Shown here: piece after piece, positions 1 through 64,000 of the stretch
How positions within the stretch are numbered: the stretch's first letter is position 1
How the letters are laid out: every line of letters starts with the position of its first letter
Origin: Blasia pusilla
Lineage: Eukaryota
Assembly: GCA_050084515.1 (NCBI GenBank)
Contig: CM114271.1
Location: 25,544,001-25,608,000, forward strand
Length of the DNA stretch: 64,000 bases
Reading direction: 5' to 3'
Notes under the pieces: generated by a model
Told to the model about the DNA's origin: nothing
Databases searched by the model: none
The model's input: only the letters and a program-made list of their open reading frames with translations
Made by a program: the position numbers and the translations under genes

Positions 1-3000
1 ACCCTGGTCTATCAACACCTCAGCCGGTGCGCCATAATGACTCAGCACTCTGTCAAGGAAGGCATAAGCTACTCCCTCACTCTCTTTGTCAGGAAATACA
101 ACCAACTCGATTCAATTCGAGAAGTGCTCGACCATCACCAACACATAACGACTATGACGCTCGTCAAAGGCAAAGGTCTTGCAAAATCCAAACTCCATCT
201 ATACCCTAAGCCCATGATTGATAATGGATGCAATTGTGGAGTCGGAGTATTGAACGATGCTCGGACCCGATCACACACCATGCACTTGGCAACAAACTGC
301 TGAACGTCATTCTGCATGCCTCGCCACCAATATTGAATCTGGAGCAAGCAATACCTCCGCTTCATCCCAAAGTCACCCAACTCCTCGTGGGCATGTTGCA
401 CTAGTCGTGCTCTTAGCGAAGGATGTGGCACTACGCGTACTCTGCCATCCTCCCAAACCCTCAAAATATGTGTCACCTCCCAATGGAACCGTCTGGCCCG
501 CTGTAGGATCCGATATCGCTCTCTAGCACCCACAGTGCTTGCAACGCTTCCAGTACAAAGGTACTCTAAGACTACTCCATCATCATGAATATCTCGGCCA
601 CTTGTCGTCTCCTCACTTGCCTCGGGATCCAAGGACTCTCTACTAGACCTCGCCATCGAAGTCTCCACACTCTAGCTCTCCATAGCCAACATGCCTAAAT
701 AGGCTGACGCGTGCCATCCTGGCACTGACTCCTCATCACTCTCTCCATGCCATCGAGCTCCAATCGCATCTCGTTGACTCGGGCATGGGTTAAGACTCAA
801 CCCATCTACATCCTGGTTGAGCGTCCTAGGTCTTTGTACCACCTGAAAATCATATTCTTGCAACAATAGAGCCCATCTTGCAAGCTTCACTGTAAGCTTG
901 TCGGACTCCATCAATCACTTCAGTGGTTGATGATCAGTGATGATGGTAAAGGGGTTGGCGAATAAGTAACACCTGAAATGTGCGAGAGCCCACACGGCAG
1001 CCAAGCACTCACCCTCATACGAGATGTACTTCGCCTCTGCAGCATTGTTCGAGCGGCTAGCATAAGCCACCACGAACTCTCTACCCTCATCATCATGTTG
1101 GGTGAGCACCGCTCCAAGCCCCAACATGCTCCAATCTGTGTGCAACTGGAAAGGACGCCCCCTGATCGGTCTCCTCAAGATGGGCGCGGACATCAACCTG
1201 TCCTTGAGCAACTGAAATGCTCGCTCCTGCTCATCCCCCCAATGCCACTCGTGATCCACCTTGGTCAACAAGGTCAGCGGCTTTGCAATCGAACTGAATC
1301 CCTTGACGTATTGCTGATAGAAGTTCGCCAATCCCATGAATGCGCGAACACGACTCACATCTGTAGGGCGTGGAATGTGTGAGATAGCCTCTACCTTCAT
1401 CTGCTGAACACCAAGGTCCCCTGGATATATCGTATGACCCAAGTACTCAATCTGGTCATAGAAGAACTTGCACTTGCCTGCATGTAGCTTCAGCCCATGT
1501 AATTACAATCGTCGAAACACCTCCTCTAGATGTCGCTCATGCTCCTCAACCGTGGCGCTAAAGACTATGATGTCATCAATATAACACCTAGAAAAATCCA
1601 GACCAGCCAAGATCCTATCCATGACCCTTTGAAACTCAGCCGGGAGTTCTTTAACCCAAATGGTAAGAACCGCCACTAGTACAAACAATCCTTCCCGTGA
1701 GGATCGATGCCCCAAAATTCCGTCTTCTACCTGTCCTCCAATTTGATAGGCAGCTGATGATATCCGGCTCGCAAATCCAATGATCTGAAGACCTTTACAT
1801 GACCAATCACATAAAAGATCTCCTCAAGGGTGGGCATGGCATACCTATAAGACTTTGTTTGTCGATTGATAGGTCGGTAATCCCCACACATCCGCCTATT
1901 CGTCCAGTTGCCATGCACATCCTTCTTGGCAGGCATAACATTGGCAGATGCATACTCCCCATACGACATCTCCACTAGTCCTGCTCCGACCAAGTCCAGG
2001 CTCCTACTCTGAATCAGAACCCTCTCCATATCACTGTACCTGTAGGGTCGTCGAAAGATTGGCGTATCACTCGAGAACTCAATGCGGATCCGCGGTCCCT
2101 TCAGCGTACCCAAATCCTCCATGCTAAACACAAAGCAACTCCTATAACTCCTGAGGAATTGATGTATTCGGTGCGGCTCTCCTCCTGTCAACTTAGGGCC
2201 CATATCTGGCTCCTAAGTCTCCATCGTGACTACGGTAGGACTCTCCGGCGCGGGTATCGGTGGTTGCTATGGTGCAACCACGTCTTGAACAACAACACTC
2301 GGCCGCTCTCCTGCAACCAACTGCAAACTCTGATCTCCTCCACGTGCAGTGCCCAAAACCACGCTCGATGTTGTGGCTATCATCTCCTTGTGTACCTGCA
2401 AAACATCCCAAGAAGTCCAAGGGTGTCTCTCCCAATCTCCCTTGGTATGTCGATCTCCTCGGGTCTCACCCCAAGCCACTGCCTCCACCATCTCGGTAGG
2501 CATGGGGCTCACCAACGCAACCGCTGTGATCTGTCGCGATCTCATCCGACGCTGCCTAGCCACTCCCAAGCTCAAGATCCATGTCAAGCAATTCATGTCC
2601 ATCGCTTGACCCAAGACATGGCGTCGTGATGCCTCTGACACTGATGGTACTGCCGTCACTCCTGTGGGAAATCCCATTGCTTGCTCTCTCTCGTCGGCGT
2701 TGGGCTCCACCAACCGCTGAACCTGGTCATCCCAAACCAAGCCAGGACCGGCCTCCTTGTATGCATAGGAAGCGGGAAAACTCATAAATTTGGGAAAGGC
2801 TGCCCACGACCTGCCTACCCTGTTGACCACAGTCAGCGGTGGTCGATCATCGTGCCTCACTCACTGCTTGTGATTGACGACGTGGATCTAGAATGGAATC
2901 CACTAACAAATGGGAGGGGCGCTCCTCTCTCGCATACGCTCTCCATAACACCGCATGGGGCACCAAGTTGGTCCACCATAGACGCGGGCGATAGGCTCTA

Positions 3001-4380
3001 GAACCTACACTCGCCGCATCCAAGAACATTGTTGGGCCGATCAGGCACGCACCTGATAAGCACTCGTCACCACCCGTGATCTGGAGTCTCCTAAGATCGG
3101 CACATTCTCCAGAATGTAGGCTGGAGAACGAGATTGGTGCTCCTGCAACTGCCGTAAGACCCTCAACATCTTCCAAAACAATCTGGACCGAGTGTCAGCC
3201 AACCCGCTACCTCGTCTAGCACTCGATTGGCCTTGACATGGCCAACCGGCAATGACCAAATCAATGGTCCCTACCCGCTCTAAGTCCTGCGCCCCCAACA
3301 AGGAAATATCCCTCGGTAGGGAACTCTAGTACCCCTGTACCGCGGACGTAGACAATAAGTCAGGAAAACGGAGGCGTAACTGTGCCACATGTCGTAGTGA
3401 GACGTGCCTTGCAACATCATCACTCTCCACATACAGGTACTGCTGTACTCGCATTCCTGCCTGCAAATCAGCATTTAACCCAGTGCTAATCCCTCCAAAG
3501 AGATCTAACACTCGAATACCCTCCTCGGGATACACCACACAATGGGTGTGGTATCCAAGGGTGTCATCGTAGCACTCCCTCCTACCTCGGGTTCCTCAGA
3601 CCTATCTCGCTCTGGTGCAAACACCTCCACACGGTCTTCACGTTCTCATCTGCCAATCGTCGAAGCTTCTCAGTCGAGCCCCACAACGACACCTCTCCTC
3701 CACGAAATGATGCAGCTACCATAACACTCTTCTCCATAGAAATGTCAGGAATGGGAGTATCCTCTGCATGGACATGTCCCTCAATCAAATCACTAGGCCA
3801 AGTCATGGCACTGCTAAATACTGCTAAGGTTGCCATCTCTCTTGGCCGTTGCTCGATCACTGTACCTGTGAATCGAACGGGTAATGAGCTAAGGCGCCCA
3901 TCACCTAACTGCCATCCTGGTTTGTAAGACGCTGATTCCTCCCAATAATCCAGAGAAAACCCCATCGGGTATAACACTGCTCCACCAACCAAGACGTCGT
4001 AGGACTCTGCATCAGTCACTATCGCCTGGCGCGCACCACGGACTCATCTGTAAGATGTCATGGGCGAATCCTCACCACGACCTCCTATCGGGTGATATAC
4101 TGGTGGTACTCGCTCCATCCAAGGATATCTATATCCGGAATGGAAAACACTCCACATCGGCTCTCGTCAAGCCCAATCCTCTGAATGACGCCTTCCTCAA
4201 CATCAGGGGTTGGGCTCCTGAATCCAACAAGACGTGTTGCGGACTAAAAGCTCTACCTCCAGGACTCACCAACTAGAATACCTCTCATCAGTTATCCAAC
4301 AACATAACACTAGGAGAAGCCATGGCACGCTCTATCGCGGATCTAGCAGACATCTCCGCCATCCTAGCAACCGCAGCCTG
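1..4380 (-). mobile_element. Ty3/Gypsy LTR retrotransposon internal fragment (copy A), DNMT-carrying family, diverged subfamily; cut at 4380 by copy B
   Basis: Minus-strand ORF pieces in order: protease region (3582-4260), DNMT (2530-3545), RT (RMCGDYRPIN, LDLRAGYHQ, CYIDDIIVFS; 1443-2203), RNase H (LHTDWSMLGLGAVL, EGECLA, TDHQPL; 672-1442), integrase HHCC and core (HAHEELG..CMVC, WSLDFA; 1-668). Confidence 0.93.
2530..3545 (-). pseudogene. DNMT3-like C5 cytosine methyltransferase domain inside pol of copy A (frameshifted)
   Basis: Motif I VLDLFGGISTG, motif II YLYVE, motif IV IDLVIAGWPCQG, motif VI YILENV, motif VIII RPRLWWTNL, motifs IX/X EREQAMGFPTGVT..SRRHVLGQAM, in canonical DNMT3 order. 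Confidence 0.9.
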
Positions 4381-4747
4381 TGTCATGACCATACAAATTA
4401 TGTCGTAGAGTATAGTGTGCTAGTAGAGGCCATACCTTATGTAGGGTCGTAGTGTCTAGGTAGAGATGCGGTTTCATACATAGGGTTGGGGGTTACTCAT
4501 TTGAGGGTTACTTTTCCAGTAGGGCCCACTCTTAGGTTGGAGGATAAAAAGTGGAGTGCACTCAAAGAACAGTTAGTTCTTTGAGTTGAGCATGTGCGTT
4601 GAGAGTTAGCCTTGGTAGTGAGTAGAGCTCTTGGCTATGGTGGTTCTCGCAAGCTTTGACCTGGATTCTCCCATCGTGGCGTGGGTTTGGCTCAATTTTA
4701 TGTGATTCTATACGTGTTTTATGACAGTAGGTCTTTCACGGATTTCA
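4381..4747 (+). repeat. 5' terminal repeat (segment A) of copy B, TG...CA
   Basis: Matches the reverse complements of 55532-55896, 44728-45093 and 62326-62693; homology ends at GGATTTCA; TATA-like GATAAAAA at 4543-4550. Confidence 0.92.
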
Positions 4748-4758
4748 CTCATAGAACT
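4748..4758 (+). promoter_or_regulatory. Putative self-priming primer binding site
   Basis: CTCATAGAACT (CTCAAAGAACT in copy C, 55521-55531 minus) directly abuts the LTR end and is complementary to AGTTCTTTGAG at 4575-4585 inside the LTR; no TGG tRNA-type PBS. Confidence 0.7.
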
Positions 4759-6114
4759 CGAGTAGATCGATGGTAGCTTCGATTGTGGATGAGTAGGATC
4801 TGGTTAGGGCTGATTGTGTACTCAATCGTGGATGTTCGTGGCTTGTGGCCTATGTTGGAGGTGGGAATCGGATGCGTGGTTGGTTGGGAAAGAAGTGCCT
4901 AGTTGAGAGCTTTCCAACTCGCTTTAGATCTCCGGATTTGGTTAAGGGAGTTGGAAGTTATCAAGGATTGAAGATTCTAGTTCGTGTTCGACGGTTTTAT
5001 GATGTGGAGAGCTTTGAGTGCGGAAGCTCTGTTGAAGTTCATCCAAATCGGGTGAGAGGTTCATGCTGCTATTGTTATTGTGATCTCATGTGAAGCTATC
5101 TGCTTGAGTGTGTGGAGCGTTGCGGATTTCTACGTGCATGAATCTGGGCGGAAGCGCTGTCGAATTTGCGATTTTGGAGGTGTATGGACAGCAAGTTTGT
5201 CTGATTTTTAGCTCGGAGTACATAGCTCAATTGTAGCTAATTTTTTGTGGAGAGATAACTATGGTAGTTAATTGAATTATGGTTGAAACATATTCAATTT
5301 TGGTTGAGGATTTGTGGAGTAATTGCTGAATGGGGCATGTCTCGAGCATTTCTTGGCGTTTTGAGGCTTCGAGGCAACTCGTGGTAGCTCTGGGCGAGTG
5401 GGCGTGAGAGGCGGAGTAAGGAGCAAGGAGCAAGGAGCAAGCTTGCTTGCTTGGGCGTGAGGCAGTTTTTGCAGGATTTGTGATTTGAGTGTTGCATAAC
5501 TGGTCACCCATCTTTGGGCTATTATGCCGGGAAGACGCTTAATTGTTGAGTTCTTAACTATGCCAGTGTACACATTGGTGTAGCTCATTTGGTGTTGATC
5601 GGAGATGTGTTAGGCGCTTTATGCATCTCAAGTTTTTTGGTTGATGGACCTCTAGCGCATAGTACGGTGTAGCCTCTCCATGCAGGTGATATTTTCAGGT
5701 GTTGCGAGCCCGACTAGCATGTCATCGACCCGCGGCGGAGTAGCTATTTGCGTTAGAATTGTGTGGTGGGTTCTGTGGATTCAGGGGATGCCACGTTTGG
5801 TGGATTGTGTTACCTTGATTTCCATTTGCGATTGGAGGGTTGTCGTTGGACTTCCTGTGTTTGGATCCCCTCCATCGTTGCTTCTTGCTTGCGTGCCCAT
5901 TGTTAGGGTTGACGCTGATTTCCAGAGTAGTGTTACTCCTGTGTGCTACCGGTAGTAAGGCTGGAGTGATGACCAGTAGACCGTGGGAGGCTTCTTGTGG
6001 TGATGACATATTAAGTTGCCTACACCCATAGCTAGTAGAGCTAGAATAGTACAGCGACATCGACGTCACTTGGTTACTTAGTGGTGGTAATTTGGTGGTG
6101 GTGCGGCATCGGCG

Positions 6115-7335
6115 TTGGTCATCACGGAGCTGTTTGGTGGTCTAGTTGGGGACCGTGGTGCGGACAGTGGTGGTTTCACACAAAGTGGATTGAGGTATCG
6201 GCTACCTTTTCCACTTCCGACGGTTGATGAAGAGGAGGACGAGGATGTTCCAAACACCGAGTCTTCTACGTTGTTATCGAGTGTTGCAGCTCCATTGATT
6301 TGGGACATGGACGGGATATATGGGGCCATGAAGGGCCCACAACAATACTCGCGTACAGTGGGCACCATTGAGTTGGAGGACTTCATGCAGGAGTTTGATA
6401 CGTGGTGTGATATGCAGATGTTGCGGAATGCCACATTGTTTAGACCCTTCTTGGCTTGGAAGGGGTTGTTTCAACACTTGGAGGGACCACCCATAGATGA
6501 TTACCATAAGTTTAGGAAGGACCATGTTGCTGAGATTGAGGCGTGGAGACAATATTGGTCTCCAGGCTATGTGTCTATCACCCATGGTGGTATTGGTAGT
6601 AGTGCTCCTACTATGCCAGCCAGCCCGACGTTGAGTGTTACGAGTACGAGCCGGAGTGGGGGTACTAGTGGAGATACCAGTGGGGGTACTAGTGCCCCAC
6701 CATCGTTCAGCCCGGTTGCAGAGTTCTTCAAGAGGTTGAAGAAGAATTATCAGGGAGTGAAGACAGAGAAGTTGAGGAGTCTTCATGAATTTGAGCGAAA
6801 GATTGGTGAGAGTCTTCGTGAGGCATACACTCGTATGCGACGCTTGATTTCAGTTACCCAGGGTGTGACTGAGGCTCATGCAGTCTATTTTTGGTATGCG
6901 ATCTTGGACAAAGAGTTGCGCCGCAGGGTACGTGATGCTACTCTTATGAGTGATGATTCACCCACATTGACCCATGTGTTTGCTCTATCTGAGAAGATTG
7001 AGCTTAACATGGTGAAGGAGAGAGTGGTGATATCCGCATTCAAGAGGGGATACAACTACTACTTCGTGTTCAAAGAGCCCACCTCACAGTCTCGTAGTAG
7101 TGGTGGTGGTAGTAGTAGTGGGAGAGTCGGGGGATACACACGACCTCGAGTCAAGTCCTAGAGGACACTTGCGCAGAGACCATTCCCTTCATTTTGCCCC
7201 TGTGGAGCAGGACATTCATGTTGGACAGGACAATCATGTTAGGAAGTTTTGTCCCCAAGAGGATGGGAGACAAACTTTGGAGGATGGGCCTCAGTCGACC
7301 CCAACTCAATGTGATCATTGCGGGAGACCAGGTCT
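6115..7335 (+). pseudogene. gag of copy B
   Basis: 348-aa ORF with retrotransposon gag-like core (FERKIGESLREAYTRMRRL), followed by zinc-knuckle remnants (CDHCGRPG). Confidence 0.8.
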
Positions 7336-7386
7336 GCTAGTTGAAATACAAGAGACTTAGCTTGTGTATTTCAGCTAGCCGCCACG

Positions 7387-8000
7387 TTGTGTGAACGTGG
7401 GGGTGCTACTGCTACACGTGCTGAGGTGGATGAGGGTGTTGCGGTGGAGCGACCCTCTATGTCAGGTGTAGCATTGAGTACCATTGCTACTTGGCAGGCA
7501 GCAGCGACGAAGATGGATGTATTACCAGCCCGGACATCCATTGATCGTGAGAGGCTTACGCCTGATGTATATATGTTGGACAACCGGAGTGGGATATTCC
7601 GATTGGTGAGTCCTACAGGACTGGTGTATAGACCAGATAGAGTTTTGTTAGACTCTGGTGCCCAACCTTTGATGTTGGGAAAGGCAGCATGTATTGGTTT
7701 GGGTATTCGTAAGTCAGAGCTTGAGCCTTGCCCATTCCTGATTCAAACATCACTTGGAGGAGCCAATGATAGGTCTCAATTCATGACACGTGAGAAGTTT
7801 TATGTACAGTTGAGACCAGATCATGCAACTGATAGCTCCCGGTTCGGAGTACCTGCAGTGGTCACATCAGCCGAGTCGTATGATGTACTAGTTGGAGGAG
7901 CGATGTGTACCCGATGGGTTTCGAGATGGATTCGGTGAGACAACGTCTTATAGACCTGTTTGGCAGTCCGGGGATGGACGCATGAGCCAAGTTCATGTGA
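7387..8000 (+). pseudogene. Aspartic protease region of copy B
   Basis: VLLDSGAQPLML active-site motif and YDVLVGG C-terminal motif. Confidence 0.85.
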
Positions 8001-8349
8001 GATTTATTTATGGGGCTCGACCAAGAGGGTCTTCCCCAACGTTGTTAGCATCTGTGGCTAGTTTTAGTGGAGTAGTCACTTGGCAAGGAGAGTTTTTGGA
8101 GGGTAATGTTTCTGCTTTGGATTCTCATGTGCATGAGGAGGTAGAGGAGGTCCCTAGTTTTGAAAGAGTGGCATCCTCATCATTGGATGTGCCACTTTGG
8201 GTTCAGGCGGTGCACTACGGCATGAGGCTGATCGTCTAGTGCATGAGGCTTGGTGTGAGGCTGTTATACCTCACGAGGAAGAGGAGGCCCCACGGCGGAC
8301 TCCTACTTCTGGTCCACTTGGGTAATCCCCTTTGGATACTACTCCCATT

Positions 8350-9330
8350 GTATGGCAGTATCCGCCGGAGGGCATTTGTGTATTAGATCTCTTTGGTGGG
8401 ATTAGCACTTTGGTTTGATCTGATGTTGCGGCCGGTATTCTGGCGGAAATACGTGTATGTGGAGCGAGATGAGATGGCCCAGAGAGTCTCATGCCGACAT
8501 ATTGGTCAGTTAATGGGGAGATATCCTGAGTTGTTGCCGCCATCAGCTATTTGTGGGTACCAACGTGCTTTCCCGTCCCACATTGCATTGTTGGGGGCGC
8601 AGGACCTTGAGAGGGTTGGTCCTGTGGATTTGGTGATTGTTGGATGGCCACGTCAGGGTCATACACGTGTTGGTCGTGGATTACACGACCCGGTCTTGAT
8701 TTTTTTGGGAGATGTTACGTGTGTTACGACATCTTCACGTTCATCAAGCACGTGCTCCAGCTTACATTCTGGAGAATGTTCCATTGTTGGGTGACACTCA
8801 TACCCAGATGATGGCGAGTGTTCATGAGGTGCGTTCTTGGATTGGACCAGTGGTGTTGTTGGATGTAGCGCGAGTTGGCTTGAGTGCACATCGTCCACGC
8901 TTGTGGTGGACAAACTTGTTGCCTAGGGAGGTTCTACGTCGAGCATATGATGCAGTGCAGTGAGATCCTTGCCTTACAGTGGATAATATCTTGGATACTA
9001 GGCGACTTTCTCATGTGGTGAGGGTTATTGATCGATCACCCATGGCAGTGGTGAACCGTGTGGGCCAACCTAAGATGGCACTACCCACATTTGTGAGTTT
9101 TCCCTCGTCACATGCATACATGGAAGGTGGTCCCGGGCTTATATAGGATTCTCATGTGCGACAGTTGATGGAGCCTAGCGCTGATGAAAGAGAGCGTGCG
9201 ATGGGATTTGCTACTGGTATGACAGCGGTTGCTTCCATTTTGAGGCTTCACTACGTCATGTGTTGGGTCAGGCCATGGACCTGAATTGTTTGATTTGGAT
9301 TTTGAGTCTTGGTATGGCCGAGCAGCGTCG
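8350..9330 (+). pseudogene. DNMT3-like methyltransferase domain of copy B (frameshifts; catalytic PC changed to PR)
   Basis: ICVLDLFGGIST, YVYVE, VDLVIVGWPRQG, YILENVP, AHRPRLWWTNL, ERERAMGFATG, HVLGQAMD. Confidence 0.9.
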
Positions 9331-9429
9331 ACTTCGGACTATGTCTGTGGGTCTAGCTAAGGGTGTACCATCTTGTGAGGGGGTTGCGTAGCAGCCAATG
9401 GCATCGTCCTCTCCCTCTAGTATGCCAAT

Positions 9430-11538
9430 GGAGGAGACTTGGGAGCCACTACTTGGGCCCAAGCTTACGGGAGGTGAGAAACGACGCTTGACACAGTTCC
9501 TACGTGCTTCTAAGAGTTGTTTTGCCTTTAGCATGAAGGAGTTGGGTGCTCTGGTTGGATCCGGTATGGATTGATTTGGCTAGTGATACGCCAATCTTTG
9601 GTCGTCCCTACTGATATAGTGATATGGAGAGGGTCCTGATTCAGAGTAGGACGTTGGACCTTTTGGAGGCTGGATTAGTGGAGTTGTCGCATGGAGAGTA
9701 TGCATCAGCCATTGTCATGCCTGCTAAAAAGGATATGTATGGCAACTACACGGATAGGCGGATGTGTGGAGATTACCGTCCTATCAATCAGCAGACCAAG
9801 GCCGATAGGTATGCCATGCCTACACCTGAGGAGATCTTTGATGTGTTGGGACAGACAAAGATTTTTAGTACTTTGGATCTTCGGGCAAGATACCATCAGT
9901 TGCCAATTCGAGAGAGTGACAAGGCCAAGACAACATTTTGGGATGTCAACTCTCATGGCAAGGATTGTTTGTACCAGTGGAAATTCTTACCTTTTGTGTT
10001 GAAGAATATACCCGCCAAGTTTCAGAGAGTGATGGACAAGATCCTAGCAGGTTTGGATTTTGTTTGGTGTTACATTGATGATATCTTGGTGTTCAGTAAC
10101 ACGGTGGATGAGCATCAGATACATTTGCAGATTGTGTTTGAGAGGTTGAAAGCTCATGGTCTACGTTTGTATCCAAGAAAGTGTAAGTTCTTCCATGAGG
10201 ATGTTGAGTACTTGGGTCATGTGATCTATCCAGGTGGTTTGGGAGTTCAGCAAGCAAAGGTGGACGCTATTGCACTTATTCCTCGTCATGTAGATGTGAG
10301 TAGAGTTCGGGCATTCATGGGATTGGTGAACTACTATCGGAGGTATGTGAAGGGATTTAGTGCTATGGCAAAGCCTTTGAACCAATTGTTGAAATCAGAT
10401 CAAGAGTGGCACTGGGGAGATGATCAAGAGAGAACTTTTGTGCAGCTCAAGGCCCAGTTGGTGGCGGCGCCTATCTTGAGGAGACCTATCAGAGGGCGCC
10501 CATTTTAGTCACACACTGATTGGATTAGGTTGGGACTTGGAGCGGTATTAACACAACATGATGATGAGCACATGGAGTTTGTGGTGGCCTATGCAAGTCG
10601 TTCGAATAATGCAGCGGAGTCGCGCTATAGTTCATATGAGGGGGAGTGCTTGGCAGTAGTGTGGGTTGTGGCACACTTTAGGTGTTACTTGTTTGGCAAA
10701 TAGTTTACCCTTGTTATTGATCACCAGCCGCTCAAGTGGTTGATGGAGTTTGATAATCTTACAGGGAAGATTGCACGATGGGCTCTTATCTTACAGGAGT
10801 ATGACTTCGAGGTGGTACATAGACCTGGAGTTGCCAACCTTGATGCTGATGGGTTGAGTAGGAACCCATGTACTAGCCAAGAGGATGCAACTGGGGCTGG
10901 ATGGCAAGGCAAGGTTGATGAGGAGATGGTGTCAGGTTGGCATGCATCTGCCTTTTTATGTTGGTTAGGGGTGGACTCTATTATGGAGGACCACATGACA
11001 TCTTACTCTAGTCAGAGGGTAGATGGCCAACCTTCACATCCTAAGGTTGGAGATGGTGGTACGAATCATCGTGATATTCATGATGATGCGTTGGTGTTGG
11101 AGTTCCTATGGACCAGTAGGGTGCCAGACATAGTGAGTGCCAAGGAGCAAGACCGTGTTCTTCAACGTGTTAAGAGGTATCAATTGGTGGGAACACATAT
11201 TCTCCATGTGTGGGAGGATGATAGAGTACCAGTAGTGCCGCATTTGGCTCACAGAGAGCGCATTGTGCGACATGCCCATGAGGAGTTGGGACATTTTGGG
11301 GTAAAGCGTATGTATAACTTACTCCTTAGTTAGTATTGGTGGCGTGGCATGCATACTCACGTGCAGCAATTGGTGTCACGTTGTATGGTTTGTGATCGGG
11401 TGAGGGCATCATTCAATGCCCCTACACCACAGTTACACCCCTTGCCTATTATGGGGTTGGGTTACCGTTGGAGTGTGGACTTTGCGGGACCGTTACCGTT
11501 GACTGTACGACATCATCGATATGTGTTGGTGATGGTGG
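9430..11538 (+). pseudogene. RT-RNase H-integrase N-terminal part of copy B
   Basis: ORFs 9624-10508 (RT), 10740-11333 (RNase H end, HAHEELGH) and 11349-11555 (CMVC, WSVDFAGP), with in-frame stops between them. Confidence 0.93.
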
Positions 11539-14325
11539 TCATGATGATAAGATAAATTAGTTAGCATGCACGTGCTTGTGCAGAAAATTATTTATTTTTA
11601 ATTAGTATGCTAACTTGTGTCCGGAAATGAATTTCCTTATAATCTAGAAGTAACTTTTATGAAAAAAATAAAATAAAATTCCATTTTTATAAATCTCAAA
11701 AGAGTGACAGTATTTCCCTTTTAAATAAAACCCAACTCTTGTAAATAATTTCACTCCTCCGTAGCCATTTCCATTAAGTTAGAAAATTTTAAAGGGGTCG
11801 TTGAGGTTACATCAATTCGTTAGGGGCCCCCTTGAGTGAATTTATCCCATTTCTATTCTTCCCTTTCCACTTTTCCAACCAAAAAAATCCATTAATTAAA
11901 TTCTAATTTTAATCAGCTCAACCATTCCCCTTTTCCATTCCAATTCATTTTCCTTTCCCAAAATATGGAATCTGAAAACACATGATTAAATTTTAAAATA
12001 ATTATAATTTTCATTTCAAAGTTTAAATATAAATTTTATTTTCTCGAATCTCAAAAGAATAATCACATTCTGCTCTTCTTAGTTATTCCTCTTCTCACTT
12101 CAAATTTAAATGATATTCCATTCCGCTCAATGATTCCATCCTTCCATAAAATTAAGAAAGCATTTCATCCATTTCCATTAAAATAGACTTTCCCTCCCAT
12201 CAAATATGAGTAAAATAAATCGATTTAAGTTTTTGGGTATCTTTTATTTATCTTATCATTATTATTATTTCCTATATGCACTTTTCATGATCGACGATAA
12301 TAAAATTTAGTATTTATATAAAATTGTTTTTATTTATAATATGTATTTTTATTCCATTTAATTTCAATTTTCTACCCATCTTATAAGGTCAAGAAAAAAA
12401 GTTATACCCATCTACCCAAGTTGCCTTTTTTTTCCTATTATCTTACCATTTTGCTGTTTTGTGCCTATGGATTGGCCCCCTATTCATTTTGTTTTGTTTG
12501 ATCCTTGCCTAAGGTGACAAAAATATTTTTGAAAAAATCTTGATGACAAATTTGAGACGGGGGCAACTAAAAAAACGAATTCCATCCTCCAATTAGTACT
12601 AGTGTACTACCTGTGCTATGCACGAGTGAAAGGGCGCATCACATGTTAAACCACTTGTTAAGCCTCGATCTGCTAAGTCATGTGTTAGACACTACACGTG
12701 TCAACACCACCATACGAGGCAAAAATGCACTCATGTCGACGCAAGAGGAAGAGGTTCTCAAACCCCCAACCTTTTTTAATAGTATAGATACTTTCCACTT
12801 TTTCTAGTAAAATTATTCTAAAAAGTCGATAATCAAAATCACAATAGGAATAGCATGATTATTTACCACTCTACAAACGCGTAAGGAGTTCCCTTGTTGT
12901 TTTCTATACGACACCCACCCTCCAAGTCCATCTACACCATCTAAATTCCTCGTCGTGCTAACTCACTTGGGTCACACTTCTACCCTCCATTACATGGCAA
13001 ACTGATGTTAAGAACTCGACTTAGATTCATTTAACTCAGAGGTATACCAAAAGCCGTGTTTATTAGTAAAATAAATGTGCAGATTTAAACACACATATGC
13101 AAATATATAGAGGATGATAAGAACCCTAAAGCTTTGTGCGTAAGATAGTTCGAGAGAGAGAAGTGGGGAAAACATCAAAAGAGTACGTGTCCGTGGACAA
13201 AAACACCTATTCTCGATTTTCGGTTGTCTTATGTACGGAAGAAGCTACACTATGCGCAACCAACTTCATCTATACTATAATGCGAGGAAGGGGGGGTTAC
13301 CCCTTTTGGAAAAAATAAATCCCAAAGAAGTGAAGCCCTCCATAAATAATCTATAATATTAACGAAACATGGGGGTTCTAAAGAAGGAGAAAATAAATTC
13401 TATCTATAAGAAGTGAAGCCAACCTAATAAAAAAATTTGTATTGTTTGGCTGTAAGGGACCCTTATTTTTCCTCCAAATCAAATCTCCGATCCTTTCGTT
13501 TTTGGCTGAAAACGAGACCCAAGTCTATTTTTTCTGTCCGAATCTAATCTGCTCTGTAAAAAGTGTTTCATTAGTTACATGTGTCATTACAACAATGCCG
13601 GCCTATTGTATCCACACAAGTGTGTGATAGGTATGATTGTTGCTCCGGTATAACTCGATCATGCACAGGCAAAGTTTGAGACGTTCAACCTTCAAAGTTG
13701 GTGTGAAGTGAGTCTCGTCTGTAGGTGGAGGTGAAATTGTAGGAACACAGGGCCGAGGGCAAGTTTTCTTTCTCCCCCATTGCCATCGTTTCTTTGACGT
13801 GAGATTCGGCTTGTAAAATTGATGTCGAGTCGGCAAGATTGTGTATCGAAACTCCAGTGTGTCTTGATCCCGCTCCTTATTTGCCACCCTCTCTCGGTCC
13901 CGACATCCTACTTCGAGGCTCCGATGATCGATGGATTGAAACCTTGCTGTGGGCTCTCTTGTCTCCTCCATCTTTCTTGCTTCTGTCTCTATTTCCTCAA
14001 TCCTTTTGGTTCCTCTCGCGTTCTTTGTCCTCACCTCGATTGCGTTTGGTTTTATGATTGTTTCCATGGCCATCATCTTCACTCTTTATGTTTGAACTCT
14101 TGATACACTCTCTGTCACCCTACACTCTACCACCATCCCCATTGATCTCCTTCAGGATTCTCCACAGTTTTCTCTAGATAATCAAATGTTAAGATTGGGG
14201 ATGTAGAGGTAGACGGGCCAGCTTCAATATCGAGATCGCGAGCTTCCATGACACGAGCCAGATTTGATGGTCCCTTTGCTGCCCTTGGAACTCCGCCAAA
14301 AATTGGGTTTGTTGTTGCCTATTGC

Positions 14326-14328
<3 letters not shown>

Positions 14329-14374
<46 letters not shown>
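14329..14374. repeat. (CT)n microsatellite
   Basis: About 23 CT units read directly. Confidence 0.97.
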
Positions 14375-14376
<2 letters not shown>

Positions 14377-15015
14377 AGAAGTATGATTTTAGTGGATCTC
14401 TAGCGTTTCTTTCATCCTTTCGGAGGTCCAACGGAAATTGCATATCATTGCAGTCCCAGAGCACATGAATTCACCAACGAACTCTTCTCCTATGACTGAT
14501 TTCCCATCTTACCCCATACCTTAGACAACATCTGTCTTCAATCGCGGCTTTGGATCTGCGTGCAAAGGATTGGACTGACACAACATAGTGAGCTGCAATG
14601 CAAGCAGCTGCGGAGTACGTAGCCAACCATGGTGAACCTAGCACATTCAGACCCAGCCAGAGAAAGTATAGATAGTAGGGATTGTACAACACGACCACAA
14701 ATGTCTTCAATCCGCATACTTCACCTCCAAATTTCCTACAATTGCATGCAATTACAAATTTGGCTATTTCGTAGACTCCGAGGGGGAAAAATACGTCCGA
14801 ATCTCTAACTCGGAGATGTCTGGATACACCTTGTTGGTGTATCTAGACAAGGTGTTTTGAATCATCATCCCTTCCTTCCTACCGTACAGATAGTCAATGA
14901 TCAGATTTCGAGCACAAAAACAAAAGCTCTTTGTTCCGCTGCCTGCTTCCCATGGGACTCGACCCGCAAAGACTCAATCCCAGCCCATCTGATCTGAAAT
15001 GCTTGTAATCTGCAG

Positions 15016-15392
15016 ATGCCAAGCGTCTCATCGGGCATAGATTCACGGATGCCTCTGTGCAGAGTGACATCAAGTTGTGGCCTTTCAAAGTTTCTCCAGG
15101 GCCTGACCAAAAGGCTATGATCACAGTAATGTACAAGGGAGAGGAGAAGACCTGCGTAGCTTAAGAGATCTCCTCCATGGTCTTGATCAAAATGAAGGAA
15201 ATCGCTGAAGCTTTTTTGGGAATCACCATCAAGAACGTTGTGGTCATAGTGCTTGCGTATTTCAATGACTCGCAGAGGCAGGCTACCAAGGATGTCGAAG
15301 TTATTGTTGGTCTGAACATGATGCGAATCATCAACGAGCCAACCGCTGCAGCTATTGCTTACGGTCTCAACAAGAAGGCTACCAGCATTGAA
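15016..15392 (+). pseudogene. HSP70: Cytosolic HSP70 gene fragment (start of exon 2)
   Basis: [71 protein letters not shown]; preceded by a tgcag acceptor, in-frame TAA near 15162, truncated after KKATSI. Confidence 0.93.
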
Positions 15393-17258
15393 TTCCTACA
15401 AAACTAGCATACTTATTACCCAACTAGCATCGAATTCATTAAAAAAAATCTATGTGCCGCAAACTCGTAGCAGTGCGGCTGAATTGCTGAAGAATCCCGT
15501 AGAGACTAGATTGAGACAAGTCCGAGACATGGATACCACTCCCAACGTAGAAGCGCTGACCTATGTGATCCCATGACAAAAAATAAGTGTGAAATCCTTG
15601 AAGTACTTGCAACACATCCAATACCTATCGCGAGCAAATAAGTGTTGGTTACAAGCGCTAGAACGGTAAAAGTCTACGCTTCCAGCCAACTGAGGCCAAT
15701 GAATTACAAAGCTTTGGGAGGTAGTTCTAGATGAAAGGTGCTCATTGTTTGAATACTTACAAGGTTTCCAATACCATGTTGCAGGAACAACTCAGCTTTC
15801 ACCTTCCAGTAAGTTGCCTGCTCTTCGGGATACCAACTAGGCAACTCAATTTAGTACAGTATGTTGCTCATGTCTTGACCAAAAAGAAGTTGTTTCTATC
15901 ACTCTGTTTCATTATCTCTAATGGGCAGAGACCTAATTAAAGGTTCTCCCTCGACGTGTGTAAACTTCCCACTCCTCAATGAAAGGAGAAAACCCCAAAC
16001 TGAGTAACGAGGGAGTTTTGTGTGCTAAAAATTGGCGCCGGTGCAATGAGCACGAGCATTCTCACTAGTGTGTCTTATTCAAGGATGGTCTCTGCAGAAT
16101 CTGCATAGCGTGTAAGAAAACGGAAGTCGTATTGTGGAAGATATCATCCTCACTCCCGTGCTCCAGTGCAGCTTTTCCGTAGAGTTTGCCTTCCAAGTTC
16201 CAAGTTCCCGACTTCCCACCAGTCAAGCTCTTCTCAGCGTCTGCCTGCTCTACGTAGACACGAGACTCGCCCAGCCACACGGACGGATAGAGATGCAGTG
16301 CCGCACTACACTGTGCTAACTGTAGCCAAGTAACTGCTGGTCCTGAACGAACCATATTACACGTACACAATTTTCCACGGTATCCGTCTGACCCGATTTC
16401 ACCATTAGCTGTGGGATGGGTGCCCCTCAGACTGCCCTTATGCTGCCCGTGCCCGCCTCACTGTTGCTCTTGTCCACTGTCTTTTCCCACCACAGTGACC
16501 GCACCACCTTCTCGTCTCAGGTTACCTGGCGGTCGTATCTAGACTTGACTCCTCTCCGGGCTGTGAAGTCTCAATGCGGGACCCACCGGGATGTGACCCG
16601 TGATCGAGGTTCTCTGCACCTACGCCCCGTGCGGGGTCCACACGGCACGTCGTCGGATTCCTCCGGGGGAAGGATGGAACTCTAGGACTCCGGGACAGGG
16701 CTTGCGGCGCTTCTCGCTCCGTAGAGTACTCGAGAAGCCCTGCGTATGACGTAAAGCGCCGAGAAGAGAAAGAGAAAGAAAGAAATAACGACGAGCAGTT
16801 TTCGTACGCTAGCGGCGACGATTTTGCTCGCGGTTTTGCCACATCGTCTCGTACCGCGAAAGTCGCCCCTTTAATTTAATTTAATTTAATTTATAGAATA
16901 TTGCGAGGTAAGGGGGGTCGCGTAAGCGCACCTTCGCTCACCGGAACCGCCTCTGTGGGACTGTGGGAGGCTCCAGCTCCATATTCTCGACCTACCGGGA
17001 CGGCTCGACTTAACGGAATGGGCTCCGGTCAAAGGGAGAGATGTTCCCACAGCTCCTTAGCCAGTGGCAACTTTTCTTCATGATTTGTACGCCTTTGACT
17101 TCCATACATTTCGGAGGACTCCTGAGGCCCTTGGCTGTCTCGGGAAATCCAACTCTCTCATCATTTTCAAATCTGGATTTTCGCCGGCAAGCTAGTATTT
17201 TCAATTGAGTCGGAATGAGTCATTCTTGTAATGCATTCATACATCTGATTAGAGAGAG

Positions 17259-17428
17259 CATTTCCACCCCCTTCCCAGTTTATTCCAGGGAAATAAATTT
17301 TTACTAGATCATTTCCACCCCCTTCCCAGTTCATTTCAGGGAAATAAAGTTTTACTAGATCATTTCCACCCCCTTCCCAGTTCATTTCAGGGAAATAAAG
17401 TTTTACTAGATCATTTCCACCCCTTCCT
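17259..17428. repeat. 51-bp minisatellite, about 3.3 copies
   Basis: Unit CATTTCCACCCCCTTCCCAGTTCATTTCAGGGAAATAAAGTTTTACTAGAT starts at 17259, 17310, 17361 and 17412. Confidence 0.93.
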
Positions 17429-20400
17429 TCCCCATAATTCCAGTGAATTAAGTTTTGTTGGATGATTTCTTTGTCAAACAAATCAAAAGAGTTGGCGTTA
17501 GGAGTCGACATGAAATCTACTCACAAAACTCTAGTGGAATCTCTCGAGGGAGGCAAAACCCCCCTCTCCAAATGTTTCGTGCAGTAGACTGATATGCGTT
17601 GGCTCTATAGGAAGCAGAGCTCAGAAGAAAACCTAAGCGACGGGCAAAAGTGTTTTTTAGGTGCTCAAATTATAGTGGGTTCTAACACAGGTGGGCTAAT
17701 TCGTTGGAATTAGGGACAAAATTTAGCCTGATGGCTCTTTATTGGGACCTCGCAAAGTCAGGATGGGAAAGACTTTTTCACTCCCACCGACTAGGAGTTT
17801 GTGAGGGGGGTGGAAATGCTCTTTTATTGCTCTTAGTCTCCTAGACGGCTATTTTTAAATCCTTGGTTTCGATAGACGAGTCCCTTCATAATCCATATTC
17901 TTGTCGAATTTCAAGGATCTAGGTTTGAAGGTGGGTTCCTTTCATTCCTTTTCATTGATTCTATACCTAGACGTTAAATTTTTATTTATTAAAAATTAAC
18001 AAAAGGAAAAGGGGAAAACCATTCTTAAAAGGAAATGGAAGAGAACTGAAAAGATAGAGTATTACGATATGGCACCTACTTAATGCAAAAATGGGCCTAA
18101 CTTATGTTCTATAAAATTTTTTTATGAGTGTCATACGTAAGGAATATTGTGATGAGCCTCTTGTTGGCATGTAATATGATTTGTAGTACATGAGAGAATA
18201 TCCGCATGCCCTATTTGCAAGGTTAGGCAACTTATGAGGGAAGGCGTCTTGTTTAAAAATAATCTCTTTATTATGAGAATGAAATTGGCTTGATTATAAT
18301 CTTCAAGAGAGCTTAGGATGGAGATCTTTTAGAATGTTTGGAGATCTTTTTTCATTAGATTACATACATGTCTAGCTTCCAAATTTTATTGGGGTAAATA
18401 GCTCATCAATTTTATGGATGAAAAAAAAATGTATGTAACATAGTAATGTGTATGATATATCTTCAAAAGGTTATTTTCTTTATTATGTTTTAAAGCTAGC
18501 TATAGAAAACCCTATCATAAAATGTTTATATTTGATTCCTTGGATCTTTTATGAAATAAACTCTATTTTCCTCTATTCCCTTATCTCATCTTCCCTCTAG
18601 TATTGAAAATTTCACATGTTTAAAAAATGCTCTTATAAAACTTGTATTGTTGAAAATCTGTCATTTTCCTCTCTCTCTTCCCATTCCCTACTAAACATTT
18701 TCCCTTCTTTCTCCTTCCTACTTCTATTGAAAAAAAAACCTTAAGAAGATGCCTTCTCTTCATTGATAATTTATCTCATTCTCTTTTTCTTTTTTTTTGA
18801 AAGCTAGTAAGATATATGGAAAATGTATACACAAACAAATGGATAGTTAAACCTAATTGGTCAAATATATCTATCTATATTATTATTTTATTATTGGAGA
18901 GTGTTTTTTCATTTTGACACATGTCCTTTTTTGTCTATGGAGTTGCTAATTCGAATTCAATCTTACACTTGAAATAAAAAATTCAAAATTATACATCAAT
19001 TCATAGCATGTAGTATTAAGAGGTTGTGTTTTGTCTCCATTTGACATATGTATGATTTAAACTTTACTTGAATTATGTCGAGTATTAAGGGGAGGATATA
19101 TTCTTGATTTATAAATACTTCTCTACTCGAAACATAATGAACGGTTGAAAAAGCATTTCATAACACATTAAATTTTATTTTTTATTTTGAATTGTTAACG
19201 GATGATTATTGATATCTTGCATATGAATGTACTTACATTCTCCTCTAATGCACTCTTTTAAATTTATTTCCTTGCTCTTGTTTCTATGTGCGGTAAAATT
19301 ATCGAAAAATACAAAGATTTTTTTTAAAAGAGTAGAAACTAAATTTAATCTTGATCTCTTTTCATTTGAACCAGATTAGCGAAATTGAAACAATGAGAAA
19401 ACCACAAATGAGGAAGAATTATTAGTTGGACTAACTTCTCGCTCAAGGTACAAAACTCAAAGCATAATAATATAGATTCCTTTGTTTTTCTAATTATGGA
19501 CTCGGGAGTGATGAGAAAAGAACGGAACCGATTTGATTTGATCGTGGCGGGGTGCCGTCAGAATGCATGGGGAGTCGCTCGTGGACGCCCTGTAGATTGC
19601 GACTAGTGTGGTTGTTGGTAGTTGGGGATGGAGAAGGGAGTCGGAGGAAATCTCCTCGAGTTTTGCGGTGGCGCTCGTGCGAAGTTTCGCGTCGTTATGG
19701 ATCGCTGGGATAAATGAAAAACTAAATAAATAAAATAGTGCTTCGGTTGGGAGGAATTGGAATCTGTTGATCTTGTGGGGAGGGAGTGCTTTGATTGCTT
19801 GTTCGTGGAGCGGATTCATGCAGAGTTCCGTGTGATTTGTTAGCGATCTTGGGAGATCGGAGAGAGTCCGGTGTGTCGATAATTGGTGATATGTTCGTAG
19901 TTCTCTGGCGGTAGAATTGGATTTTGGAAAAGAAACTGGCTGGAGACCGCGAGGAAGGAGCAGAGGATCAAGAATTTGCTGCGGATGGAGTAGCTCTGGG
20001 AACTGAGGGCAGAAGGCAAGCGCAAGCGATGACTACAGAGGTGTTTACGGTGGCAAGAAAGAGCCCTCCATCTGAACGTGGTGGGGTTGGAGAGACGGCA
20101 GGGCAGGCCCACCCCTGTGTGACTCTTTTGCCTTTTCTTGGCAATGAAATCCAGGTTGTTGTCATGGAGTGGTTGGCTTACGATGGTAGTAAAGTTTTGT
20201 AGTGCTCTCCAGTGAAATTCGCTTTCAAAATACCAGATCCATAGAGCACGAAATCCTGCGGAAAGTATCGCGAAGAATTTAACTGTGAATGATTATGAAA
20301 GCCACTAGTTGTCATGTGCAGTTGAGAATGTGAATTGAATTTCCGCTTTCGCTCCAAATTGATGGATGAGAAGATTCAGCGTATGTACTTTTTGTTTCCA

Positions 20401-20724
20401 GTTCTGGATTGCGTATGGGCGTGTAGACCATATCTTGGTTGGTAGAGGAAGAATGTGGTCGCAAGGCAATATTTAATATTTAGTCTTGGTGTGAAATTGT
20501 GGCTCTGCGCACGCAACGATTAGGGTCGACGAACCCACCCTAAACGCACACCATAATCCAGCTATTTCTACTAGGCAGTTCACTAAATAGAAAGATCCGA
20601 AATCTCAAACGTCTTGACTTCTATAGTTCCCTCTCCCATTCTATCTCCCATTCTTAGTGCGCTGTCCAATTTGGCAGAAGGATGCCAAACGATTACCGGC
20701 TCAGCACAGGCTCTTCGTATTTGA

Positions 20725-20890
20725 CATAAACAAATAAAGATGCACTTCGATAAAAACGTGTGATGGAAAACCCATCGGAAGTACAAAAGAGGGGGACTCA
20801 AAGAGTCAAAACCTGAAGGCCACAACAAGACCAGAAAAGGAAGAAGGGGCATTCCCCCCTAACGACGAAACTCACCAACAGCAAAGACAA
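20725..20890 (-). mobile_element. 5'-truncated copy (3' UTR only) of the CRE-like non-LTR element
   Basis: Near identical to about 22830-22985; flanked by the 7-bp direct repeat TATTTGA (20718-20724, 20891-20897). Confidence 0.85.
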
Positions 20891-22815
20891 TATTTGATAG
20901 GACAGTAGGAAAGACACGTAGAGTACTAGAGAGGTTTGGAGAAGAATGTGTGGATGAGCGTTCTGCCCTCTCACGAAAATTCAGGATTGATAATTACTAG
21001 AGGGCCAATCTGTTCGAAGATCGTCATGGAAGACTTGATGTTACAGAGTTTGTTGTAATCTTTTATCTGATGCGGAGATCTGAATTGTCGGTCAAGTGGT
21101 TGTATCTAATTTCATCGAAACATCACGCGAGTGAAAGTGTCGGCAGACTTTAGGCTCGTGCTGAAACATAACTATGTAGTGCTTGCAGGACTTATGTTGT
21201 CTCACAAGACTAAAAATCTGCGTTATGCTTGAAGGTGGGAAGCAATCAAAATGGCTCTGTTGATGATGGGGGTACAATGCTGCAGACAATTGGGTCTGCC
21301 TTGGCTTTAGAGACACCTGAAGATGACGATGATGTATAATCACAGGTAATTTGGAGGTTGAAACTCACATAATTGTATTTGGAAAGGTCGGGAACTGTTT
21401 TCAGTCTCCTTTGTTCATGCAAAGGTTTGGTGCTCTCTCTGCTAGATGACGTTCCGTACTCAGATTCGTGGAACAAAAGAGGTAGGCTCTATGGTCAAGT
21501 AGAGATTCTTCAAGGGTTTAATTTAAATTGAGCGGGCTGTATGGGATGCAGTTGCCGAAGGAAGGTGTAAAATACTTACGTTTTCTCCCTTCTTAATGTG
21601 CAGGTGGTATGATTCCCAGCAGCATCTTGTCAAGGCAAAGCAGTTTCAGATGTCTGTGACTCGGAAGCAGGTGGTGTACGGCAAATCTATCCATCCCTTG
21701 GCATAGAAACTACGTTGTCTTTCAAGGATTGGAAAGGCCGTGTTCATTGTTTCAATTGTGGCATGTCGAGATTGTCACTTAGAGCCACGACTTATTGTGT
21801 CCCGGTATGTATCTGTGTCAATGTAATCCACAACTTGCCACTGAAATTTCGTCACTCTCACCAAGGTAGGGAAGAGTTATTGAGAGGTAGCTTGAACACT
21901 AGATAATTTGATTTCAATGTCTGGAAGTGGGCAGCTTGAAATCTTATACGGTTTCTAATGTGTCAAGTGGTGATGCAATGAACTGAAACAGGAATGGAGA
22001 GGATTGCAGAACTGTGTAGATGGTAACGAGGATGAGACGTACTTCCTCACATCATGGTAAGTTACGGTGAGTGTTTTTTCTGGATTAGCCTGCGTGGTTT
22101 GATGGATAAATGATTTACACCAGCTTATCTAAATCGGCTGATTGAGGATGTGACCTCTAGCTTCATCTGTCTTCACTGAACTATGCTAATGTTGCTAAGC
22201 TGGTAACACCAGAGCTGTTCAACACATTCAGCAGCCTAAATTCACTGCCCAAGGCTGCTGCACTGGTAAGTATTGTGTATTGGGGATCCCAATCAGGTTA
22301 AGTAGATGGTGTCGTAAAGATCTTCCTGTTTGACACTTGGAAGCTCCGCACCTACACTTTGTATGGTCAGCACTCACACTATGTAAAAGGGTCTCCCTCC
22401 TCTCATGTGGTACCTTCTTCACTTCTTCCTTTCCCTACACCCATCCCAGTCTTAGCACCATCCAACCAGGGCGCGGGGTTTATGGTCACGAGGCTACGAC
22501 AGGCACTACTTAATGAGTACAGTCTCTTCACTGAACAGGTGTGGCCTCTGGCAACATGATTTTGTTAGCTTTTGCTTTAAACTCTCTGTAGATTGGTTTC
22601 GGGGATTTGATGTCACTCGCTTAATGATGAACAAGCAATGAGTTAATTGTTTGACTAGACTTCTGCAGTATGAATTTGATGGAGGTGATTGAGAACGGTT
22701 GGGAAATGATGGTGAGCTTGGCATGGATATGTGGTTGGAAGGTTAAGCCAGCAATGCCATTTGCTTCTTGTTGAAGGGTTCTTGTTCTAGAGCATTCCAG
22801 TAAACCATCCATTGA

Positions 22816-25800
22816 TAATAGGATAAACAAAGATGCACTTCGATAAAAACGAGTGATGGAAAACCCATCGGAAGTACAAAAGAGGGGGACTCAAAGAGTC
22901 AAAACCTGAAGGCCACAACAGGACCAGAAAAGGAAGAAGGGGCATTCCCCCTAACGATTTAAACTCACCAACAGCAGAGACAATATCAAGCAACAACAAG
23001 AGAGCTATGACTACTACTAAGTGGGCCTCTAGTGTCGGCGTCTCCCACTGAGCCGAGCCGCCGCAAAATCCCATTAGCCTGGGCACGCCGCAACGCTATG
23101 GAGACCAGCGCCTACAATACAGAATCGCAGAGTTAAGGACAACCCATTTCTCGAGTGGAGATGATGGGCGCAGATCCATAAGGAACGAAGTCGAACCTCT
23201 CCCCCATAGCCCCATACATCTCTATGGCCAGGGGATGAAGATGTGTCCTCGTGTAGTCGACTATAGATATGTGTCTTCTTCGCCGCCCGCCGCCGCCGCT
23301 CCTTGTAGCATTCGCCTTGGGCCACCACTTGGGCTCGCATTGCCTCCCGCGTAGGATCTGCGTGACTACCACGTCGCCACAACCACCTTAGCCTCACGTG
23401 TCATGTAGAGATCGGCACGAATGAGGGAATCCCGCATGGAGTAGTGCTCTCTCTCTGCATATGGAAGCCACTCTCCGAGCAACATCGAACATGATATTCC
23501 GACCGCATTCGTGAGTGGCTATCCTCTCACCCCTAATCGACAGCGTGCCAAATGCACACCAAGTGGATCCAGGCTCGGCGACACTCATGTGTGTCGAACC
23601 AACCACCGATGGTTGGGGAGGCCCAAGCGGAACCGCATCTGTGGTATAGGTAAGTGGTGCGATACGGAAAGCCTGGAGAAGGGGGCGCGCCCCTACCCAT
23701 GAGCCTGCCCCCTTTCCGGAGCAAGAGCGAATACGGGCCCTAACCTCCATGGGGATATTCCGTAAGATATAGTGCCTCTAAAAATCGCCTCAAAGTGGGC
23801 TTCCATCAAGGAAGATTGGAGCCCAGGATCGACCGGAGGTAACTAAGGAGGAGAAAGTGGGGAGAACGGCTCGGCCTCAACTCGAAGGAATCTCTACAAG
23901 TTGTGAGTGAAGATTGAAGTGGGAAAGAGCCATCCTCGACCGGGAGACGTAGTGTAGAAGGAGCGGTCTATCTCTAACCAAAAATCGAGCAAAGGAGGGG
24001 TGCCACTATGGCCCAACTCCCTAAAAAAAAACGGAGGGCGCCACTAACTCGGTCGAGAGAAGACCTACTCCACCAAAAGAAATCGGCCAAGAGGCCTGTC
24101 TACGAGCTAACTCCCCCATGGGGCATTCTAAGGAGCCGGGTCCTAGAAGATCCCCAAACACCTGCATGAGCTTCCTATCAAAGGATCTATATAGGGAAGA
24201 AAGGTGACTAGATGTCCAGACAGTTCTAGTGAGGTAACCAGGTCTACGAGCAAAACAAGAAGAGAGAATGCCGAAGGCGATTTGAGGGTCACCAATCCTC
24301 GTAAGATCATCAACGTGGAGAAGATCCTCGGTAAGAGCCGTTGCCACGAAAGTCGATACAAAGTCCTGGCTCCCGAGCGGTACTCCCAAGACTCGAAGCC
24401 CTCCGACAGGTCGCAAGAAGCCGTCGGGTAAATGTAGATCATCACGTAGGCCTGATGGAGACCAAGCCTTGCACTTCCCCACCTTCACCGCCAGGCCGAC
24501 ACGTGCCAACTGTGTTGAAAAGTGCTCGAATGCAGGGACAACCAGATCTCCAGGACCAACAATATGAGTATCATATGCCAGCGAAGGGAACATGCAACCC
24601 GGGAAAGCCTCCACCGTAGAAAGAACCGCTCGGTAATGAGCCACAACAAACAACGCGCCACCCAGAGGGTCACCCTGACGAGTCCCGGTAGCAGACTCAA
24701 AGACCGTGACCTCCTCCTCGAATCGACCATGGTGGAAATAGAGGGCCGAAGGGGCCCCATAGAAAGCCTGGACAAAGGGAATGAGGCTCGCCATGGGGCC
24801 ACCCGCGTCCCTCAACTCTGTGAATATAGTAGCCCGAGATACTGAGTTGAAGGCGTTCTCCACGTCCACTTGGAGAACCACCCACTCTGGATGTACATCT
24901 AGACAAGCCCTCAAACCTAAGGCAACGCTCACATCCCGGCGGCGTGGCAACTCAAAGCGATGCGGACTCGAGATGTGATCGAAAGCCTCACGGAATTGCA
25001 AAGCCGAGTACGACTCACCAACCGCAAGAGCACCTCACCTATGGCAATCGGACGGATACCACCACCCCCTTTGACAACGCCAAAAGTCGCCCCGCCCCTA
25101 ATACTTGGGCCATCTTTGTTGGCACTCTCCCCGAGCTAGGTGAAAGGCAACTGAAGCAACTTTCGGAGAAGCCGCTAGCGGTGTCCTCGGAAGGAAAGCA
25201 ATCACGAAGGTGTTCGTACATCATACCAGACAAACCTCCGCCGCAATCCTCGGAGAACATCCAGTGCCCGTGCAAAGAGGGACGGGTCAAGGCATATAGC
25301 CGTGTCGTGGTGGAAGTCACGTGCAAAAGCTGGAATGTCAACCGATGGACGAGGATGTAGCCCGGAGGGCATCGATGGTAACGGTGAAGAAGGAGCCATG
25401 TCCATCGGGCGAAGAGCACGTCGGCTCGCGAGTACTCACAGGCTCTTGATGTCCTACATCGCCGCAACCTGGCCGCTCGGGATCGTCCGCCGGAAACCAG
25501 GTGAACTACTACCTCTAGCGAATGCCACAAACTCACTCTGCAGAGACTCCCAATCACCTCCTCGAAAGCGTCTTAGACGTGCTATAACCTCTCTATGACC
25601 GGCCTTCCCTCCCCGAGTGTAACGAAGATACCATCGTGGAAGGAGAAGTAGTAGGTACCACGAGAGCTCATCCATAGGATCAAGGGCGATCCTAGCGAGG
25701 GGAAGGAGGAATGCGTGGCGGAGGTCGTCCCGAATAGCATGGGGGATCCTATGAAACAACCTCGGGCAGGGAAAACGGGTCTCGAAGAGACCTATAATGT

Positions 25801-26684
25801 TGCCCTGGTGGGACCTCAACCACTCCCATGCCTCGGGGGGGCGATGATGGGAAGCACCGGAGAGCATCCATGGTCGACAGGAGGGACCACCCATCCAAAT
25901 CTATCAAAGTCAGGATGTTTAGCCGCTAAGTGGTTCCGAATTCCTGAACGAGTGAAGAATTCGGGACAACATGGGCATTTAGTATCCCGACTAGACGACC
26001 CACGGGTCCCCACACGGGAGAGCCAATGCGGTCGAGGCATGGATGCAACTCACCAAGAAGAGGACATGGCCCCTCCAATAAAATCGTGCGACAATCCCCG
26101 TCAATATGATCCTGTCATCCCCATTCGAACGAGCGGTCTGGCAAACCACTCTCTTCCCGTCCCGGTAATGCTCCCTCTAACATAAATCCCACCTACCGAC
26201 ATCACCTAGGACTTCTAGTCCCAACCCCTCCCAAAAATAAACTCATGAATACGTAGAGTTGCTAAGAGTGTGAAAAGATCATGGGCCCTTCGAGATAAAA
26301 TAGATGAGAAGAAAAGTGTATGTACGGGAAGGGTAACAAATACAAACGTGAATCGAACCAAAATGAGAAGCACATACGACAAATACGACAAACAAGAAAG
26401 GACTTGGGAAAGGAGGGGAAGGGTGGGTGAATAGAGGACGTTACCTTGGGAAATTTCTCCAAATGACAATAAGCTAAGCCATAATATTCACATTTGGAAC
26501 CCTAATATGAACCGAATTCTAAAAAGATGAATAAAAATAAAAATACTTCACGCCATGCAGCAAGGTCCGGATCAACTCTCGTCACGCTCTCCGTTTCGAC
26601 ATGTAGCACGTCTCTTTTCGTCCCCTACGCCCTCCGTCCTTCCTCCCGCCGTCCCCGCCCAAAGATCACCCCGGATAGAATCGC
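22816..26684 (-). mobile_element. CRE-clade-like non-LTR retrotransposon (zinc finger - RT - restriction-like endonuclease), frameshifted
   Basis: N-terminal CPCC..IRNHLAAKH finger (25816-26040); RT LQVDVENAFNSVSR, GTRQGDPLGGALF, LAYDTHIVG, LRVLGVPLG (24021-25001); C-terminal ERIATHEC, ADPTRE, HIYSRL, PLAIEMYG REL-type motifs (23074-23750); candidate TSD CCATTGA. Confidence 0.85.
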
Positions 26685-29149
26685 CCATTGAAGAGTCATG
26701 AATGCAAACCTTCATATTAATGACCAGGAATTGTAAGGAGAAAGGAATAGCGGGGAATTCTCAACCTCCCGGGAGTACCAAAATGGGAAGATGAGGAACT
26801 ACCTGTTTATGAGCCCGCTGGTCCAATTCCAGGTGCCCAATAAACCCCGGATAGGGGATCTTTGATACCCCTAATTCCTCGAGTTATCAGAAATGGTTAG
26901 AGTCGATTATGTTGGATATTAAATGTATATATATTCGTCTTGCAGGGTTTCAGACACTTTTTGAACTACACTCATTTGCATACTACCAATCATGACGCAG
27001 TCCCCAAAGGATCTCCTGGAACTTACACTAAGCACCTTAATCGTGAGGCACCACTTTGGAAAGCAAGAGTTACTGCCTCACCATGTGGTTCATGATAATT
27101 GCATGAGGATATGAAAGGATTTAGAAAACCCTTAGTTTTTTGTTTTTTTTTTCCTTCTAAAATCAAGGAAGAACTCAAGACAATGATAAAGGAAATTCGT
27201 TTATGAGTTGTCCCATACTCATAATGTGGGCAAATATTGAAAATTTAAAATTGTGAAGATAATGCCTAGCCAAGCACCTTTGGAATTAGCATTATAGTAC
27301 CCTTATCCTATCATCTACTATAAAATCTTACTATATCCTATTATTACATTGTCACATTTTTTATATTAAGGAAACAAATATAATCTCGTCACCCAACAAC
27401 TATTTATCTTGGTTGGAGATTTGTATTTAAAAAATTTAGGAGAATATAAAAAATCGTACCCTCATTTGGACAATATCATCATTCAGGTAGGTATGCCCTT
27501 ATGTAAACAAGAGAATAGGGATGTGGTAAGAGAAATGATTCACCGCCAAATAACTTAGGTGAAGACGAGAAAGGAGAACAAGGAGATGTGAAAGGGGGTA
27601 AAGTGGGAAGTCATGGACTTCTCACCTGTCTAGTCTAGGGGAAGGGAACCAGTACCTCATACGTTTGATTGCGTGTCCCATGATCATAGAAAGCTTAAAG
27701 TATCAAGGGATTGTATTTCTATTGATCTAACGTGGGAAGTTTGTAGTTTTCAATACTATAGTAGTGAATATACATCATTAATAATGGCCTGAAAATATGT
27801 TCGCCACGAAAATTCCACACACGGATGAACATTTAGCTGTCGACACTATTTACAAATTGAGAGATTACATAAATTATAACAACATTTATACTTTTTTTTG
27901 GACCAATATAATAATATATCTTGAGAAGTTGATGTTATTGTTTATGATTGTGACACTACAGATGGCATCTATTTGAATACTAATCTCTTAAATCTCAAAG
28001 CCAAGATCAAGAGGGATTGGAATGATGTTGCCTCACACTACCATAGTTGAAGGGATGGAACCCTTTCCAATCTAGAAGGAAATTGCTAAAGCTTATTAAT
28101 TGGGCTTTTAGGGAACAAATGCAAAATGAAGATATACATTGCTTGAATATTTTTTAGAAGGTTCTCAAATAATTACACATAAAGGGTATTAATTGCCTTC
28201 TAAACTATGAATGACCCGTTTGTTGTGAACCTTATGACCCTTACTCATGGCTATAGAATTTAGAATTTTAGAAGATTCTCAAATAATTACACATTACCAA
28301 ATATAATAAAATTTATCTCAAACACAAATCTCAAGTTTGGAGAGGTTACCTTTATAATATCATGAAAATTAGATGAAAGAAGAAGCTTGTGAAATTGGAC
28401 TAAGATGTATTTCATCCTTTGATCCTAAAATAGAAATAATCTTTTTTTCAAACTCTTATATGGATGTGACGTAGTGCATCTTGTCATTCAATTCTAGATA
28501 TGTTTTTTCATATTGAGTGGTGATTACGTCTTTTGTTCGAAAACTCGCACAATAGAGTCTGACGAATTTTGCCAAAGTTTTGATATGACAAAAATGTTAT
28601 TTAAATCTCCTCTTGTTGAGGATTTCATTTTAGAATCAAGAAGTAACATGGGTTTCCAAAGAGTGTAGGAAGGGCCAAAGTATGTTGATATGCATTATGG
28701 ACCCCCACTTAAAGTCGAAGGCAAGATAATGCATCTTTCAAATATCCTATCATCTATATCATCGCTACATCTGACATTCTTCATACCTTGATACGATCCT
28801 TCACGTAATTGCTTGTAATTCGAGTGGATCCAAGATAATTGTTGCAAACAAATTAACTACATACTCTTGACTAAGTCTATCAAAAGAAAGTAATTGGTGA
28901 TTATCTTTAGTGTTATTTTGTACTTGCGATCATAAGGAAGAAACTATAAAGAGATAATAATCTTTCTCTTCCTCATCTCATCCCACTTTTTATCGTCCCA
29001 TCCAATCTTTTTGTGCCTTTATCTTCATCTAGTATCGATGCTAAATTTTCCACCATATGATTATTTTTCAAACACATCCCTAAACAATACACATTATGTT
29101 TCTATCGTGAAATCAACTTGGAAATATATCGCTCTCACAATCATTGAGT

Positions 29150-29900
29150 AACAATCAAGTTAAACCAATTATCCTCTTGAGGGCATCCAAGTTGAATGTA
29201 TCGTTGGAAGCACTATACCCAAGCTCATCCTTGAAGGACTCACATATAGAAAGATGAGCCTCTCCTAGTCTCTCCTTGGGACATACCATGTCCTCAACCC
29301 TAACTCTCCCAAAAGTTGATTTGTACATAGATATCATCTTAACTAATAGAAAAGGTTGTTGACTAATCCAAGAAGATCTCACGAAAGCCCCAACATGAGT
29401 TGTACACACAAGTTACAAATGGAGGCCAACGTTTCCCTATTGGACTCTTCAATGCCAACCATATATGTAATCCTTCTATAAGACCACATTATGTATTCTA
29501 GTTTGGCTACAAGTGACATAACAGTTGCCAATTTTCTTGTGTGTATTGTAGACCCTAAATGCTACCTAACCTCCCAATAACAACACAACAAAAAAATTTC
29601 ACAAGAATCTATGTCTCATTCATGTCATACTTTGCTTTTATGTTAGTGTGTAAGAATTTCAAAATGCTCTCTTACATCATTGACATCATCAAAGAAAAAA
29701 CGATCTTCCTCCAAAGCAATGGGCATGTTTATTGTTTAGGCCTCAAGACCTTTGCTTGCTTGCTTTAAAAATGACATGGAAGGAAATGTTACTTGCTTGA
29801 TTGGGAACTTGTAGAAATACTTTTATATGTGGACTAATTTGATGTAACCTTCCCTTGTAGACCTCTTAAGTTGTTAAGTCAAAGATCATAAGATACAACC
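29150..29900 (-). mobile_element. Highly decayed LINE RT remnant
   Basis: Faint RT-like words (QTCPL, FFDDV) among many stops in AT-rich DNA. Confidence 0.3.
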
Positions 29901-30313
29901 TTTTCTTTATTCTCAACATCATGAATCTAGATTTGAGCACATTGATCAAAATCACCCAATTATTGATGAAATGGCTCATATTAATGATATATCACGTCCT
30001 CTAATCAATGCTAATTAAAGTGTTGAATTGTACGCGTAAGCACAAGAAAAAAATGATGGCTATTACCATCAATACAAAAAATCAACACCTCTAAATTTGG
30101 AGGATAAGTCTTTCATAGAGGAATTTTGAATATTCAAATGATCATAACATGAACCAAAAAATTAAAAATAAAAACCTTGTAATCTATTTCCTCTTATAAT
30201 TCCATTGAAATGTATGGCAAATTGGATATATATCTAGTATGAAAGAAATAGTAGTCGATGATTTATTGGATTAATATATCCTCATAATGAATTTTATTCT
30301 CAAGTCTATGTGC

Positions 30314-30700
30314 GCAAACATATCCATGTCCATCCGTAGAACAAACATGTCCTCGCAGACCCGGGTACTTACAGTCCGTACATGAGCCCACTATGCACGC
30401 AACGTAGACTTGGGCTCGGCCAGCCCGCTCCCAATCTAGGAAACCTTCGCCTATTCTTGCTACCCGTTCTATAGGTTTTTGCAACTCATTTGGTAGACGG
30501 TGCAGGCTACATGCCGACCGCTTCCTTTCCGCCTCCCTTAATCTGAGCCCGCACCTGTTCCCATGTCCAAAGCCCGCGCGGACCATTGGAGTACCAAAAA
30601 CACCTAGGCACAGGACGTATTGGGCATGTTTGTCTCGTAGACGGACATGGCCATTTCCCTGCAACCTTATTTACTCCTATCTCTTTATTGGAAGGTCTGC
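30314..30700. mobile_element. 387-bp non-autonomous insertion
   Basis: GC-richer island flanked by the 8-bp direct repeat CTATGTGC (30306-30313, 30701-30708); weak inverted termini GCAAACATATCCA / GCAGACCTTCCA. Confidence 0.5.
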
Positions 30701-30980
30701 CTATGTGCAAGATTTAAGAACTTATGCACATTCAAGTTTTTCTATATATTCTTTGAAATGTGGCTAAGTCCATTTGTGGCTATGTTACCCTCATTAATAT
30801 TAATTGAAGTAGGAAATGGATCTTCATATTCTCCAATGCATATTTGATAAGGAGCCTCAATTTTTTTAATAGTAGTTGAGGTCTCCTCAACTACTATTAA
30901 ACATTTCATTAAATATAAAAGTTTCATTTATTTCATCCATAGTAAGAGGGTTTATTTTGGGATAGCATATACATATACAT

Positions 30981-31250
30981 ATCTATATTATTATTGGAAA
31001 GTGCCCCTTCATATTGCACACTCTTCTCCCCTTCACACTTGGTATTCTCAACCAATAGGATTGCTCGCTTTCTCAACCAATAAGATCATTAAAAACTAAT
31101 TTAGGATGAAACTTGACAATTTTGATAATTAATTATCATTGCGGGAGATAGTTAAGTTATATTATGTTGATCCTATTGGTTGAGAATGACAACTTTCAAG
31201 AGGAGAAGAGTTTGCAAAATCAAGGAGAATTCTCTAATAATACTATAGAT
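30981..31250. mobile_element. Foldback/MITE-like element with about 80-bp imperfect terminal inverted repeats
   Basis: Left arm ATCTATATTATTATTGG..CTCTTCTCC..ATTCTCAACCAATAGGAT matches the reverse complement of about 31170-31250. Confidence 0.7.
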
Positions 31251-34019
31251 TAAGAAGGTATCATAAACAAACATCCTAGCTATTTGACACATATTACCTC
31301 TAGTTTAAACTAAAACCATGACATAAAATTGAAGGCTATGGGTAACATATCCAAAATTTTGAATGTATTATTCTCTGAAGTATTGTTATATATATAATAT
31401 TATTCTAAATAATGATTTGATCACATATTATCTTGGTGGCTTCTTCATTTAGTGTTACATAAACCCGAATTTAGTATTACATAAACCCGAATAACTCTCC
31501 ATTTTCTTTAATAATCTTTTTGGTAGTTCATTACCTTTACCTTTAAGTTGCTATTTTTTTTTCCATAAATGGCACCTTTTCTTCTTTGTAACCTCTTCTT
31601 AGAATTGTTTTCAAATATCATGTAACCTTAATGCATTCAAGGACATTGAGAATATGAGAATCTTTAAAATGTTCTAAGAGGTAGAAAATCTAGTAGGATG
31701 ATGAAGAAAGTGATCTCCCCATCATTTTTTTTTGCACCACCAATAAACTTATGTGAAATTTGGATTAATTATTGCTTTTGAAATTTCGGTAATATTATAA
31801 AGGTTCATTGTTCAAAATTTCTTGGTCGCTTCTTCACAAAAGCATAAAAAAATGAACATTACAATTTATCAACTTTATGTAAACTAACAAAGGGAAGAAG
31901 ACCATTTTTAGGTCTACACCAACAAGAATATGAACTTGATCAAAATCTTTGAGGTTTGCTAAAAGAGTGTCTATTTTTTAGAAGAGAACAAATCATTGGC
32001 ATATATGGTTTAAATTCATCTAGTTAATATGATGTGTGAGAAGGTTACAATGATCACGATACATCCCACAATTAATCAAGAAAGTAAGGAAGGAACACTT
32101 AAGCTCTAAACCCCTTCCATAATTGGTAAAAATTAATACAATATAGTTTATTTTATAAGGCCCTAATCCTATATCTCTTAAGTCAAATCACATAGAAGAT
32201 GCTCAAGCAAATAAGGCCTTCTTGTTCCTTAATGGCATTTTCATTTTTTGTTCCTTGATCATATTCCATCATTTTGGTATCAAGATTAAGACGGCCCAAA
32301 TAGGTAGAAACAAAGAATTAAGGTTGGGACACGGTTCAAAGCATCATTATAAACAAGGTATGAATTTAAAAGGGAGATAACAACCTTCCTGCAATTGAAG
32401 GAAAATTGAAGGGGTTTGAAGGAGGAGGAGTTAAGATTTCAACTTGTGCGTAAAATGGGAACATATTTATATGGTTTTAAAATACTATATTTGGAGGAAA
32501 AAAATCCATGTGAAGTGGATGATAGTTGTATGAACAATACATAATCTAACATTGTATGGGAAAGAGGAGGAAATAAATAGAAATAATATCTAATTCTTCT
32601 TATATATATATATATATTCTTTATGAAATTTTATTGTATGGGGAAGAGAGGAAATAAATAGGAAGAGGCTTAAAAGTGGAGAGTCTATGTGATGGTGGTG
32701 TTGAAGTTGAGCGAGCTAGGGAAGGTAGCGGACATGGATTGGTTGCATATGCTTGATGGTGTTTCTAGCGTACTTCAATTGCAAGATATTTAGTAATTTT
32801 TCAATTTTTCTTCATCTCATATGCTAATAGCAAATTCGATGTTATACCTATTATTAATTTATAAGTAAAAATAACTTAGGATGATATATTATGGAAAAAT
32901 ATGACCATATATAATTTCATCTTTGATCCGACAATAACAAAATTATGACATCTGACTAATAATAGAGATTGGTTGAATATGTTAATATCTTCAAAGTGAA
33001 CAATACGCCTTACTATATTTTTTAAGAAAGATTGCTTTCCTTTGAAGGCATCATTTGAAAGATCGTTATCGGAATATAATAGATTACTTGCCTTGCGCAT
33101 TTGTTCCAATTGTGAACATTCAAGTCTATTGAGTAGCAATGTTCTTTTTGAAGCAATCTTGGTTTTCATTTAATATATTGAAATAAAATCTATTTTTATT
33201 TTAAGATTTCACTTATGTATAAGGGATAATGCCTTATGCTTGAGCGGGATTGTTGATATATGTCTTATCTCAAAATAGCTAAATATTAGGTATGGTAATA
33301 TTTAGAGTGAAAGGTCATAAAGCGATTTGTATATGTTCATGTATCGTGCATGTTATAATTATAATCCCATTACCCATGCCTAAAATTGTCTTTAGAATCT
33401 TTTGGTGGCACGTCGCTTCAAAATGCAAAGATACATCATGATGTCAAGGTAGTGGATAAGTGTATGTATCACCGCCAATGCCATTTGATGTGCTCAAACT
33501 CTAGAGCTTAGCTTGGGGATGCAATCTATGGGAATGTAGGGATGAGGTAGAGCACTTAGCAACAATAGGAATTTTCAAATATACGAGGCATTCTTGAAGG
33601 ATCCGAGCTCCAATTGTGTTTTTCAAAATTCTTTCGGCTTTTATCATTTCTTTCACTGTTTCATTTGGTCAACAACACAACACATCTTATGTATGAATCT
33701 ATAGGTCATTTTGCAAAGCAATGTGAAAGGATTCCTTAATGTAGTTGGAGACACCTTCACTTAGATATCCTTGTGCACTCTACACAATATGCAACATGGA
33801 GAGTAATATATCCAAAAAATTTACAAGTTACAAAAGAACCAAGTGGGCAACGCCAATACTCCCGAATAGCTTGAGATAACTAGACATGTCACGGATTAGG
33901 GGATGCAATTCGATTTGGTTGTTGAAAAAAGTTACATGATCTGAGATGTGTGCTCATCTTCATTATATAGAGTCTCTTCTGTGGTGCTCATAGCTATTCA
34001 TGAACAACTAAGTCTAGTG

Positions 34020-34174
<155 letters not shown>

Positions 34175-35799
34175 CTGCAGCTTTTCTCTACGTATGCTCG
34201 GATCTGCTCAAACGATCTACAATATCTACATGCTAATGGTCAATTTCAACAACACCTCAATAAGTGGGATGTATTCCATGATGATCATAATTGCACAAAA
34301 AAGTACAAGTTTGGATATGTCCACAGACATGCATTATAAGAGATGGGGCCCATACTTATAGTTCATGATGGAAAGTAGGGCAACGTTAGGTGAGGCAAAT
34401 AAGGGGGGGGAGGAAGATGGGAAAGTATGGAACATAGACGCAAATGGAAGGGGGGGTGAGAAAGAAGGGGAAGGTGGGGCATATGTGGACAACTCCTTCC
34501 GTAAGACGGACATAAGTCCACCGACATAGACTTTGTCCACATGCAACCTTCATGATGATCCATCAGCATTAGGATCAAAAGCCATGAAACCATAAGAGTT
34601 ATGCTTCCTATTTTAAGCTCGAGCCACTTGGACTTGGCATCACATTCATCCACAACCTACGTACTTTTTAACTTTACATTCACGGTGCCTAATTATACCA
34701 ATCTTTTCACGAAAACACTCTCTTAGAGATATTTCCCCATTTTTAAATTCTTAACTTGGAATCCACAATACCTCTCTACTATCCTATTCAAAAGCTCCTC
34801 GAGCTTATGGTATAAGGACAAGGAAAAAATATTGAAGATTGAGTTATAGTCAAGCTCATTAGACACACATACAAACTACCATCTTTGCTATTCATGCGAA
34901 ATAAGGAAAGCTTAATCTTGGTTAGTTAGGTAAGCAAGATTTCCCTTTTTAGAAAGATGAATTGCAAACGAAATTGTATCCATTGATCTTTTATTGGTTA
35001 TTCTATTAAGAAATGTTGCAAATATGCTCAACTTTCATTAATTATATGCATGGTTTTGAGTACTCTCGTTGGATCATGTAGGCAAATCCATAAACCAAGA
35101 TGTCTTTCCTCAAGACTAATTTGAACCCTCCCTATGTGTCATGCCCTACTCTTGTTGAATGTCAATCTCTGATGTTGCAAAAGCGTACGTTCAGTAGGTC
35201 ACGCTCCCTCTATTGACAAACAGCCAAACACACTCTTATTAGTCTTGGTTTGAGTCTACTAGCCTTCCAACTCACCAAGCTCTCAACTCGGCCATACATC
35301 AGCCTCAATAGGTCCCAACTCCCAATATGAGAAATTCCTCTATATTTGGGACAAACTTTTTTTGGATAATCCAAGCACCTTAAACGGCGCTCACATGCCT
35401 AGCGATCCCAACTATCCAATGGACCTCGGATGAATCCCTAACCAAGATTCAAGAATTGAGGCACGGGTTGGAATCCACCGGTGACCTCTGAAATTCATCC
35501 CCTTGGACTTGGCTCAATGTTCACATCCCAATGCCTCACGATCCATTACGTGCCCTTGATTCGCCTTATAGCTCCCCAAAGTGGAATTCAGGTCTCAAGC
35601 ACCCTTGGAGACCCTCCCCCTTACATATACTTATGGGATTCTCTAACCTTCCCTTACCTTTGGGAAAGTACTCTCACGCCGCTCCTTTTGGCCCTCAACG
35701 TAACCCAAGTGTCCTTTCGACAATTTTTAGGCAGTTTTTTTGTCTTTGCTTATGCGTTTGTTTAGATCTTTGGTGTGTTGGAATTGTCTTTGCATAATC

Positions 35800-38700
35800 T
35801 TGCCAACTCCATCTACTTGTCGCAAATGTATCTTGGGTCTGGAGGTTATGACCTAAAACATAATAAAAACCCAAACGTTAATCAAATTCCAATTTTGGTT
35901 CTCATTCTCTTTGGAAACCCACTCTTCTTAGATTTTACTCTTCTCAAGTCATGGCTCATGTTTGGTCTAGGTTTCCCGAGTCGCGATCCTTATCACAATA
36001 AATGCTTAACCTTACTCGCTTCTCAAATCTTATGTCTCCTTCAAGAGAAATTTGCGACACACGTCCATCCTAGTGCTATCGCTCTTAAAGTCATGGTGTT
36101 TCACATCGCCACACGTTTGGCTAAGAGGGTTGCAAAACTATGCCTTATGCAATGGATTTCTTAAGGACTACATTATACCCCAAGAAAGGCACTTCTATGT
36201 ATGTGATCTATGCATTAACCATGCATTTTGCACAAATATAAATGTTTATATGATACCCTCTTACATTAGGGTATTGCTTAGTGTAAATCCTATGCACTTG
36301 CAACTCAAAAATAGAAATGCAAAGCAAGTTCAATGGCTTTTACAAGGGATTCTTCGCTTCAACTTCACTTCGCGACTCCCCTTTCATTGGATTAAACCTT
36401 GGTAATAGTATAATTGAAAATGGATGCTCTATTCCACTCTCCATTCATCAATTTCTTAAGATCAATTTGGATATTAACCCTTTGTATCAATATTATAAGA
36501 CTCTCATTGAGTTAACAAGTTCATCTTCTAGACTAGTTATATTTCCTTAATCCCTCTCTTCAAACCATAATACAATCATCTTAGCAAAAAAAAAAGCTCC
36601 TCATAGTAGGAATCATGACCCTTATCATTTCGACTTGAACCTCCTTCAAGACGTTGCATACTCGTTACCAATTCAAAGGATAACATCCATTTACGTTTTT
36701 TTTATGACGGTAGTATTTCCTCATGGGCAAGTGCCCCTTCTTGAGTCGACAACCTATTGCCTCATATTTTGGCATTTCCCTTTATCCATACTTAACCATA
36801 GAAAATGCTTTATTTCCGTTTATGTTCCCTTTTCAGTGTGGGATTTTAACATATAGATCTACCTTTTTTTTATTATATGCAAGCCAGATCACATCAACTA
36901 TTTAGTCCATTTTCACTTTACAAACCATACTTGCTACTCATGTACTATATACGACAGTCCATTGCACTTTTCTCAACCTCTAATAATTTTGTGTTGAATA
37001 AGGAGTTAGATAGACTACGGAAAGATAGGCTAACTTAAGTGACAAAGACTTGTATCGACATTTATCCCGATACTTTATTAGTCCTCAGATTCCTAGTAGC
37101 CCCTCTTGGCATAGAGATTATCTTAAAGACCTCAAAGTTATGTTGCACAAGTGGGGCATGCCTCATCTATTTATAACCCTAAATTTAGATGAAGTAACCA
37201 CCACGAGACGACATGAATTTAATGATATGTATTGAGTCTATACTCACCAAACTTAATCCTAATTTCACTTGGCGAGACACCCCATCAAAGTGTGCACAAC
37301 TCTTTCATGGGAGGCTCCATAGATATAGAAAAGACTATACATACTTTTATGGGCCATGTATTCTTGGGAGAGTTCAAGACTATATGCTAGGTTATGAATA
37401 ACAAGGAAGAGGGAGTGTACATTGTCATTTGATATTGTTGTTAGATAGTCTAGACGTCAACCACATCACATCAAAAAATTGTGCTTATATCCCATCATCT
37501 AGCACCACATAACATGTATGATATTTTAGTTGTACATAAGTAACCACATAAATGAAAAGAAGGAATTTGCATTATTAGGAGGAAATCATAGCAGCCCTAT
37601 TGTCCTCTCGGATTCCTTGCTAGTGTAAATCCTAATACTCAGCCTTTCATTGATCTAACTACAATGAAGTGGAACTATTATAGGCCTTTATCAAAGGATC
37701 GTAATGAGATCCCTTATCATCCACTTGTATTATTGCTATGGGATGTCCATGTAAATCTTCAAAGGATAACTTACTCTGATTGGTCCTTGTACTTGCTTAA
37801 GTGTGCCTTGAAATTTAAACCTAGATGCTCATTAGATATTGATACGGAGATAACTAAAATTTAGACAAGATAAAGTTACATTTAGTGTATGAAGTTGTTT
37901 TGAATAGATTTGTTTCATCCACAAAGCTTCTCTAACGTCTTTACAAATTCCCATTATTTATAGATCTTCGGCTATCCATTATATAGATTGAAATCCTCCA
38001 ATTAAACAAAACAAACATACATATATAAAAATTCATGTGTATCGTGCAGTCATGCAACTACTTCGTACACAAACATGCTTTCCAAACTTGAACATCTCTC
38101 AGTTATTGCATATTGGTATACTCATGAATTATTGAATTCATATCCAACCAAACCTACTACAATTTTTATTGGATTGGAAAATTTTAGTAATGTTGTATGC
38201 AAACCAATCGTCAAGTCAGATTTACAAAGTTCCATCCACATTACCAATGGAATGAATTTTTCTATCTACTTTTTCTTGCAACCATATAGTTTGCATCATA
38301 AGAAGAAATACTAACATATCACATACCTCCATGGACATACCTTCATCAGTGTGTTCACCATCAAATCATCAATGAATAGCACGGGGGATATTCATAATTT
38401 AATAAGATCCCATGCTCAATGTATCGTATGGAGCAAAGTTCATGAGGCTGAGATAGTTTCCAAAACCATATATAGTTTGCAGTGTGAAGTAGACTTTAGA
38501 CATTAGTTTCATAGTTAATTCACTAAGCCCTCATGTAGTAGTACATAAAGTTGTTTTTGATGATTCAAATGCATGATGCATTTGATATCAACTTGCTCAA
38601 TCCAGAGCACACGTTGATATTCGAGAATCTTATTTTTCTAACATTCGGGTTGGTCCTACTCAAAGGGGCACCAAGATGTGGGAAAACTTTTCTTGTGTTA

Positions 38701-39380
38701 TCCATGTACACATTTTGGGGATCCAAGCAAATGGCACCATTACTAACGATGAATTTTTTTTCCAACCATCAGAATGCATCTTGATGTAACTACTATTCAT
38801 TCAATATTTGGAATCCTCGTTTTGTGGTGATCTGCCAATAATGCATGCTGCTTTTGATTCATACACGAGGCTTAAATTTGCACAACTAATTTTCATTGAT
38901 GAATGCTCAATGTAGAGCAACAAAGTTACTTCAAATTGTAGCAATGCCCGTCAATGAAGTTTCACCTTGTATTGGTCATAATTTTTTTGGATGTAAGCTA
39001 ATTCTTATAGTGGGAGATATGTGCCACCTTCCACCCATTTGTAGCCATAGGAATGTAGATTTCTGCCATGAAAATCACATTTCTTCATCTATTTTTCTTA
39101 CCAATGTCCTCTCGTACGAGTTAGTCACTCCCATGAGATATTTAGATAGCCCCACCTATCATCATTTCTTGAGCTCTATTAAAATTACGTTCCCAACATA
39201 AGAAGAAATAGATACTTGTTTAGATGATTGTTTTATTTCAAAAAATGAGGTTTTTGATTATATTAATTCAGACACAACAAACATTTGCACTGATTCTGAT
39301 GATGTCACGATTTTCAATATCCTAGTTGTGAAGAGACATTTTGGAGATGCTTCAACTTTTGTAGTAAAAGTGGCAATAGA
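35800..39380 (+). mobile_element. Decayed Helitron Rep/PIF1 helicase, interrupted at 39380
   Basis: WGMPHLFITLN (Rep motif 1), YE*QGRGSVHCH (HUH motif 2), IPYHPLVLLLWDVHVNLQ..YLLKCALK (motif 3), LKGAPRCGKTF (Walker A), FFGCKLILIVGDMCHLPPI (PIF1 motif III). Confidence 0.85.
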
Positions 39381-40380
39381 TGTCGGACGCATACACATCC
39401 CTACACAATCCACATTGTTGGTGACATCTAAAAACCACACAACATCGATCTTTCAAACACACGGGTTGATCCATTCATAAATGAAATATATTCACGCTTA
39501 TACATCAAGACCACACAACAAATTTTGAGGAAAAAAAACAATAAAATTAGCGTAAAAACATCTTATACGGCCTAAAACTCCACTCATGAATCTACATCGG
39601 CATGTCGAGTCACATCCACCTTCTGCTATGAGGGAATCAAGACGCTAACAGACTTGTTCCTACACACACATAGATGCAAGAGAGGTTCTTCAAAAGGCTC
39701 AACATGAGAAAGATGGTTTAAGAAAGCTATCTCTCCCTCTCTTATAGCCTAGGGAAGAGCTAAAAAACTCTTCCCTCAAAAAAGCCTCCAAACAGTAACC
39801 TATGTGCACACGTTACTGAGTGACCATTGACTCGATCAACACGTCACGTGATTGATAAAAACCAACATAGGGAGATTTTTAGAGAAAATTTTGGGATGCA
39901 ACGGGCCTCTTGCCAACCTCATCCGACATCTCAAGAGGGAGTTATATCCATACAACTCGTTGATCCTCTATGCTGTCAACGTTGTCAAACAATACCTTTT
40001 GGTGAACTAAGATGTGACAAGTATCGTGTGCATAGACATCGCCACACAATCCACATCACTATTCACATCTACATACCACACACACTGATCTTCCCAAATA
40101 CATGGGTCGATCCACTCATAAATGAAATATACATATGCATATACATCGAGAACACACAATTGCCCCTCTAGTTGGGAGTTGGATCCCCCTAACTATAGAT
40201 AGCAGGCATCACAACTACATGATATGATCTACTACTCTATACTCATCTAGCACCATTGGTGTTGTCATTCCCGCCACATCTCCCAACACTTGTTTGTCTG
40301 CGGGTCCATGTCATTTATCTCCACATAGAGATATCAATGTATTTGGATGTCATCGTGCAACACTACAACATTGGAGCTAC
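39381..40380 (-). mobile_element. 3' end of a second, diverged Gypsy-like family with the same PPT-B-A-B end structure
   Basis: 138-bp imperfect direct repeats 39381-39518 and 40022-40159; junction TGACA-AG-TATCG at 40015-40026; PPT-like TGCCCCTCTAG at 40161-40171; downstream sequence resembles 45201-45270. Confidence 0.7.
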
Positions 40381-40424
40381 CACTAGTACAAAAACCCCCT
40401 CTGGATGACTTAGAAAAATGACTA

Positions 40425-40852
40425 GATGTTACTCAAACTGGGCCTGTGTGACTAAGTAATTACTTAACCAGACTCTAGTCATAAAAATTACTCCTAGTCG
40501 TATAAGTTGTTACTAAAACTTAAGGTTGTCATATCTGAGTCTCTTTTTTGTTACTCAACATAGTCACTAAATATGACTTCACCTAGTCATTTTGTATGAC
40601 TAGGTTAAGTCATAAGAAATGACTATACGCGTCATAAAGAATGACTAGACGAGTAATAAATAATGACTGGAGGAGTCATAAGGATTGACTAGACGCTTCA
40701 TTAAGAATGATTAGACGAGTCATTAATAATGACTAGGCGAGTCATTAACTGTGACTACTCAAAGTAATAAATAATGACTTCATACGTCATAAGAGAATGA
40801 CTAAGTCATTAAAATGACTTGTCCATGTCATTTACAATCCTGAGTAAATGAG
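40425..40852. repeat. CACTA subterminal repeat region
   Basis: Dense direct and inverted copies of ATGACT/AGTCAT (e.g. AATGACTAGACGAGTAAT) next to the TIR. Confidence 0.85.
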
Positions 40853-41531
40853 TCTCCAAATAACTATACCAGGCATTATGTATTACATATTGCTTTATTG
40901 CTGGAAAAAATGTGTACATGAAATTGGCATTTTAGTCCATTTTGTATCCATGAATATGAATTACTCCTTCCTACCTATCCTCCCTACACCTTTCACTACT
41001 TCTCTTATATCCATGCAATGGAGATGCGATTATGTATCTGTTGTACAGTCCTAATGCTACCAGCATCGTGTGAAAGCATACAAGCACATTACTCATGTAC
41101 CAACCCATCCATTTTGTAGAATCTGATCATATCAGTTTTTCATAGTAAAAAAATCCTTATCTATTGAAAGATACAACTATCAAATGTTTTTTTATATCCA
41201 ATTGTGGCCATAAGTCCAAAGCTACAAAATGAATCCATACACCCTAAAATGGAATATTTTCTTACGTCAGAAGAATGCCTAGTGAGTTATAGTGAAAGAT
41301 GGTCATCAATGGAAAAACACAATATCTACTTCTCATTGCAAACTCCTCCCTCTGATATTCTCAAAATTGAGATATGAAAATCTCTATTGTCACACTCAAA
41401 ACTGAAACATAAACATCAAATTCCTCTACTTATGAGTACAATAGTTACAAGTATATGGAGGTCGCCACACTCAAGAGGGATGTCAAAGGGAAGGTTTACT
41501 CAAAAATTCTGCACACAAAGCGAAGGTGCCT

Positions 41532-43576
41532 CTATTTCTGAGAAGGCATAACAAGATGAGAGGGCCATAACACTATATTATCAATGGCATCTCCAGCATA
41601 AATCTGCGGTGGATCGTCAGCCATATTTGGAAATGGCAATACATATTTCTTCTTGCCGACCTCTCTCAAATGGAGAACAGAATGCCCATCTGGAATGTCA
41701 CGTCCATGGAAAGTAGAACAACCATCATGCAGGCTGCCATAACCTACAACCACAGAGGGGTTCTCACGTGATACCAACTGCTGCAACGGAGGCACAACAG
41801 ATTTCAACACCGGCTTGGTAGCCTCTCGGGTCCTCTTCCTGAGTATTGCTCTTTTCACCACCATTGGCTTTTGCATAAGATTCAACTGGTCCAACTCCAT
41901 GGGTCCACCACTCCCCAACATCCTTGCACTATCCTCATTCTCCTTTGAAAATACCGTGGCCTCCAAATTGCATCCCCGCGATGTCCTCACTTGGCGTTTG
42001 CCTACAACGGTCTGGGCCTCATCTGTGGTCTCTACAATCACAATCAACAAGAACTTCTCACTACCCTTTCAAATAGATCATGATTTTCAGCAACTTCAAA
42101 GTAAAATGCACAACATCACTCTAAACTCACATACCTGAACTCAAAGGGTCACCCGCAAACACATTAGCTTTAACCTCTCTTGTGGCTCCCTTTTTCTTTG
42201 GACCAGTTGGGGAATGCCAACATCTGTATCTAGTCCTCTTACTGTATGAACACCCTTGGCAACCTGTGGAAGAACTGGAGGCGAAGGTACAATAGTGACC
42301 AGGTCCGGAGAGGATGCACCCTCCCTTGAAGGTGGTCCGCTGATTGGGTGAGGAGAGGATACACTCAACGACATAGAGGTAAGTGCTCCACTAGGAGCAT
42401 GGTCTCGATCACTAACTCCATGAGGAGAGGATACAACTCTTGGATTTTCCGATCTCTCCTTAGAACCCCTTATGTCCTCGTGGTCCCTTCTCAAGCTCAT
42501 GGAAATCAATTCCATCAACTTTGTGAAGTTCTCTTGTTGATTAGCAACATCAGTCTTTTATGCTTGCCTCTAGTACGTCCATGCTGCTGGAGAATGCATC
42601 CATGCGATCAATTATGTAAGTCACAGACTTGGGAAATAACTCCTCCACAGACTTTAATCGGGCATAGATCTTTGTCAACTCAAATGTTCATGGCGGCTGA
42701 AATACAAGATATGGATCTCAGTCTATATCAACAGGTATGTACTAGAAATACACTAGATTCACCTCTACTCTAAAGCAACCAGATGTTCATACCTGCTTTG
42801 ATACTGTACTTGTACCATAACTCCTTTGGTTCTTTGCCTCTTCATGCACCTGCGCCTTAGTAGGGGTTTGCCCCTTCTCTTTTCTCCACAACATATGTAA
42901 CTTCGACCAAGTTCAGTCTACCAAACACCAATTGCCAAACTATATGCATGGTGGTAATAGAAATTAAAGATGGGTCCTTTAATATTATTCATACCAGGCA
43001 TTTTGCAATTGGTGCATTCCCTTTTCTTCCTGCAGGGTTTGGATTGGTCACCACTACTCGTGCTTTGGATATCTGCTCACTCTTTGTCTTTGCACTCTCG
43101 CTCATGAAGTGCGTAAGTAGTCTCCCCCATTGGTTGGGGTCTACATGAGGTGGTGGGGCCACTTTCTTGCCTCCTCCAGCTTCTTTCCATGTCTGACGCA
43201 ATCTAAATCTTTCCGTCTTGAGTATTCATTGTGCATATTCCTCCAAACATGGAATAGCCACTCCATTGCCATTGTTTCCAACATACTCCCATCTAGCAGA
43301 TATATCACTTAACACCGAATTCCAATCCCTTGAGTGTTGGTCTGAAAAATTCACAATGGAGATGTCAAGCCATCACAACACCTCAGCTCTAAAATCTGCA
43401 TGCCACCTATTATTTCCTTCTGAAGTTGTGGTGATCCAACCAGAGTTGTTCACACCCACTTTTCCGACTTTCACCCCCTCGCCTTGCACGCTGCTCTCAG
43501 TCACTGAGTTTGGTGTGTATGTTGTCCCTACGCTTGCTCGTCGCAAGCCTAAAGTCATATAGTTTGCTGCACACAT
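41532..43576 (-). pseudogene. TnpA-like (second ORF) CACTA protein, spliced and decayed
   Basis: PPPHVDPNQWGRLLTHFMSESAKTKSEQISKARVVVTNPNPAGRKG resembles En/Spm TnpA-type proteins; C-terminal LPFPN..IVLWP. Confidence 0.6.
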
Positions 43577-44621
43577 GAATATCTTCAGTCAAGACTGCTA
43601 CCCACTAAGGAAGTCTTTATGCCTTCAAACAGAAGCTATGCATCGATGTCAGGTCACTTACTAATTAGTGAAAACACGAGGAAGAAATTCTCCAAATAGG
43701 GATGATACTTCTGTATATATATGTGACTTGCTATTACCTATAGCCTTTGTCATTTGCACTCCTTGAGTGGGTCCTAGCCCCAACCATTGAGGTTGTCCAT
43801 ACACTTCTGGAGTGCTATTATTGAGTCCATAAAGGTATTGGCTACTTCCAAACCGATCTTGACTATTTGCCACGGCATGATAGGATCCCTCGATGTAGTT
43901 GGAGAATCCACCTTCCATAGAGTCTACACATGACATATATGTCAGTGTAGTACAGACACATTACACAACCTTCCCACCATCATCCTATGATGTATAATGA
44001 AAGAGAAATTTGAGATGGAAATCGATAGATTCGTACTATTCCACCCTTGCCCCGTTGGACAATATCCACCGTATAATGAACTTGGCTTAGAGTTCTCTGC
44101 ATAGGGTCCATCTCTACCGCCTTGAGACATGCTTGCCTGTCCCTCTCCACTATATTGTATATCCACTTGCTGTTTGAGAGGAATACGACTTTCAGGTACA
44201 CGCTCGGGTGCAACATCCCTTGCCCAAGTAGCTTGCCCCCCAACAGTCCGTTTCTGCCAATGCAATGCAACCCACCAATTAGAGACAATTTCTTTCAAAT
44301 GGCACTAACCTTGAAACACAATTGTATACACACATCTTGTCTAATTGATTAGAAAAATAACCTGCTTCTTCTTCCCCCCAATAGTTGATGGACAGGGCTC
44401 CTTAGGTGCCGGAAGCTCATCTCAGCCTGATTGATCCTCTTCACCAAAATGTACAACAAACTCTGGATCACAAGCGGGACATTCTTCACCTCCAATCTGA
44501 GCATCAATGTCATCAGTAGATTCTACCATCGCTCCCAATACCTTTCCAAGCAATTGAGAGCTCCTCCGCTTCGGTCCAAGATGGAGAGGCTCCCTCTTTG
44601 CAGGTCGTGGGGCATGTACTT

Positions 44622-45202
44622 TGTCGTGCGAATCCACATCGTCATACAACATACATCGCTGACATACCATACGCACATACATACATAACATAGACGAGAG
44701 TATCCACAAACGCAAGTGTACCACAACTGAAATCCGTGAAAGACCTTCTGTCATAAAACACGTTTATAATCACATACAATCAAGCCAAACCCACTCCACA
44801 ATGGAAGAATCTAGGTCGAAGCTTGGGAAACACCATAGCCAAGAGCTCACGCACTACCAAGGCTAACTCCCCAACGCAAGCAGGCTCAACTCAAAGAATC
44901 GATCGTTCTTTGAGGGCAAGCCACCTTATATCCTCCAACCTAAGAGCGGGCCCCTCTTGGGAAAGTCACCCCAAGTGAGTAACCCCAACCCTATGTATGG
45001 AACCGCATCTCTACCAAGCCACTACGGTCCTACATAAGGAATGGCCTCTACCAGCACACCATACTCTACAACATAATCCGTATGGTCATGACAGCTGTCG
45101 TGCGAATCCACATCGTCATACAACATACATGGCTGACATACCATACGCACATACATACATAACATAGACGAGAGTATCCACAAACGCAAGTGTACCACAA
45201 CT
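44622..45202 (-). repeat. Composite 3' terminal repeat B1-gc-A2-gt-B2 of copy C
   Basis: 107-bp block 44622-44728 repeated almost exactly at 45096-45202 on both sides of segment A; palindrome GACAGCTGTC at 45090-45099. Confidence 0.93.
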
Positions 45203-45211
45203 CGCCCCCTA
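45201..45211 (-). promoter_or_regulatory. Putative polypurine tract
   Basis: Minus strand reads TAGGGGGCGAG-T-TGTGGTAC, immediately before B1. Confidence 0.65.
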
Positions 45212-45362
45212 GCGGCGGTTAGGTCCTCTAACTCCCAGGTAGCCCTATACATCTACTACATGGTATACACCTTCTTGGGTGCCCGAATCAGAAGGCCGGG
45301 TGCTAGGTTGCCCCATCGTTAGTCGCACATCTGTAATCCATATCATGCAGAGATCAAGTCAT

Positions 45363-46612
45363 CTACCTCTCATAAGTACATCGAGGACAAACCCACCTTC
45401 CAGTAGGAACAACATCCAAACGTGGAGTCAAACACATCATATGCCAACCCTTAGAACACCGATCACACACCAACATACGGGTTGCGTTACCAGCAGACCC
45501 ACACAACATGCACCTCAAGCTAGCACGTATCATGGCTAAGCTTGGGTCAACAATACCATCCACATTTGGAAGATGACATGGCGCACAATTACGCACATGG
45601 TCCTTCCAAACAACTCCATCACGACCCTCCAACATGAGAACTCCAGAAGCTAACACCTCACGCACTCGTAAAATAGTGCGGCCTGCCGTCACATCCAACG
45701 TTGTCGGTGCAATCTGCTGCAAATAGACATAGTCCCCCCACATGGAACCTACGAATCGATGGTCGATAACCTCCACCCCGAATGGTTGCATACCGCAACG
45801 TATCCCTGTGTTGAGCAATGGCAAGATTCTCAAAGGTCATTGGCATAACTCTCCGAAAGAGCTCCGCCCTGAGAACACACCCTCATCCACATCTCTGGGT
45901 CATCAAGGTTCACCACCTCACTAGACTCGGCAATTCTGCTTGGCAAGTCTGGATCTCGGCCGTATAACAGAAAATAAGGTGAGAAGGAAGCCAAGGATGC
46001 TTGGAGATTGAACCTATACCCCATGGCTAACCATGGCAACTTAATATCCCAGTCTCCAAGATGCCCCTTCTGTAGGCCATACTTGCGCAATGCCCTTTTC
46101 ACCGTCTGAACCACACGCTCAGCCAAACCATCCGCCCTCTGGATGATCGAGCGTGGTCCGATGATCAATCAACGCCTTGTCACACAAGACCGAAACTCAC
46201 CCTGAAACTCAGTATCTGGTCGGTCAACACTTGGTGGTGCACCAAAATGACTAAGCACTCTATCCAGAAACGCATACGCCGTTCCCTCACTTGCCTTGTC
46301 CGGTAATGCCACCAACTCAATCCACTTGGAGAAGTGCTCCACCATCACCAACACATAACGATGATGTCGTACAATCAACGGTAACGGTCCCGCAAAGTCC
46401 ACACTCCAACGGTAACCCAACCCCATAATAGGCAAGGGGTGTAATTGTGGTGTAGGGGCATTAAATGATGCCCTCACCCGGTCACAAACCATACAACGTG
46501 ACACCAATTGCTGCACCTGAGTATGCATGCCACGCCACCAATACTGGCCAAGGAGTAAGCTATACGTACGCTTTACCCCAAAATGTCCCAACTCCTCATG
46601 GGCATGTCGCAC
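45363..46612 (-). pseudogene. Integrase with C-terminal PHD finger (copy C)
   Basis: HAHEELGH..CMVC, WSVDFAGP, GLAERVVQTVK, SPYFLLYGR, then CMLCGSAGNATRMLVCDRCSKGWHMMCLTPRLDVVPTGRWVCPRC (C4HC3). Confidence 0.92.
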
Positions 46613-46741
46613 TGTCGCTCTCTCTCAGCCAAATGTGGCACTACTCGTACTCTACCATCCTCCCACACGCGGAGAATATGTGTTCCCTCAATCGATACCT
46701 CTTAGCACGTTGAAGAACACGGTCTCGCTCCTTGGTACTCA

Positions 46742-49700
46742 CTATGCCGGCACCCCTCTTGGTCCGTAGGAACTCCAACACCAACGCATCATCATGAACA
46801 TCACGCTGATCCGTACCACCATCTCCAACCTTAGGATCTCAAGGTGGCCATCTACCCCTCGACTAGAGTAAGATATCATGTGGTCCTCCATACTAGAGTC
46901 CACCCTAACCAACATAAAAGGCGGATGCATGCCAACCTGGCACCATCTCCTCATCAACCTCACCATGCCATCTAGCCCGGTTGTATCCTCTTGGCTAGTA
47001 CATGGGTTCCTACTCAACCCATCAAGCATCAAGGTTGGCAACTCCAGGTCTATGTACCACCGGAAGTCATACTCTGTAAGATAAGAGCCCACCGTGCAAG
47101 CTTCCATGTAAGCTTGTCCGACTCCATCAACCACTTGAGCGGTGGTGATCGGTAACAAGGGTAAAGCGTGTGCCAAACAAGTAACACCTAAAGTGTGCCC
47201 ACCCACACTCTTGCCAAGCACTCTCCCTCATATGAACTATAGCGACTCCATTTGCATTATTCGAACGACTTGCATAGGCCACCACAAACTCCATGTGCTC
47301 ATCATCATGTTGTGTCAACACCGCTCCAAGTCCCAACCTACTCCAATCAGTGTGTGACTGAAGTGGGCGCCCTCTGATAGGTCTCCTCAAGATAGGCGCC
47401 GCCACCAAATGGGCCTTGAGCTGCACAAAAGTTCTCTCTTGATCATCTCCCCAGTGCCACTCTTGATCTGATTTCAACAATTGGTTCAAAGGTTTGCCAT
47501 AGCACTAAATCCCTTCACATACATCCGATAGTAGTTCACCAATCCCATGAATGCCCGAACTTTACTCACATCTACGGGACGAGGAATAAGTGCAATAGCG
47601 TCCACCTTTGCTTGCTGAACTCCCAAACCACATGGATAGATCACATGACCCAAGTACTCAACATCCTCATGGAAGAACTTACACTTTCCTCGATACAAAC
47701 GTAGACCATGAGCTTTCAACCTCTCAAACACAATCTGCAAATATATCTGATGCTCATCCACCGTGTTACTGAACACCAAGATATCATCAATGTAACACCA
47801 AACAAAATCCAAACCTGCTAGGATCTTGTCCATCACTCTCTGAAACTTGGCAGGTATATTCTTCAACCCAAAGGGTAAGAATTTCCACTGGTACAAACAA
47901 TCCTTGCCATGAGAGTTGACACCCCAAAATGTTGTCTTGGCCTTGTCACTCTCTCGAATTGGCAACTGATGGTATCTTGCCCGAAGATCCAAAGTACTAA
48001 AAATCTTTGTCTGTCCCAACACATCAAAGATCTCCTCAGGTGTAGGCATGGCATACCTATCGGCCTTGGTCTGCTGATTGATAGGACGGTAATCTCCACA
48101 CATCCGCCTATCCGTGTAGTTGCCATACATATCCTTTTTAGCAGGCATGACAATGGCTGATGCATACTCTCCATGCGACAACTCCACTAATCCAGCCTCC
48201 AAAAGATCCAACGTCCTACTCTGAATCAGGACCCTCTCCATATCACTATATCAGTAGGGACGACCAAAGATTGGCGTATCACTAGCCAAATCAATCCGTA
48301 TACCGGATCCAACCAGAGCACCCAACTCCTTCATGCTAAAGGCAAAACAACTCCAAGAAGCACGTAGGAACTGTGTCAAGTGTCGTTTCTCACCTCCCGT
48401 AAGCTTGGGCCCAAGTAGTGGCTCCCAAGTCTCCTCCATTGGCATACTAGAGGGAGAGGACGATGCCATTGGCTGCTACGCAACCCCCTCACAAGATGGT
48501 ACACCCTTAGCTAGTCCGAAGTCGACGCTGCTCGGCCATACCAAGACTCAAAATCCAAATCAAACAATTCAGGTCCATGGCCTGACCCAACACATGACGT
48601 AGTGAAGCCTCAGAAATGGAAGCAACCGCTGTCACACCAGTAGCAAATCCCATCGCACGCTCTCTTTCATCAGCGCTAGGCTCCATCAACTATCGCACAT
48701 GAGAATCCTATATAAGCCCGGGACCACCTTCCATGTATGCATGTGACGAGGGAAAACTCACAAATGTGGGTAGTATATAGCGCGACTCCGCAGCATTATT
48801 CGAACGACTTGCATAGGCCACCACAAACTCCATGTGCTCATCATCATGTTGTGTCAACACCGCTCCAAGTCCCAACCTACTCCAATCAGTGTGTAACTGA
48901 AATGGGCGCCCTCTGATAGGTCTCCTCAAGATAGGCGCCGCCACCAACTGGGCCTTGAGCTGCATAAAAGTTCTCTCTTGATCATCTCCCCAGTGCCACT
49001 CTTGATCTGATTTCAAAAATTGGTTCAAAGGCTTTGCCATAGCACTAAATCCCTTCACATACCTCCGATAGTAGTTCTCCAATCCCATGAATGCTCGAAC
49101 TCTACTCACATCTATCGGACGCGGAATAAGTGCAATAGCCTCCACCTTTGCTTGCTGAACTCCCAAACCACATGGATAGATCACATGACCCAAGTACTCA
49201 ACATCCTCATGGAAGAACTTACACTTTCCTGGATGCAAACGTAGACCATGAGCTTTCAACCGCTCAAACACCATCTGCAAATGTATCTGATGCTCCTCCA
49301 CCGTGTTACTGAACACCAAGATATCATCAAATTAACACCGAACAAAATCCAACCCTGCTAGGATCCTGTCCATCACTCTTTGAAACTCGGTAGGTGCATT
49401 CTTCAACCCAAAGGGTAAGAATTTCCACTGGTACAAACAATCCTTGCCATGAGAGTTGATACCCCAAAATGTTGTCTTGGCCTTGTCACTCTCCCGAATC
49501 GGCAATTGATGGTATCCTGCCCGAAGATCAAAGTCTTGAAAATCTTTTGCCTGTCCCACACATCAAAGATCTCTCGGTGTAGGCATGGCATACCTATCGG
49601 CCTTGGTTTGCCGATTGATAGGACGGTAATCTCCACACATCCGCCTATCCGTGTAGTTGCCATGCATATCCTTTTTAGCATGAGGCATGGCGATGGGCGA

Positions 49701-49985
49701 TGCATACTCTCCATGCGACAACTCCACTAATCCAGCCTCCAAAAGGTCCAACGTCCTACTCGAATCAAGTCCTCTCCATATCACTATATCGGTAGGGACG
49801 ACGGAAGATTGGCGTATCACTAGCCAAATCAATCCGTATACCGGGTCCAACCAGAGAACCCAACTCCTTCATGCTAAAGGCAAAACAACTCCTATAAGCA
49901 CGTAGGAACTGTGTCAAGCGTCGTTTCTCACCTCCCGTAAGCTTGGGCCCAAGTAATGGCTCCCAAGTCTCCTCCATTGGCACAC
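46742..49985 (-). pseudogene. RT-RNase H of copy C, present twice in tandem
   Basis: First RT/RNase H at about 49985-48775; second copy, starting with the DNMT C-terminus, from 48774 through RT ORF 47486-48241 and RNase H 47127-47489. Confidence 0.9.
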
Positions 49986-50239
49986 TAGAGGGAGAGGACG
50001 ATGCTATTGGCTGCTACGCAACCCCCTCACAAGATGGTACACCATTAGCTACACCATCATCGAGCAAATAACTCCTCCACAGCAAAGATGAGCAACCAAC
50101 TCCACATGCCCAGCCATTACATCCCATCTACTCCAAGGATGCAAAATACTACTCTCCTCGCCCCCAGCCGATGCCTCTACCGTCCCGGTAGACATCGAGC
50201 TCATTACAAGGGGTGGAAGACCCACAGACATAGTCCGAA

Positions 50240-51235
50240 GTCGACGTTGCTCGGCCATACCTAGACTCAAAATCCAAATCAAACAATTCAGGTCCATGGC
50301 CTGACCCAACACATGACGTCGTGAAGCCTCGTAAATAGAAGCAACATTTGTCAAACTCAGAGCAAATCCCATCGCACGCTCTCTCTCATCAGCGTTAGGC
50401 TCCACCAAGTGTCGCACATGAGAATCCCATACAAGCCCCGGACCACCTTCCCTATAGGCATGTGACGAGGGAAAACTCACAAATGTGGGTAGTGCCATCC
50501 TAGGCTGGCCCACACGGTTCACCACTGCCATGGGTGACCGATCAATAACCCTCACCACTTGGGAAAGTCGCCCATTATCCAAGATACTATCCACTGTAAG
50601 GCGAGGATCCCGCTGCACTGCATCATATGCTCGACGTAGAACCTCCCTAGGCAACAAGTTTTTCCACCACAAGCGTGGACGATGTGCACGCGAGCCAACT
50701 TGCGCTGCATCCAACAACACCGCTGGTCCAATCCAAGAGCGCACCTCATGAACACTCGCCATCATCCGGGTCCGAGTGTCACCCAACAATGGAACATTCT
50801 CCATAATGTAAGCTAGAGCACGTGCCTGATGAACCTGAAGATGTCGTAACATCCGTAACATCTCTTAAAACAATCGAGACCTAGGGTCATGTAATCCCTC
50901 ACCACGACCAGCACGTGTATGACCCTAACATGGCCATCCAGCAATCACCAAATCCACAGGACCAATTCTCTCAAGGTCATGCGCCCCCAACAATGCAATG
51001 TGTGATGGTAAAGCACGCTGGTACCCACGAATAGCTGATGGCGGCAAAAACTCAGGATATCTCCGCATCAACTAACCAATATGTCGGGATGAGACTCTGG
51101 GCCGTCTCAACTCGCTCCACATACACGTATCTCCGCACAGGAATACCGGCCTGCAACACTGCAGCCAAACCAGTGCTAATCCCACCAAAGAGATCTAACA
51201 CACAAATGCCCTCTGGCGGATACTACCATACAATG
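50240..51235 (-). pseudogene. DNMT3-like methyltransferase domain of copy C
   Basis: ICVLDLFGGISTGLAAVLQAG, VDLVIAGWPC*G, and ORF 50049-50861 with YIMENVP, AHRPRLWWKNL, ERERAMGF, SRRHVLGQAMD. Confidence 0.92.
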
Positions 51236-51599
51236 GGTGTAGTATCTAAAGGGGATAACCCAACTGGGCCAGAAGTAGGAGTCCGCCGTGGGGCCTCCTC
51301 TTCCTCGTGAGGTATAACCTCACACCAAGCCTCTGCACTAGGCGATCGCCTCTGCCATAGTGCACCGCTGAACTCCAAAGTGGCACATCCAACGATGAGG
51401 ATGCCCTTTGTTGCAAAAAAATAGGGAACTCCTCTTCCTCCTCATGCGCAGGAGAATCCATAGCGAAACATTGACCTCCAAAAGTCTCTGGCCAAGTGAC
51501 TACTCCACTAAAACCACCCACAGATGCTAACACTATTGGGGAAGACCCTCTTGGTCGAGCCCGTAAATAAATCTCACAGAACTTGGCTCATACGTCCAT

Positions 51600-54080
51600 C
51601 CCGGATCGCCAACCTGGTCTATAAGACATTTGTCTCGACCCAAGAATCCATCCGAAAACCCATCGGGTACAACATCGTCCTCCAACTAGTACATCATACG
51701 ACTCGGCTGATGTGACTACTGCAGATACTCCCAACCGGGAGCTATCAGTCGCATGATCTAGTCTCAACTGTATACAGAAAACTTCTCCGTGTCATGAATT
51801 GAGACCTATCATTGGCTCCTCCAAGTGATGTTTGAATCTGGAATGGGCAAGGCTCAAGCTCTGACCTCCGAATACCCAAACCAATACATGCCGCCTTTCC
51901 CAACATCAAAGGTTGGGCACCAGAGTCTAACAAGACTCTATCTGGTCTATACACCTGTCTTGTAGGACTCACCAATCGGAAGATCCCACTCCGGTTGTCC
52001 AACATACATACACCAGGTGTAAGCCTCTCACGATCAATGGCTGGCCGGGCTGGTAATGCATCCATCTTCGCCGCTGCTGCCTGCCAAGTAGCACCGGGTA
52101 CTCAATGCTACTCTGACATAGAGGGTCGCTCCACCGCAACACCCTCATCCACCTCAACACGTGTAGCAGTAACACCCCCACGTTCACACAACGTGGTTGC
52201 TAACTGAAATACATGAGCTAAGTCAACTCCTAAAGCCATCAGCTCCGTGGCCGAAAACAATGGGGATCCCAACACTGAAGTTGCCATCCGCATATTGCAT
52301 TGATCCGCATCCGTGTCTACTACACGCGATGTAGATGCCTCGATCCCCCCACATTGCCCGCTCAATAGGCTGCGAGGAACCATGGATGGAGTCCTAAGCA
52401 CCTCGAGACAACAAGAATGATGGGAAGCCTAGCGCCTCCCACCTCACCCCTATGTGGGTCCAACTCCACAAGAGCACCACGTGGCTCGACGCTCGAGTGG
52501 CTCCTCTCAGAATCGGTGATGCCTCAACCTCAGGCCGCACTCGCCATATAAGAGAGATCATCCCTCCATAAGAGGTGGAAGCCCTTGCTCCCGAACCTGA
52601 TCTATCTTTGGATACCGACCATAGTAGCCAACTTCTCTGCTCCAATGCTCAATCCTGAAAGCCATAGCCGACTGTCGTAGTGGTAGGGGTAGCCACCGTA
52701 GGCTCTCCAACCACTGGTCCACCTCTACCACCCCTACCACCTCGGCCTCTCGGAGCTACTCCACCATGGCCACGGCCTGATCTCAACTGTGGATGAAGAT
52801 CAAAGCAACGCTCTCGAGGATGACCTAGTCTCCCGCAATGATCACACCTGAGTTGGGGCCTCACTGAGGCCCATCCTCCAAAGTCCGTCTCCCATCCTCT
52901 TGGGGACAAAACTTCCTAACATGATCACCTCCACATGTCCAACATGATCGCCCTTGCTGCAGGGCAGCAAATGAAGGCAATGGTCTTTGCACAAATGTCC
53001 CTCTAGGACTTGACGAGGTCGCGTGTACCCCCACGACTCCCACTACTACTACCACCACCACTACTACGAGGCGTGAGGTGGGGCTTTGAACACGAGAAGT
53101 AGTAGTTGTATCCCCTACTTGAATGCGGATGTCACCACTCTCTCCTTCACCATGTTAAGCTCAATCTTCTCGAGATAGAGCAAACACATGGGTCAATGTG
53201 GGTGAATCATCACTCATAAGAGTAGCATCACGCACCCTACGGCGCAAATCTCTCATCCAAGATCCCATACCAAAACTGGACTGCCTGATCCTCAGTCACA
53301 CCCTGGGTAACTAAAATCAAGCGTCGCATATACGTGTATGCCTCACGAAGACTCTCACCAGTCTTTCGCTCAAAGTCTTGAAGATTCCTCAACTTCTCCG
53401 TCTTCACTCCTTGATAGTTCTTCTTCAACCTCTTGAAGAACTCGCAATCGGGCTAAAGGATGGTGGGGCACTAGTACCCCCACTAGTACCTCCACGGTAC
53501 CCCCACTCCGGCTCGTACTGCGTACCACTCAGTCGAAATTTGGCGGGCATAGTAGGAGCACTACTACCAATACCACCATGGGTGATAGACACATAGCACG
53601 GAGACCAATATTGTCTCCATGCCTCAATCTCAGCAACATGGTCCTTCCTAAACTCATGGTAATCATCCATGGGTGGTCCTTCCAAGTGCTGAAAGAACCC
53701 CTTCCAAGCCAAGAAGGGTGTAAACAACGTGGCGTTCCGCAAGATCTGCATATCACACCACGTATCAAACTCCCCGCATGAAGTCCTCCAACTCAATGGT
53801 ACCCACTGCGCACCGAGTATCGTCGTGGGCCCTTCATGGCCCCATATCCACCGTCCATGTCCCAAATCAATGGAGCTGCAACACTCGATAACAACGTAGA
53901 AGACTCGGTGTTTGGAACACCCTCGTCCTCCTCTTCATCAACCGTCGGAAGTGGAAAAGGTAGCCGATACCTAAATCCACTCCGTGTGAAACCACCACCA
54001 TCCGCACCACGGTCCCCAACCGAGACCACCCGACGACTCCGTGATGACCAACGCCGATGCCGCACCACCACCAAATTACC
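51600..54080 (-). pseudogene. gag and protease of copy C
   Basis: gag core as in copy B, knuckles CWTCGGDHVRKFC and CDHCGRLGHPRERC, an RGG-rich tract, protease VLLDSGAQPLML. Confidence 0.88.
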
Positions 54081-55531
54081 AAGTGATGTCGATGTCGCTA
54101 TACTATTCTAGCTCTACTAGCTATGGGTGTAGGCAACCTAAGTTGTCATCACCACAAGAAAGTCTCCCACAATCTACTCGTCATCCCTCCAGCCTCACTA
54201 CCGGTAGCACACATGAGTAACACTACTCTGGAAATCAGCGTCAACCCTAACAATGGGCGCGCAAGCAAGAAGCACGATGGAGGGGATCCAAACACAGGAA
54301 ATCCAACGACAACCCTCCAATCGCAAATGGAAATCAAGGTAACACAATCCACCAAACGTGGTGCCCTCTGAATCCACAAAACCCACCACACAATTCTAAC
54401 GCAATAGCTACTCCGCCGCGGGTCGATGACGTGCTAGTCGAACTCGCAGCACCTGAAAATATCACCTGCATGGAGAGGCTACACAGTACTATGCGCTAGA
54501 GGTACATCAACCAAAAACCTGAGATGCATAAAGTGCCTAAGACCTCTCCGAGCTACAACAGTCTGTACACTGGCATAGTTAAGAACTCAGCAGTTAAGCG
54601 TCCTCCAGGCAGAATAGCCCAAAGATGGGTGACCAGTTATGCAAAACTCAAATCCTAAATCCTGCAAAAATTGCCTCACGCCCAAGCAAGCAAGCTTGCT
54701 TGCTTGCTCCTTGTCCTTACTCCGCCTCTCACGCCCACTCGCCCCGAGCTACCACGAGTTGCCTCGAAGCCTCAAAACGCCGAGACATGCCCCTATCGCC
54801 CCGTTCGCCATGCTTCGCTAAGGAGAGAGGTCCAACCAGGGCGCCCCCAACGGGATAGGCGTCTCCAAAAATGAACGAGTCACCAATCAACCAGCCCCTC
54901 CGATCCTCTGTCCACCATAGCCAGACCTTGAGCTAGTCCGTGAAATTTCGATCAAAAATTACTTCACAAATACGTGACCGAAATCAAATCTATTTCAATC
55001 AGAATTCAATTGACCACCATAGCTATCTCCTTACAAAAACTCAACTACAACCGAGCTCCGTACTCCGAGCTAAAAATCAGACAAACTTGCTGTCCATACA
55101 CCTCTAGAACCGCAAATCCGGCTAAAGGCTTCCGCCAAGTTTCATGCACGAGAAATCCGCAACGCTCCACGCACTCAAGCAGATAGCTTCACATGAGATC
55201 ACAATACAAGTAGTAATAGGAACCTCTCACCCGATCTGGATGATTCAACAGAGCTTCCGCACTCCAAGCTCTCCACATCAGAAAACTGTCGAACACGACC
55301 AGAATCTTCAATGCTTGATAACTTCCAACTCCCTTGACGAAATCCGGCGATCTACAGCGCGTTGGAAAGCTCTCAGCAAGGCGCTTCTTTCCCAACCAAC
55401 TGCGCACCAGATTCACACCTCCAACATAGGCCACAAGCCACGAACATCCACGGCTGAGTACACAATCAGCCCTAACCAGATCCTACTGATCTACAATCGA
55501 AGCTACCATCAATCTACTCCAGTTCTTTGAG

Positions 55532-55896
55532 TGAAATCCGTGAAAGACCTACTGTCATAAAACACGTTTACAATCACATACAATCAAGCCAAACCCACTC
55601 CACAATGGGAGAATCTAGGTCGAAGCTTGCGGGAAACACCATAGCCAAGAGCTCTACTCACTACCAAGGCTAACTCCCAATAACACGCTCAACTCAAAGA
55701 ATGATCGTTCTTTGAGGGCAAGCCACCTTATATCCTCCAACCTAAGAGCGGGCCCTACTGGGAAAGTCACCCCCAAGTGAGTAACCCCCAACCCTATGTA
55801 TGGAACCGCATCTCTACCAAGCCACTACGGTCCTACATAAGGAATGGCCTCTACCAGCACACCATACTCTACGACATAATCCGTATGGTCATGACA
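55532..55896 (-). repeat. 5' terminal repeat (segment A1) of copy C
   Basis: Direct repeat of 44728-45093; minus strand TGTCATGACC...GGATTTCA. Confidence 0.93.
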
Positions 55897-56208
55897 ACTT
55901 GCTTAGAACAAGCCTCTGCGCTGCACATGAGGACGAGTTTTTCAAGAACATGAATTATGCACAATGCTTATGATTCATTCATAAAGGCCCACACCTGAGT
56001 GCTCAATATGTCAAAGCTTACGATTCAACGCCTCTCTGTTTGAGTTCTTCCGCCAGTTCCTTAAGGCGTCTGATCACATAAGCCGCGTGGGCCTCAACAG
56101 GGTCACACATTTCATTCACATTTTCCATCAAATTCCTTAAAAAAAAAAACAACCTGCATGTCCCATGAACCCATGCCGAATGACATAACACACCACACAA
56201 ACATTTCT

Positions 56209-59200
56209 TTAAGAACCCACGACATCATTAAGTTTCTTTGCAATCTCAATGTTTCCTTCCCATCTTTCTACCCTCATCAAGGGTACATAATGACTTTCGA
56301 CAGCTGTGACAGGTTGAACCGTTCTATTGGGAGCTTCAAAAGCCCCATGGCCATCTAAATTGAACTCCAAAGTATTACTTGATACCCTACGATTCCTCGC
56401 GTGCTTGTGGCACACTACTCGCCATCCGTGCGATGCGTCCATGTCTAGGAAGAAAGCCTGTTCAACTTGACTAGGGAATACAAAAGGTTCGGACCATTCA
56501 GGTTGCATTTGCCTGAAGTTTGCTAGTAAGAATCCATCACTACCACGCTTTATTGTAGCCCTAGCCCCACGCCAATCTGGTCGCACCCAAGTCCCTTTCA
56601 TGAGAATGATAGGATTGGGTGTGTTCCCATAGTCCAAATTCCATATGTCAGTTAGCTCTCCTATGTATCCCATTTGCATCCATCCTCTATCTTGGTGATT
56701 GCTCATTTGCTCGATTACAGATATCAACCCTGAATCATATGTGACAAAATAATCGTCACTTTGATCTACCACACGGCAGTAGTTTCCATAGGCTTGCATT
56801 CTCTTGTAAGCTAAGACGGACATTCGAGGTGGAGCAGAAAGAAGATAGACATCCTGGTCCATATTTGGGTGTAGTGTTGAATGCTCCCGGATGGCCAATC
56901 GAATCCATTATGTGAGTGGTGGAAAGCCCCCCGTACCACCCCCAATATGTGCATTCTTCTCCATATTATATTTCCTGTAGAGGTCATGCCATTATTAGCC
57001 GACCGGTATCTGGTGAGCGACGACATGAAATAAAACAAGGAAGCCAAGTAAATGCAACAACAAGTAGACTTCAGTCATTCAACCCTTTACTTACCTCCAC
57101 CATATGTTGCATTACACTAGTGTTTTGCAACACATATTCATGAGCCATCTGCCAAATATGCCTCGGCAATTGCAATGGGGAACCTCTGCCTTGAAGAACT
57201 TCACCTACAGCTCCCTCATCTTCCTCCACTTGCCATATCCTGGCCTTCACATGTTCAAACCCCGCCATATACTCTATCAAATATCCCAAGGTCTCGTGTG
57301 AAATGTAACCCATTGCCATGCTAGCCTCAGGCATGTATCTTGTCAAGACATGGTCTTTCAAGACTTTCATAAAACGCTCCAGTGGGAACATCCACCTGGT
57401 ATAAACATGCCCATTCTGTCCAAGCTCTTCCACAACCTGGATAACGAGATGAATCATCACATCAAAGAAGGCGGGAGGAAAATGGATCTTCAAATCGCAC
57501 AATAATTCTGCCACATCATCTTTGAGCTTGGGAAAGCTTGTTGGATCAAAGACCTTCACACATATACGACCAAACACCTTGCACAATCATATGATTGCAT
57601 TACAAATCGGCTTCTGCATCAATCCCCTTAAGCATACATGCATAATATGTTGCATAAGCACATGATAATCGTGTGTCTTCATACTACTGAGTTTCTTGTT
57701 TTTTACATGCTTTTTGAAGGCACATGCATAGACGATCGGAACTCTCAAAGATTGAAGCCTCGAAATAAATTTTGTCCACTCTATGTCTGTGCAAACATAA
57801 GGTGCCTGGTATTTCAATACCACATTGGGTTTGTTCTCATCATCCTTTAACCAGAATGGAGAACCTATTCTCCTCTCTTGGAGATCCAATTGCATTGTTG
57901 TGGTGTCCTTCTCCCCAGAAAGGAACCTCAATAGGCTCTCACATACATTTTTCTCACTATGCATTACGTCTAGATTATGTTTGCTAGGGTCGAACTCGTG
58001 TTACACCACATATGACAACCATGAGTACAAATGGATGATAAACGAGCCTCAATTCTTGAAAGCATATGGTGTGGCAAATAATAGACATTGCAACCATGGC
58101 GGATGGGTGACATAGATTACCCGCCAGTAGTCCAACTCCACATCAAGTATGCTCTGCCGTTTCACACCATATCTCTATCATGGATCTCATTGAGCATTTG
58201 GAGCTTCTGTATCTTGGCGTTCCAATCCCCCTATAAACCCACACCTGTGCCTCTTTCCATGTCATACATGGTCTTTTGGTGTCCCCAATCCAGAATCTGC
58301 TCTTTAGTGACTCTTGGAGGTGGACCACGAAGCTCTCAAGCATTGTTGAATTGAACTATCTGTGACGCCCTATGTCTGTAAGGATGATCAAGTGGGAGGA
58401 AACGTCGATGTCTAGTGTATTTCATGCTCCTCAAAGGTCTGGAATGCTCACCATTGAAATTGGGGCCACATGATGTACAAGCCAAATACCCCTTTGTTGC
58501 CTGACCGGAAATCATGCCGTGGGCTGGATAATCTCTCAAAGTCAATACCAATTGGGCTTTTAGCTTGAGTGGGTTTGGTCTCCCAACCCGTTGCACCACA
58601 TCATGGATCCAAATGCCTTTGTACCACAAGCGCTTCAACTCATCCACAAGAGGAGCTATCCAAACATCTATATTCCTAGAAAGAGCAGATTGTGGGCTCG
58701 GGATAAGCAAAACCAATATGACAAAAAACTTCTTAGTAGTCAACCACGGAGGGAGGTTGTAATTCAGCATGGTTTCAGGCCAGCAAGAATATCCATTGTT
58801 CTTGTCTCCGAATGGATTGACTCCATCATTCGAGAGGCCAAGTCTCATGTTCCTTGTCTCTCTTGCAAACTCTGGCCATCTCCGCTCGATGAATCTCCAA
58901 TGTTCTAAATCTCCAATGTGCCACTGCAGGCCATCAATACTCTTGTTCTCGGCTGTCCAAGTCATCAACTTTGAAATATTTGGGCTCTTGTACATCCGTT
59001 TCAATCTAGGAATGATTTCAAAATGTCGAAGTACCTTTGTAGGTTGCATGGACTTGCCCACATTCCTATACCTTTGTTCTCCACATACCGGACAACTTGA
59101 TCAATTTGCATGCTCTCCTATGAAGAGCATATGGCCATCAGGGCAAGCATGAATGGAATTGTAATTCAATCCAAGACTTGACAACAATTTAGTTGCCTCG

Positions 59201-59889
59201 TACTTATTGCCAGGAGCCGTGTTCCCAATAGGAAAGACTGTTGTCTTCAAGAATGCAAGTAACCTTGAAACAAACATAGTTGGGACACCATGATTCCCAC
59301 AGATGTACATCAACATGAGTACAAAGGACAACTTTGTACACTTAGAGCCATGGAACAGAGTCCTGCATGCATCAACAACAGTTTCATGCGACCCAAACAT
59401 CCATCCCTTCTCATCCTCTTCTTGCCCAATATCGTATGCGTCCTCTACAGCCTCTTTGGCCGCATTAGTGACGTCTTCCATGCTCTCAACATCATCATAG
59501 AATGCATCAAGATCTTGGAAGATGTCACGGACCATTCGTTGCACATCAACCCCATGATCAACACTATCACCTTCAGCATCAATCCGTTCATCACGGGTAT
59601 TTTCTTCAAACTCCTCGGGTGTGGTACCTGCCTCACCCGCATCTCAGGCATCGAGGTTGCCCGTTGCTTGTCCCAAAAACTATGCATGTCTAGCCGCATT
59701 GGCAATGTTTGATGTAGACCTCCACTCTTCATCAGATGAGTCCTCATCACCTATAACTCCAGAAACTCTTTTTTCTGGATGCCTTCCATGTTTCTGAAGG
59801 TGAGTGAAAACATTCCGCAAGGCCATTGTGCGAGATCCATTGCAAGCTATACAAGGACAACTCATCCAGTCACTTCTAGAGTGTCCCAC
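56209..59889 (-). pseudogene. CACTA Tnp2/TnpD-type transposase (transposase-associated, Transposase_21, DUF4218 and DUF4216-like parts)
   Basis: CPCIACN..HLQKHG; IHACPDGHMLF; RNMRLGLSNDGVNPF, YNLPPW, DYPAHGMISG; MHSEKNVCESL, MKTHDYHVLMQ; FPPAFFDVMIHL, WMFPLERFMKVLK; EPFVFPSQVEQAFF. Confidence 0.93.
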
Positions 59890-60408
59890 TAGGACTTGCT
59901 CGCGATCCCAAAGTTTGGAATCACGAGCTCTGATCCGTTCTGGATGTTGTAATGGTAACGTGCTTGTTCTAGGTCTGAAGCGGTGTGGAGGATTGCCTAT
60001 GGGTGCATGATGATGAGCATTTTGCCCTCAGTAGGGAGGGCTAGGTGGGACATCCATGAAACCCTAAAGATACCAAAATTCACTATCAACCATAAAAAAA
60101 TATGTTTATAAACTTATAGGGTGGTAACAAAAATGCGCGAGGTTGTTGATATTCCCCACCTTTATACAATTGATTGGCCAACTTGGAATGTAGTCACTGC
60201 ATGTGGACATATTCGAGCAACCTGGTATTGAGGCAAAATCAATGAGACGGAACCCACATTGAATACAAAAATACATGTCTTAGTACATGGTCTATGCACT
60301 ACTTTCACAACTATCCAAATTAGTGGAATCTGTTTCCTCGTCATCTATGGTTTGCCACTCATCTGTAAGCTCCTCCATGTCTCCAAAGACTTGGTTGATC
60401 CGGTATGG

Positions 60409-61200
60409 CTATTTCACTAGTTTATTTCTGATCAAGTCATGTGGACTACTTTCTACCAATTGCCCTAATTCAATGGATTCTTTGACCCAGTTGTAATGAA
60501 GCACATACAGACCTTGAGATGAGACCCAAAAATGAATCAATGTCTTTCCATGATGTCTACAGGCTTTGGAAAAGGATCGGAAAATCAAGTGGGTGGTATT
60601 CCTATCCACCGTGTCATCCACATGCCCACCATATTCTATAAATTTTCTCTTCATCCATGTCAACCTCCATTGAGATATATTGTCAGGGACAAATACTACC
60701 CTCACCGACCAAACATGGTTGGATGTGGAGTGGGTGGCGGACCAGTTGGGAGTGGTTTCCCTTCCCTCACATTCTTCCAATTCAATTTCTTTTCCCTCAG
60801 AATAGCCACCGAGCTTGATTTACTCTTGAATAGATCATGGTCGTCAGGGTCATGCAATCTTCTATCCTAGATGGAGAAGGATAACCAATCTATGTGGACA
60901 TATTTAACACCTCGTTCATTCCTATGGGAATTCAGGATGGTCCATCTGAAATGCTCCAAAAATCTTACCCAATTCCCATAAATTCCATGTGTGGCTTCAC
61001 AGAGACAATCAGTCTCTCTCCCACCCAATTTCACAAAGTTTATCTTAAGCCGACACCATCCATCATAGGACAATTCAAGGGAGGCCATGATGCACGCTAC
61101 AATCCTTGCAAAAAGAGAGGTTGGCATCGTACCCGATGCGCATTCGGGTGAGGTCTAATGACACATTATCACTTTAGAGACACCGCCAGTTGGGAGTGGG
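60409..61200 (-). pseudogene. Two tandem BRCT-like domains
   Basis: FVKLGGRETDCLCEATHGI..VHIDWLSFSI and FIEYGGHVDDTVDRNTTHLIF..LHYNWVKESIELGQLV (GG, THLI and W-x-x-x-S/C hallmarks); a stop separates the two ORFs. Confidence 0.65.
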
Positions 61201-61707
61201 GGAAGCTCAACAATTCTCATATTGGTATTGTGTTGCCAATGGTTTTCCATGATGGACTACCTAGCTCTAAAGCTATACTTGCATGATTGGATATGGCAAT
61301 GGATGATGAATGAATACATAATTCCACCTGCAACCAGACACATCCTAATCAAGAGCCTAATCACAAGAGTCTTTTAGAAACCACCATAATTACATTTCAT
61401 TCTTCCATAACAAAAAAACTGCATAATGTTGATACAAAACCAGATATTATATAGTTTTGCAATTATGGCCATTCGATCAAAATTTCAAAAGATTGGAACT
61501 CTCAAAATCAGAGGGTAGATAATGACGAGTCTCTATACGAAGTCATACCACCTACCTAGTAAGCATGTTTAGAGCCTCGACCCTCTTTACATCAGAAGTG
61601 GCTACCCTGCACTCTCCACCAAAATGCCACGGAATTATGTTCATACACAAATCTCTCATCCGCCTACCTGAAAATCAAATCCATGAAATATGATCTCTCA
61701 AATGAGT

Positions 61708-62843
61708 CTAAAGTGTGGGATCAACTTTGTGATGGTGGCAATAGAACCACCACCTATCCTCACCACATGCACCATGGTCATATATAATCCGATCGCATGC
61801 ATAACCCTTGCTCATAGCCTTCTTCAAGCAAGTCCAATGCCATGCAGTGGGGCACCTAGGACAATAGACCATGTCCTCCCACAACTCCTCATCATGCTTA
61901 TGGCATTCTGGGTAATAATGCATGGGGAAAGACTCCACTCCAGTAGGCAAACAAGTAAAGCAAAAAAACCTCACACAAAAGGTATATGGGCACTTTCTCA
62001 CACGAAATCCCATAATCCTCGCTCTCTGCAAAACTCCCATCTAGACCACAATTGGCACACCTGGCCATTTTCCTCACACAATCTTGGCACAACCAGCTCC
62101 CCTTGTGGTTTGGTAGGAGGTTGACCCCTGGGCAAGAGTTCTCTATAGCCCCCGCTGATTTTGCAGTTGCATGGAAGTGTCTGGCACAAGGCCCGTCGCA
62201 AACAACCAGGTCTTTCCCATGTTGTGCGAATCCACATCGTCATACAACATACATCGTTGACATACCATACTCACATACATATATATCATAGACGAGAGCA
62301 TCCACAAACACAAGTGTACCACAACTGAAATCCGTGAAAGACCTACTTTCATAAAACACGTATAGAATCACATACAATCGAGCCAAACCCATTACACGAT
62401 GGGAGAATCCAGGTCAAAGCTTGCGGGAACCACCATAGCCAAGAGCTCTACTCACTATCAAGGCTAACTACCAAGGCAATAGGCTCAACTCAAAGAACTA
62501 ACTGTTCTTTGAGTGCACTCCACACTATATCCTCCAACCTAAGAGCGGGCCCTACTGGAAAAGTCACCCTCAACTCAGTAAACCCCAACCCTATGTATGA
62601 AACCGCATCTCTACCTAGACACTACGGCCCTACATAAGGTATGGCCTCTATTAGCATACTATACTCTACGACATAATCCGTATGGTCATGATACCCATCA
62701 TCACAGATTGCACAAATGTGGGTTGCCTTTTGCAAAACCTGGAGTGCACTATATGGCGCATAAGTGCTCATCTTGAGGGTTTTCTTGGCCTCGTATTTCG
62801 GGCGCGCCATCCTTGTACTCGTACATTTTGAGACAAAAGACAA
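61708..62843 (-). pseudogene. EDM2/NSD-type multi-PHD finger ORF interrupted by solo D
   Basis: Removing 62220-62693 and one TSD gives HICAICDDGKDLVVCDGPCARHFHAT..WLCQDCVRKMARCANCG, then RKCPYTFCVRFFCFTCL..CPRCPTAWHWTCL after a frameshift. Confidence 0.8.
62220..62693 (-). mobile_element. Solo terminal repeat D (A-gt-B) of the Gypsy-DNMT family
   Basis: Matches 44622-45093 end to end; 4-bp TSD CCCA at 62216-62219 and 62694-62697. Confidence 0.95.
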
Positions 62844-63299
62844 TAAGATTACTATTAGGTGTAGAAATTCAATGGATCTTGAATGTCCATGATTCAGGCA
62901 TGGAAAAAAAAAGGCTATAAAATGGATGTCAATGCATGTGGAGGTTACCTATTGCCTTCACGATACTCGGATTTCCAATAGTCAAACCTTTCGTACCTGT
63001 ACATAGAACAAGTTAAAGTTAAGTAGCATAAGAAGCAATAATTTCTACAGAAATCATTACTTCTTATTAATTATTTGGTTGCATACATCCCCGTAATAGC
63101 GTCTTTTATCGTCCAAGGTCAAGAGTGTACACACACCATGCCCCCTCAAAATAAGCCCAATTCCCTCAATGAAGACAAATATCGTGCCTCAATTCATGAT
63201 TGGCAACCATGGATCCTGTTATTGTCTTCATGTTTATAATGACAAATGTTATCCGTCTGCCATATGAGGGGCCTCAAGTTAGGCTATGGATCTTACTCG

Positions 63300-63855
63300 T
63301 TACCATACTGCAGCATCACGACATATGTTTAGGCAACATATGCAAACTTTCCCAAAAATTGTTCTACGACTTGAGCGAATGCATACTAAGTCCCCCGAGG
63401 TTACAACTTCCCAAGTATTACAATACTCAAGAGTAACCTCTACCGTGTGGCCACCAATAGAACGTGCATATTCAATGATGGCTCGTGCCTTCCTAACAAT
63501 GGGATGATCCTCCCTAGGGAGAATCCCCCTTGCATCATGACAGATATGAAGAGTGATTTTGCAGGTGAACCCAAGCATTAGCCATGCTAATAGTGCTTCT
63601 CTATCCTCCCTCCACATAACAATATCTACAAATCGGACATACACGTGGCAATCTTCTAAGCGGGAATAGCCAATTCCTAATATGCCTTTGTTGCCTATTT
63701 GGGGTCCAATAACGGTCAGAGTAAGTATGAAAGTAACAAATGTTTTCCCTTGCAGATTCTGGGAGGGCAAGGATACGGTCCAAGAGACTAGTAGGCATGA
63801 TCATGGTAAAGATCTTGACCTTCACTTCAAAAGGAAGGCTCCTTAATCTGGACAA
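63300..63855 (-). pseudogene. ORF pair with F-box-like N-terminus
   Basis: LRSLPFEVKVKIF fits the LPxE..xIF F-box start; continues after an apparent frameshift into 63300-63770. Confidence 0.3.
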
Positions 63856-64000
63856 AAAGTACCCTTAGTCATTTTGAACCATTGTTTGGAAAGAAACACC
63901 CGCCATCACTCTGATGCCATCCAGAGACATGAAGGATGTTACATTCCTAAGACTTCTCTTTCCATAGTGCACAAGGCTACAATTGCCCGGTATTCAATGA

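Follow-up and report, generated by a model that had tools for sequence, protein, structure and literature searches.

Unlike ends and split direct repeats in a Gypsy-type retrotransposon of Blasia pusilla

In the textbook view, LTR retrotransposons with a DDE integrase insert a linear cDNA that carries two identical LTRs, and 2-LTR circles are dead ends. The LTR itself is defined by the strand transfers of the established retroviral reverse-transcription scheme, and runs from the polypurine tract (PPT) to the PBS. An element in a 64-kb stretch of Blasia pusilla DNA (the window, that is, the whole stretch analysed) raises the question of how an integrase-bearing retrotransposon comes to lie in a chromosome with ends that are not those of its reverse-transcribed DNA. 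It is a Gypsy-type element with unlike ends and split direct repeats in the order A...B-A-B, and this layout recurs beyond the focal copy.

Ends and coding region of the focal element

The focal element occupies 44622-55896 on the minus strand and reads, in its own orientation, TSD AAGT-A1-PBS-gag-PR-DNMT-like-RT-RH-IN-PHD-PPT-B1-GC-A2-G-B2-TSD AAGT, where TSD is the target-site duplication. The features that define its ends are:

55897-55900, minus strand: 5' TSD, AAGT in element orientation and ACTT on the plus strand, with the identical 4 nt at 44618-44621
55532-55896, minus strand: A1, 365 nt, starting TGTCATGACC and ending GGATTTCA
45201-45210, minus strand: polypurine tract AGGGGGCGAG, abutting B1
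45096-45200, minus strand: B1, TTGTGG...CACGACA
45090-45099, no strand assigned: palindrome GACA-GC-TGTC, the B end abutting the A start, with a 2-bp GC spacer at 45094-45095
44728-45093, minus strand: A2, the repeat compared with A1
44622-44727, minus strand: G spacer (44727) and B2 (44726-44622), which ends CACGACA
44618-44621, minus strand: 3' TSD AAGT, matching 55897-55900

In place of two identical PPT-to-PBS LTRs, the element has A only at its 5' end and B-GC-A-G-B at its 3' end, as the initial annotation had claimed. A1 and A2 share 94.1% identity (371 columns), most of the private changes being in A2, and B1 and B2 share 99% identity, with 1 difference in 106-107 nt. At the junction between A2 and B2, the spacer was first given as GT before a B that starts TGTGG; because B1/B2 identity extends back to AGTTGTGG, a spacer of one G is just as valid a reading. 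The termini are TGTCA...CGACA, inverted and bounded by TG...CA. The window contains a single match to the 10-bp junction palindrome (expected 0.04), located exactly at B1/A2. Family depth rises from 0.57 to 49,617 (X1) and from 25 to 4,578 (X8) between the bins 44564-44604 and 44605-44645, and the end of B2 is therefore a family boundary.

The coding region was delimited with Pfam matches and with tblastn to L004, a relative with intact ORFs that belongs to a second family:

51592-52323, minus strand: protease-region remnant, tblastn to L004 ORF1 aa 367-633 (Asp_protease_2 is aa 516-563 of ORF1)
50235-51255, minus strand: degenerate cytosine-5 DNA methyltransferase-like region in the PR/RT interval, tblastn to L004 ORF1 aa 731-1071, E 1.45e-85
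47254-50493, minus strand: 1.54-kb internal tandem duplication over RT/RNase H, units 47254-48774 and 48793-50493, private to the focal copy
47489-48241, minus strand: reverse transcriptase, RVT_1, E 5.3e-29
47130-47489, minus strand: RNase H, RT_RNaseH_2, E 1.6e-16
46172-46612, minus strand: integrase, H2C2 zinc domain and rve (DDE) core, Integrase_H2C2 E 6.1e-15, rve E 3.9e-07
45366-45833, minus strand: integrase C-terminus with PHD finger, PF00628, E 3.8e-11

The focal copy is dead and belongs to a lineage of streptophyte Gypsy elements whose coding order is gag-PR-DNMT / RT-RH-DDE integrase-PHD. The assignment to Gypsy with a DDE integrase, made from the outset, holds on domain order, RVT_1, RT_RNaseH_2 and Integrase_H2C2/rve following one another in Gypsy pol sequence, and on the rve match, which scores 30.7 bits in the focal copy (just below the Pfam cut-off of 32.6 bits) and 51.7 bits in L004, where the integrase is intact. 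In L004 Asp_protease_2 is followed by RVT_1, RNase H, H2C2 and rve. The methyltransferase-like region of the focal ORF has no Pfam match of its own; L004 ORF1 matches PF00145 at aa 749-893 (E 6.8e-12), placing the DNMT in the gag-PR ORF, ahead of RT. The rve and PHD domains occur together in 9 of 16 homologues, and neither the focal element nor L004 gave a chromodomain match, the PHD finger occupying the integrase C-terminus. Tyrosine recombinase PF00589 was found at E <= 0.01 in none of 19 ORFs from two window copies and in none of the three ORF segments of L004. An Rfam search of the window gave no match.

Other copies, a second family and the expected LTR

Two further copies and an older relative lie in the window:

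62216-62697, minus strand: solo A-G-B (62693-62220) with TSD TGGG at 62697-62694 and 62219-62216, an independent insertion
4381-11538, plus strand: copy 2, with A at 4381-4747 right after unrelated DNA and an internal region that continues to the integrase H2C2 domain, the 3' part missing
4-4380, minus strand: an older related Gypsy element, ~73% nt identity to the focal copy, interrupted by copy 2 at 4380/4381, its ends outside the window

At the solo copy the termini predicted from the focal element (TGTCATGACC and CACGACA), a 4-bp TSD and the constant CA-G(T)-TG junction all recur, so that both two-ended insertions of the window carry a 4-bp TSD (AAGT and TGGG). Upstream of three of the four window copies of A lies DNA other than B, and two of the three B copies run into DNA other than A. 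Ordinary BA LTRs, which the initial annotation named as the finding that would tell against it if most copies had them, are present in 0/3 window copies (focal, solo and copy 2), and the proposal stands on this point. Its alternative products, A-B-A-int-B and A-int-B, are both absent from these three copies, a sample too small to judge. Other copies of the family carry a PPT variant, AGAGGGCGAG, found as a loose end at 45218.

The second family, represented by L004 and L005, has ~65-68% nt identity to the focal family in pol, while its A and B are unalignable with those of the focal element. L004 reads PPT-B-GC-A-PBS. L005, which comes from an assembly unrelated to the focal one, reads PPT-B(106 nt)-GC-A(360 nt)-B followed by 21 nt of other DNA, its two B copies being 100% identical; its 3' end is thus B-GC-A-B, and the unlike-ends layout, first noticed in a single copy, is present in a second family too. 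The palindrome GACA-GC-TGTC is identical in L004, L005 and the focal element, GACAGCTGTC is common to both families despite the unalignable A and B, and TAGGGGGGGCA precedes B in L004 and L005. Among homologues with a name, the closest belong to liverworts and a moss; assemblies of Marchantia, Calypogeia and Sphagnum contain homologues. L006 and L007 (46% aa identity, GC-rich) are uninformative on layout, their contigs stopping 420-450 nt past the PHD finger with no repeats. The MAG that contains L004 held no relatives beyond two contigs, a metagenome scan with the A-start pattern returned only three stretches, all chance matches of 20-33 nt, and a viral-contig scan with P0011 found no relative. 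The possibility that the family might be wheat 'Fatima' was dropped: the nearest homologues are bryophyte, and the available text of PMC3129301 supplies no LTR anatomy.

The candidate priming features lie at the other end of the element:

55732-55727, 55716-55707 and 55702-55693, minus strand: inside A1, respectively TATAAG, a hairpin arm CTCAAAGAAC and a putative self-primer (A)TTCTTTGAG
55522-55531, minus strand: putative self-priming PBS CTCAAAGAAC, directly 3' of A1 and complementary to 55701-55693

Minus-strand synthesis is putatively of the Tf1 type, self-primed from the predicted RNA 5' end. The putative primer begins 29-30 nt past the TATA-like box, and its complementarity to the PBS is 9-10 nt in the window family, where copy 2 has CTCATAGAAC at the equivalent position (4748-4757). 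L004 has an analogous pair, 7239-7250 with 7416-7427, which is perfect over 12 nt; primer and PBS sequences differ between the families and the complementarity is kept. MFE and centroid folds alike pair the PBS with the RNA 5' end, whose start is a prediction from TATA spacing, as the transcription start and poly(A) site are predictions throughout, and the focal fold is only marginally better than shuffles (z -1.94; 7/200 shuffles as good). As candidates for a tRNA-type PBS, TGG-starting motifs 11 and 24 nt past A1 and another where B begins were set aside, the self-primer site being the one that abuts A and co-varies between families. In both families this site directly follows A and the PPT directly precedes B, so that the LTR made by reverse transcription should be B-GC-A, in agreement with the expectation formed from the focal copy.

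From reverse transcription to insertion

The ends expected from reverse transcription (B-start, A-end) and those found at insertions (A-start, B-end) are related by circular permutation, and two distant families conserve this relation. Since the LTR made by reverse transcription should be B-GC-A but A-start and B-end are the termini of the insertions, the ends of the cDNA must be joined either ahead of integration or in the course of it. We lean, by a little, towards a model in which the integrated A-int-B-GC-A-G-B derives from such joined cDNA; the simplest reading would be that the DDE integrase opens a 2-LTR circle at the palindrome. Reverse transcription would yield a linear cDNA, BA-internal-BA, whose two ends would be joined to form the A-G-B junction, most simply in a 2-LTR circle. 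The DDE integrase would then cut 3' of both CA at one palindrome, leaving CA-3'OH ends and 2-nt overhangs, and the permuted molecule would be inserted with a 4-bp TSD and the loss of GC only. The next RNA would start in A1 and run through B1-GC-A2, and so would again template a BA LTR.

Several points weigh against this model, the marginal focal fold among them. The A1/A2 pair is ~6% apart and the B1/B2 pair differs by 1 nt, which is unexpected if both pairs were identical at insertion, barring later gene conversion, and the 3' A copy of L005 ends ...CTCTC instead of CA. Furthermore, a circle would carry two identical palindromes, and A-G-B-GC-A-internal-B insertions should therefore also arise; this form is seen at 0/2 of the element 5' ends available in the window.

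That A-int-B-A-B is the sole permutation seen would also suit the alternative that survives best, which we regard as unlikely overall, and in which the same layout and integrase termini arise with no ligated circle. Either template switching would produce an over-length, head-to-tail linear cDNA that is cut at two palindromes, or one palindrome of linear BA-int-BA would be cut, the two pieces inserted, and the A-end sealed to the B-start by host end joining. The A-G-B junction is clean and identical at both places where it occurs in the window family, and is clean in L005, which likewise fits a templated or polar process. However, with the PBS placed after A and the PPT before B, standard strand transfers would be expected to give BA-int-BA only, this analysis shows no sign of over-length cDNA, and a chromosome break sealed after integration would be a risky route for a successful family.

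It is very improbable that the element is conventional, with A as its LTR, B as the end of the internal region and the extra B after A2 as a local duplication or 3' transduction. A1 and A2 are indeed direct repeats bounded by TG...CA, as an LTR finder would report, but the 4 nt past A2 (GTTG) mismatch the AAGT before A1, and the TSD lies only outside B2, positions that contradict this reading. In addition, the solo copy is A-G-B with its TSD outside B, the extra B is found in a different family (L005), and a PPT precedes B1 and none precedes A2.

Equally improbable is mobilisation of the DIRS/PAT/Ngaro kind, in which single-stranded or circular cDNA would be handled by a recombinase in trans and the DDE integrase would have no bearing on the layout. 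PAT/Ngaro elements do share the repeat order (PMC5890265, in the part seen), and many DIRS elements likewise contain a methyltransferase domain. Against this stand the 4-bp TSDs in 2/2 testable insertions, the conserved TG...CA inverted termini, the absence of PF00589 from every ORF scanned and the intact integrase of L004.

Support from reads bears on the weakest alternative. Sequencing data consisted of 20 runs as Logan contigs, with no RNA run listed, the pieces being mostly unitigs of ~90-400 nt, of which 32 of 34,574 were listed. Among these listed pieces none bridges A-G-B and none spans the whole B-A-B stretch at the focal locus. Even though the focal copy is also old and rearranged, with its internal duplication, a one-off rearrangement or assembly artefact is scarcely credible, being contradicted by the solo A-G-B, the 5' end of copy 2, L005 and one listed piece, a contig of another organism, that bridges B-GC-A (X2 record 13, 45041-45139; 31-nt rule).

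A broader and more tentative proposal, to which we give somewhat less than even credence, is that integration from joined ends is obligatory across the lineage. Streptophyte Gypsy elements of this kind would integrate from joined-ends (2-LTR circle) cDNA, their DDE integrase recognising GACA-GC-TGTC within the LTR made by reverse transcription. This would resemble an IS3-type circle junction and would revive, for a natural retroelement, the model of the circle as integration precursor. Split direct repeats might then be the trace that a circular intermediate leaves, irrespective of the recombinase, and would have been reached convergently in DIRS-like and Gypsy elements. With permuted ends in two distant families, productive integration of joined-ends DNA becomes a concrete proposition that can be tested.

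Comparison with known systems

Elements of the DIRS order (PAT/Ngaro-like) have a tyrosine recombinase instead of a DDE integrase and insert with no target-site duplication. They share with the focal family the A1...B1-A2-B2 split direct repeats, a terminal redundancy via the internal B-A junction and, often, a methyltransferase, whereas the focal family, with no tyrosine recombinase in the ORFs scanned, combines a DDE integrase with 4-bp TSDs and inverted TG...CA termini.

Among Gypsy elements this layout has been noted once before, contrary to what was first supposed. KnitGypsy-Dnmt3 of the alga Klebsormidium nitens combines Gypsy domains with DIRS-like repeats in the order A-coding-B-A-B, according to a figure legend (de Mendoza et al., 2018, PMC5890265, Fig. 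4c). Compared by description, it is alike in Gypsy domain composition, in a cytosine DNA methyltransferase in the polyprotein and in repeat order; it differs in that the present element comes from a land plant, the DNMT lies in the gag-PR ORF before RT (L004) and the integrase terminates in a PHD finger. No Klebsormidium name is among the named homologue matches. The available parts of PMC5890265 offer no mechanism, TSD, termini or PBS/PPT analysis for that element, and no mechanism for the Gypsy split-repeat layout was found in the accessible text of the literature on split direct repeats, integrase and gypsy, where the papers listed deal with tyrosine-recombinase elements or are reviews; what is now offered is a mechanistic reading.

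Tf1/sushi and Tcn1-like chromoviruses resemble the focal family in that their integrase ends with a chromatin-reader module and, if the prediction for the focal family is right, in self-priming from the 5' end of the RNA. Theirs are ordinary identical LTRs and a chromodomain, where the focal family has a PHD finger and permuted ends (Neumann et al., 2019, PMC6317226, as far as seen). The LTR-finder filter in the methods excerpt of PMC6317226 demands identical LTRs and TSDs directly outside them. Finders of this type would drop or mis-annotate split-repeat Gypsy elements, so that counts of the lineage in plant genomes may be too low.

The palindromic junction of 2-LTR circles is cleaved by the integrases of foamy virus (PFV, PMC1180852) and HIV-1 (PMC1905944), the portions of these papers seen describing a restriction-like cut by a DDE integrase at abutted CA/TG ends in circular DNA, which generates 3'-processed ends of the kind only proposed here. 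In those retroviral circles the palindrome marks the site of ligation, its spacer is 4 bp long and its cleavage gives back the normal linear genome (PMC1180852, PMC1905944). Here, the proposed cut would instead fall inside the LTR made by reverse transcription, at a 2-bp spacer, and the ligation junction A-G-B would be retained in the insertion. Bacterial insertion sequences of the IS3/IS30 type transpose via a circle with abutted inverted repeats. They are alike in that a DDE enzyme acts at a circle junction with a 2-3-bp spacer, and unlike in being DNA-only bacterial elements with no reverse transcription.

Repeat layout in the window

The Gypsy element at 44622-55896 (hereafter the focal copy) had been read in the initial annotation as carrying split direct repeats, A and B, in the order A...B-A-B, and this layout was upheld on the minus strand by repeat finding and direct reading.

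Features of the focal copy and its neighbourhood (window coordinates)
Adjoining A1, minus strand: 5' TSD AAGT (repeat finding and direct reading)
55896-55532, minus strand: A1, 365 nt (repeat finding and direct reading)
Between A1 and AGGGGGCGAG, minus strand: internal region, about 10.3 kb
Directly before B1, minus strand: AGGGGGCGAG, the polypurine tract (PPT; direct reading)
45200-45096, minus strand: B1, then GC
45093-44728, minus strand: A2, then a single G
44726-44622, minus strand: B2, then 3' TSD AAGT
47254-48774 and 48793-50493: 1.54-kb tandem duplication over RT and RNase H in the focal copy, about 94% identical
56209-60027, minus strand: CACTA-type transposase with Transposase_21 (E 2e-53), DUF4218 and weak DUF4216 and Transpos_assoc matches

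A1 and A2 are 94.1% identical, and B1 and B2 differ at a single position. The start of A (TGTCATG) and the end of B (CACGACA) match as inverted repeats over 7 bp except at one position, and where B1 meets A2 there is a 10-bp palindrome, GACA-GC-TGTC, found a single time in the 64-kb window (0.04 expected). Taking the element instead as A1...A2 gives flanks of AAGT and GTTG, and hence no TSD.

Two further copies of the family lie in the window. A solo A-G-B (62693-62220) has 88% identity to A2-B2, the same A/B junction and its own 4-bp TSD, TGGG, with its initial dinucleotide mutated to TA. In copy 2 (4381-11538, plus strand) the start of A adjoins unrelated DNA, namely an older element from a related Gypsy family (4-4380, minus strand; approximately 73% nucleotide identity) that copy 2 cuts at 4380/4381, and A is followed by the family's usual post-A sequence. 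Copy 2 lacks its 3' part, breaking off at 11538 within the integrase, and the rest of both it and the older Gypsy is absent, which suggests that a later deletion removed the two remainders. Across the window, three of the four A copies have no B before them, two of the three B copies have no A after them, and both insertions with two ends present carry 4-bp TSDs outside A-start and B-end. When public contigs, in short pieces, were placed on the window, the family proved highly repeated and depth collapsed exactly at the end of B2. The A...B-A-B layout is genuine and family-wide.

The solo A-G-B interrupts PHD-finger-like coding sequence (...ICDDG / KDLVVCDGPCARHFHATC...; 62150-62760, minus strand), and a weak BRCT-like ORF is present at 60412-60819; this coding material may belong to the host or to a transposon. 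Elsewhere, one minus-strand ORF matches Pfam NAD-GH (14904-15395; PF10712, E 1.5e-25) and another, weakly, RVT_1 (24024-25034; E 1.2e-07). Rfam found no RNA genes across the whole window.

A second family and its coding content

Prokaryote-labelled genome contigs were scanned with an alignment of integrase-PHD homologues; 68 stretches matched, four of which encode relatives (L004-L007). These are eukaryote-type Gypsy contigs, likely binning contaminants, in assemblies attributed to a cyanobacterium, a Halanaerobiaceae bacterium and a Mollicutes bacterium. L004 and L005 (87% identical) form a second, distant family, only approximately 65-68% identical to the focal pol, in whose A and B no similarity to the focal A and B was detectable. 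In L005 the integrase-PHD stop is followed by TAGGGGGGGCA, a 106-nt B, GC, a 360-nt A, a second 106-nt B that is 100% identical to the first, and 21 nt of other sequence. L004, a 9,285-bp contig, runs PPT-B-GC-A and then the internal region, and closes on itself through a 127-nt terminal overlap, which is what one would expect of a collapsed repeat or a circle. The CACGACA-GC-TGTCA junction is identical in both. L006 and L007 stop before the point where a terminal repeat could appear.

The domains of the focal internal region are RVT_1, RNase H, Integrase_H2C2 and rve (30.7 bits, slightly below the Pfam cut-off), with a PHD finger at the integrase C-terminus. The copy is dead, since pol is split into many ORF pieces and carries the internal duplication, which copy 2 lacks. 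The ORFs of L004 are intact: gag-PR (Asp_protease_2)-DNA_methylase, a stop, and RVT_1-RNase H-H2C2-rve-PHD. Its C5 cytosine DNA methyltransferase domain (PF00145) lies between protease and RT (3-3488; aa 749-893), and a degenerate region of the focal copy (50235-51255, minus strand) is homologous to this segment. In both elements the PHD finger takes the place of a chromodomain (window 45366-45833, minus strand; L004 3492-6632) and may be a chromatin-reading targeting module. Nine of 16 homologues combine rve and PHD, among them proteins assigned to Marchantia, Calypogeia and Sphagnum, and one database protein (P0015, 1516 aa) holds DNMT, RT, integrase and PHD within a single ORF. Marchantia polymorpha, Calypogeia fissa and Sphagnum fallax supply the closest named homologues of the integrase-PHD piece and of the gag-PR-DNMT ORF. 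The plant-type CACTA transposase marks the host as a land plant and, taken with these homologues, makes one of bryophyte grade most likely.

Predicted priming and LTR

In the window family, each of the four A copies contains a TATA-like box followed by a hairpin, CTCAAAGAAC-loop-(G/A)TTCTTTGAG, whose arms are invariant and whose loop varies. The 10 nt directly 3' of A1, again CTCAAAGAAC (CTCATAGAAC in copy 2), are complementary to the 3' arm, whose start is 30 nt past the TATA box. L004 has the same arrangement in different primer and PBS sequences: ATCTTTGTCAAG begins 29 nt past TATAG, and A is directly followed by CTTGACAAAGAT, which is complementary to it at all 12 nt. In RNAs folded from the predicted start, the 5' end pairs with the post-A site in both MFE and centroid structures (focal copy, z -1.94, 7/200 shuffles as good; L004, z -3.29, 1/200). 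The predicted arrangement is that of Tf1-type self-priming, a mode that 12% of plant elements have been predicted to use (PMC6317226). Because the putative PBS follows A and the PPT precedes B, the established strand-transfer scheme would yield an LTR of B-GC-A, from B-start to A-end.

Published precedent and the proposed route to insertion

The initial annotation knew of no description of the layout in Gypsy elements, but one is in print. De Mendoza et al. (2018; PMC5890265) report KnitGypsy-Dnmt3 from the charophyte Klebsormidium nitens; their Figure 4c legend ascribes to it Gypsy domains together with DIRS-type repeats, an arrangement that the Figure 1e legend defines as A-coding region-B-A-B. 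Our literature search found the name KnitGypsy in no other paper, streptophyte Gypsy-DNMT3 being mentioned only in passing in a 2026 preprint, and the passages on these elements in the two sources report neither TSD nor termini, and neither priming sites nor a mechanism. With the Blasia element, a lineage whose unusual repeat order was already on record gains a new member, from a land plant.

Judged from sequence, the cDNA ends predicted from reverse transcription (B-start, A-end) are a circular permutation of those present at insertions (A-start, B-end), and the A-G-B junction is precisely what joining the two predicted cDNA ends would produce. The simplest account is the proposal of the initial annotation, in which the ends of linear BA-internal-BA cDNA would be joined to give a 2-LTR circle. 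The DDE integrase would then cleave one GACA-GC-TGTC on the 3' side of each CA, and the permuted molecule would be inserted with a 4-bp TSD. This proposal fits every sequence feature checked, and the fitting features are conserved in two families. Two observations count against a circle or leave it open. The alternative permutation A-B-A-internal-B was not seen among the only two element 5' ends in the window. In addition, the A1/A2 differences, with copy 2 and the solo as reference, are mostly private to A2, whereas B1 and B2 are near-identical, for which local gene conversion is the only explanation offered. Over-length head-to-tail cDNA, or integration of two fragments followed by end joining, are rival routes that would keep the same anatomy.

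Through the conserved features, what had been an aside in the literature becomes a claim open to direct test, namely integration from joined-ends DNA. Palindromic 2-LTR junctions are reported to be cleaved by the integrases of foamy virus (PMC1180852) and HIV-1 (PMC1905944), whereas here the palindrome proposed to be cut is internal to the LTR, with a spacer of 2 bp.

Follow-up and report, generated by a model that had tools for sequence, protein, structure and literature searches.

A palindromic CA-GC-TG junction within the split repeats of degenerate Ty3/gypsy retrotransposons suggests insertion from an end-joined DNA copy

Results

Degenerate Ty3/gypsy elements with a methyltransferase region and a PHD finger

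The window, i.e., the whole stretch of 64,000 nucleotides analyzed, contains element C, which is complete at both ends, parts of the elements A and B, and D, a lone unit of the repeats found in C (Table 1). Using Pfam, we found RT, RNaseH and an integrase with H2C2 and rve, in this order, in element C, element B, element A and the intact ORF2 of L001, which together with L002 represents relatives from another assembly with 64% protein identity to the window family. L001 ORF1 contains a DNA_methylase domain (PF00145; 6.8e-12), and the corresponding regions of C (Table 1) and element A (2540-3529) align to it at 40-55%; the degenerate ORFs of the window gave no Pfam match to a DNA methyltransferase (DNMT). 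Similarly, Pfam matched neither gag nor protease in the 5' 4 kb of C, where these were placed only by tblastn to L001 ORF1. RT homologs of the window element include proteins from Closterium and from Klebsormidium, the latter with 38-47% RT identity. Pfam matched no chromodomain in C or L001, and Rfam returned nothing at gathering thresholds anywhere in the window. Judged from their sequences, the elements are degenerate Ty3/gypsy retrotransposons of the order gag-protease-DNMT-RT-RNaseH-integrase-PHD, belonging to a liverwort/charophyte lineage. Element A is interrupted at 4380/4381 by element B, and neither terminus of element A lies in the window; the 3' part of element B is deleted after 11538. 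Based on tblastx, the rest of element A and the 3' part of element B are absent from the window, which holds no extra termini.

Table 1. Features of element C and of the related elements in the window
Feature	Position	Strand	Description	Evidence
A1	44622..44728	-	Terminal copy of segment A (107 bp), sense 3' end of C; ends ...CGCACGACA at 44622	BLAST, TSD
B1	44728..45093	-	3' copy of segment B (366 bp); TATA-like box, hairpin, predicted R-U5	BLAST
A2	45096..45202	-	Internal copy of segment A (107 bp); sense start adjoins polypurine-like tract
B2	55532..55896	-	5'-terminal copy of segment B (365 bp); sense start TGTCATGACC at 55896
Junction	45084..45105		Plus strand reads GGTCATGACAGCTGTCGTGCGA = GGTCATGACA-GC-TGTCGTGCGA	Direct read
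10-bp palindrome	45090-45099		GACAGCTGTC; CA 45092-93, GC 45094-95, TG 45096-97
Polypurine-tract-like run	45203..45212	-	Sense CTAGGGGGCG then A; directly upstream of A2
Candidate self-priming primer-binding site	55522..55531	-	Sense CTCAAAGAAC; directly after 5' copy of segment B
TSD of C, left copy	44618..44621		ACTT
TSD of C, right copy	55897..55900		ACTT
Degenerate coding region of C	45366..52323	-		Pfam, tblastn
PHD finger (C)	45366-45836	-		Pfam
Integrase (C)	46172-46624	-	H2C2 and rve	Pfam
RNaseH (C)	47130-47504	-		Pfam
RT (C)	47489-48250	-		Pfam
Duplicated RT/RNaseH pieces (C)	48711-49562	-
DNA-methyltransferase-like region (C)	50235-51255	-		tblastn to L001 ORF1
Protease-region-like (C)	51592-52323	-		tblastn to L001 ORF1
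D	62220..62693	-	Lone B-A unit (474 bp), same B|A joint as C; CCCA/CCCA at 62216-19 and 62694-97
Element B	4381..11538	+	Independent copy, opposite orientation; starts exactly at the segment B terminus TGTCATGACC
Element A	4..4380	-	Relative, ~70% identical (DNMT-RT-RNaseH-integrase part)	tblastx

Split repeats and target site duplications

Read in the sense direction, the repeats of C are split and arranged B-internal-A-GC-B-A. B2 is the sole repeat at the 5' end, with no segment A after it, while A is present twice at the 3' end. Based on BLAST, B1 recurs at 55532-55896 (94%), 62326-62691 (89%) and 4381-4747 (86%, inverted), and A2 at 44622-44728 (106/107) and 62220-62326 (92.5%); a sensitive BLAST of both ends of C returned no further copy of either segment in the window. 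Element B also begins with segment B (4381-4747), lacks A at its 5' end and continues with the same non-A leader as C (95% column identity). Because the A-less 5' end is present in both C and element B, the layout has passed through transposition; and since the U5 is the same in both LTRs after canonical reverse transcription, such an end is not a canonical LTR product. Two identical LTRs, as in Ty3/gypsy elements, are not found in C, since segment B is the only repeat shared by the two ends; TG...CA termini (TGTCA...GACA) and target site duplications (TSDs) of 4-5 bp (ACTT and CCCA), which are also characteristic of Ty3/gypsy elements, are found.

The integrated ends are the start of segment B (TGTCA...) and the end of segment A (...CACGACA). 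The first is used by three independent insertions (C, D and element B) and the second by two (C and D). The termini read TGTCGTGCGA (44622) and ...GGTCATGACA (55896) in C, TGTTGTGCGA (62220) and ...GGTCATGATA (62693) in D, and TGTCATGACC (4381) in element B. Both of the elements with two ends in the window have perfect 4-bp TSDs exactly at these termini (C, ACTT/ACTT; D, CCCA/CCCA), and a survey gives 4 or 5 bp as the norm for the target duplication in plants (PMC6317226). Upon shifting the TSD boundaries by -3 to +3, we found no other 4-bp match for C and one, a trivial slide (+1,+1), for D. In C, a TSD is present for the whole element only, and its sub-parts are flanked by mismatched sequences (CAGC vs ACTT, and ACTT vs GCTG); the possibility that C represents two adjacent insertions was ruled out, as these sub-parts have no TSDs of their own.

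The alignment of B1 with B2 has 28 columns that differ, comprising 19 substitutions among 361 aligned positions as well as indels; each of the 21 differences that could be polarized is a derived state of B1, and none is a derived state of B2. A1 is identical to A2 except at 1 of 107 positions; at the rate of segment B, one or fewer differences would be found with P = 0.024. This pattern is not predicted by simple equal decay of copies from one event and counts against the reading of the locus that we favor below; gene conversion could account for it.

The junction abuts both integration termini

The sequence-only reading had proposed that a palindromic ATGACA-GC-TGTCGT site inside the repeat marks the true integration ends. 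Upon re-reading 45084-45105, both this sequence and the 10-bp palindrome at its center proved real. The left side of the junction is the end of B1 and, after the GC spacer, the right side is the start of A2; on the sense (minus) strand of C it reads ...CGCACGACA-GC-TGTCATGACC... All of the outer termini that had been named as sharing the half-sites (44622, 55896, 62220, 62693 and 4381) coincide with them, and the ends of D are, as noted there, slightly mutated, by one transition each. The proposed head-to-head arrangement also holds: the halves are the TG...CA termini carrying the 4-bp target duplications, with the terminal inverted repeat TGTCRYG, and in the junction both are abutted. By itself, the palindrome is not beyond chance, as the window holds one exact match and one match with one mismatch compared with 1.80 expected (at most one mismatch), and 56 of 100 shuffles gave at least two matches; its significance comes from its context. 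The junction is present in a single copy in the window, and none of the six outer termini examined (two of C, two of D, the 5' end of element B and the 3' end of L002) carries the GC spacer.

We considered whether a circle and its target recombine conservatively and site-specifically with the junction as core site, as in DIRS-, Ngaro- and PAT-like elements, the recombinase being encoded elsewhere or provided by the host. A short palindrome around a central spacer would fit such a site, and the layout is that of split-direct-repeat elements with a tyrosine recombinase (PMC4157794, PMC5890265). However, Phage_integrase, the tyrosine recombinase domain, matched none of the 39 ORFs with 60 aa or more on the minus strand of C and none of the intact L001 ORFs; the encoded enzyme is instead a DDE integrase, in agreement with the retroviral-type integrase invoked by the sequence-only reading. 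With recombination inside a core, the core would be retained at each of the two joints and no duplication would arise. The outer termini lack GC and the TSDs are of unrelated sequence (ACTT and CCCA), which contradicts this explanation, and we regard it as scarcely credible.

Predicted reverse-transcription landmarks bound a different unit

Directly upstream of A2 is a polypurine-tract-like run in the context ...TAGGGGGCG-A|GTTGTGG, and the 5' copy of segment B is directly followed by a candidate primer-binding site for self-priming (Table 1). B2 contains a TATA box at about 55732-55726, and the transcript start, predicted from this TATA box only, is at about 55702. Nine of the 10 nt in CTCAAAGAAC are complementary to 55693-55701 inside B2 (nt 196-204 of segment B), 31 nt after the TATA; 28 of 2000 shuffles gave a match as good, which provides modest support. 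The site is mutated in element B (CTCATAGAAC, 4748-4757), where the best perfect match is 6 nt and was equalled in 1045 of 2000 shuffles. In both the predicted MFE and centroid structures, the predicted 5' end of the C RNA pairs with the primer site. We prefer self-priming over a tRNA-type primer site because no TGG directly follows segment B, the nearest being at +11 and +24. ARAGORN identified no tRNA genes in the window.

Thus placed, the polypurine tract and the primer site appear to bound an A-GC-B unit rather than the integrated termini: the ends marked by these landmarks and those marked by the TSDs are 107 and 366 bp apart. From these positions, the LTR resulting from ordinary reverse transcription would have the composition A-GC-B. 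The integrated copy would be a circular permutation of this reverse-transcription product, and integration would use the palindrome inside the LTR. The joint between B1 and A1 is seamless (sense ...GGATTTCA|GTTGTGG...), is identical in C and D, and connects the end of segment B at the primer site to the start of segment A at the polypurine tract with a 1-nt overlap; this is where the two cDNA ends set by reverse transcription are predicted to meet. D is a solo unit left by B/B recombination or else a mini-fragment excised at two palindromes.

The junction is conserved in a related family

Seven loci were fetched, of which L003-L007 (35-43% matches over 50-65 integrase-core residues in bacterial contigs) serve as negatives only. 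L002 reads polypurine tract, A (2311-2416), GC, B (2419-2778), A (2779-2884) and unrelated flank, and its two A copies are identical (106/106). In L001, polypurine tract-A-GC-B continues into a primer site of 12 nt that is complementary to nt 183-194 of segment B, 29 nt after the TATA, a match that was equalled in 0 of 2000 shuffles. The sequence of this primer site differs from that in the window, i.e., it covaries, and the predicted L001 fold pairs the predicted transcript start with the primer site. The counterpart of the polypurine tract, TAGGGGGGGCA, is located at the same place upstream of A in L001 and L002. The ends of L002 as defined by reverse transcription (CTTGAGGG... and ...CTCTC) are not TG/CA, whereas the halves of the palindrome are.

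The longest block common to the A-GC-B units of the two families is the 14-mer CACGACAGCTGTCA (nt 101 vs nt 100), and a shared block of 14 was reached in 1 of 1000 shuffles. It is present in two of the seven fetched loci, L001 and L002, and absent from the other five. The conservation of palindrome and 2-bp spacer, which the sequence-only reading had suggested checking in related families, is accordingly borne out in both true relatives (2/2), where the 14-mer and GC are identical; a junction that varies among copies, or termini that do not coincide with it, which had been named as evidence against the site, was not what we found, as the same spacer is present in a family 64% identical in protein. 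In the L001/L002 family, the integrated end recovered is the 3' one, with A-GC-B-A read at the 3' end of L002. The assembly path of L001 is circular with a 127-nt end overlap and may reflect repeats collapsed during assembly, not a true circle.

These data also bear on the possibility that A-B-A in C is a local accident, such as a solo B-A insertion or recombination, an unequal crossover or an assembly artifact, and the palindrome functionless. That the 10-bp palindrome alone is within chance expectation, that the window has only one copy of the junction, and that B1 holds all 21 polarizable differences, as if it had a different history, would be in line with such an origin. However, the whole of C has the TSD ACTT/ACTT while its sub-parts have none of their own, the A-less 5' end was found independently in element B, and DIRS-like repeats have been published for Gypsy-Dnmt3 of Klebsormidium (PMC5890265). 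Moreover, the same A-GC-B-A with identical A copies in L002 and the same junction in L001 contradict a local origin, which we consider highly improbable.

Discussion

A probable inherited internal circle junction

In retroviruses and typical LTR retrotransposons, the molecule that is integrated is a linear cDNA whose ends are set by the primer site and the polypurine tract, and 2-LTR circles are regarded as dead ends. Our comparison of termini, landmarks and junction suggests that, in the family described here, the DNA copy that is inserted is end-joined and probably circular, instead of the linear one that is usual. Specifically, we think it fairly probable that the site is an inherited internal circle junction, which the DDE integrase would cut after CA on both strands in end-joined cDNA. 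According to this model, the RNA would extend from a TATA-driven start in the 5' copy of segment B to a poly(A) site in the 3' copy, with A-GC-B (5' part) as U3. Tf1-like self-primed reverse transcription would give a cDNA with A-GC-B on each side of the internal region, and its ends would be joined as in a 2-LTR circle, which would account for the seamless B|A joint of D and of the 3' end of C. The integrase would bind the symmetric CA-GC-TG of one LTR and cut after CA on each strand; the cut would leave 2-nt 5' overhangs, which would then be lost, and the B...A-GC-B-A molecule would be inserted with a 4-bp stagger. The second palindrome would be left uncut and inherited, so that the layout perpetuates itself. 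Because the GC spacer would be carried in the RNA, it would be inherited rather than acquired from flanking DNA. Two palindromes are present in a circle of the 2-LTR type, and a wrong cut, or a 1-LTR circle, would give the non-replicative forms B-A-GC-B-internal-A or B-internal-A; neither was seen among the only three insertions available in the window.

Alternatively, a split-repeat element may insert with neither circle nor internal cut. In this scenario, non-canonical reverse transcription, with extra plus-strand priming at the junction and template switches between cDNA ends, would make linear DNA ending TGTCA.../...CACGACA, which the integrase would insert in the retroviral way; the internal junction would merely store both end sequences, as proposed for the internal junction regions of DIRS-type elements. 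The termini do look like ordinary integrase substrates (TG...CA, inverted repeat, 4-bp TSD), and the junction holds exactly the parts missing from the predicted RNA. DIRS-1 is described to amplify via linear single-stranded cDNA (PMC7192593). However, no purine-rich primer precedes the start of segment B, the preceding sequence being ...GATTCGCACGACAGC, and the terminal A is not templated at the right end by canonical steps, because the only A of the RNA lies upstream of B. A template switch could be favored in L001 and L002, in which CTTGA occurs both in the primer site and at the start of A; in the window family, there is no such microhomology (CTCAAAG at the primer site vs GTTGTGG at the start of A). 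Finally, a strictly conserved symmetric CA-GC-TG core fits a site for protein binding or cleavage rather than a mere information store. We therefore regard the linear route as rather unlikely.

Relation to known elements

With regard to retroviral 2-LTR circles, the proposed internal circle junction resembles their palindrome in that a symmetric CA-spacer-TG is formed from two abutted ends recognized by an integrase. In vitro, tetramers of HIV-1 integrase cut the palindromic junction of 2-LTR circles in a restriction-like manner (PMC1905944). The retroviral palindrome arises only after end-joining of the cDNA, at the LTR-LTR boundary, whereas that of the window family is encoded inside the LTR, 107 nt from the LTR start, and inherited via the RNA; moreover, unlike in retroviruses, the predicted end-joining joint (B|A) is a separate and non-palindromic site. 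A study on PFV reportedly described the same cleavage of a palindromic junction by the spumaretrovirus integrase (PMC1180852). For retroviral integrases, cleavage of a circle junction has so far been known from in vitro work or as a side activity; if the integrase of the family described here cuts its site in end-joined cDNA, this would be the main route in a natural system.

The sequence-only reading had also drawn a comparison to IS3-family transposons. In this family (IS911-type), the ends are abutted around a short spacer and a DDE enzyme cuts the 3' ends; the junction is transient and the spacer comes from flanking DNA. While the abutted ends and the short spacer are shared, the comparison is an analogy only, as the spacer in the window family would be inherited via RNA and not acquired from flanking DNA. 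In addition, IS3 elements are bacterial DNA transposons, whereas the window family consists of eukaryotic RT-encoding retroelements with a retroviral-type integrase and a GC that is fixed in two families.

The concept of an internal circle junction is said to go back to the work of Cappello et al. in 1985 on DIRS-1, and split-direct-repeat elements with a tyrosine recombinase are not known to make a target duplication. PAT, Toc, kangaroo, Ngaro and VIPER are described as A1-internal-B1-A2-B2, with an internal junction that reproduces the abutted termini (PMC4157794). Split direct repeats and an internal junction matching the termini are thus common to the window family and DIRS/PAT/Ngaro-type elements; however, the latter, including Toc, kangaroo, VIPER and DIRS-1, encode a tyrosine recombinase, while the window family has a DDE integrase, TG...CA ends and 4-bp duplications. 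If our model is correct, it would explain how split direct repeats come about in elements that lack a tyrosine recombinase.

The closest description that we found is that of KnitGypsy-Dnmt3 from Klebsormidium nitens (de Mendoza et al. 2018), for which a figure legend notes DIRS-like repeats arranged A-coding-B-A-B (PMC5890265). Like the window family, this element has a Gypsy-type pol and a cytosine DNA methyltransferase in its polyprotein (PMC5890265), and its type of arrangement is found in C and at the 3' end of L002. The likeness is one of description, the link by sequence being only via the Klebsormidium proteins with 38-47% RT identity. The window family differs in its liverwort-like host, its degenerate copies and its C-terminal PHD finger; the main text on KnitGypsy-Dnmt3 does not contain the term PHD, nor does it address termini, target duplications, a palindromic junction, a primer site or the integration route (PMC5890265). 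Besides this legend, the literature searched contained no integrase-bearing split-repeat element. DGLT-A and Skipper of Dictyostelium were considered as precedents and rejected, as they are described with ordinary LTRs. DIRS-like repeats in Gypsy-Dnmt3 elements are already known (PMC5890265), and the att-site detail appears to be unpublished, judging from the literature searched.

In their predicted priming, the elements would be similar to Tf1/sushi-like elements (surveyed in PMC6317226), in which a site next to U5 complements about the first 11 nt of the transcript: a tRNA-type TGG is lacking, and the candidate site after the LTR complements the predicted first 9-12 nt of the transcript. The candidate self-primer is kept by covariation in two families, with 9 nt in C and 12 nt in L001 at offset 0. 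The likeness concerns this priming feature; Tf1-type elements have ordinary LTRs, whereas the window lineage has a PHD finger and split repeats.

Implications of the model

A further-reaching version of the model is that the streptophyte Gypsy-DNMT-PHD lineage consists of obligate circle-integrating retroelements, whose integrase would ignore the linear cDNA ends and act like a restriction enzyme on the CA-GC-TG att site in end-joined cDNA. This is possible, although we lean slightly against it. If true, the lineage would be a natural intermediate of LTR retrotransposons, DIRS-type elements, pararetroviruses and IS3-like DNA transposons, and short B-A units like D would be excised and inserted DNA mini-fragments rather than solo LTRs. 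The apparently intact L001 opens the question to bench testing. For annotation, the model would provide a rule for a lineage whose limits are misplaced by standard LTR finders, which would match up the B copies alone and leave out the terminal A. Under the obligate circle-integrating version, the end-joined cDNA may also be transcribed as an episome.

The palindrome lies where integration ends abut

BLAST of the junction region against the window delimited two repeat segments, A and B, whose copies in the retroelement copies C, D and element B are listed in the table; segment B is distinct from element B. As the sequence-only reading had claimed, the junction consists of the end of B1, GC, and the start of A2. 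By itself, the palindrome at this site does not stand out: the window holds two matches to it when up to one mismatch is tolerated (expectation 1.80), a number equalled in 56 of 100 shuffles. Its meaning comes from the sequences that meet there.

Table. Coordinates of repeat segments, junction and related features
Feature	Position	Remarks
A1, segment A copy in C (107 bp)	44622-44728	
A2, segment A copy in C	45096-45202	106/107 identical to A1
Segment A copy in D	62220-62326	
B1, segment B copy in C (segment B ~366 bp)	44728-45093	
B2, segment B copy in C	55532-55896	94%
Segment B copy in D	62326-62691	
Segment B copy in element B	4381-4747	Inverted
Junction	45084-45105	+ strand sequence, GGTCATGACAGCTGTCGTGCGA
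Perfect 10-bp palindrome GACAGCTGTC	45090-45099	CA 45092-93, GC 45094-95, TG 45096-97
Element A	4-4380	~70% identical relative; broken at 4380/4381 by element B
L002 first A	2311-2416	
L002 GC	2417-18	
L002 B	2419-2778	
L002 second A	2779-2884	106/106 identical to first A
Second conserved R/U5 block	Window sense B nt 392-411 (C 3' copy); L001 B nt 410-429	

ACTT is duplicated on the two sides of element C (44622-55896), and CCCA on those of D, a 474-bp unit (62220-62693). At the ends of C and D, a duplication of 4 bp fits and one of 3, 5 or 6 bp does not; when the boundaries are moved by −3 to +3, 4 bp match again in one case alone, a trivial +1/+1 slide in D. The start of element B falls exactly on TGTCATGACC (4381), adjoining unrelated sequence. 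TG...CA bounds the insertions, whose inverted repeat is TGTC(A/G)TG; as previously claimed, D carries a single transition at each end. The GC spacer is absent at all six outer termini examined. The named termini are real integration ends, and the earlier observation is confirmed: at the palindrome, the end sequences found at the termini of C, D and element B abut. Neither sub-part of C has its own duplication (45096-55896 has CAGC on one side and ACTT on the other; 44622-45093 has ACTT and GCTG), so C arrived as a single piece.

A split repeat layout in an integrase-bearing element

In the sense orientation (minus strand), C reads B2-internal-A2-GC-B1-A1, with B alone, without A, at its 5' end. 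Canonical reverse transcription gives the same U5 to both LTRs; because A is present at the 3' but not the 5' end, a C-type element cannot be a canonical product. C and element B share the non-A leader that comes after B (95% column identity), and since the two are independent insertions, the layout has passed through transposition. D consists of one B and one A, with a B|A joint identical to that of C.

The ORF fragments of C encode RT, RNaseH, integrase (H2C2 zinc domain and rve core) and, C-terminally, a PHD finger; a tyrosine-recombinase domain is absent from all 39 of its minus-strand ORFs of ≥60 aa. An A-coding-B-A-B split layout is described as typical of tyrosine-recombinase retroelements (PMC4157794). 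DIRS-like repeats with Gypsy-like domains are on record for Klebsormidium KnitGypsy-Dnmt3 (PMC5890265, Fig. 4c legend); the main text of that article does not discuss termini, duplications, junction or priming, and besides this legend we found no description of integrase-bearing split-repeat elements in the literature searched. The RT of element B had 251 protein matches at E ≤ 0.001; the top named ones come from two liverworts, Calypogeia fissa (77%) and Marchantia polymorpha (80%), with Closterium and Klebsormidium next. PHD (PF00628) is present in many of the matches, and a cytosine DNA methylase domain (PF00145) in several. Judging from these matches, the window appears to be liverwort-like nuclear DNA. 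Its elements add new members, degenerate and liverwort-like, to a lineage for which the odd repeats had been recorded before. Within the window, element A lacks its termini and element B its 3' part. C contains an internal tandem duplication of ~1.54 kb (units 47254-48774 and 48793-50493, 91-94% identical) that takes in RT, the beginning of RNaseH and some of the DNMT-like region; in element B the unit is present once.

Reverse-transcription landmarks

A polypurine-like run lies directly upstream of A2 (sense ...CTAGGGGGCG-A|GTTGTGG...). Directly after B2 lies CTCAAAGAAC; 9 of its bases complement B nt 196-204, a stretch at the predicted transcription start, 31 nt beyond a TATAAGG box. This match is short, and 28 of 2000 shuffles of B equal it; in the predicted RNA fold, the first 10 nt pair with the candidate primer site in both the MFE and centroid structures. 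The primer site of element B has one substitution (CTCATAGAAC) and failed the perfect-match test. Pairing of the predicted RNA 5' end with a site after B2 resembles the arrangement described for self-priming Tf1-type elements (PMC6317226). Based on the polypurine tract (PPT)-like run and the primer-like site, reverse transcription would define the LTR as A-GC-B, with the palindrome 107 nt inside it, in the predicted U3. The B1|A1 joint (...GGATTTCA|GTTGTGG...) joins exactly the B end at the primer site to the A start at the polypurine tract, apart from a single base that could belong to either, and from its sequence looks like a 2-LTR circle joint.

A second family conserves the palindrome

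A genome_contigs scan with an alignment of 11 relatives returned seven loci, of which two (L001 and L002) are true relatives with 64% protein identity to P0004, the first query-alignment sequence; the remaining five, in bacterial contigs, match weakly and in the integrase core. L001 and L002 share 87.5% identity across 2767 nt; both are contigs of one assembly labelled a cyanobacterial MAG, yet encode a eukaryotic retroelement. L002 (2905 bp) comprises the end of a PHD-finger ORF, the 3' untranslated region, TAGGGGGGGCA, A, GC, B, A, and unrelated AGTCC.... L001 (9285 bp) has a 127-nt end overlap (1-127 = 9159-9285), giving a circular path that may reflect a collapsed assembly; ORF1 runs unbroken across the ends. 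It has an unbroken gag-protease-DNMT ORF1, one in-frame stop (3489-3491) and an RT-RNaseH-integrase-PHD ORF2 in the same frame, which suggests read-through expression; the window copies are collinear with it, including the methyltransferase region. Its long 5' leader contains a run of ~28 A (~8150-8178).

L001 has the same PPT-A-GC-B unit as L002. Next comes CTTGACAAAGAT, perfectly complementary over 12 nt to B nt 183-194, which lie 29 nt past the TATA; none of 2000 shuffles match as well, and in the predicted leader fold the two pair (z = −3.5). The sequence of this pair is unlike that of the window pair, while position and complementarity are kept. The sequence-only reading had proposed checking conservation of the palindrome and its GC spacer, and both are conserved: CACGACAGCTGTCA is the longest block common to the A-GC-B units of both families (nt 101 versus 100), a length of 14 being reached in 1 of 1000 shuffles. 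It occurs in two of the seven scan loci and once in the window. The PPT- and primer-binding site-defined ends of L002 (CTTGAGGG... and ...CTCTC) are not TG/CA; the palindrome halves are. A second block common to both families, GATTCTTCC, one variable base and TTGTGGAGTG, lies in the predicted R/U5 of B.

Model for integration

The att-site reading passes all sequence-level tests, second-family conservation included; the cut and the circular substrate are what we infer. From the observed layout, termini, duplications, integrase and positions of the PPT-like and primer-like sites, we propose a transcript that begins in the 5' B, at a predicted start, ends in the 3' B and has A-GC-B(5' part) for its U3. 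Self-primed copying of this RNA into cDNA would make [A-GC-B]-internal-[A-GC-B], the cDNA ends would become joined, and integrase would cut one CA-GC-TG site after CA on both strands. With the 2-nt GC overhangs lost, insertion with a 4-bp stagger would give B-internal-A-GC-B-A, and the uncut palindrome would be handed on to the next RNA. HIV-1 integrase is reported to cleave a palindromic 2-LTR junction in vitro (PMC1905944). Cutting of both palindromes would release a B-A fragment of the D type; D is explained equally well as the solo product of B/B recombination.

Some observations speak against this model. The non-replicative permutations that it predicts are absent among the three insertions in the window. 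B1 and B2 differ in 28 columns; of these differences 21 can be polarised, and every one of them is derived in B1, the 3' copy, with none derived in B2, the 5' copy, while A1/A2 have a single difference in 107 positions. Gene conversion of one partner is a possible cause of this asymmetry. The main alternative, in which a non-canonical reverse-transcription route makes the linear ends directly, appears rather unlikely to us; it has neither a plausible plus-strand primer before B nor a template for the terminal A.

Other features of the window

CACTA-type DNA transposon remnants lie between C and D (57074-59100, minus strand; Transposase_21, 2e-53; DUF4218, 2e-23). Rfam at gathering thresholds gave no RNA family in the whole window. 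A minus-strand ORF (14904-15395) matches Pfam NAD-GH (PF10712, 1.5e-25). A weak RVT_1 match (24024-25034, minus strand; 1.2e-7) is probably another, unrelated retroelement; it lies in a stretch (22001-26000) of 50-55% G+C, with strong A-over-T skew at 24001-26000. A 51-bp tandem repeat of at least three units (94-100%) occupies 17255-17423. Finally, 127-nt direct repeats (20732-20858 and 22825-22951; 98%), 2093 bp apart, might bound a small terminal-repeat element.

What the first reader, a model, noticed from the sequence alone, without database searches (positions are those of the whole stretch)
50240..51235. Retrotransposon-encoded DNMT3-like cytosine methyltransferase between protease and RT
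Seen: all three copies (2530-3545, 8350-9330, 50240-51235) carry motifs I, II, IV (GWPCQG), VI (ENV), VIII (RPRLWWTN) and IX-X in the same pol position. Copy A is a clearly diverged subfamily, so the domain is a stable part of the element. Established: the motif style is DNMT3-like and not circularly permuted like DRM. DNMT capture by retrotransposons has been reported in dinoflagellates and a charophyte alga, so the concept is not new. Inference: this may extend it to a land-plant Gypsy lineage. The enzyme could methylate cDNA or circles before integration, or remodel the insertion site. The copies here are disabled.
Basis: partly seen in the sequence, partly recalled or inferred. Interest (0 to 1): 0.85.

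Follow-up and report, generated by a model that had tools for sequence, protein, structure and literature searches.

The report
Dead retrotransposons carrying a DNA methyltransferase
Three broken copies of a jumping gene that carries its own DNA-methylating enzyme, a kind so far described from a freshwater alga, lie here in DNA whose closest relatives are liverwort elements, so its purpose could be tested in a model land plant.

Summary
Three decayed Ty3/Gypsy-type elements carry a collinear C5 cytosine methyltransferase domain downstream of the protease and upstream of RT: A 2546-3535 (-), B 8359-9331 (+), C 50241-51222 (-). PF00145 scores above its cut-off in A and C. A profile of the family hits DNMT3A/3B/3C first (1e-23), far ahead of DRM, DNMT2 and bacterial enzymes.

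The closest named relatives are unremarked Marchantia, Calypogeia and Sphagnum proteins. Distant comparisons give dN/dS of about 0.2 and close ones about 0.7, so the domain was selected in active lineages. All three window copies are dead.

- A conserved in-frame stop (TAG CAR CCA) separates gag-PR-DNMT from RT-RH-IN.
- A PHD finger follows the integrase.
- The repeats run A-coding-B-A-B with 4-bp target duplications. This is the layout de Mendoza 2018 gives for KnitGypsy-Dnmt3.

The element is therefore a land-plant member of a known kind, not a new kind. I found no open-access main text reporting it in land plants. What the enzyme does (methylating its own cDNA or its insertion site) remains inference. 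No Klebsormidium sequence could be compared.

The parts
44622..55896 (-). Copy C, the only copy with both ends. Order: A1, leader, gag, PR, DNMT, stop, RT (partly duplicated), RH, IN, PHD, B1, A2, B2.
   Evidence: Self-BLAST, junction reads and tblastn with relatives.
55532..55896 (-). Repeat A1 of copy C (TG...CA).
   Evidence: 93.85% identical to A2 over 374 columns with 11 gaps. Ends read.
55897..55900 (.). Target-site duplication AAGT, upstream copy. Its partner is at 44618-44621.
   Evidence: Read directly.
52649..54107 (-). gag region with two CCHC knuckles (decayed).
   Evidence: ORFs. tblastn to P0001 residues 1-357. The copy-B gag ORF gave only a weak Retrotrans_gag match, E 0.021.
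51511..52101 (-). Aspartic protease region. The LLDSGAQ motif starts at 51933.
   Evidence: Motif read. The region aligns to the part of P0023 (729-917) that holds its Asp_protease_2 hit. No Pfam protease hit on the window ORFs themselves.
50241..51222 (-). DNMT3-like C5 methyltransferase domain, copy C (the finding). It has stops at 51074, 50927 and 50867 and a frame change at 51097/51098.
50014..50016 (-). Conserved in-frame TAG (TAG CAG CCA) that ends the gag-PR-DNMT frame. The RT N-terminus follows in frame (50013->49765).
47254..50493 (-). Internal tandem duplication of about 1.54 kb, private to copy C (48793-50493 versus 47254-48774). It repeats the DNMT C-end and the RT N-half.
   Evidence: Six contigs of DNA run X1 join 48513 to 50061 without it.
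47486..48250 (-). Reverse transcriptase (second copy of the duplicated part).
   Evidence: RVT_1, E 5.4e-29.
45830..46624 (-). Integrase (H2C2 zinc domain plus DDE core).
   Evidence: Integrase_H2C2 3.6e-15 and rve 4e-7.
45378..45512 (-). PHD finger at the C-terminal end of the integrase frame.
   Evidence: PF00628, E 8e-11, 42.2 bits against a cut-off of 24. The same Cys/His pattern occurs in Marchantia P0055 and in algal relatives.
45096..45201 (-). Repeat B1, preceded by a purine-rich AGGGGGCGA run (PPT-like).
44728..45093 (-). Repeat A2. It is separated from B1 by the dinucleotide GC.
44622..44727 (-). Repeat B2 (ends ...CA), followed by the TSD AAGT.
   Evidence: About 99% identical to B1: the 107-nt probe that covers B1 matched with 1 mismatch. 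Ends read.
4381..11540 (+). Copy B. A1 is at 4381-4747, followed by gag, PR, DNMT, stop, RT, RH and part of IN. It is cut off near 11540.
8359..9331 (+). DNMT domain, copy B. It has 3 frame changes, stops at 8961 and 9144, and GWPRQG.
9389..9391 (+). Conserved TAG (TAG CAG CCA), copy B.
1..4380 (-). Copy A, a diverged subfamily. It holds part of PR, DNMT, stop, RT, RH and IN. It runs off the window start and its 5' part ends where copy B begins.
2546..3535 (-). DNMT domain, copy A. GWPCQG is intact. It has a stop at 3328 and 2 frame changes.
2267..2269 (-). Conserved TAG (TAG CAA CCA), copy A. It is in frame with the DNMT C-part and with RT.
62220..62693 (-). Solo A-B repeat flanked by the TSD TGGG (62694-62697 and 62216-62219). 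This is the remnant expected from A1 x A2 recombination.

Best explanation
These are three dead copies, plus one solo repeat, of a Ty3/Gypsy-backbone retrotransposon family whose closest named relatives are liverwort elements. The family encodes a DNMT3-type cytosine-5 DNA methyltransferase.

Shown:
- The coding order is gag(CCHC)-PR-DNMT | conserved in-frame stop | RT-RNaseH-integrase-PHD finger.
- The repeats run A-coding-B-A-B, with TG...CA ends and 4-bp target duplications.
- The DNMT domain is collinear, DNMT3-like and conserved under purifying selection between lineages.
- This is the same kind of element as KnitGypsy-Dnmt3 of the charophyte Klebsormidium nitens. Close relatives sit unremarked in Marchantia, Calypogeia and Sphagnum assemblies.

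Inferred:
- In live copies the main product is Gag-PR-DNMT, so the methyltransferase is made at Gag-like abundance. RT-RH-IN-PHD arises by occasional readthrough of the stop, whose UAG-CAR-YYA context matches the plant-virus leaky-stop signal.
- The DNMT, made with or packaged with Gag, methylates the element's new cDNA or the DNA at the insertion site.
- The PHD finger steers the integrase to a particular histone-tail state.

At these three loci nothing works any more.
For: DNMT identity:
- PF00145 scores above its cut-off in copies A and C.
- All six motifs checked are in canonical order.
- 36 columns are invariant across 7 diverse family members. They include the motif I F/G, the catalytic Cys, EN of ENV, R-x-R and ERE.

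DNMT3 type:
- Profile against PDB: DNMT3A 1e-23 (87 bits, collinear in two stretches), DNMT3B 2.8e-22, DNMT3C 1.2e-21.
- DRM scores 2.7e-12 and only for motifs I-IV, mapped to the C-terminal part of the permuted chain.
- DNMT2 and M.HaeIII score about 1e-6. No DNMT1 appears among 54 rows.
- A single sequence gives the same order.
- Atlas structure neighbours are DNMT3A clusters at TM 0.75.
- A wasp DNMT3 is the only non-TE hit.

Part of the element:
- Same place in three copies, two of them 67% apart in DNA.
- Relatives have CCHC-PR-DNMT in one ORF (P0020, P0023, P0033) or DNMT-RT-RH-IN in one ORF (P0048).
- Locus L002 has an uninterrupted 449-aa DNMT ORF, then a stop, then RVT_1 in frame.

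Selection:
- Window B/C against L001-L003 gives dS 0.74-0.85 and dN/dS 0.20-0.24.
- A against B/C gives 0.22-0.26 (0.18-0.35 with other guide proteins).
- Close pairs (B-C, L001-L003) give 0.63-1.04.

Land-plant kin:
- 21 of 59 hits are named and all are bryophytes.
- In the tree the window copies sit in a clade of 5 Marchantia, 1 Calypogeia and 2 unnamed rows (SH-aLRT 100).

Conserved stop:
- It is present at the homologous codon in 8 of 8 alignable sequences: 3 window copies and 5 metagenome loci.
- 23 of 28 relatives with a full domain end 55-166 residues after it.
- The motif UAG_CAR_YYA is as given in PMC3542737 (passage read).

Repeats:
- A-coding-B-A-B with a TSD in copy C, and a solo A-B with a TSD.
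- The same layout with a TSD in the divergent locus L013.
- The legends of PMC5890265 state 'A-coding region-B-A-B' for the DIRS type. They also say the K. nitens element has 'the same' repeat structure with Gypsy domains.

PHD.

Abundance: 208,110 contig pieces at 90% likeness or more in DNA run X1.
Against: - No Klebsormidium protein appeared in any of the three database searches. Membership of the KnitGypsy-Dnmt3 lineage therefore rests on the published description, not on a sequence comparison.
- No plant host DNMT3, DRM, CMT or MET1 sequence was available for a tree. 'DNMT3-like' rests on rankings against solved structures and one insect DNMT3.
- Enzyme activity is unknown. The K. nitens domain gave no methylation in yeast, which the authors call inconclusive (PMC5890265 section 10).
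- Two of the 7 aligned relatives have E in place of P in the Pro-Cys motif.
- All three window copies are broken, and so are 7 of the 8 close metagenome loci examined.
- The exact CAR-YYA hexamer occurs only in the window copies. The five metagenome loci have CAA CCC or CAA CCT, and two of them have TAA.
- Some relatives (P0048; type-2 algal forms such as L008) have no stop between DNMT and the neighbouring domains.
- Pfam finds no protease family on the window's own ORFs.
Confidence: 0.85

Rival explanations
1. Independent capture. A bryophyte Gypsy lineage took up a host DNMT3 on its own, unrelated to the Klebsormidium event. The resemblance would then be convergent, as between the Symbiodinium DIRS elements and the algal Gypsy elements.
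For: No Klebsormidium hit. DNMT capture is known to recur (PMC5890265 abstract; 2026 preprint passage). The DNMT sits at different places in different relatives: before RT in type 1 and after RNase H in type 2.
Against: The unusual A-coding-B-A-B repeats combined with a DDE integrase are shared with the published description of the algal element. Across type 1 and type 2, RT-RH (45%) and IN (46%) are about as similar as DNMT (40%), and both types carry the C-terminal PHD finger. This fits one old lineage with an internal rearrangement better than repeated capture.
Confidence: 0.12
2. In live elements the domain is not a DNA methyltransferase. It would be either a catalytically silent regulator like DNMT3L, or it would act on the element's RNA like DNMT2.
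For: The only assay of the algal domain showed no DNA methylation (inconclusive). The authors raise RNA methylation for the LINE-borne DNMT. Two of the 7 aligned relatives have Glu for the Pro of the Pro-Cys motif.
Against: The catalytic Cys, ENV, R-x-R and the SAM-binding motif I are invariant in 7 of 7 diverse members. DNMT2 scores 17 orders of magnitude worse than DNMT3A. Two DIRS-borne DNMT3 domains methylate CG de novo in yeast.
Confidence: 0.12
3. The methyltransferase stretches are pieces of a host DNMT3 gene or of another element nested into the retrotransposons, or are artefacts of gene models. They would then not be part of the element.
For: NCBI gene models such as P0004 appear to splice across the stop, so some database 'fusions' are artefacts.
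Against: The order and place are the same in three window copies, including one 67% diverged, and in eight metagenome loci. Metagenome proteins carry DNMT in a single protein with PR, or with RT-RH-IN. In L002 the DNMT frame and the RT frame are one reading frame split only by the stop. No repeats or target duplications flank the domain.
Confidence: 0.02

Closest known systems
KnitGypsy-Dnmt3 of Klebsormidium nitens (de Mendoza et al. 2018, PMC5890265; passages and sections 10-11 read, figures and supplements not seen)
   Same: It has Gypsy domain composition with a DDE integrase. An unpermuted Dnmt3-type domain is encoded with the polyprotein. Its repeats are described as 'the same as that of a DIRS retrotransposon', that is A-coding-B-A-B. 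The DNMT is under purifying selection (they report Ka/Ks < 0.2; here about 0.2).
   Different: The host kin here are liverworts and mosses, not a charophyte, and copy number is very high in one DNA run. The conserved stop after DNMT and the PHD finger are not mentioned in the paper's main text; the word PHD occurs 0 times. They may still be in its Fig. 4c, which I could not see. No sequence comparison was possible.
SymbioDIRS-Dnmt3 and SymbioLINE-Dnmt of Symbiodinium (same paper)
   Same: They are retrotransposon-borne DNMTs. The DIRS form is Dnmt3-like and has A-coding-B-A-B repeats. Two DIRS-borne domains methylate CG de novo in yeast.
   Different: They integrate with a tyrosine recombinase (DIRS) or are non-LTR (LINE). 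The window elements have a DDE integrase and 4-bp target duplications.
Host DNMT3A/3B/3C (animals) and plant DNMT3
   Same: They are the best matches by sequence and by predicted structure. The motif order is collinear, motif VIII is of the R-x-R-x-(F/W)-W-x-N type, and the target-recognition region is short.
   Different: There is no PWWP or ADD domain next to the catalytic domain. The only reader module is a PHD finger far away, after the integrase. Identity is only about 25-30% (27% to the one insect DNMT3).
Plant DRM (DRM2, tobacco DRM)
   Same: It belongs to the same DNMT3/DRM superfamily and motifs I-IV align (E 2.7e-12).
   Different: DRM is circularly permuted. The window domain is not: its motifs I-IV map to the C-terminal part of the DRM chain (229-354 of 357).
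Chromoviruses (Gypsy elements with a chromodomain after the integrase; recalled) and the 'EpiLTRs' of the 2026 preprint 10.64898/2026.05.21.726589 (passages read)
   Same: A chromatin-reader module is fused to the integrase C-terminus. The EpiLTRs are retrotransposons that combine a DNA methyltransferase with a reader domain.
   Different: The EpiLTR DNMT is said to be sister to DNMT4 and comes with an adenine methylase, whereas this one is DNMT3-like and has no DAM.
DIRS/Ngaro/PAT-type elements (recalled)
   Same: Split direct repeats in the order A-coding-B-A-B.
   Different: The defining tyrosine recombinase is absent. rve and Integrase_H2C2 domains and target duplications are present instead.

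Membership tests
C5 cytosine methyltransferase (Pfam PF00145) | Profile match above the curated cut-off | tested here: met
   Copy A scores 40.8 bits and copy C 31.8 bits against a cut-off of 22. Copy B has no single-frame hit. Relatives score 24.7-44.8 bits and L002 scores 36 bits.
C5 cytosine methyltransferase (Pfam PF00145) | Motifs I, IV (Pro-Cys), VI (ENV), VIII (R-x-R), IX and X in canonical order | tested here: met
   The catalytic Cys is intact in A and C, is Arg in B, and in C is followed directly by a stop.
DNMT3 subfamily | Closest to DNMT3 among DNMT classes | tested here: met
   Ranking against solved structures: DNMT3A 1e-23, far ahead of DRM 2.7e-12, then DNMT2 and bacterial enzymes at about 1e-6, with DNMT1 not listed. 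Atlas structure neighbours are DNMT3A.
DNMT3 subfamily | Placement inside the DNMT3 clade in a tree with plant DNMT3, DRM, CMT, MET1 and the algal TE-borne DNMTs | not testable with these tools
The tree has a single insect DNMT3 as outgroup.
DNMT3 subfamily | N-terminal chromatin readers (PWWP and ADD in animals) | tested here: not met
   No such domain lies next to the catalytic domain. This is a feature of host enzymes and is not expected in a captured catalytic domain.
DRM | Circular permutation (motifs VI-X before I-IV) | tested here: not met
   The order is collinear I to X.
Ty3/Gypsy LTR retrotransposon | Order PR-RT-RNaseH-IN with a DDE integrase | tested here: met
   RVT_1, RT_RNaseH, Integrase_H2C2 and rve are found in that order. 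PR is supported only by the DSG motif and by homology to relatives with Asp_protease hits.
Ty3/Gypsy LTR retrotransposon | Two identical long terminal repeats flanking the coding part | tested here: not met
   The repeats are split as A1-coding-B1-A2-B2. TG...CA ends and 4-bp target duplications are present.
KnitGypsy-Dnmt3 lineage | Gypsy domains, a Dnmt3 encoded with the polyprotein, and DIRS-like A-coding-B-A-B repeats | tested here: met
   All three features are seen in copy C and in L013, and match the paper's wording.
KnitGypsy-Dnmt3 lineage | Sequence relatedness of DNMT and RT to the K. nitens copies | not testable with these tools
   No Klebsormidium protein was returned. No sequence is printed in the paper's text and supplements are closed.
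DIRS-type retrotransposon | Tyrosine recombinase in place of a DDE integrase | tested here: not met
   rve and Integrase_H2C2 are found. No Phage_integrase hit appeared in any Pfam scan.

The most novel reading that the evidence does not exclude
The window samples an old lineage of Gypsy-backbone elements spread across green plants (chlorophytes, charophyte, bryophytes) that carries its own 'write and read' chromatin kit. The kit is a DNMT3-type methyltransferase, made at Gag-like levels because it precedes a leaky stop, together with an integrase-fused PHD finger. The lineage would replicate through a DIRS-like split-repeat route yet integrate with a DDE integrase. In land plants it would methylate its own cDNA before or at integration. 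That would give a TE-encoded de novo methylation pathway working alongside the host's DNMT3 and RdDM, at high copy number in some liverworts.
Probability: 0.3. Interest if true: 0.75.

Novelty: new member of a known kind. Interest (0 to 1): 0.55.

Why it matters
Retrotransposons that carry the very enzyme hosts use to silence them are a known paradox, and no function has been shown for it. The published streptophyte case is one alga that is hard to manipulate, and its domain gave no result in the only assay.

If the same kind of element is abundant in liverworts and present in Marchantia polymorpha, the question becomes testable in a haploid model plant that can be transformed. That plant already has methylation mutants and methylomes. 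One could ask whether new copies arrive methylated, whether the element's enzyme adds to host methylation, and whether the PHD finger chooses insertion sites.

The conserved stop also makes a concrete, checkable prediction about how much enzyme is made relative to RT.

For this window alone the finding is ordinary, because the copies are dead repeats.

Tried and rejected
Tools that gave nothing:
- No whole genome is held for the window.
No model and no fold search of my own were made, and the only structural evidence is the Atlas's own model.

Negative results on the window:
- Pfam on single uninterrupted ORFs gave no PF00145 hit on the 271-aa ORF and no protease family on the PR ORFs.
- Rfam (whole window at gathering score; 12500-18500 at E <= 0.01) and ARAGORN found nothing.
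- CpG observed/expected in the elements (0.61-0.72) is not distinct from the rest of the window (0.44-0.64). I draw no inference on methylation history.

Methods discarded:
- tblastx blocks for dN/dS mixed wrong frames. I replaced them with protein-guided codon maps.
- The P0004- and P0001-guided B-C values (pS about 0.26) are inflated by frame mis-mapping in shifted stretches. The P0048- and P0003-guided values (pS 0.12-0.16) fit the 90% DNA identity.

Expression:
- No RNA holder is listed.
- Three runs guessed to be RNA hold contigs of 244-578 nt, about 95-97% alike, over the DNMT part. Examples are X12 at 50361-50744 and 50800-51347, X16 at 50526-51056 and X19 at 50195-50438.
- RNA is only a guess and DNA carry-over is possible, so this shows nothing about transcription.

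Klebsormidium: it was not among the hits of three searches. Candidate lists were capped at 4015 to 8000 word-sharing proteins, so this is weak evidence.

Host identity: run and organism names are coded, and I did not try to decode them.

Literature: seven full-text searches were answered. I also searched for passages in two liverwort genome papers, a Marchantia review, the Marchantia 4mC preprint and the Mpmet preprint. None gave a statement that a land-plant retrotransposon encodes a DNMT. The library holds open-access papers only, and I could not see supplements or figures.
Full report
**1. What is at the coordinates**

The window holds three copies of one retroelement family. Copy A runs from 1 to about 4380 on the - strand. 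Copy B runs from 4381 to about 11540 on the + strand. Copy C runs from 44622 to 55896 on the - strand. A solo repeat lies at 62220-62693 (self-BLAST).

With stops read as X, PF00145 scores 40.8 bits in A and 31.8 bits in C against a cut-off of 22. That is 2 of 9 frame translations. It scores nothing in any single frame of B, whose motifs are spread over three frames. The longest clean ORF of copy C alone had given no hit.

Every copy is broken:
- A has one stop and two frame changes.
- B has two stops, three frame changes and Arg in place of the catalytic Cys.
- C has three stops, one of them directly after Pro-Cys, and one frame change.

**2. What kind of methyltransferase**

A Calypogeia relative (P0003) finds DNMT3A first among solved structures (8.4e-11). 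DNMT3B, DNMT3C, plant DRM, M.HaeIII/M.HhaI and DNMT2 follow in that order.

I built a profile from seven diverse family members (alignment A1). It gives these scores:
- DNMT3A 1e-23, with two collinear stretches covering motifs I-VIII and IX-X.
- DNMT3B 2.8e-22 and DNMT3C 1.2e-21.
- DRM 2.7e-12, for motifs I-IV only, mapped to the C-terminal part of the permuted chain.
- DNMT2 and bacterial enzymes about 1e-6.
- No DNMT1 among 54 rows.

The Atlas's own model of P0003 aligns to vertebrate DNMT3A clusters at TM 0.75. So 'DNMT3-like and not permuted' holds. I could not make a tree with plant DNMT3, DRM, CMT or MET1.

**3. Is the domain part of the element?**

Yes, for three reasons:
- Its place is the same in copies that differ by a third of their bases.
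- Relatives from metagenomes carry CCHC-PR-DNMT (P0020, P0023, P0033) or DNMT-RT-RH-IN (P0048) in one protein each.
- Metagenome locus L002 has an uninterrupted 449-aa DNMT frame followed by RVT_1, RNase H and rve.

**4. Selection**

I compared codons that map to the same residue of an intact guide protein.
- The DNMT domain gives dN/dS 0.20-0.24 between window B/C and loci L001-L003. There dS is 0.74-0.85 and not saturated.
- A against B/C gives 0.22-0.26. With other guides it gives 0.18-0.35, compared with 0.14-0.20 for RT-RH and 0.07 for IN.
- Close pairs (B-C; L001, L002, L003 among themselves) give 0.63-1.04.

This is the usual pattern of a domain selected in the active lineage and decaying freely after insertion.

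**5. Who has it**

Copy C's domain finds 59 proteins. Twenty-one bear organism names, and all are bryophytes: 17 Marchantia polymorpha, 2 Calypogeia fissa and 2 Sphagnum. They are annotated as hypothetical proteins, and the best is 74% identical.

The tree had 71 rows:
- 3 window read-throughs with X at breaks.
- 67 database proteins with a full-length domain.
- One insect DNMT3 as outgroup.

I left out 25 of 187 proteins that lacked a full domain, and most of P0074-P0187, of which I picked 17 by hand. In this tree the window copies lie in a clade of 5 Marchantia, 1 Calypogeia and 2 unnamed rows (SH-aLRT 100). B+C is sister to the Marchantia rows (92), and A is separate. That it is a liverwort is an inference from this.

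In one coded DNA run the family is very abundant: 208,110 contig pieces at 90% likeness or more. A whole-library profile search counts 508 cluster representatives at E <= 1e-30.

**6.

(a) A conserved stop.
- About 75-90 codons after the domain, all three copies have TAG in frame with the RT that follows: TAG CAA CCA in A and TAG CAG CCA in B and C.
- Five of five metagenome loci that align from that codon also have a stop there: TAG three times and TAA twice, followed by CAA CCC or CAA CCT.
- 23 of 28 relatives with a full domain end 55-166 residues after it, with similar tails.
- The window's hexamer fits UAG_CAR_YYA, the tobamovirus-type leaky-stop signal (PMC3542737, passage read).

So the primary product is Gag-PR-DNMT. 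That RT-RH-IN comes from readthrough is inference.

(b) A PHD finger follows the integrase in copy C (45512->45378; PF00628, E 8e-11). The same Cys/His pattern is in Marchantia P0055 and in algal relatives.

(c) The repeats are not plain LTRs.
- Copy C reads A1 (55896->55532), coding part, purine run, B1 (45201->45096), GC, A2 (45093->44728), B2 (44727->44622). It is flanked by AAGT on both sides.
- The solo repeat is A-B flanked by TGGG.
- The divergent locus L013 has the same A-coding-B-A-B order with a G-rich run before B1 and AGAA on both sides.

**7. Comparison with what is known**

De Mendoza et al. 2018 (PMC5890265; abstract, passages and sections 10-11 read) describe KnitGypsy-Dnmt3 in Klebsormidium nitens in these terms:
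- A Gypsy element with an unpermuted Dnmt3 in the Pol ORF.
- Ka/Ks < 0.2.
- Repeats 'the same as that of a DIRS retrotransposon', which another legend of the paper spells out as 'A-coding region-B-A-B'.

The window elements meet each of these described features, so I file them as land-plant members of that kind.

Their main text does not contain Marchantia, liverwort, moss or Sphagnum. Later papers from the field speak of 'streptophytes (Gypsy-DNMT3)' and cite the 2018 work. Two liverwort genome papers do not mention methyltransferases in their repeats. I found no open main text that reports the element in land plants, but I could not see figures or supplements. No Klebsormidium sequence turned up in three searches, so the link is by description only.

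**8. Wider family**

A search with an unnamed relative (P0053) found 192 proteins with the order RT-RH-DNMT-IN-PHD. They include four from Haematococcus lacustris, one from Monoraphidium neglectum and one labelled Chrzof1. L008 shows this order in one 2027-aa ORF.

RT-RH and IN of the two architectures are 45-46% identical and DNMT is 40% identical. This suggests one old lineage in which the DNMT module changed place.

**9. How it most likely works**

Shown: the anatomy, the family assignment and the selection pattern.

Inferred:
- Gag-PR-DNMT is made in bulk, with occasional readthrough to RT-RH-IN-PHD.
- The DNMT acts on the element's new DNA or at the insertion site, as the 2018 authors propose for cDNA.
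- The PHD finger guides integration.

The only assay of the algal domain was inconclusive. At these loci the copies are dead. A1 and A2 of copy C differ by about 6%, and copy C also carries a private 1.5-kb internal duplication that other copies lack.

**10. Verdict**

The finding is real and correctly read, but it is a new member of a known kind rather than a new kind. Its value is that it points to a tractable land-plant setting and to three checkable features: the leaky stop, the PHD finger and the split repeats combined with a DDE integrase.

Noticed in passing
window 2267-2269, 9389-9391, 50014-50016; loci L001, L002, L003, L006, L007: A conserved in-frame stop lies between DNMT and RT, with UAG-CAR-YYA context in the window copies. 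It is present in 8 of 8 alignable sequences and suggests a gag-PR-DNMT main product with readthrough to RT.
   Followed up: yes
window 45378-45512 (-): A PHD finger sits at the C-terminal end of the integrase frame (PF00628, E 8e-11). It is shared with Marchantia P0055 and with algal relatives.
   Followed up: partly
window 44622-45201 and 55532-55896; 62220-62693; L013 3396-3678 and 15524-16004: Split direct repeats run A-coding-B-A-B, with TG...CA ends and 4-bp target duplications (AAGT, TGGG, AGAA), together with a DDE integrase. How reverse transcription would regenerate such ends is unexplained.
   Followed up: partly
proteins P0053, P0056, P0097, P0108, P0117, P0118, P0139, P0141; locus L008 1400-7480: Chlorophyte relatives (Haematococcus, Monoraphidium, a Chrzof1 label) carry the same DNMT in another place, in the order RT-RH-DNMT-IN-PHD. 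Hoguin 2023 (PMC9998398, passage read) reports no DNMT3 in green algae of MMETSP.
   Followed up: partly
window 47254-48774 and 48793-50493: Copy C has a tandem internal duplication covering the DNMT C-end and the RT N-half. Six contigs of DNA run X1 join 48513 to 50061 without it, so it is private to this copy.
   Followed up: partly
window 44622-45201 versus 55532-55896: B1 and B2 are about 99% identical (1 mismatch over the 107-nt probe) while A1 and A2 are 93.85% identical (374 columns, 11 gaps). The unequal divergence within one element is unexplained. Gene conversion between the neighbouring B copies, or a recombinant 5' end, are possibilities.
   Followed up: no
window 1-11540 and 44622-55896: All three copies have a strong sense-strand G-over-C skew: +0.21 to +0.25, against -0.05 to -0.15 elsewhere in the window.
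   Followed up: no
window 57074-59100 (-): Remains of a CACTA/En-Spm-type DNA transposon: Transposase_21 at 2e-53 and DUF4218 at 2.1e-23.
   Followed up: no
window 14904-15395 (-): An ORF matches PF10712 'NAD-GH' (E 1.5e-25). From recall, this family is suspected to arise from translated rRNA, but Rfam found no rRNA here. It is unexplained.
   Followed up: partly
window 24024-25034 (-): A 337-aa ORF has a weak RVT_1 match (1.2e-7) in a GC-rich patch. It is another, unrelated retroelement remnant.
   Followed up: no
window 20732-20893 and 22825-22986: A direct repeat pair of 163 nt at 95% identity, about 2.1 kb apart. It was not examined.
   Followed up: no
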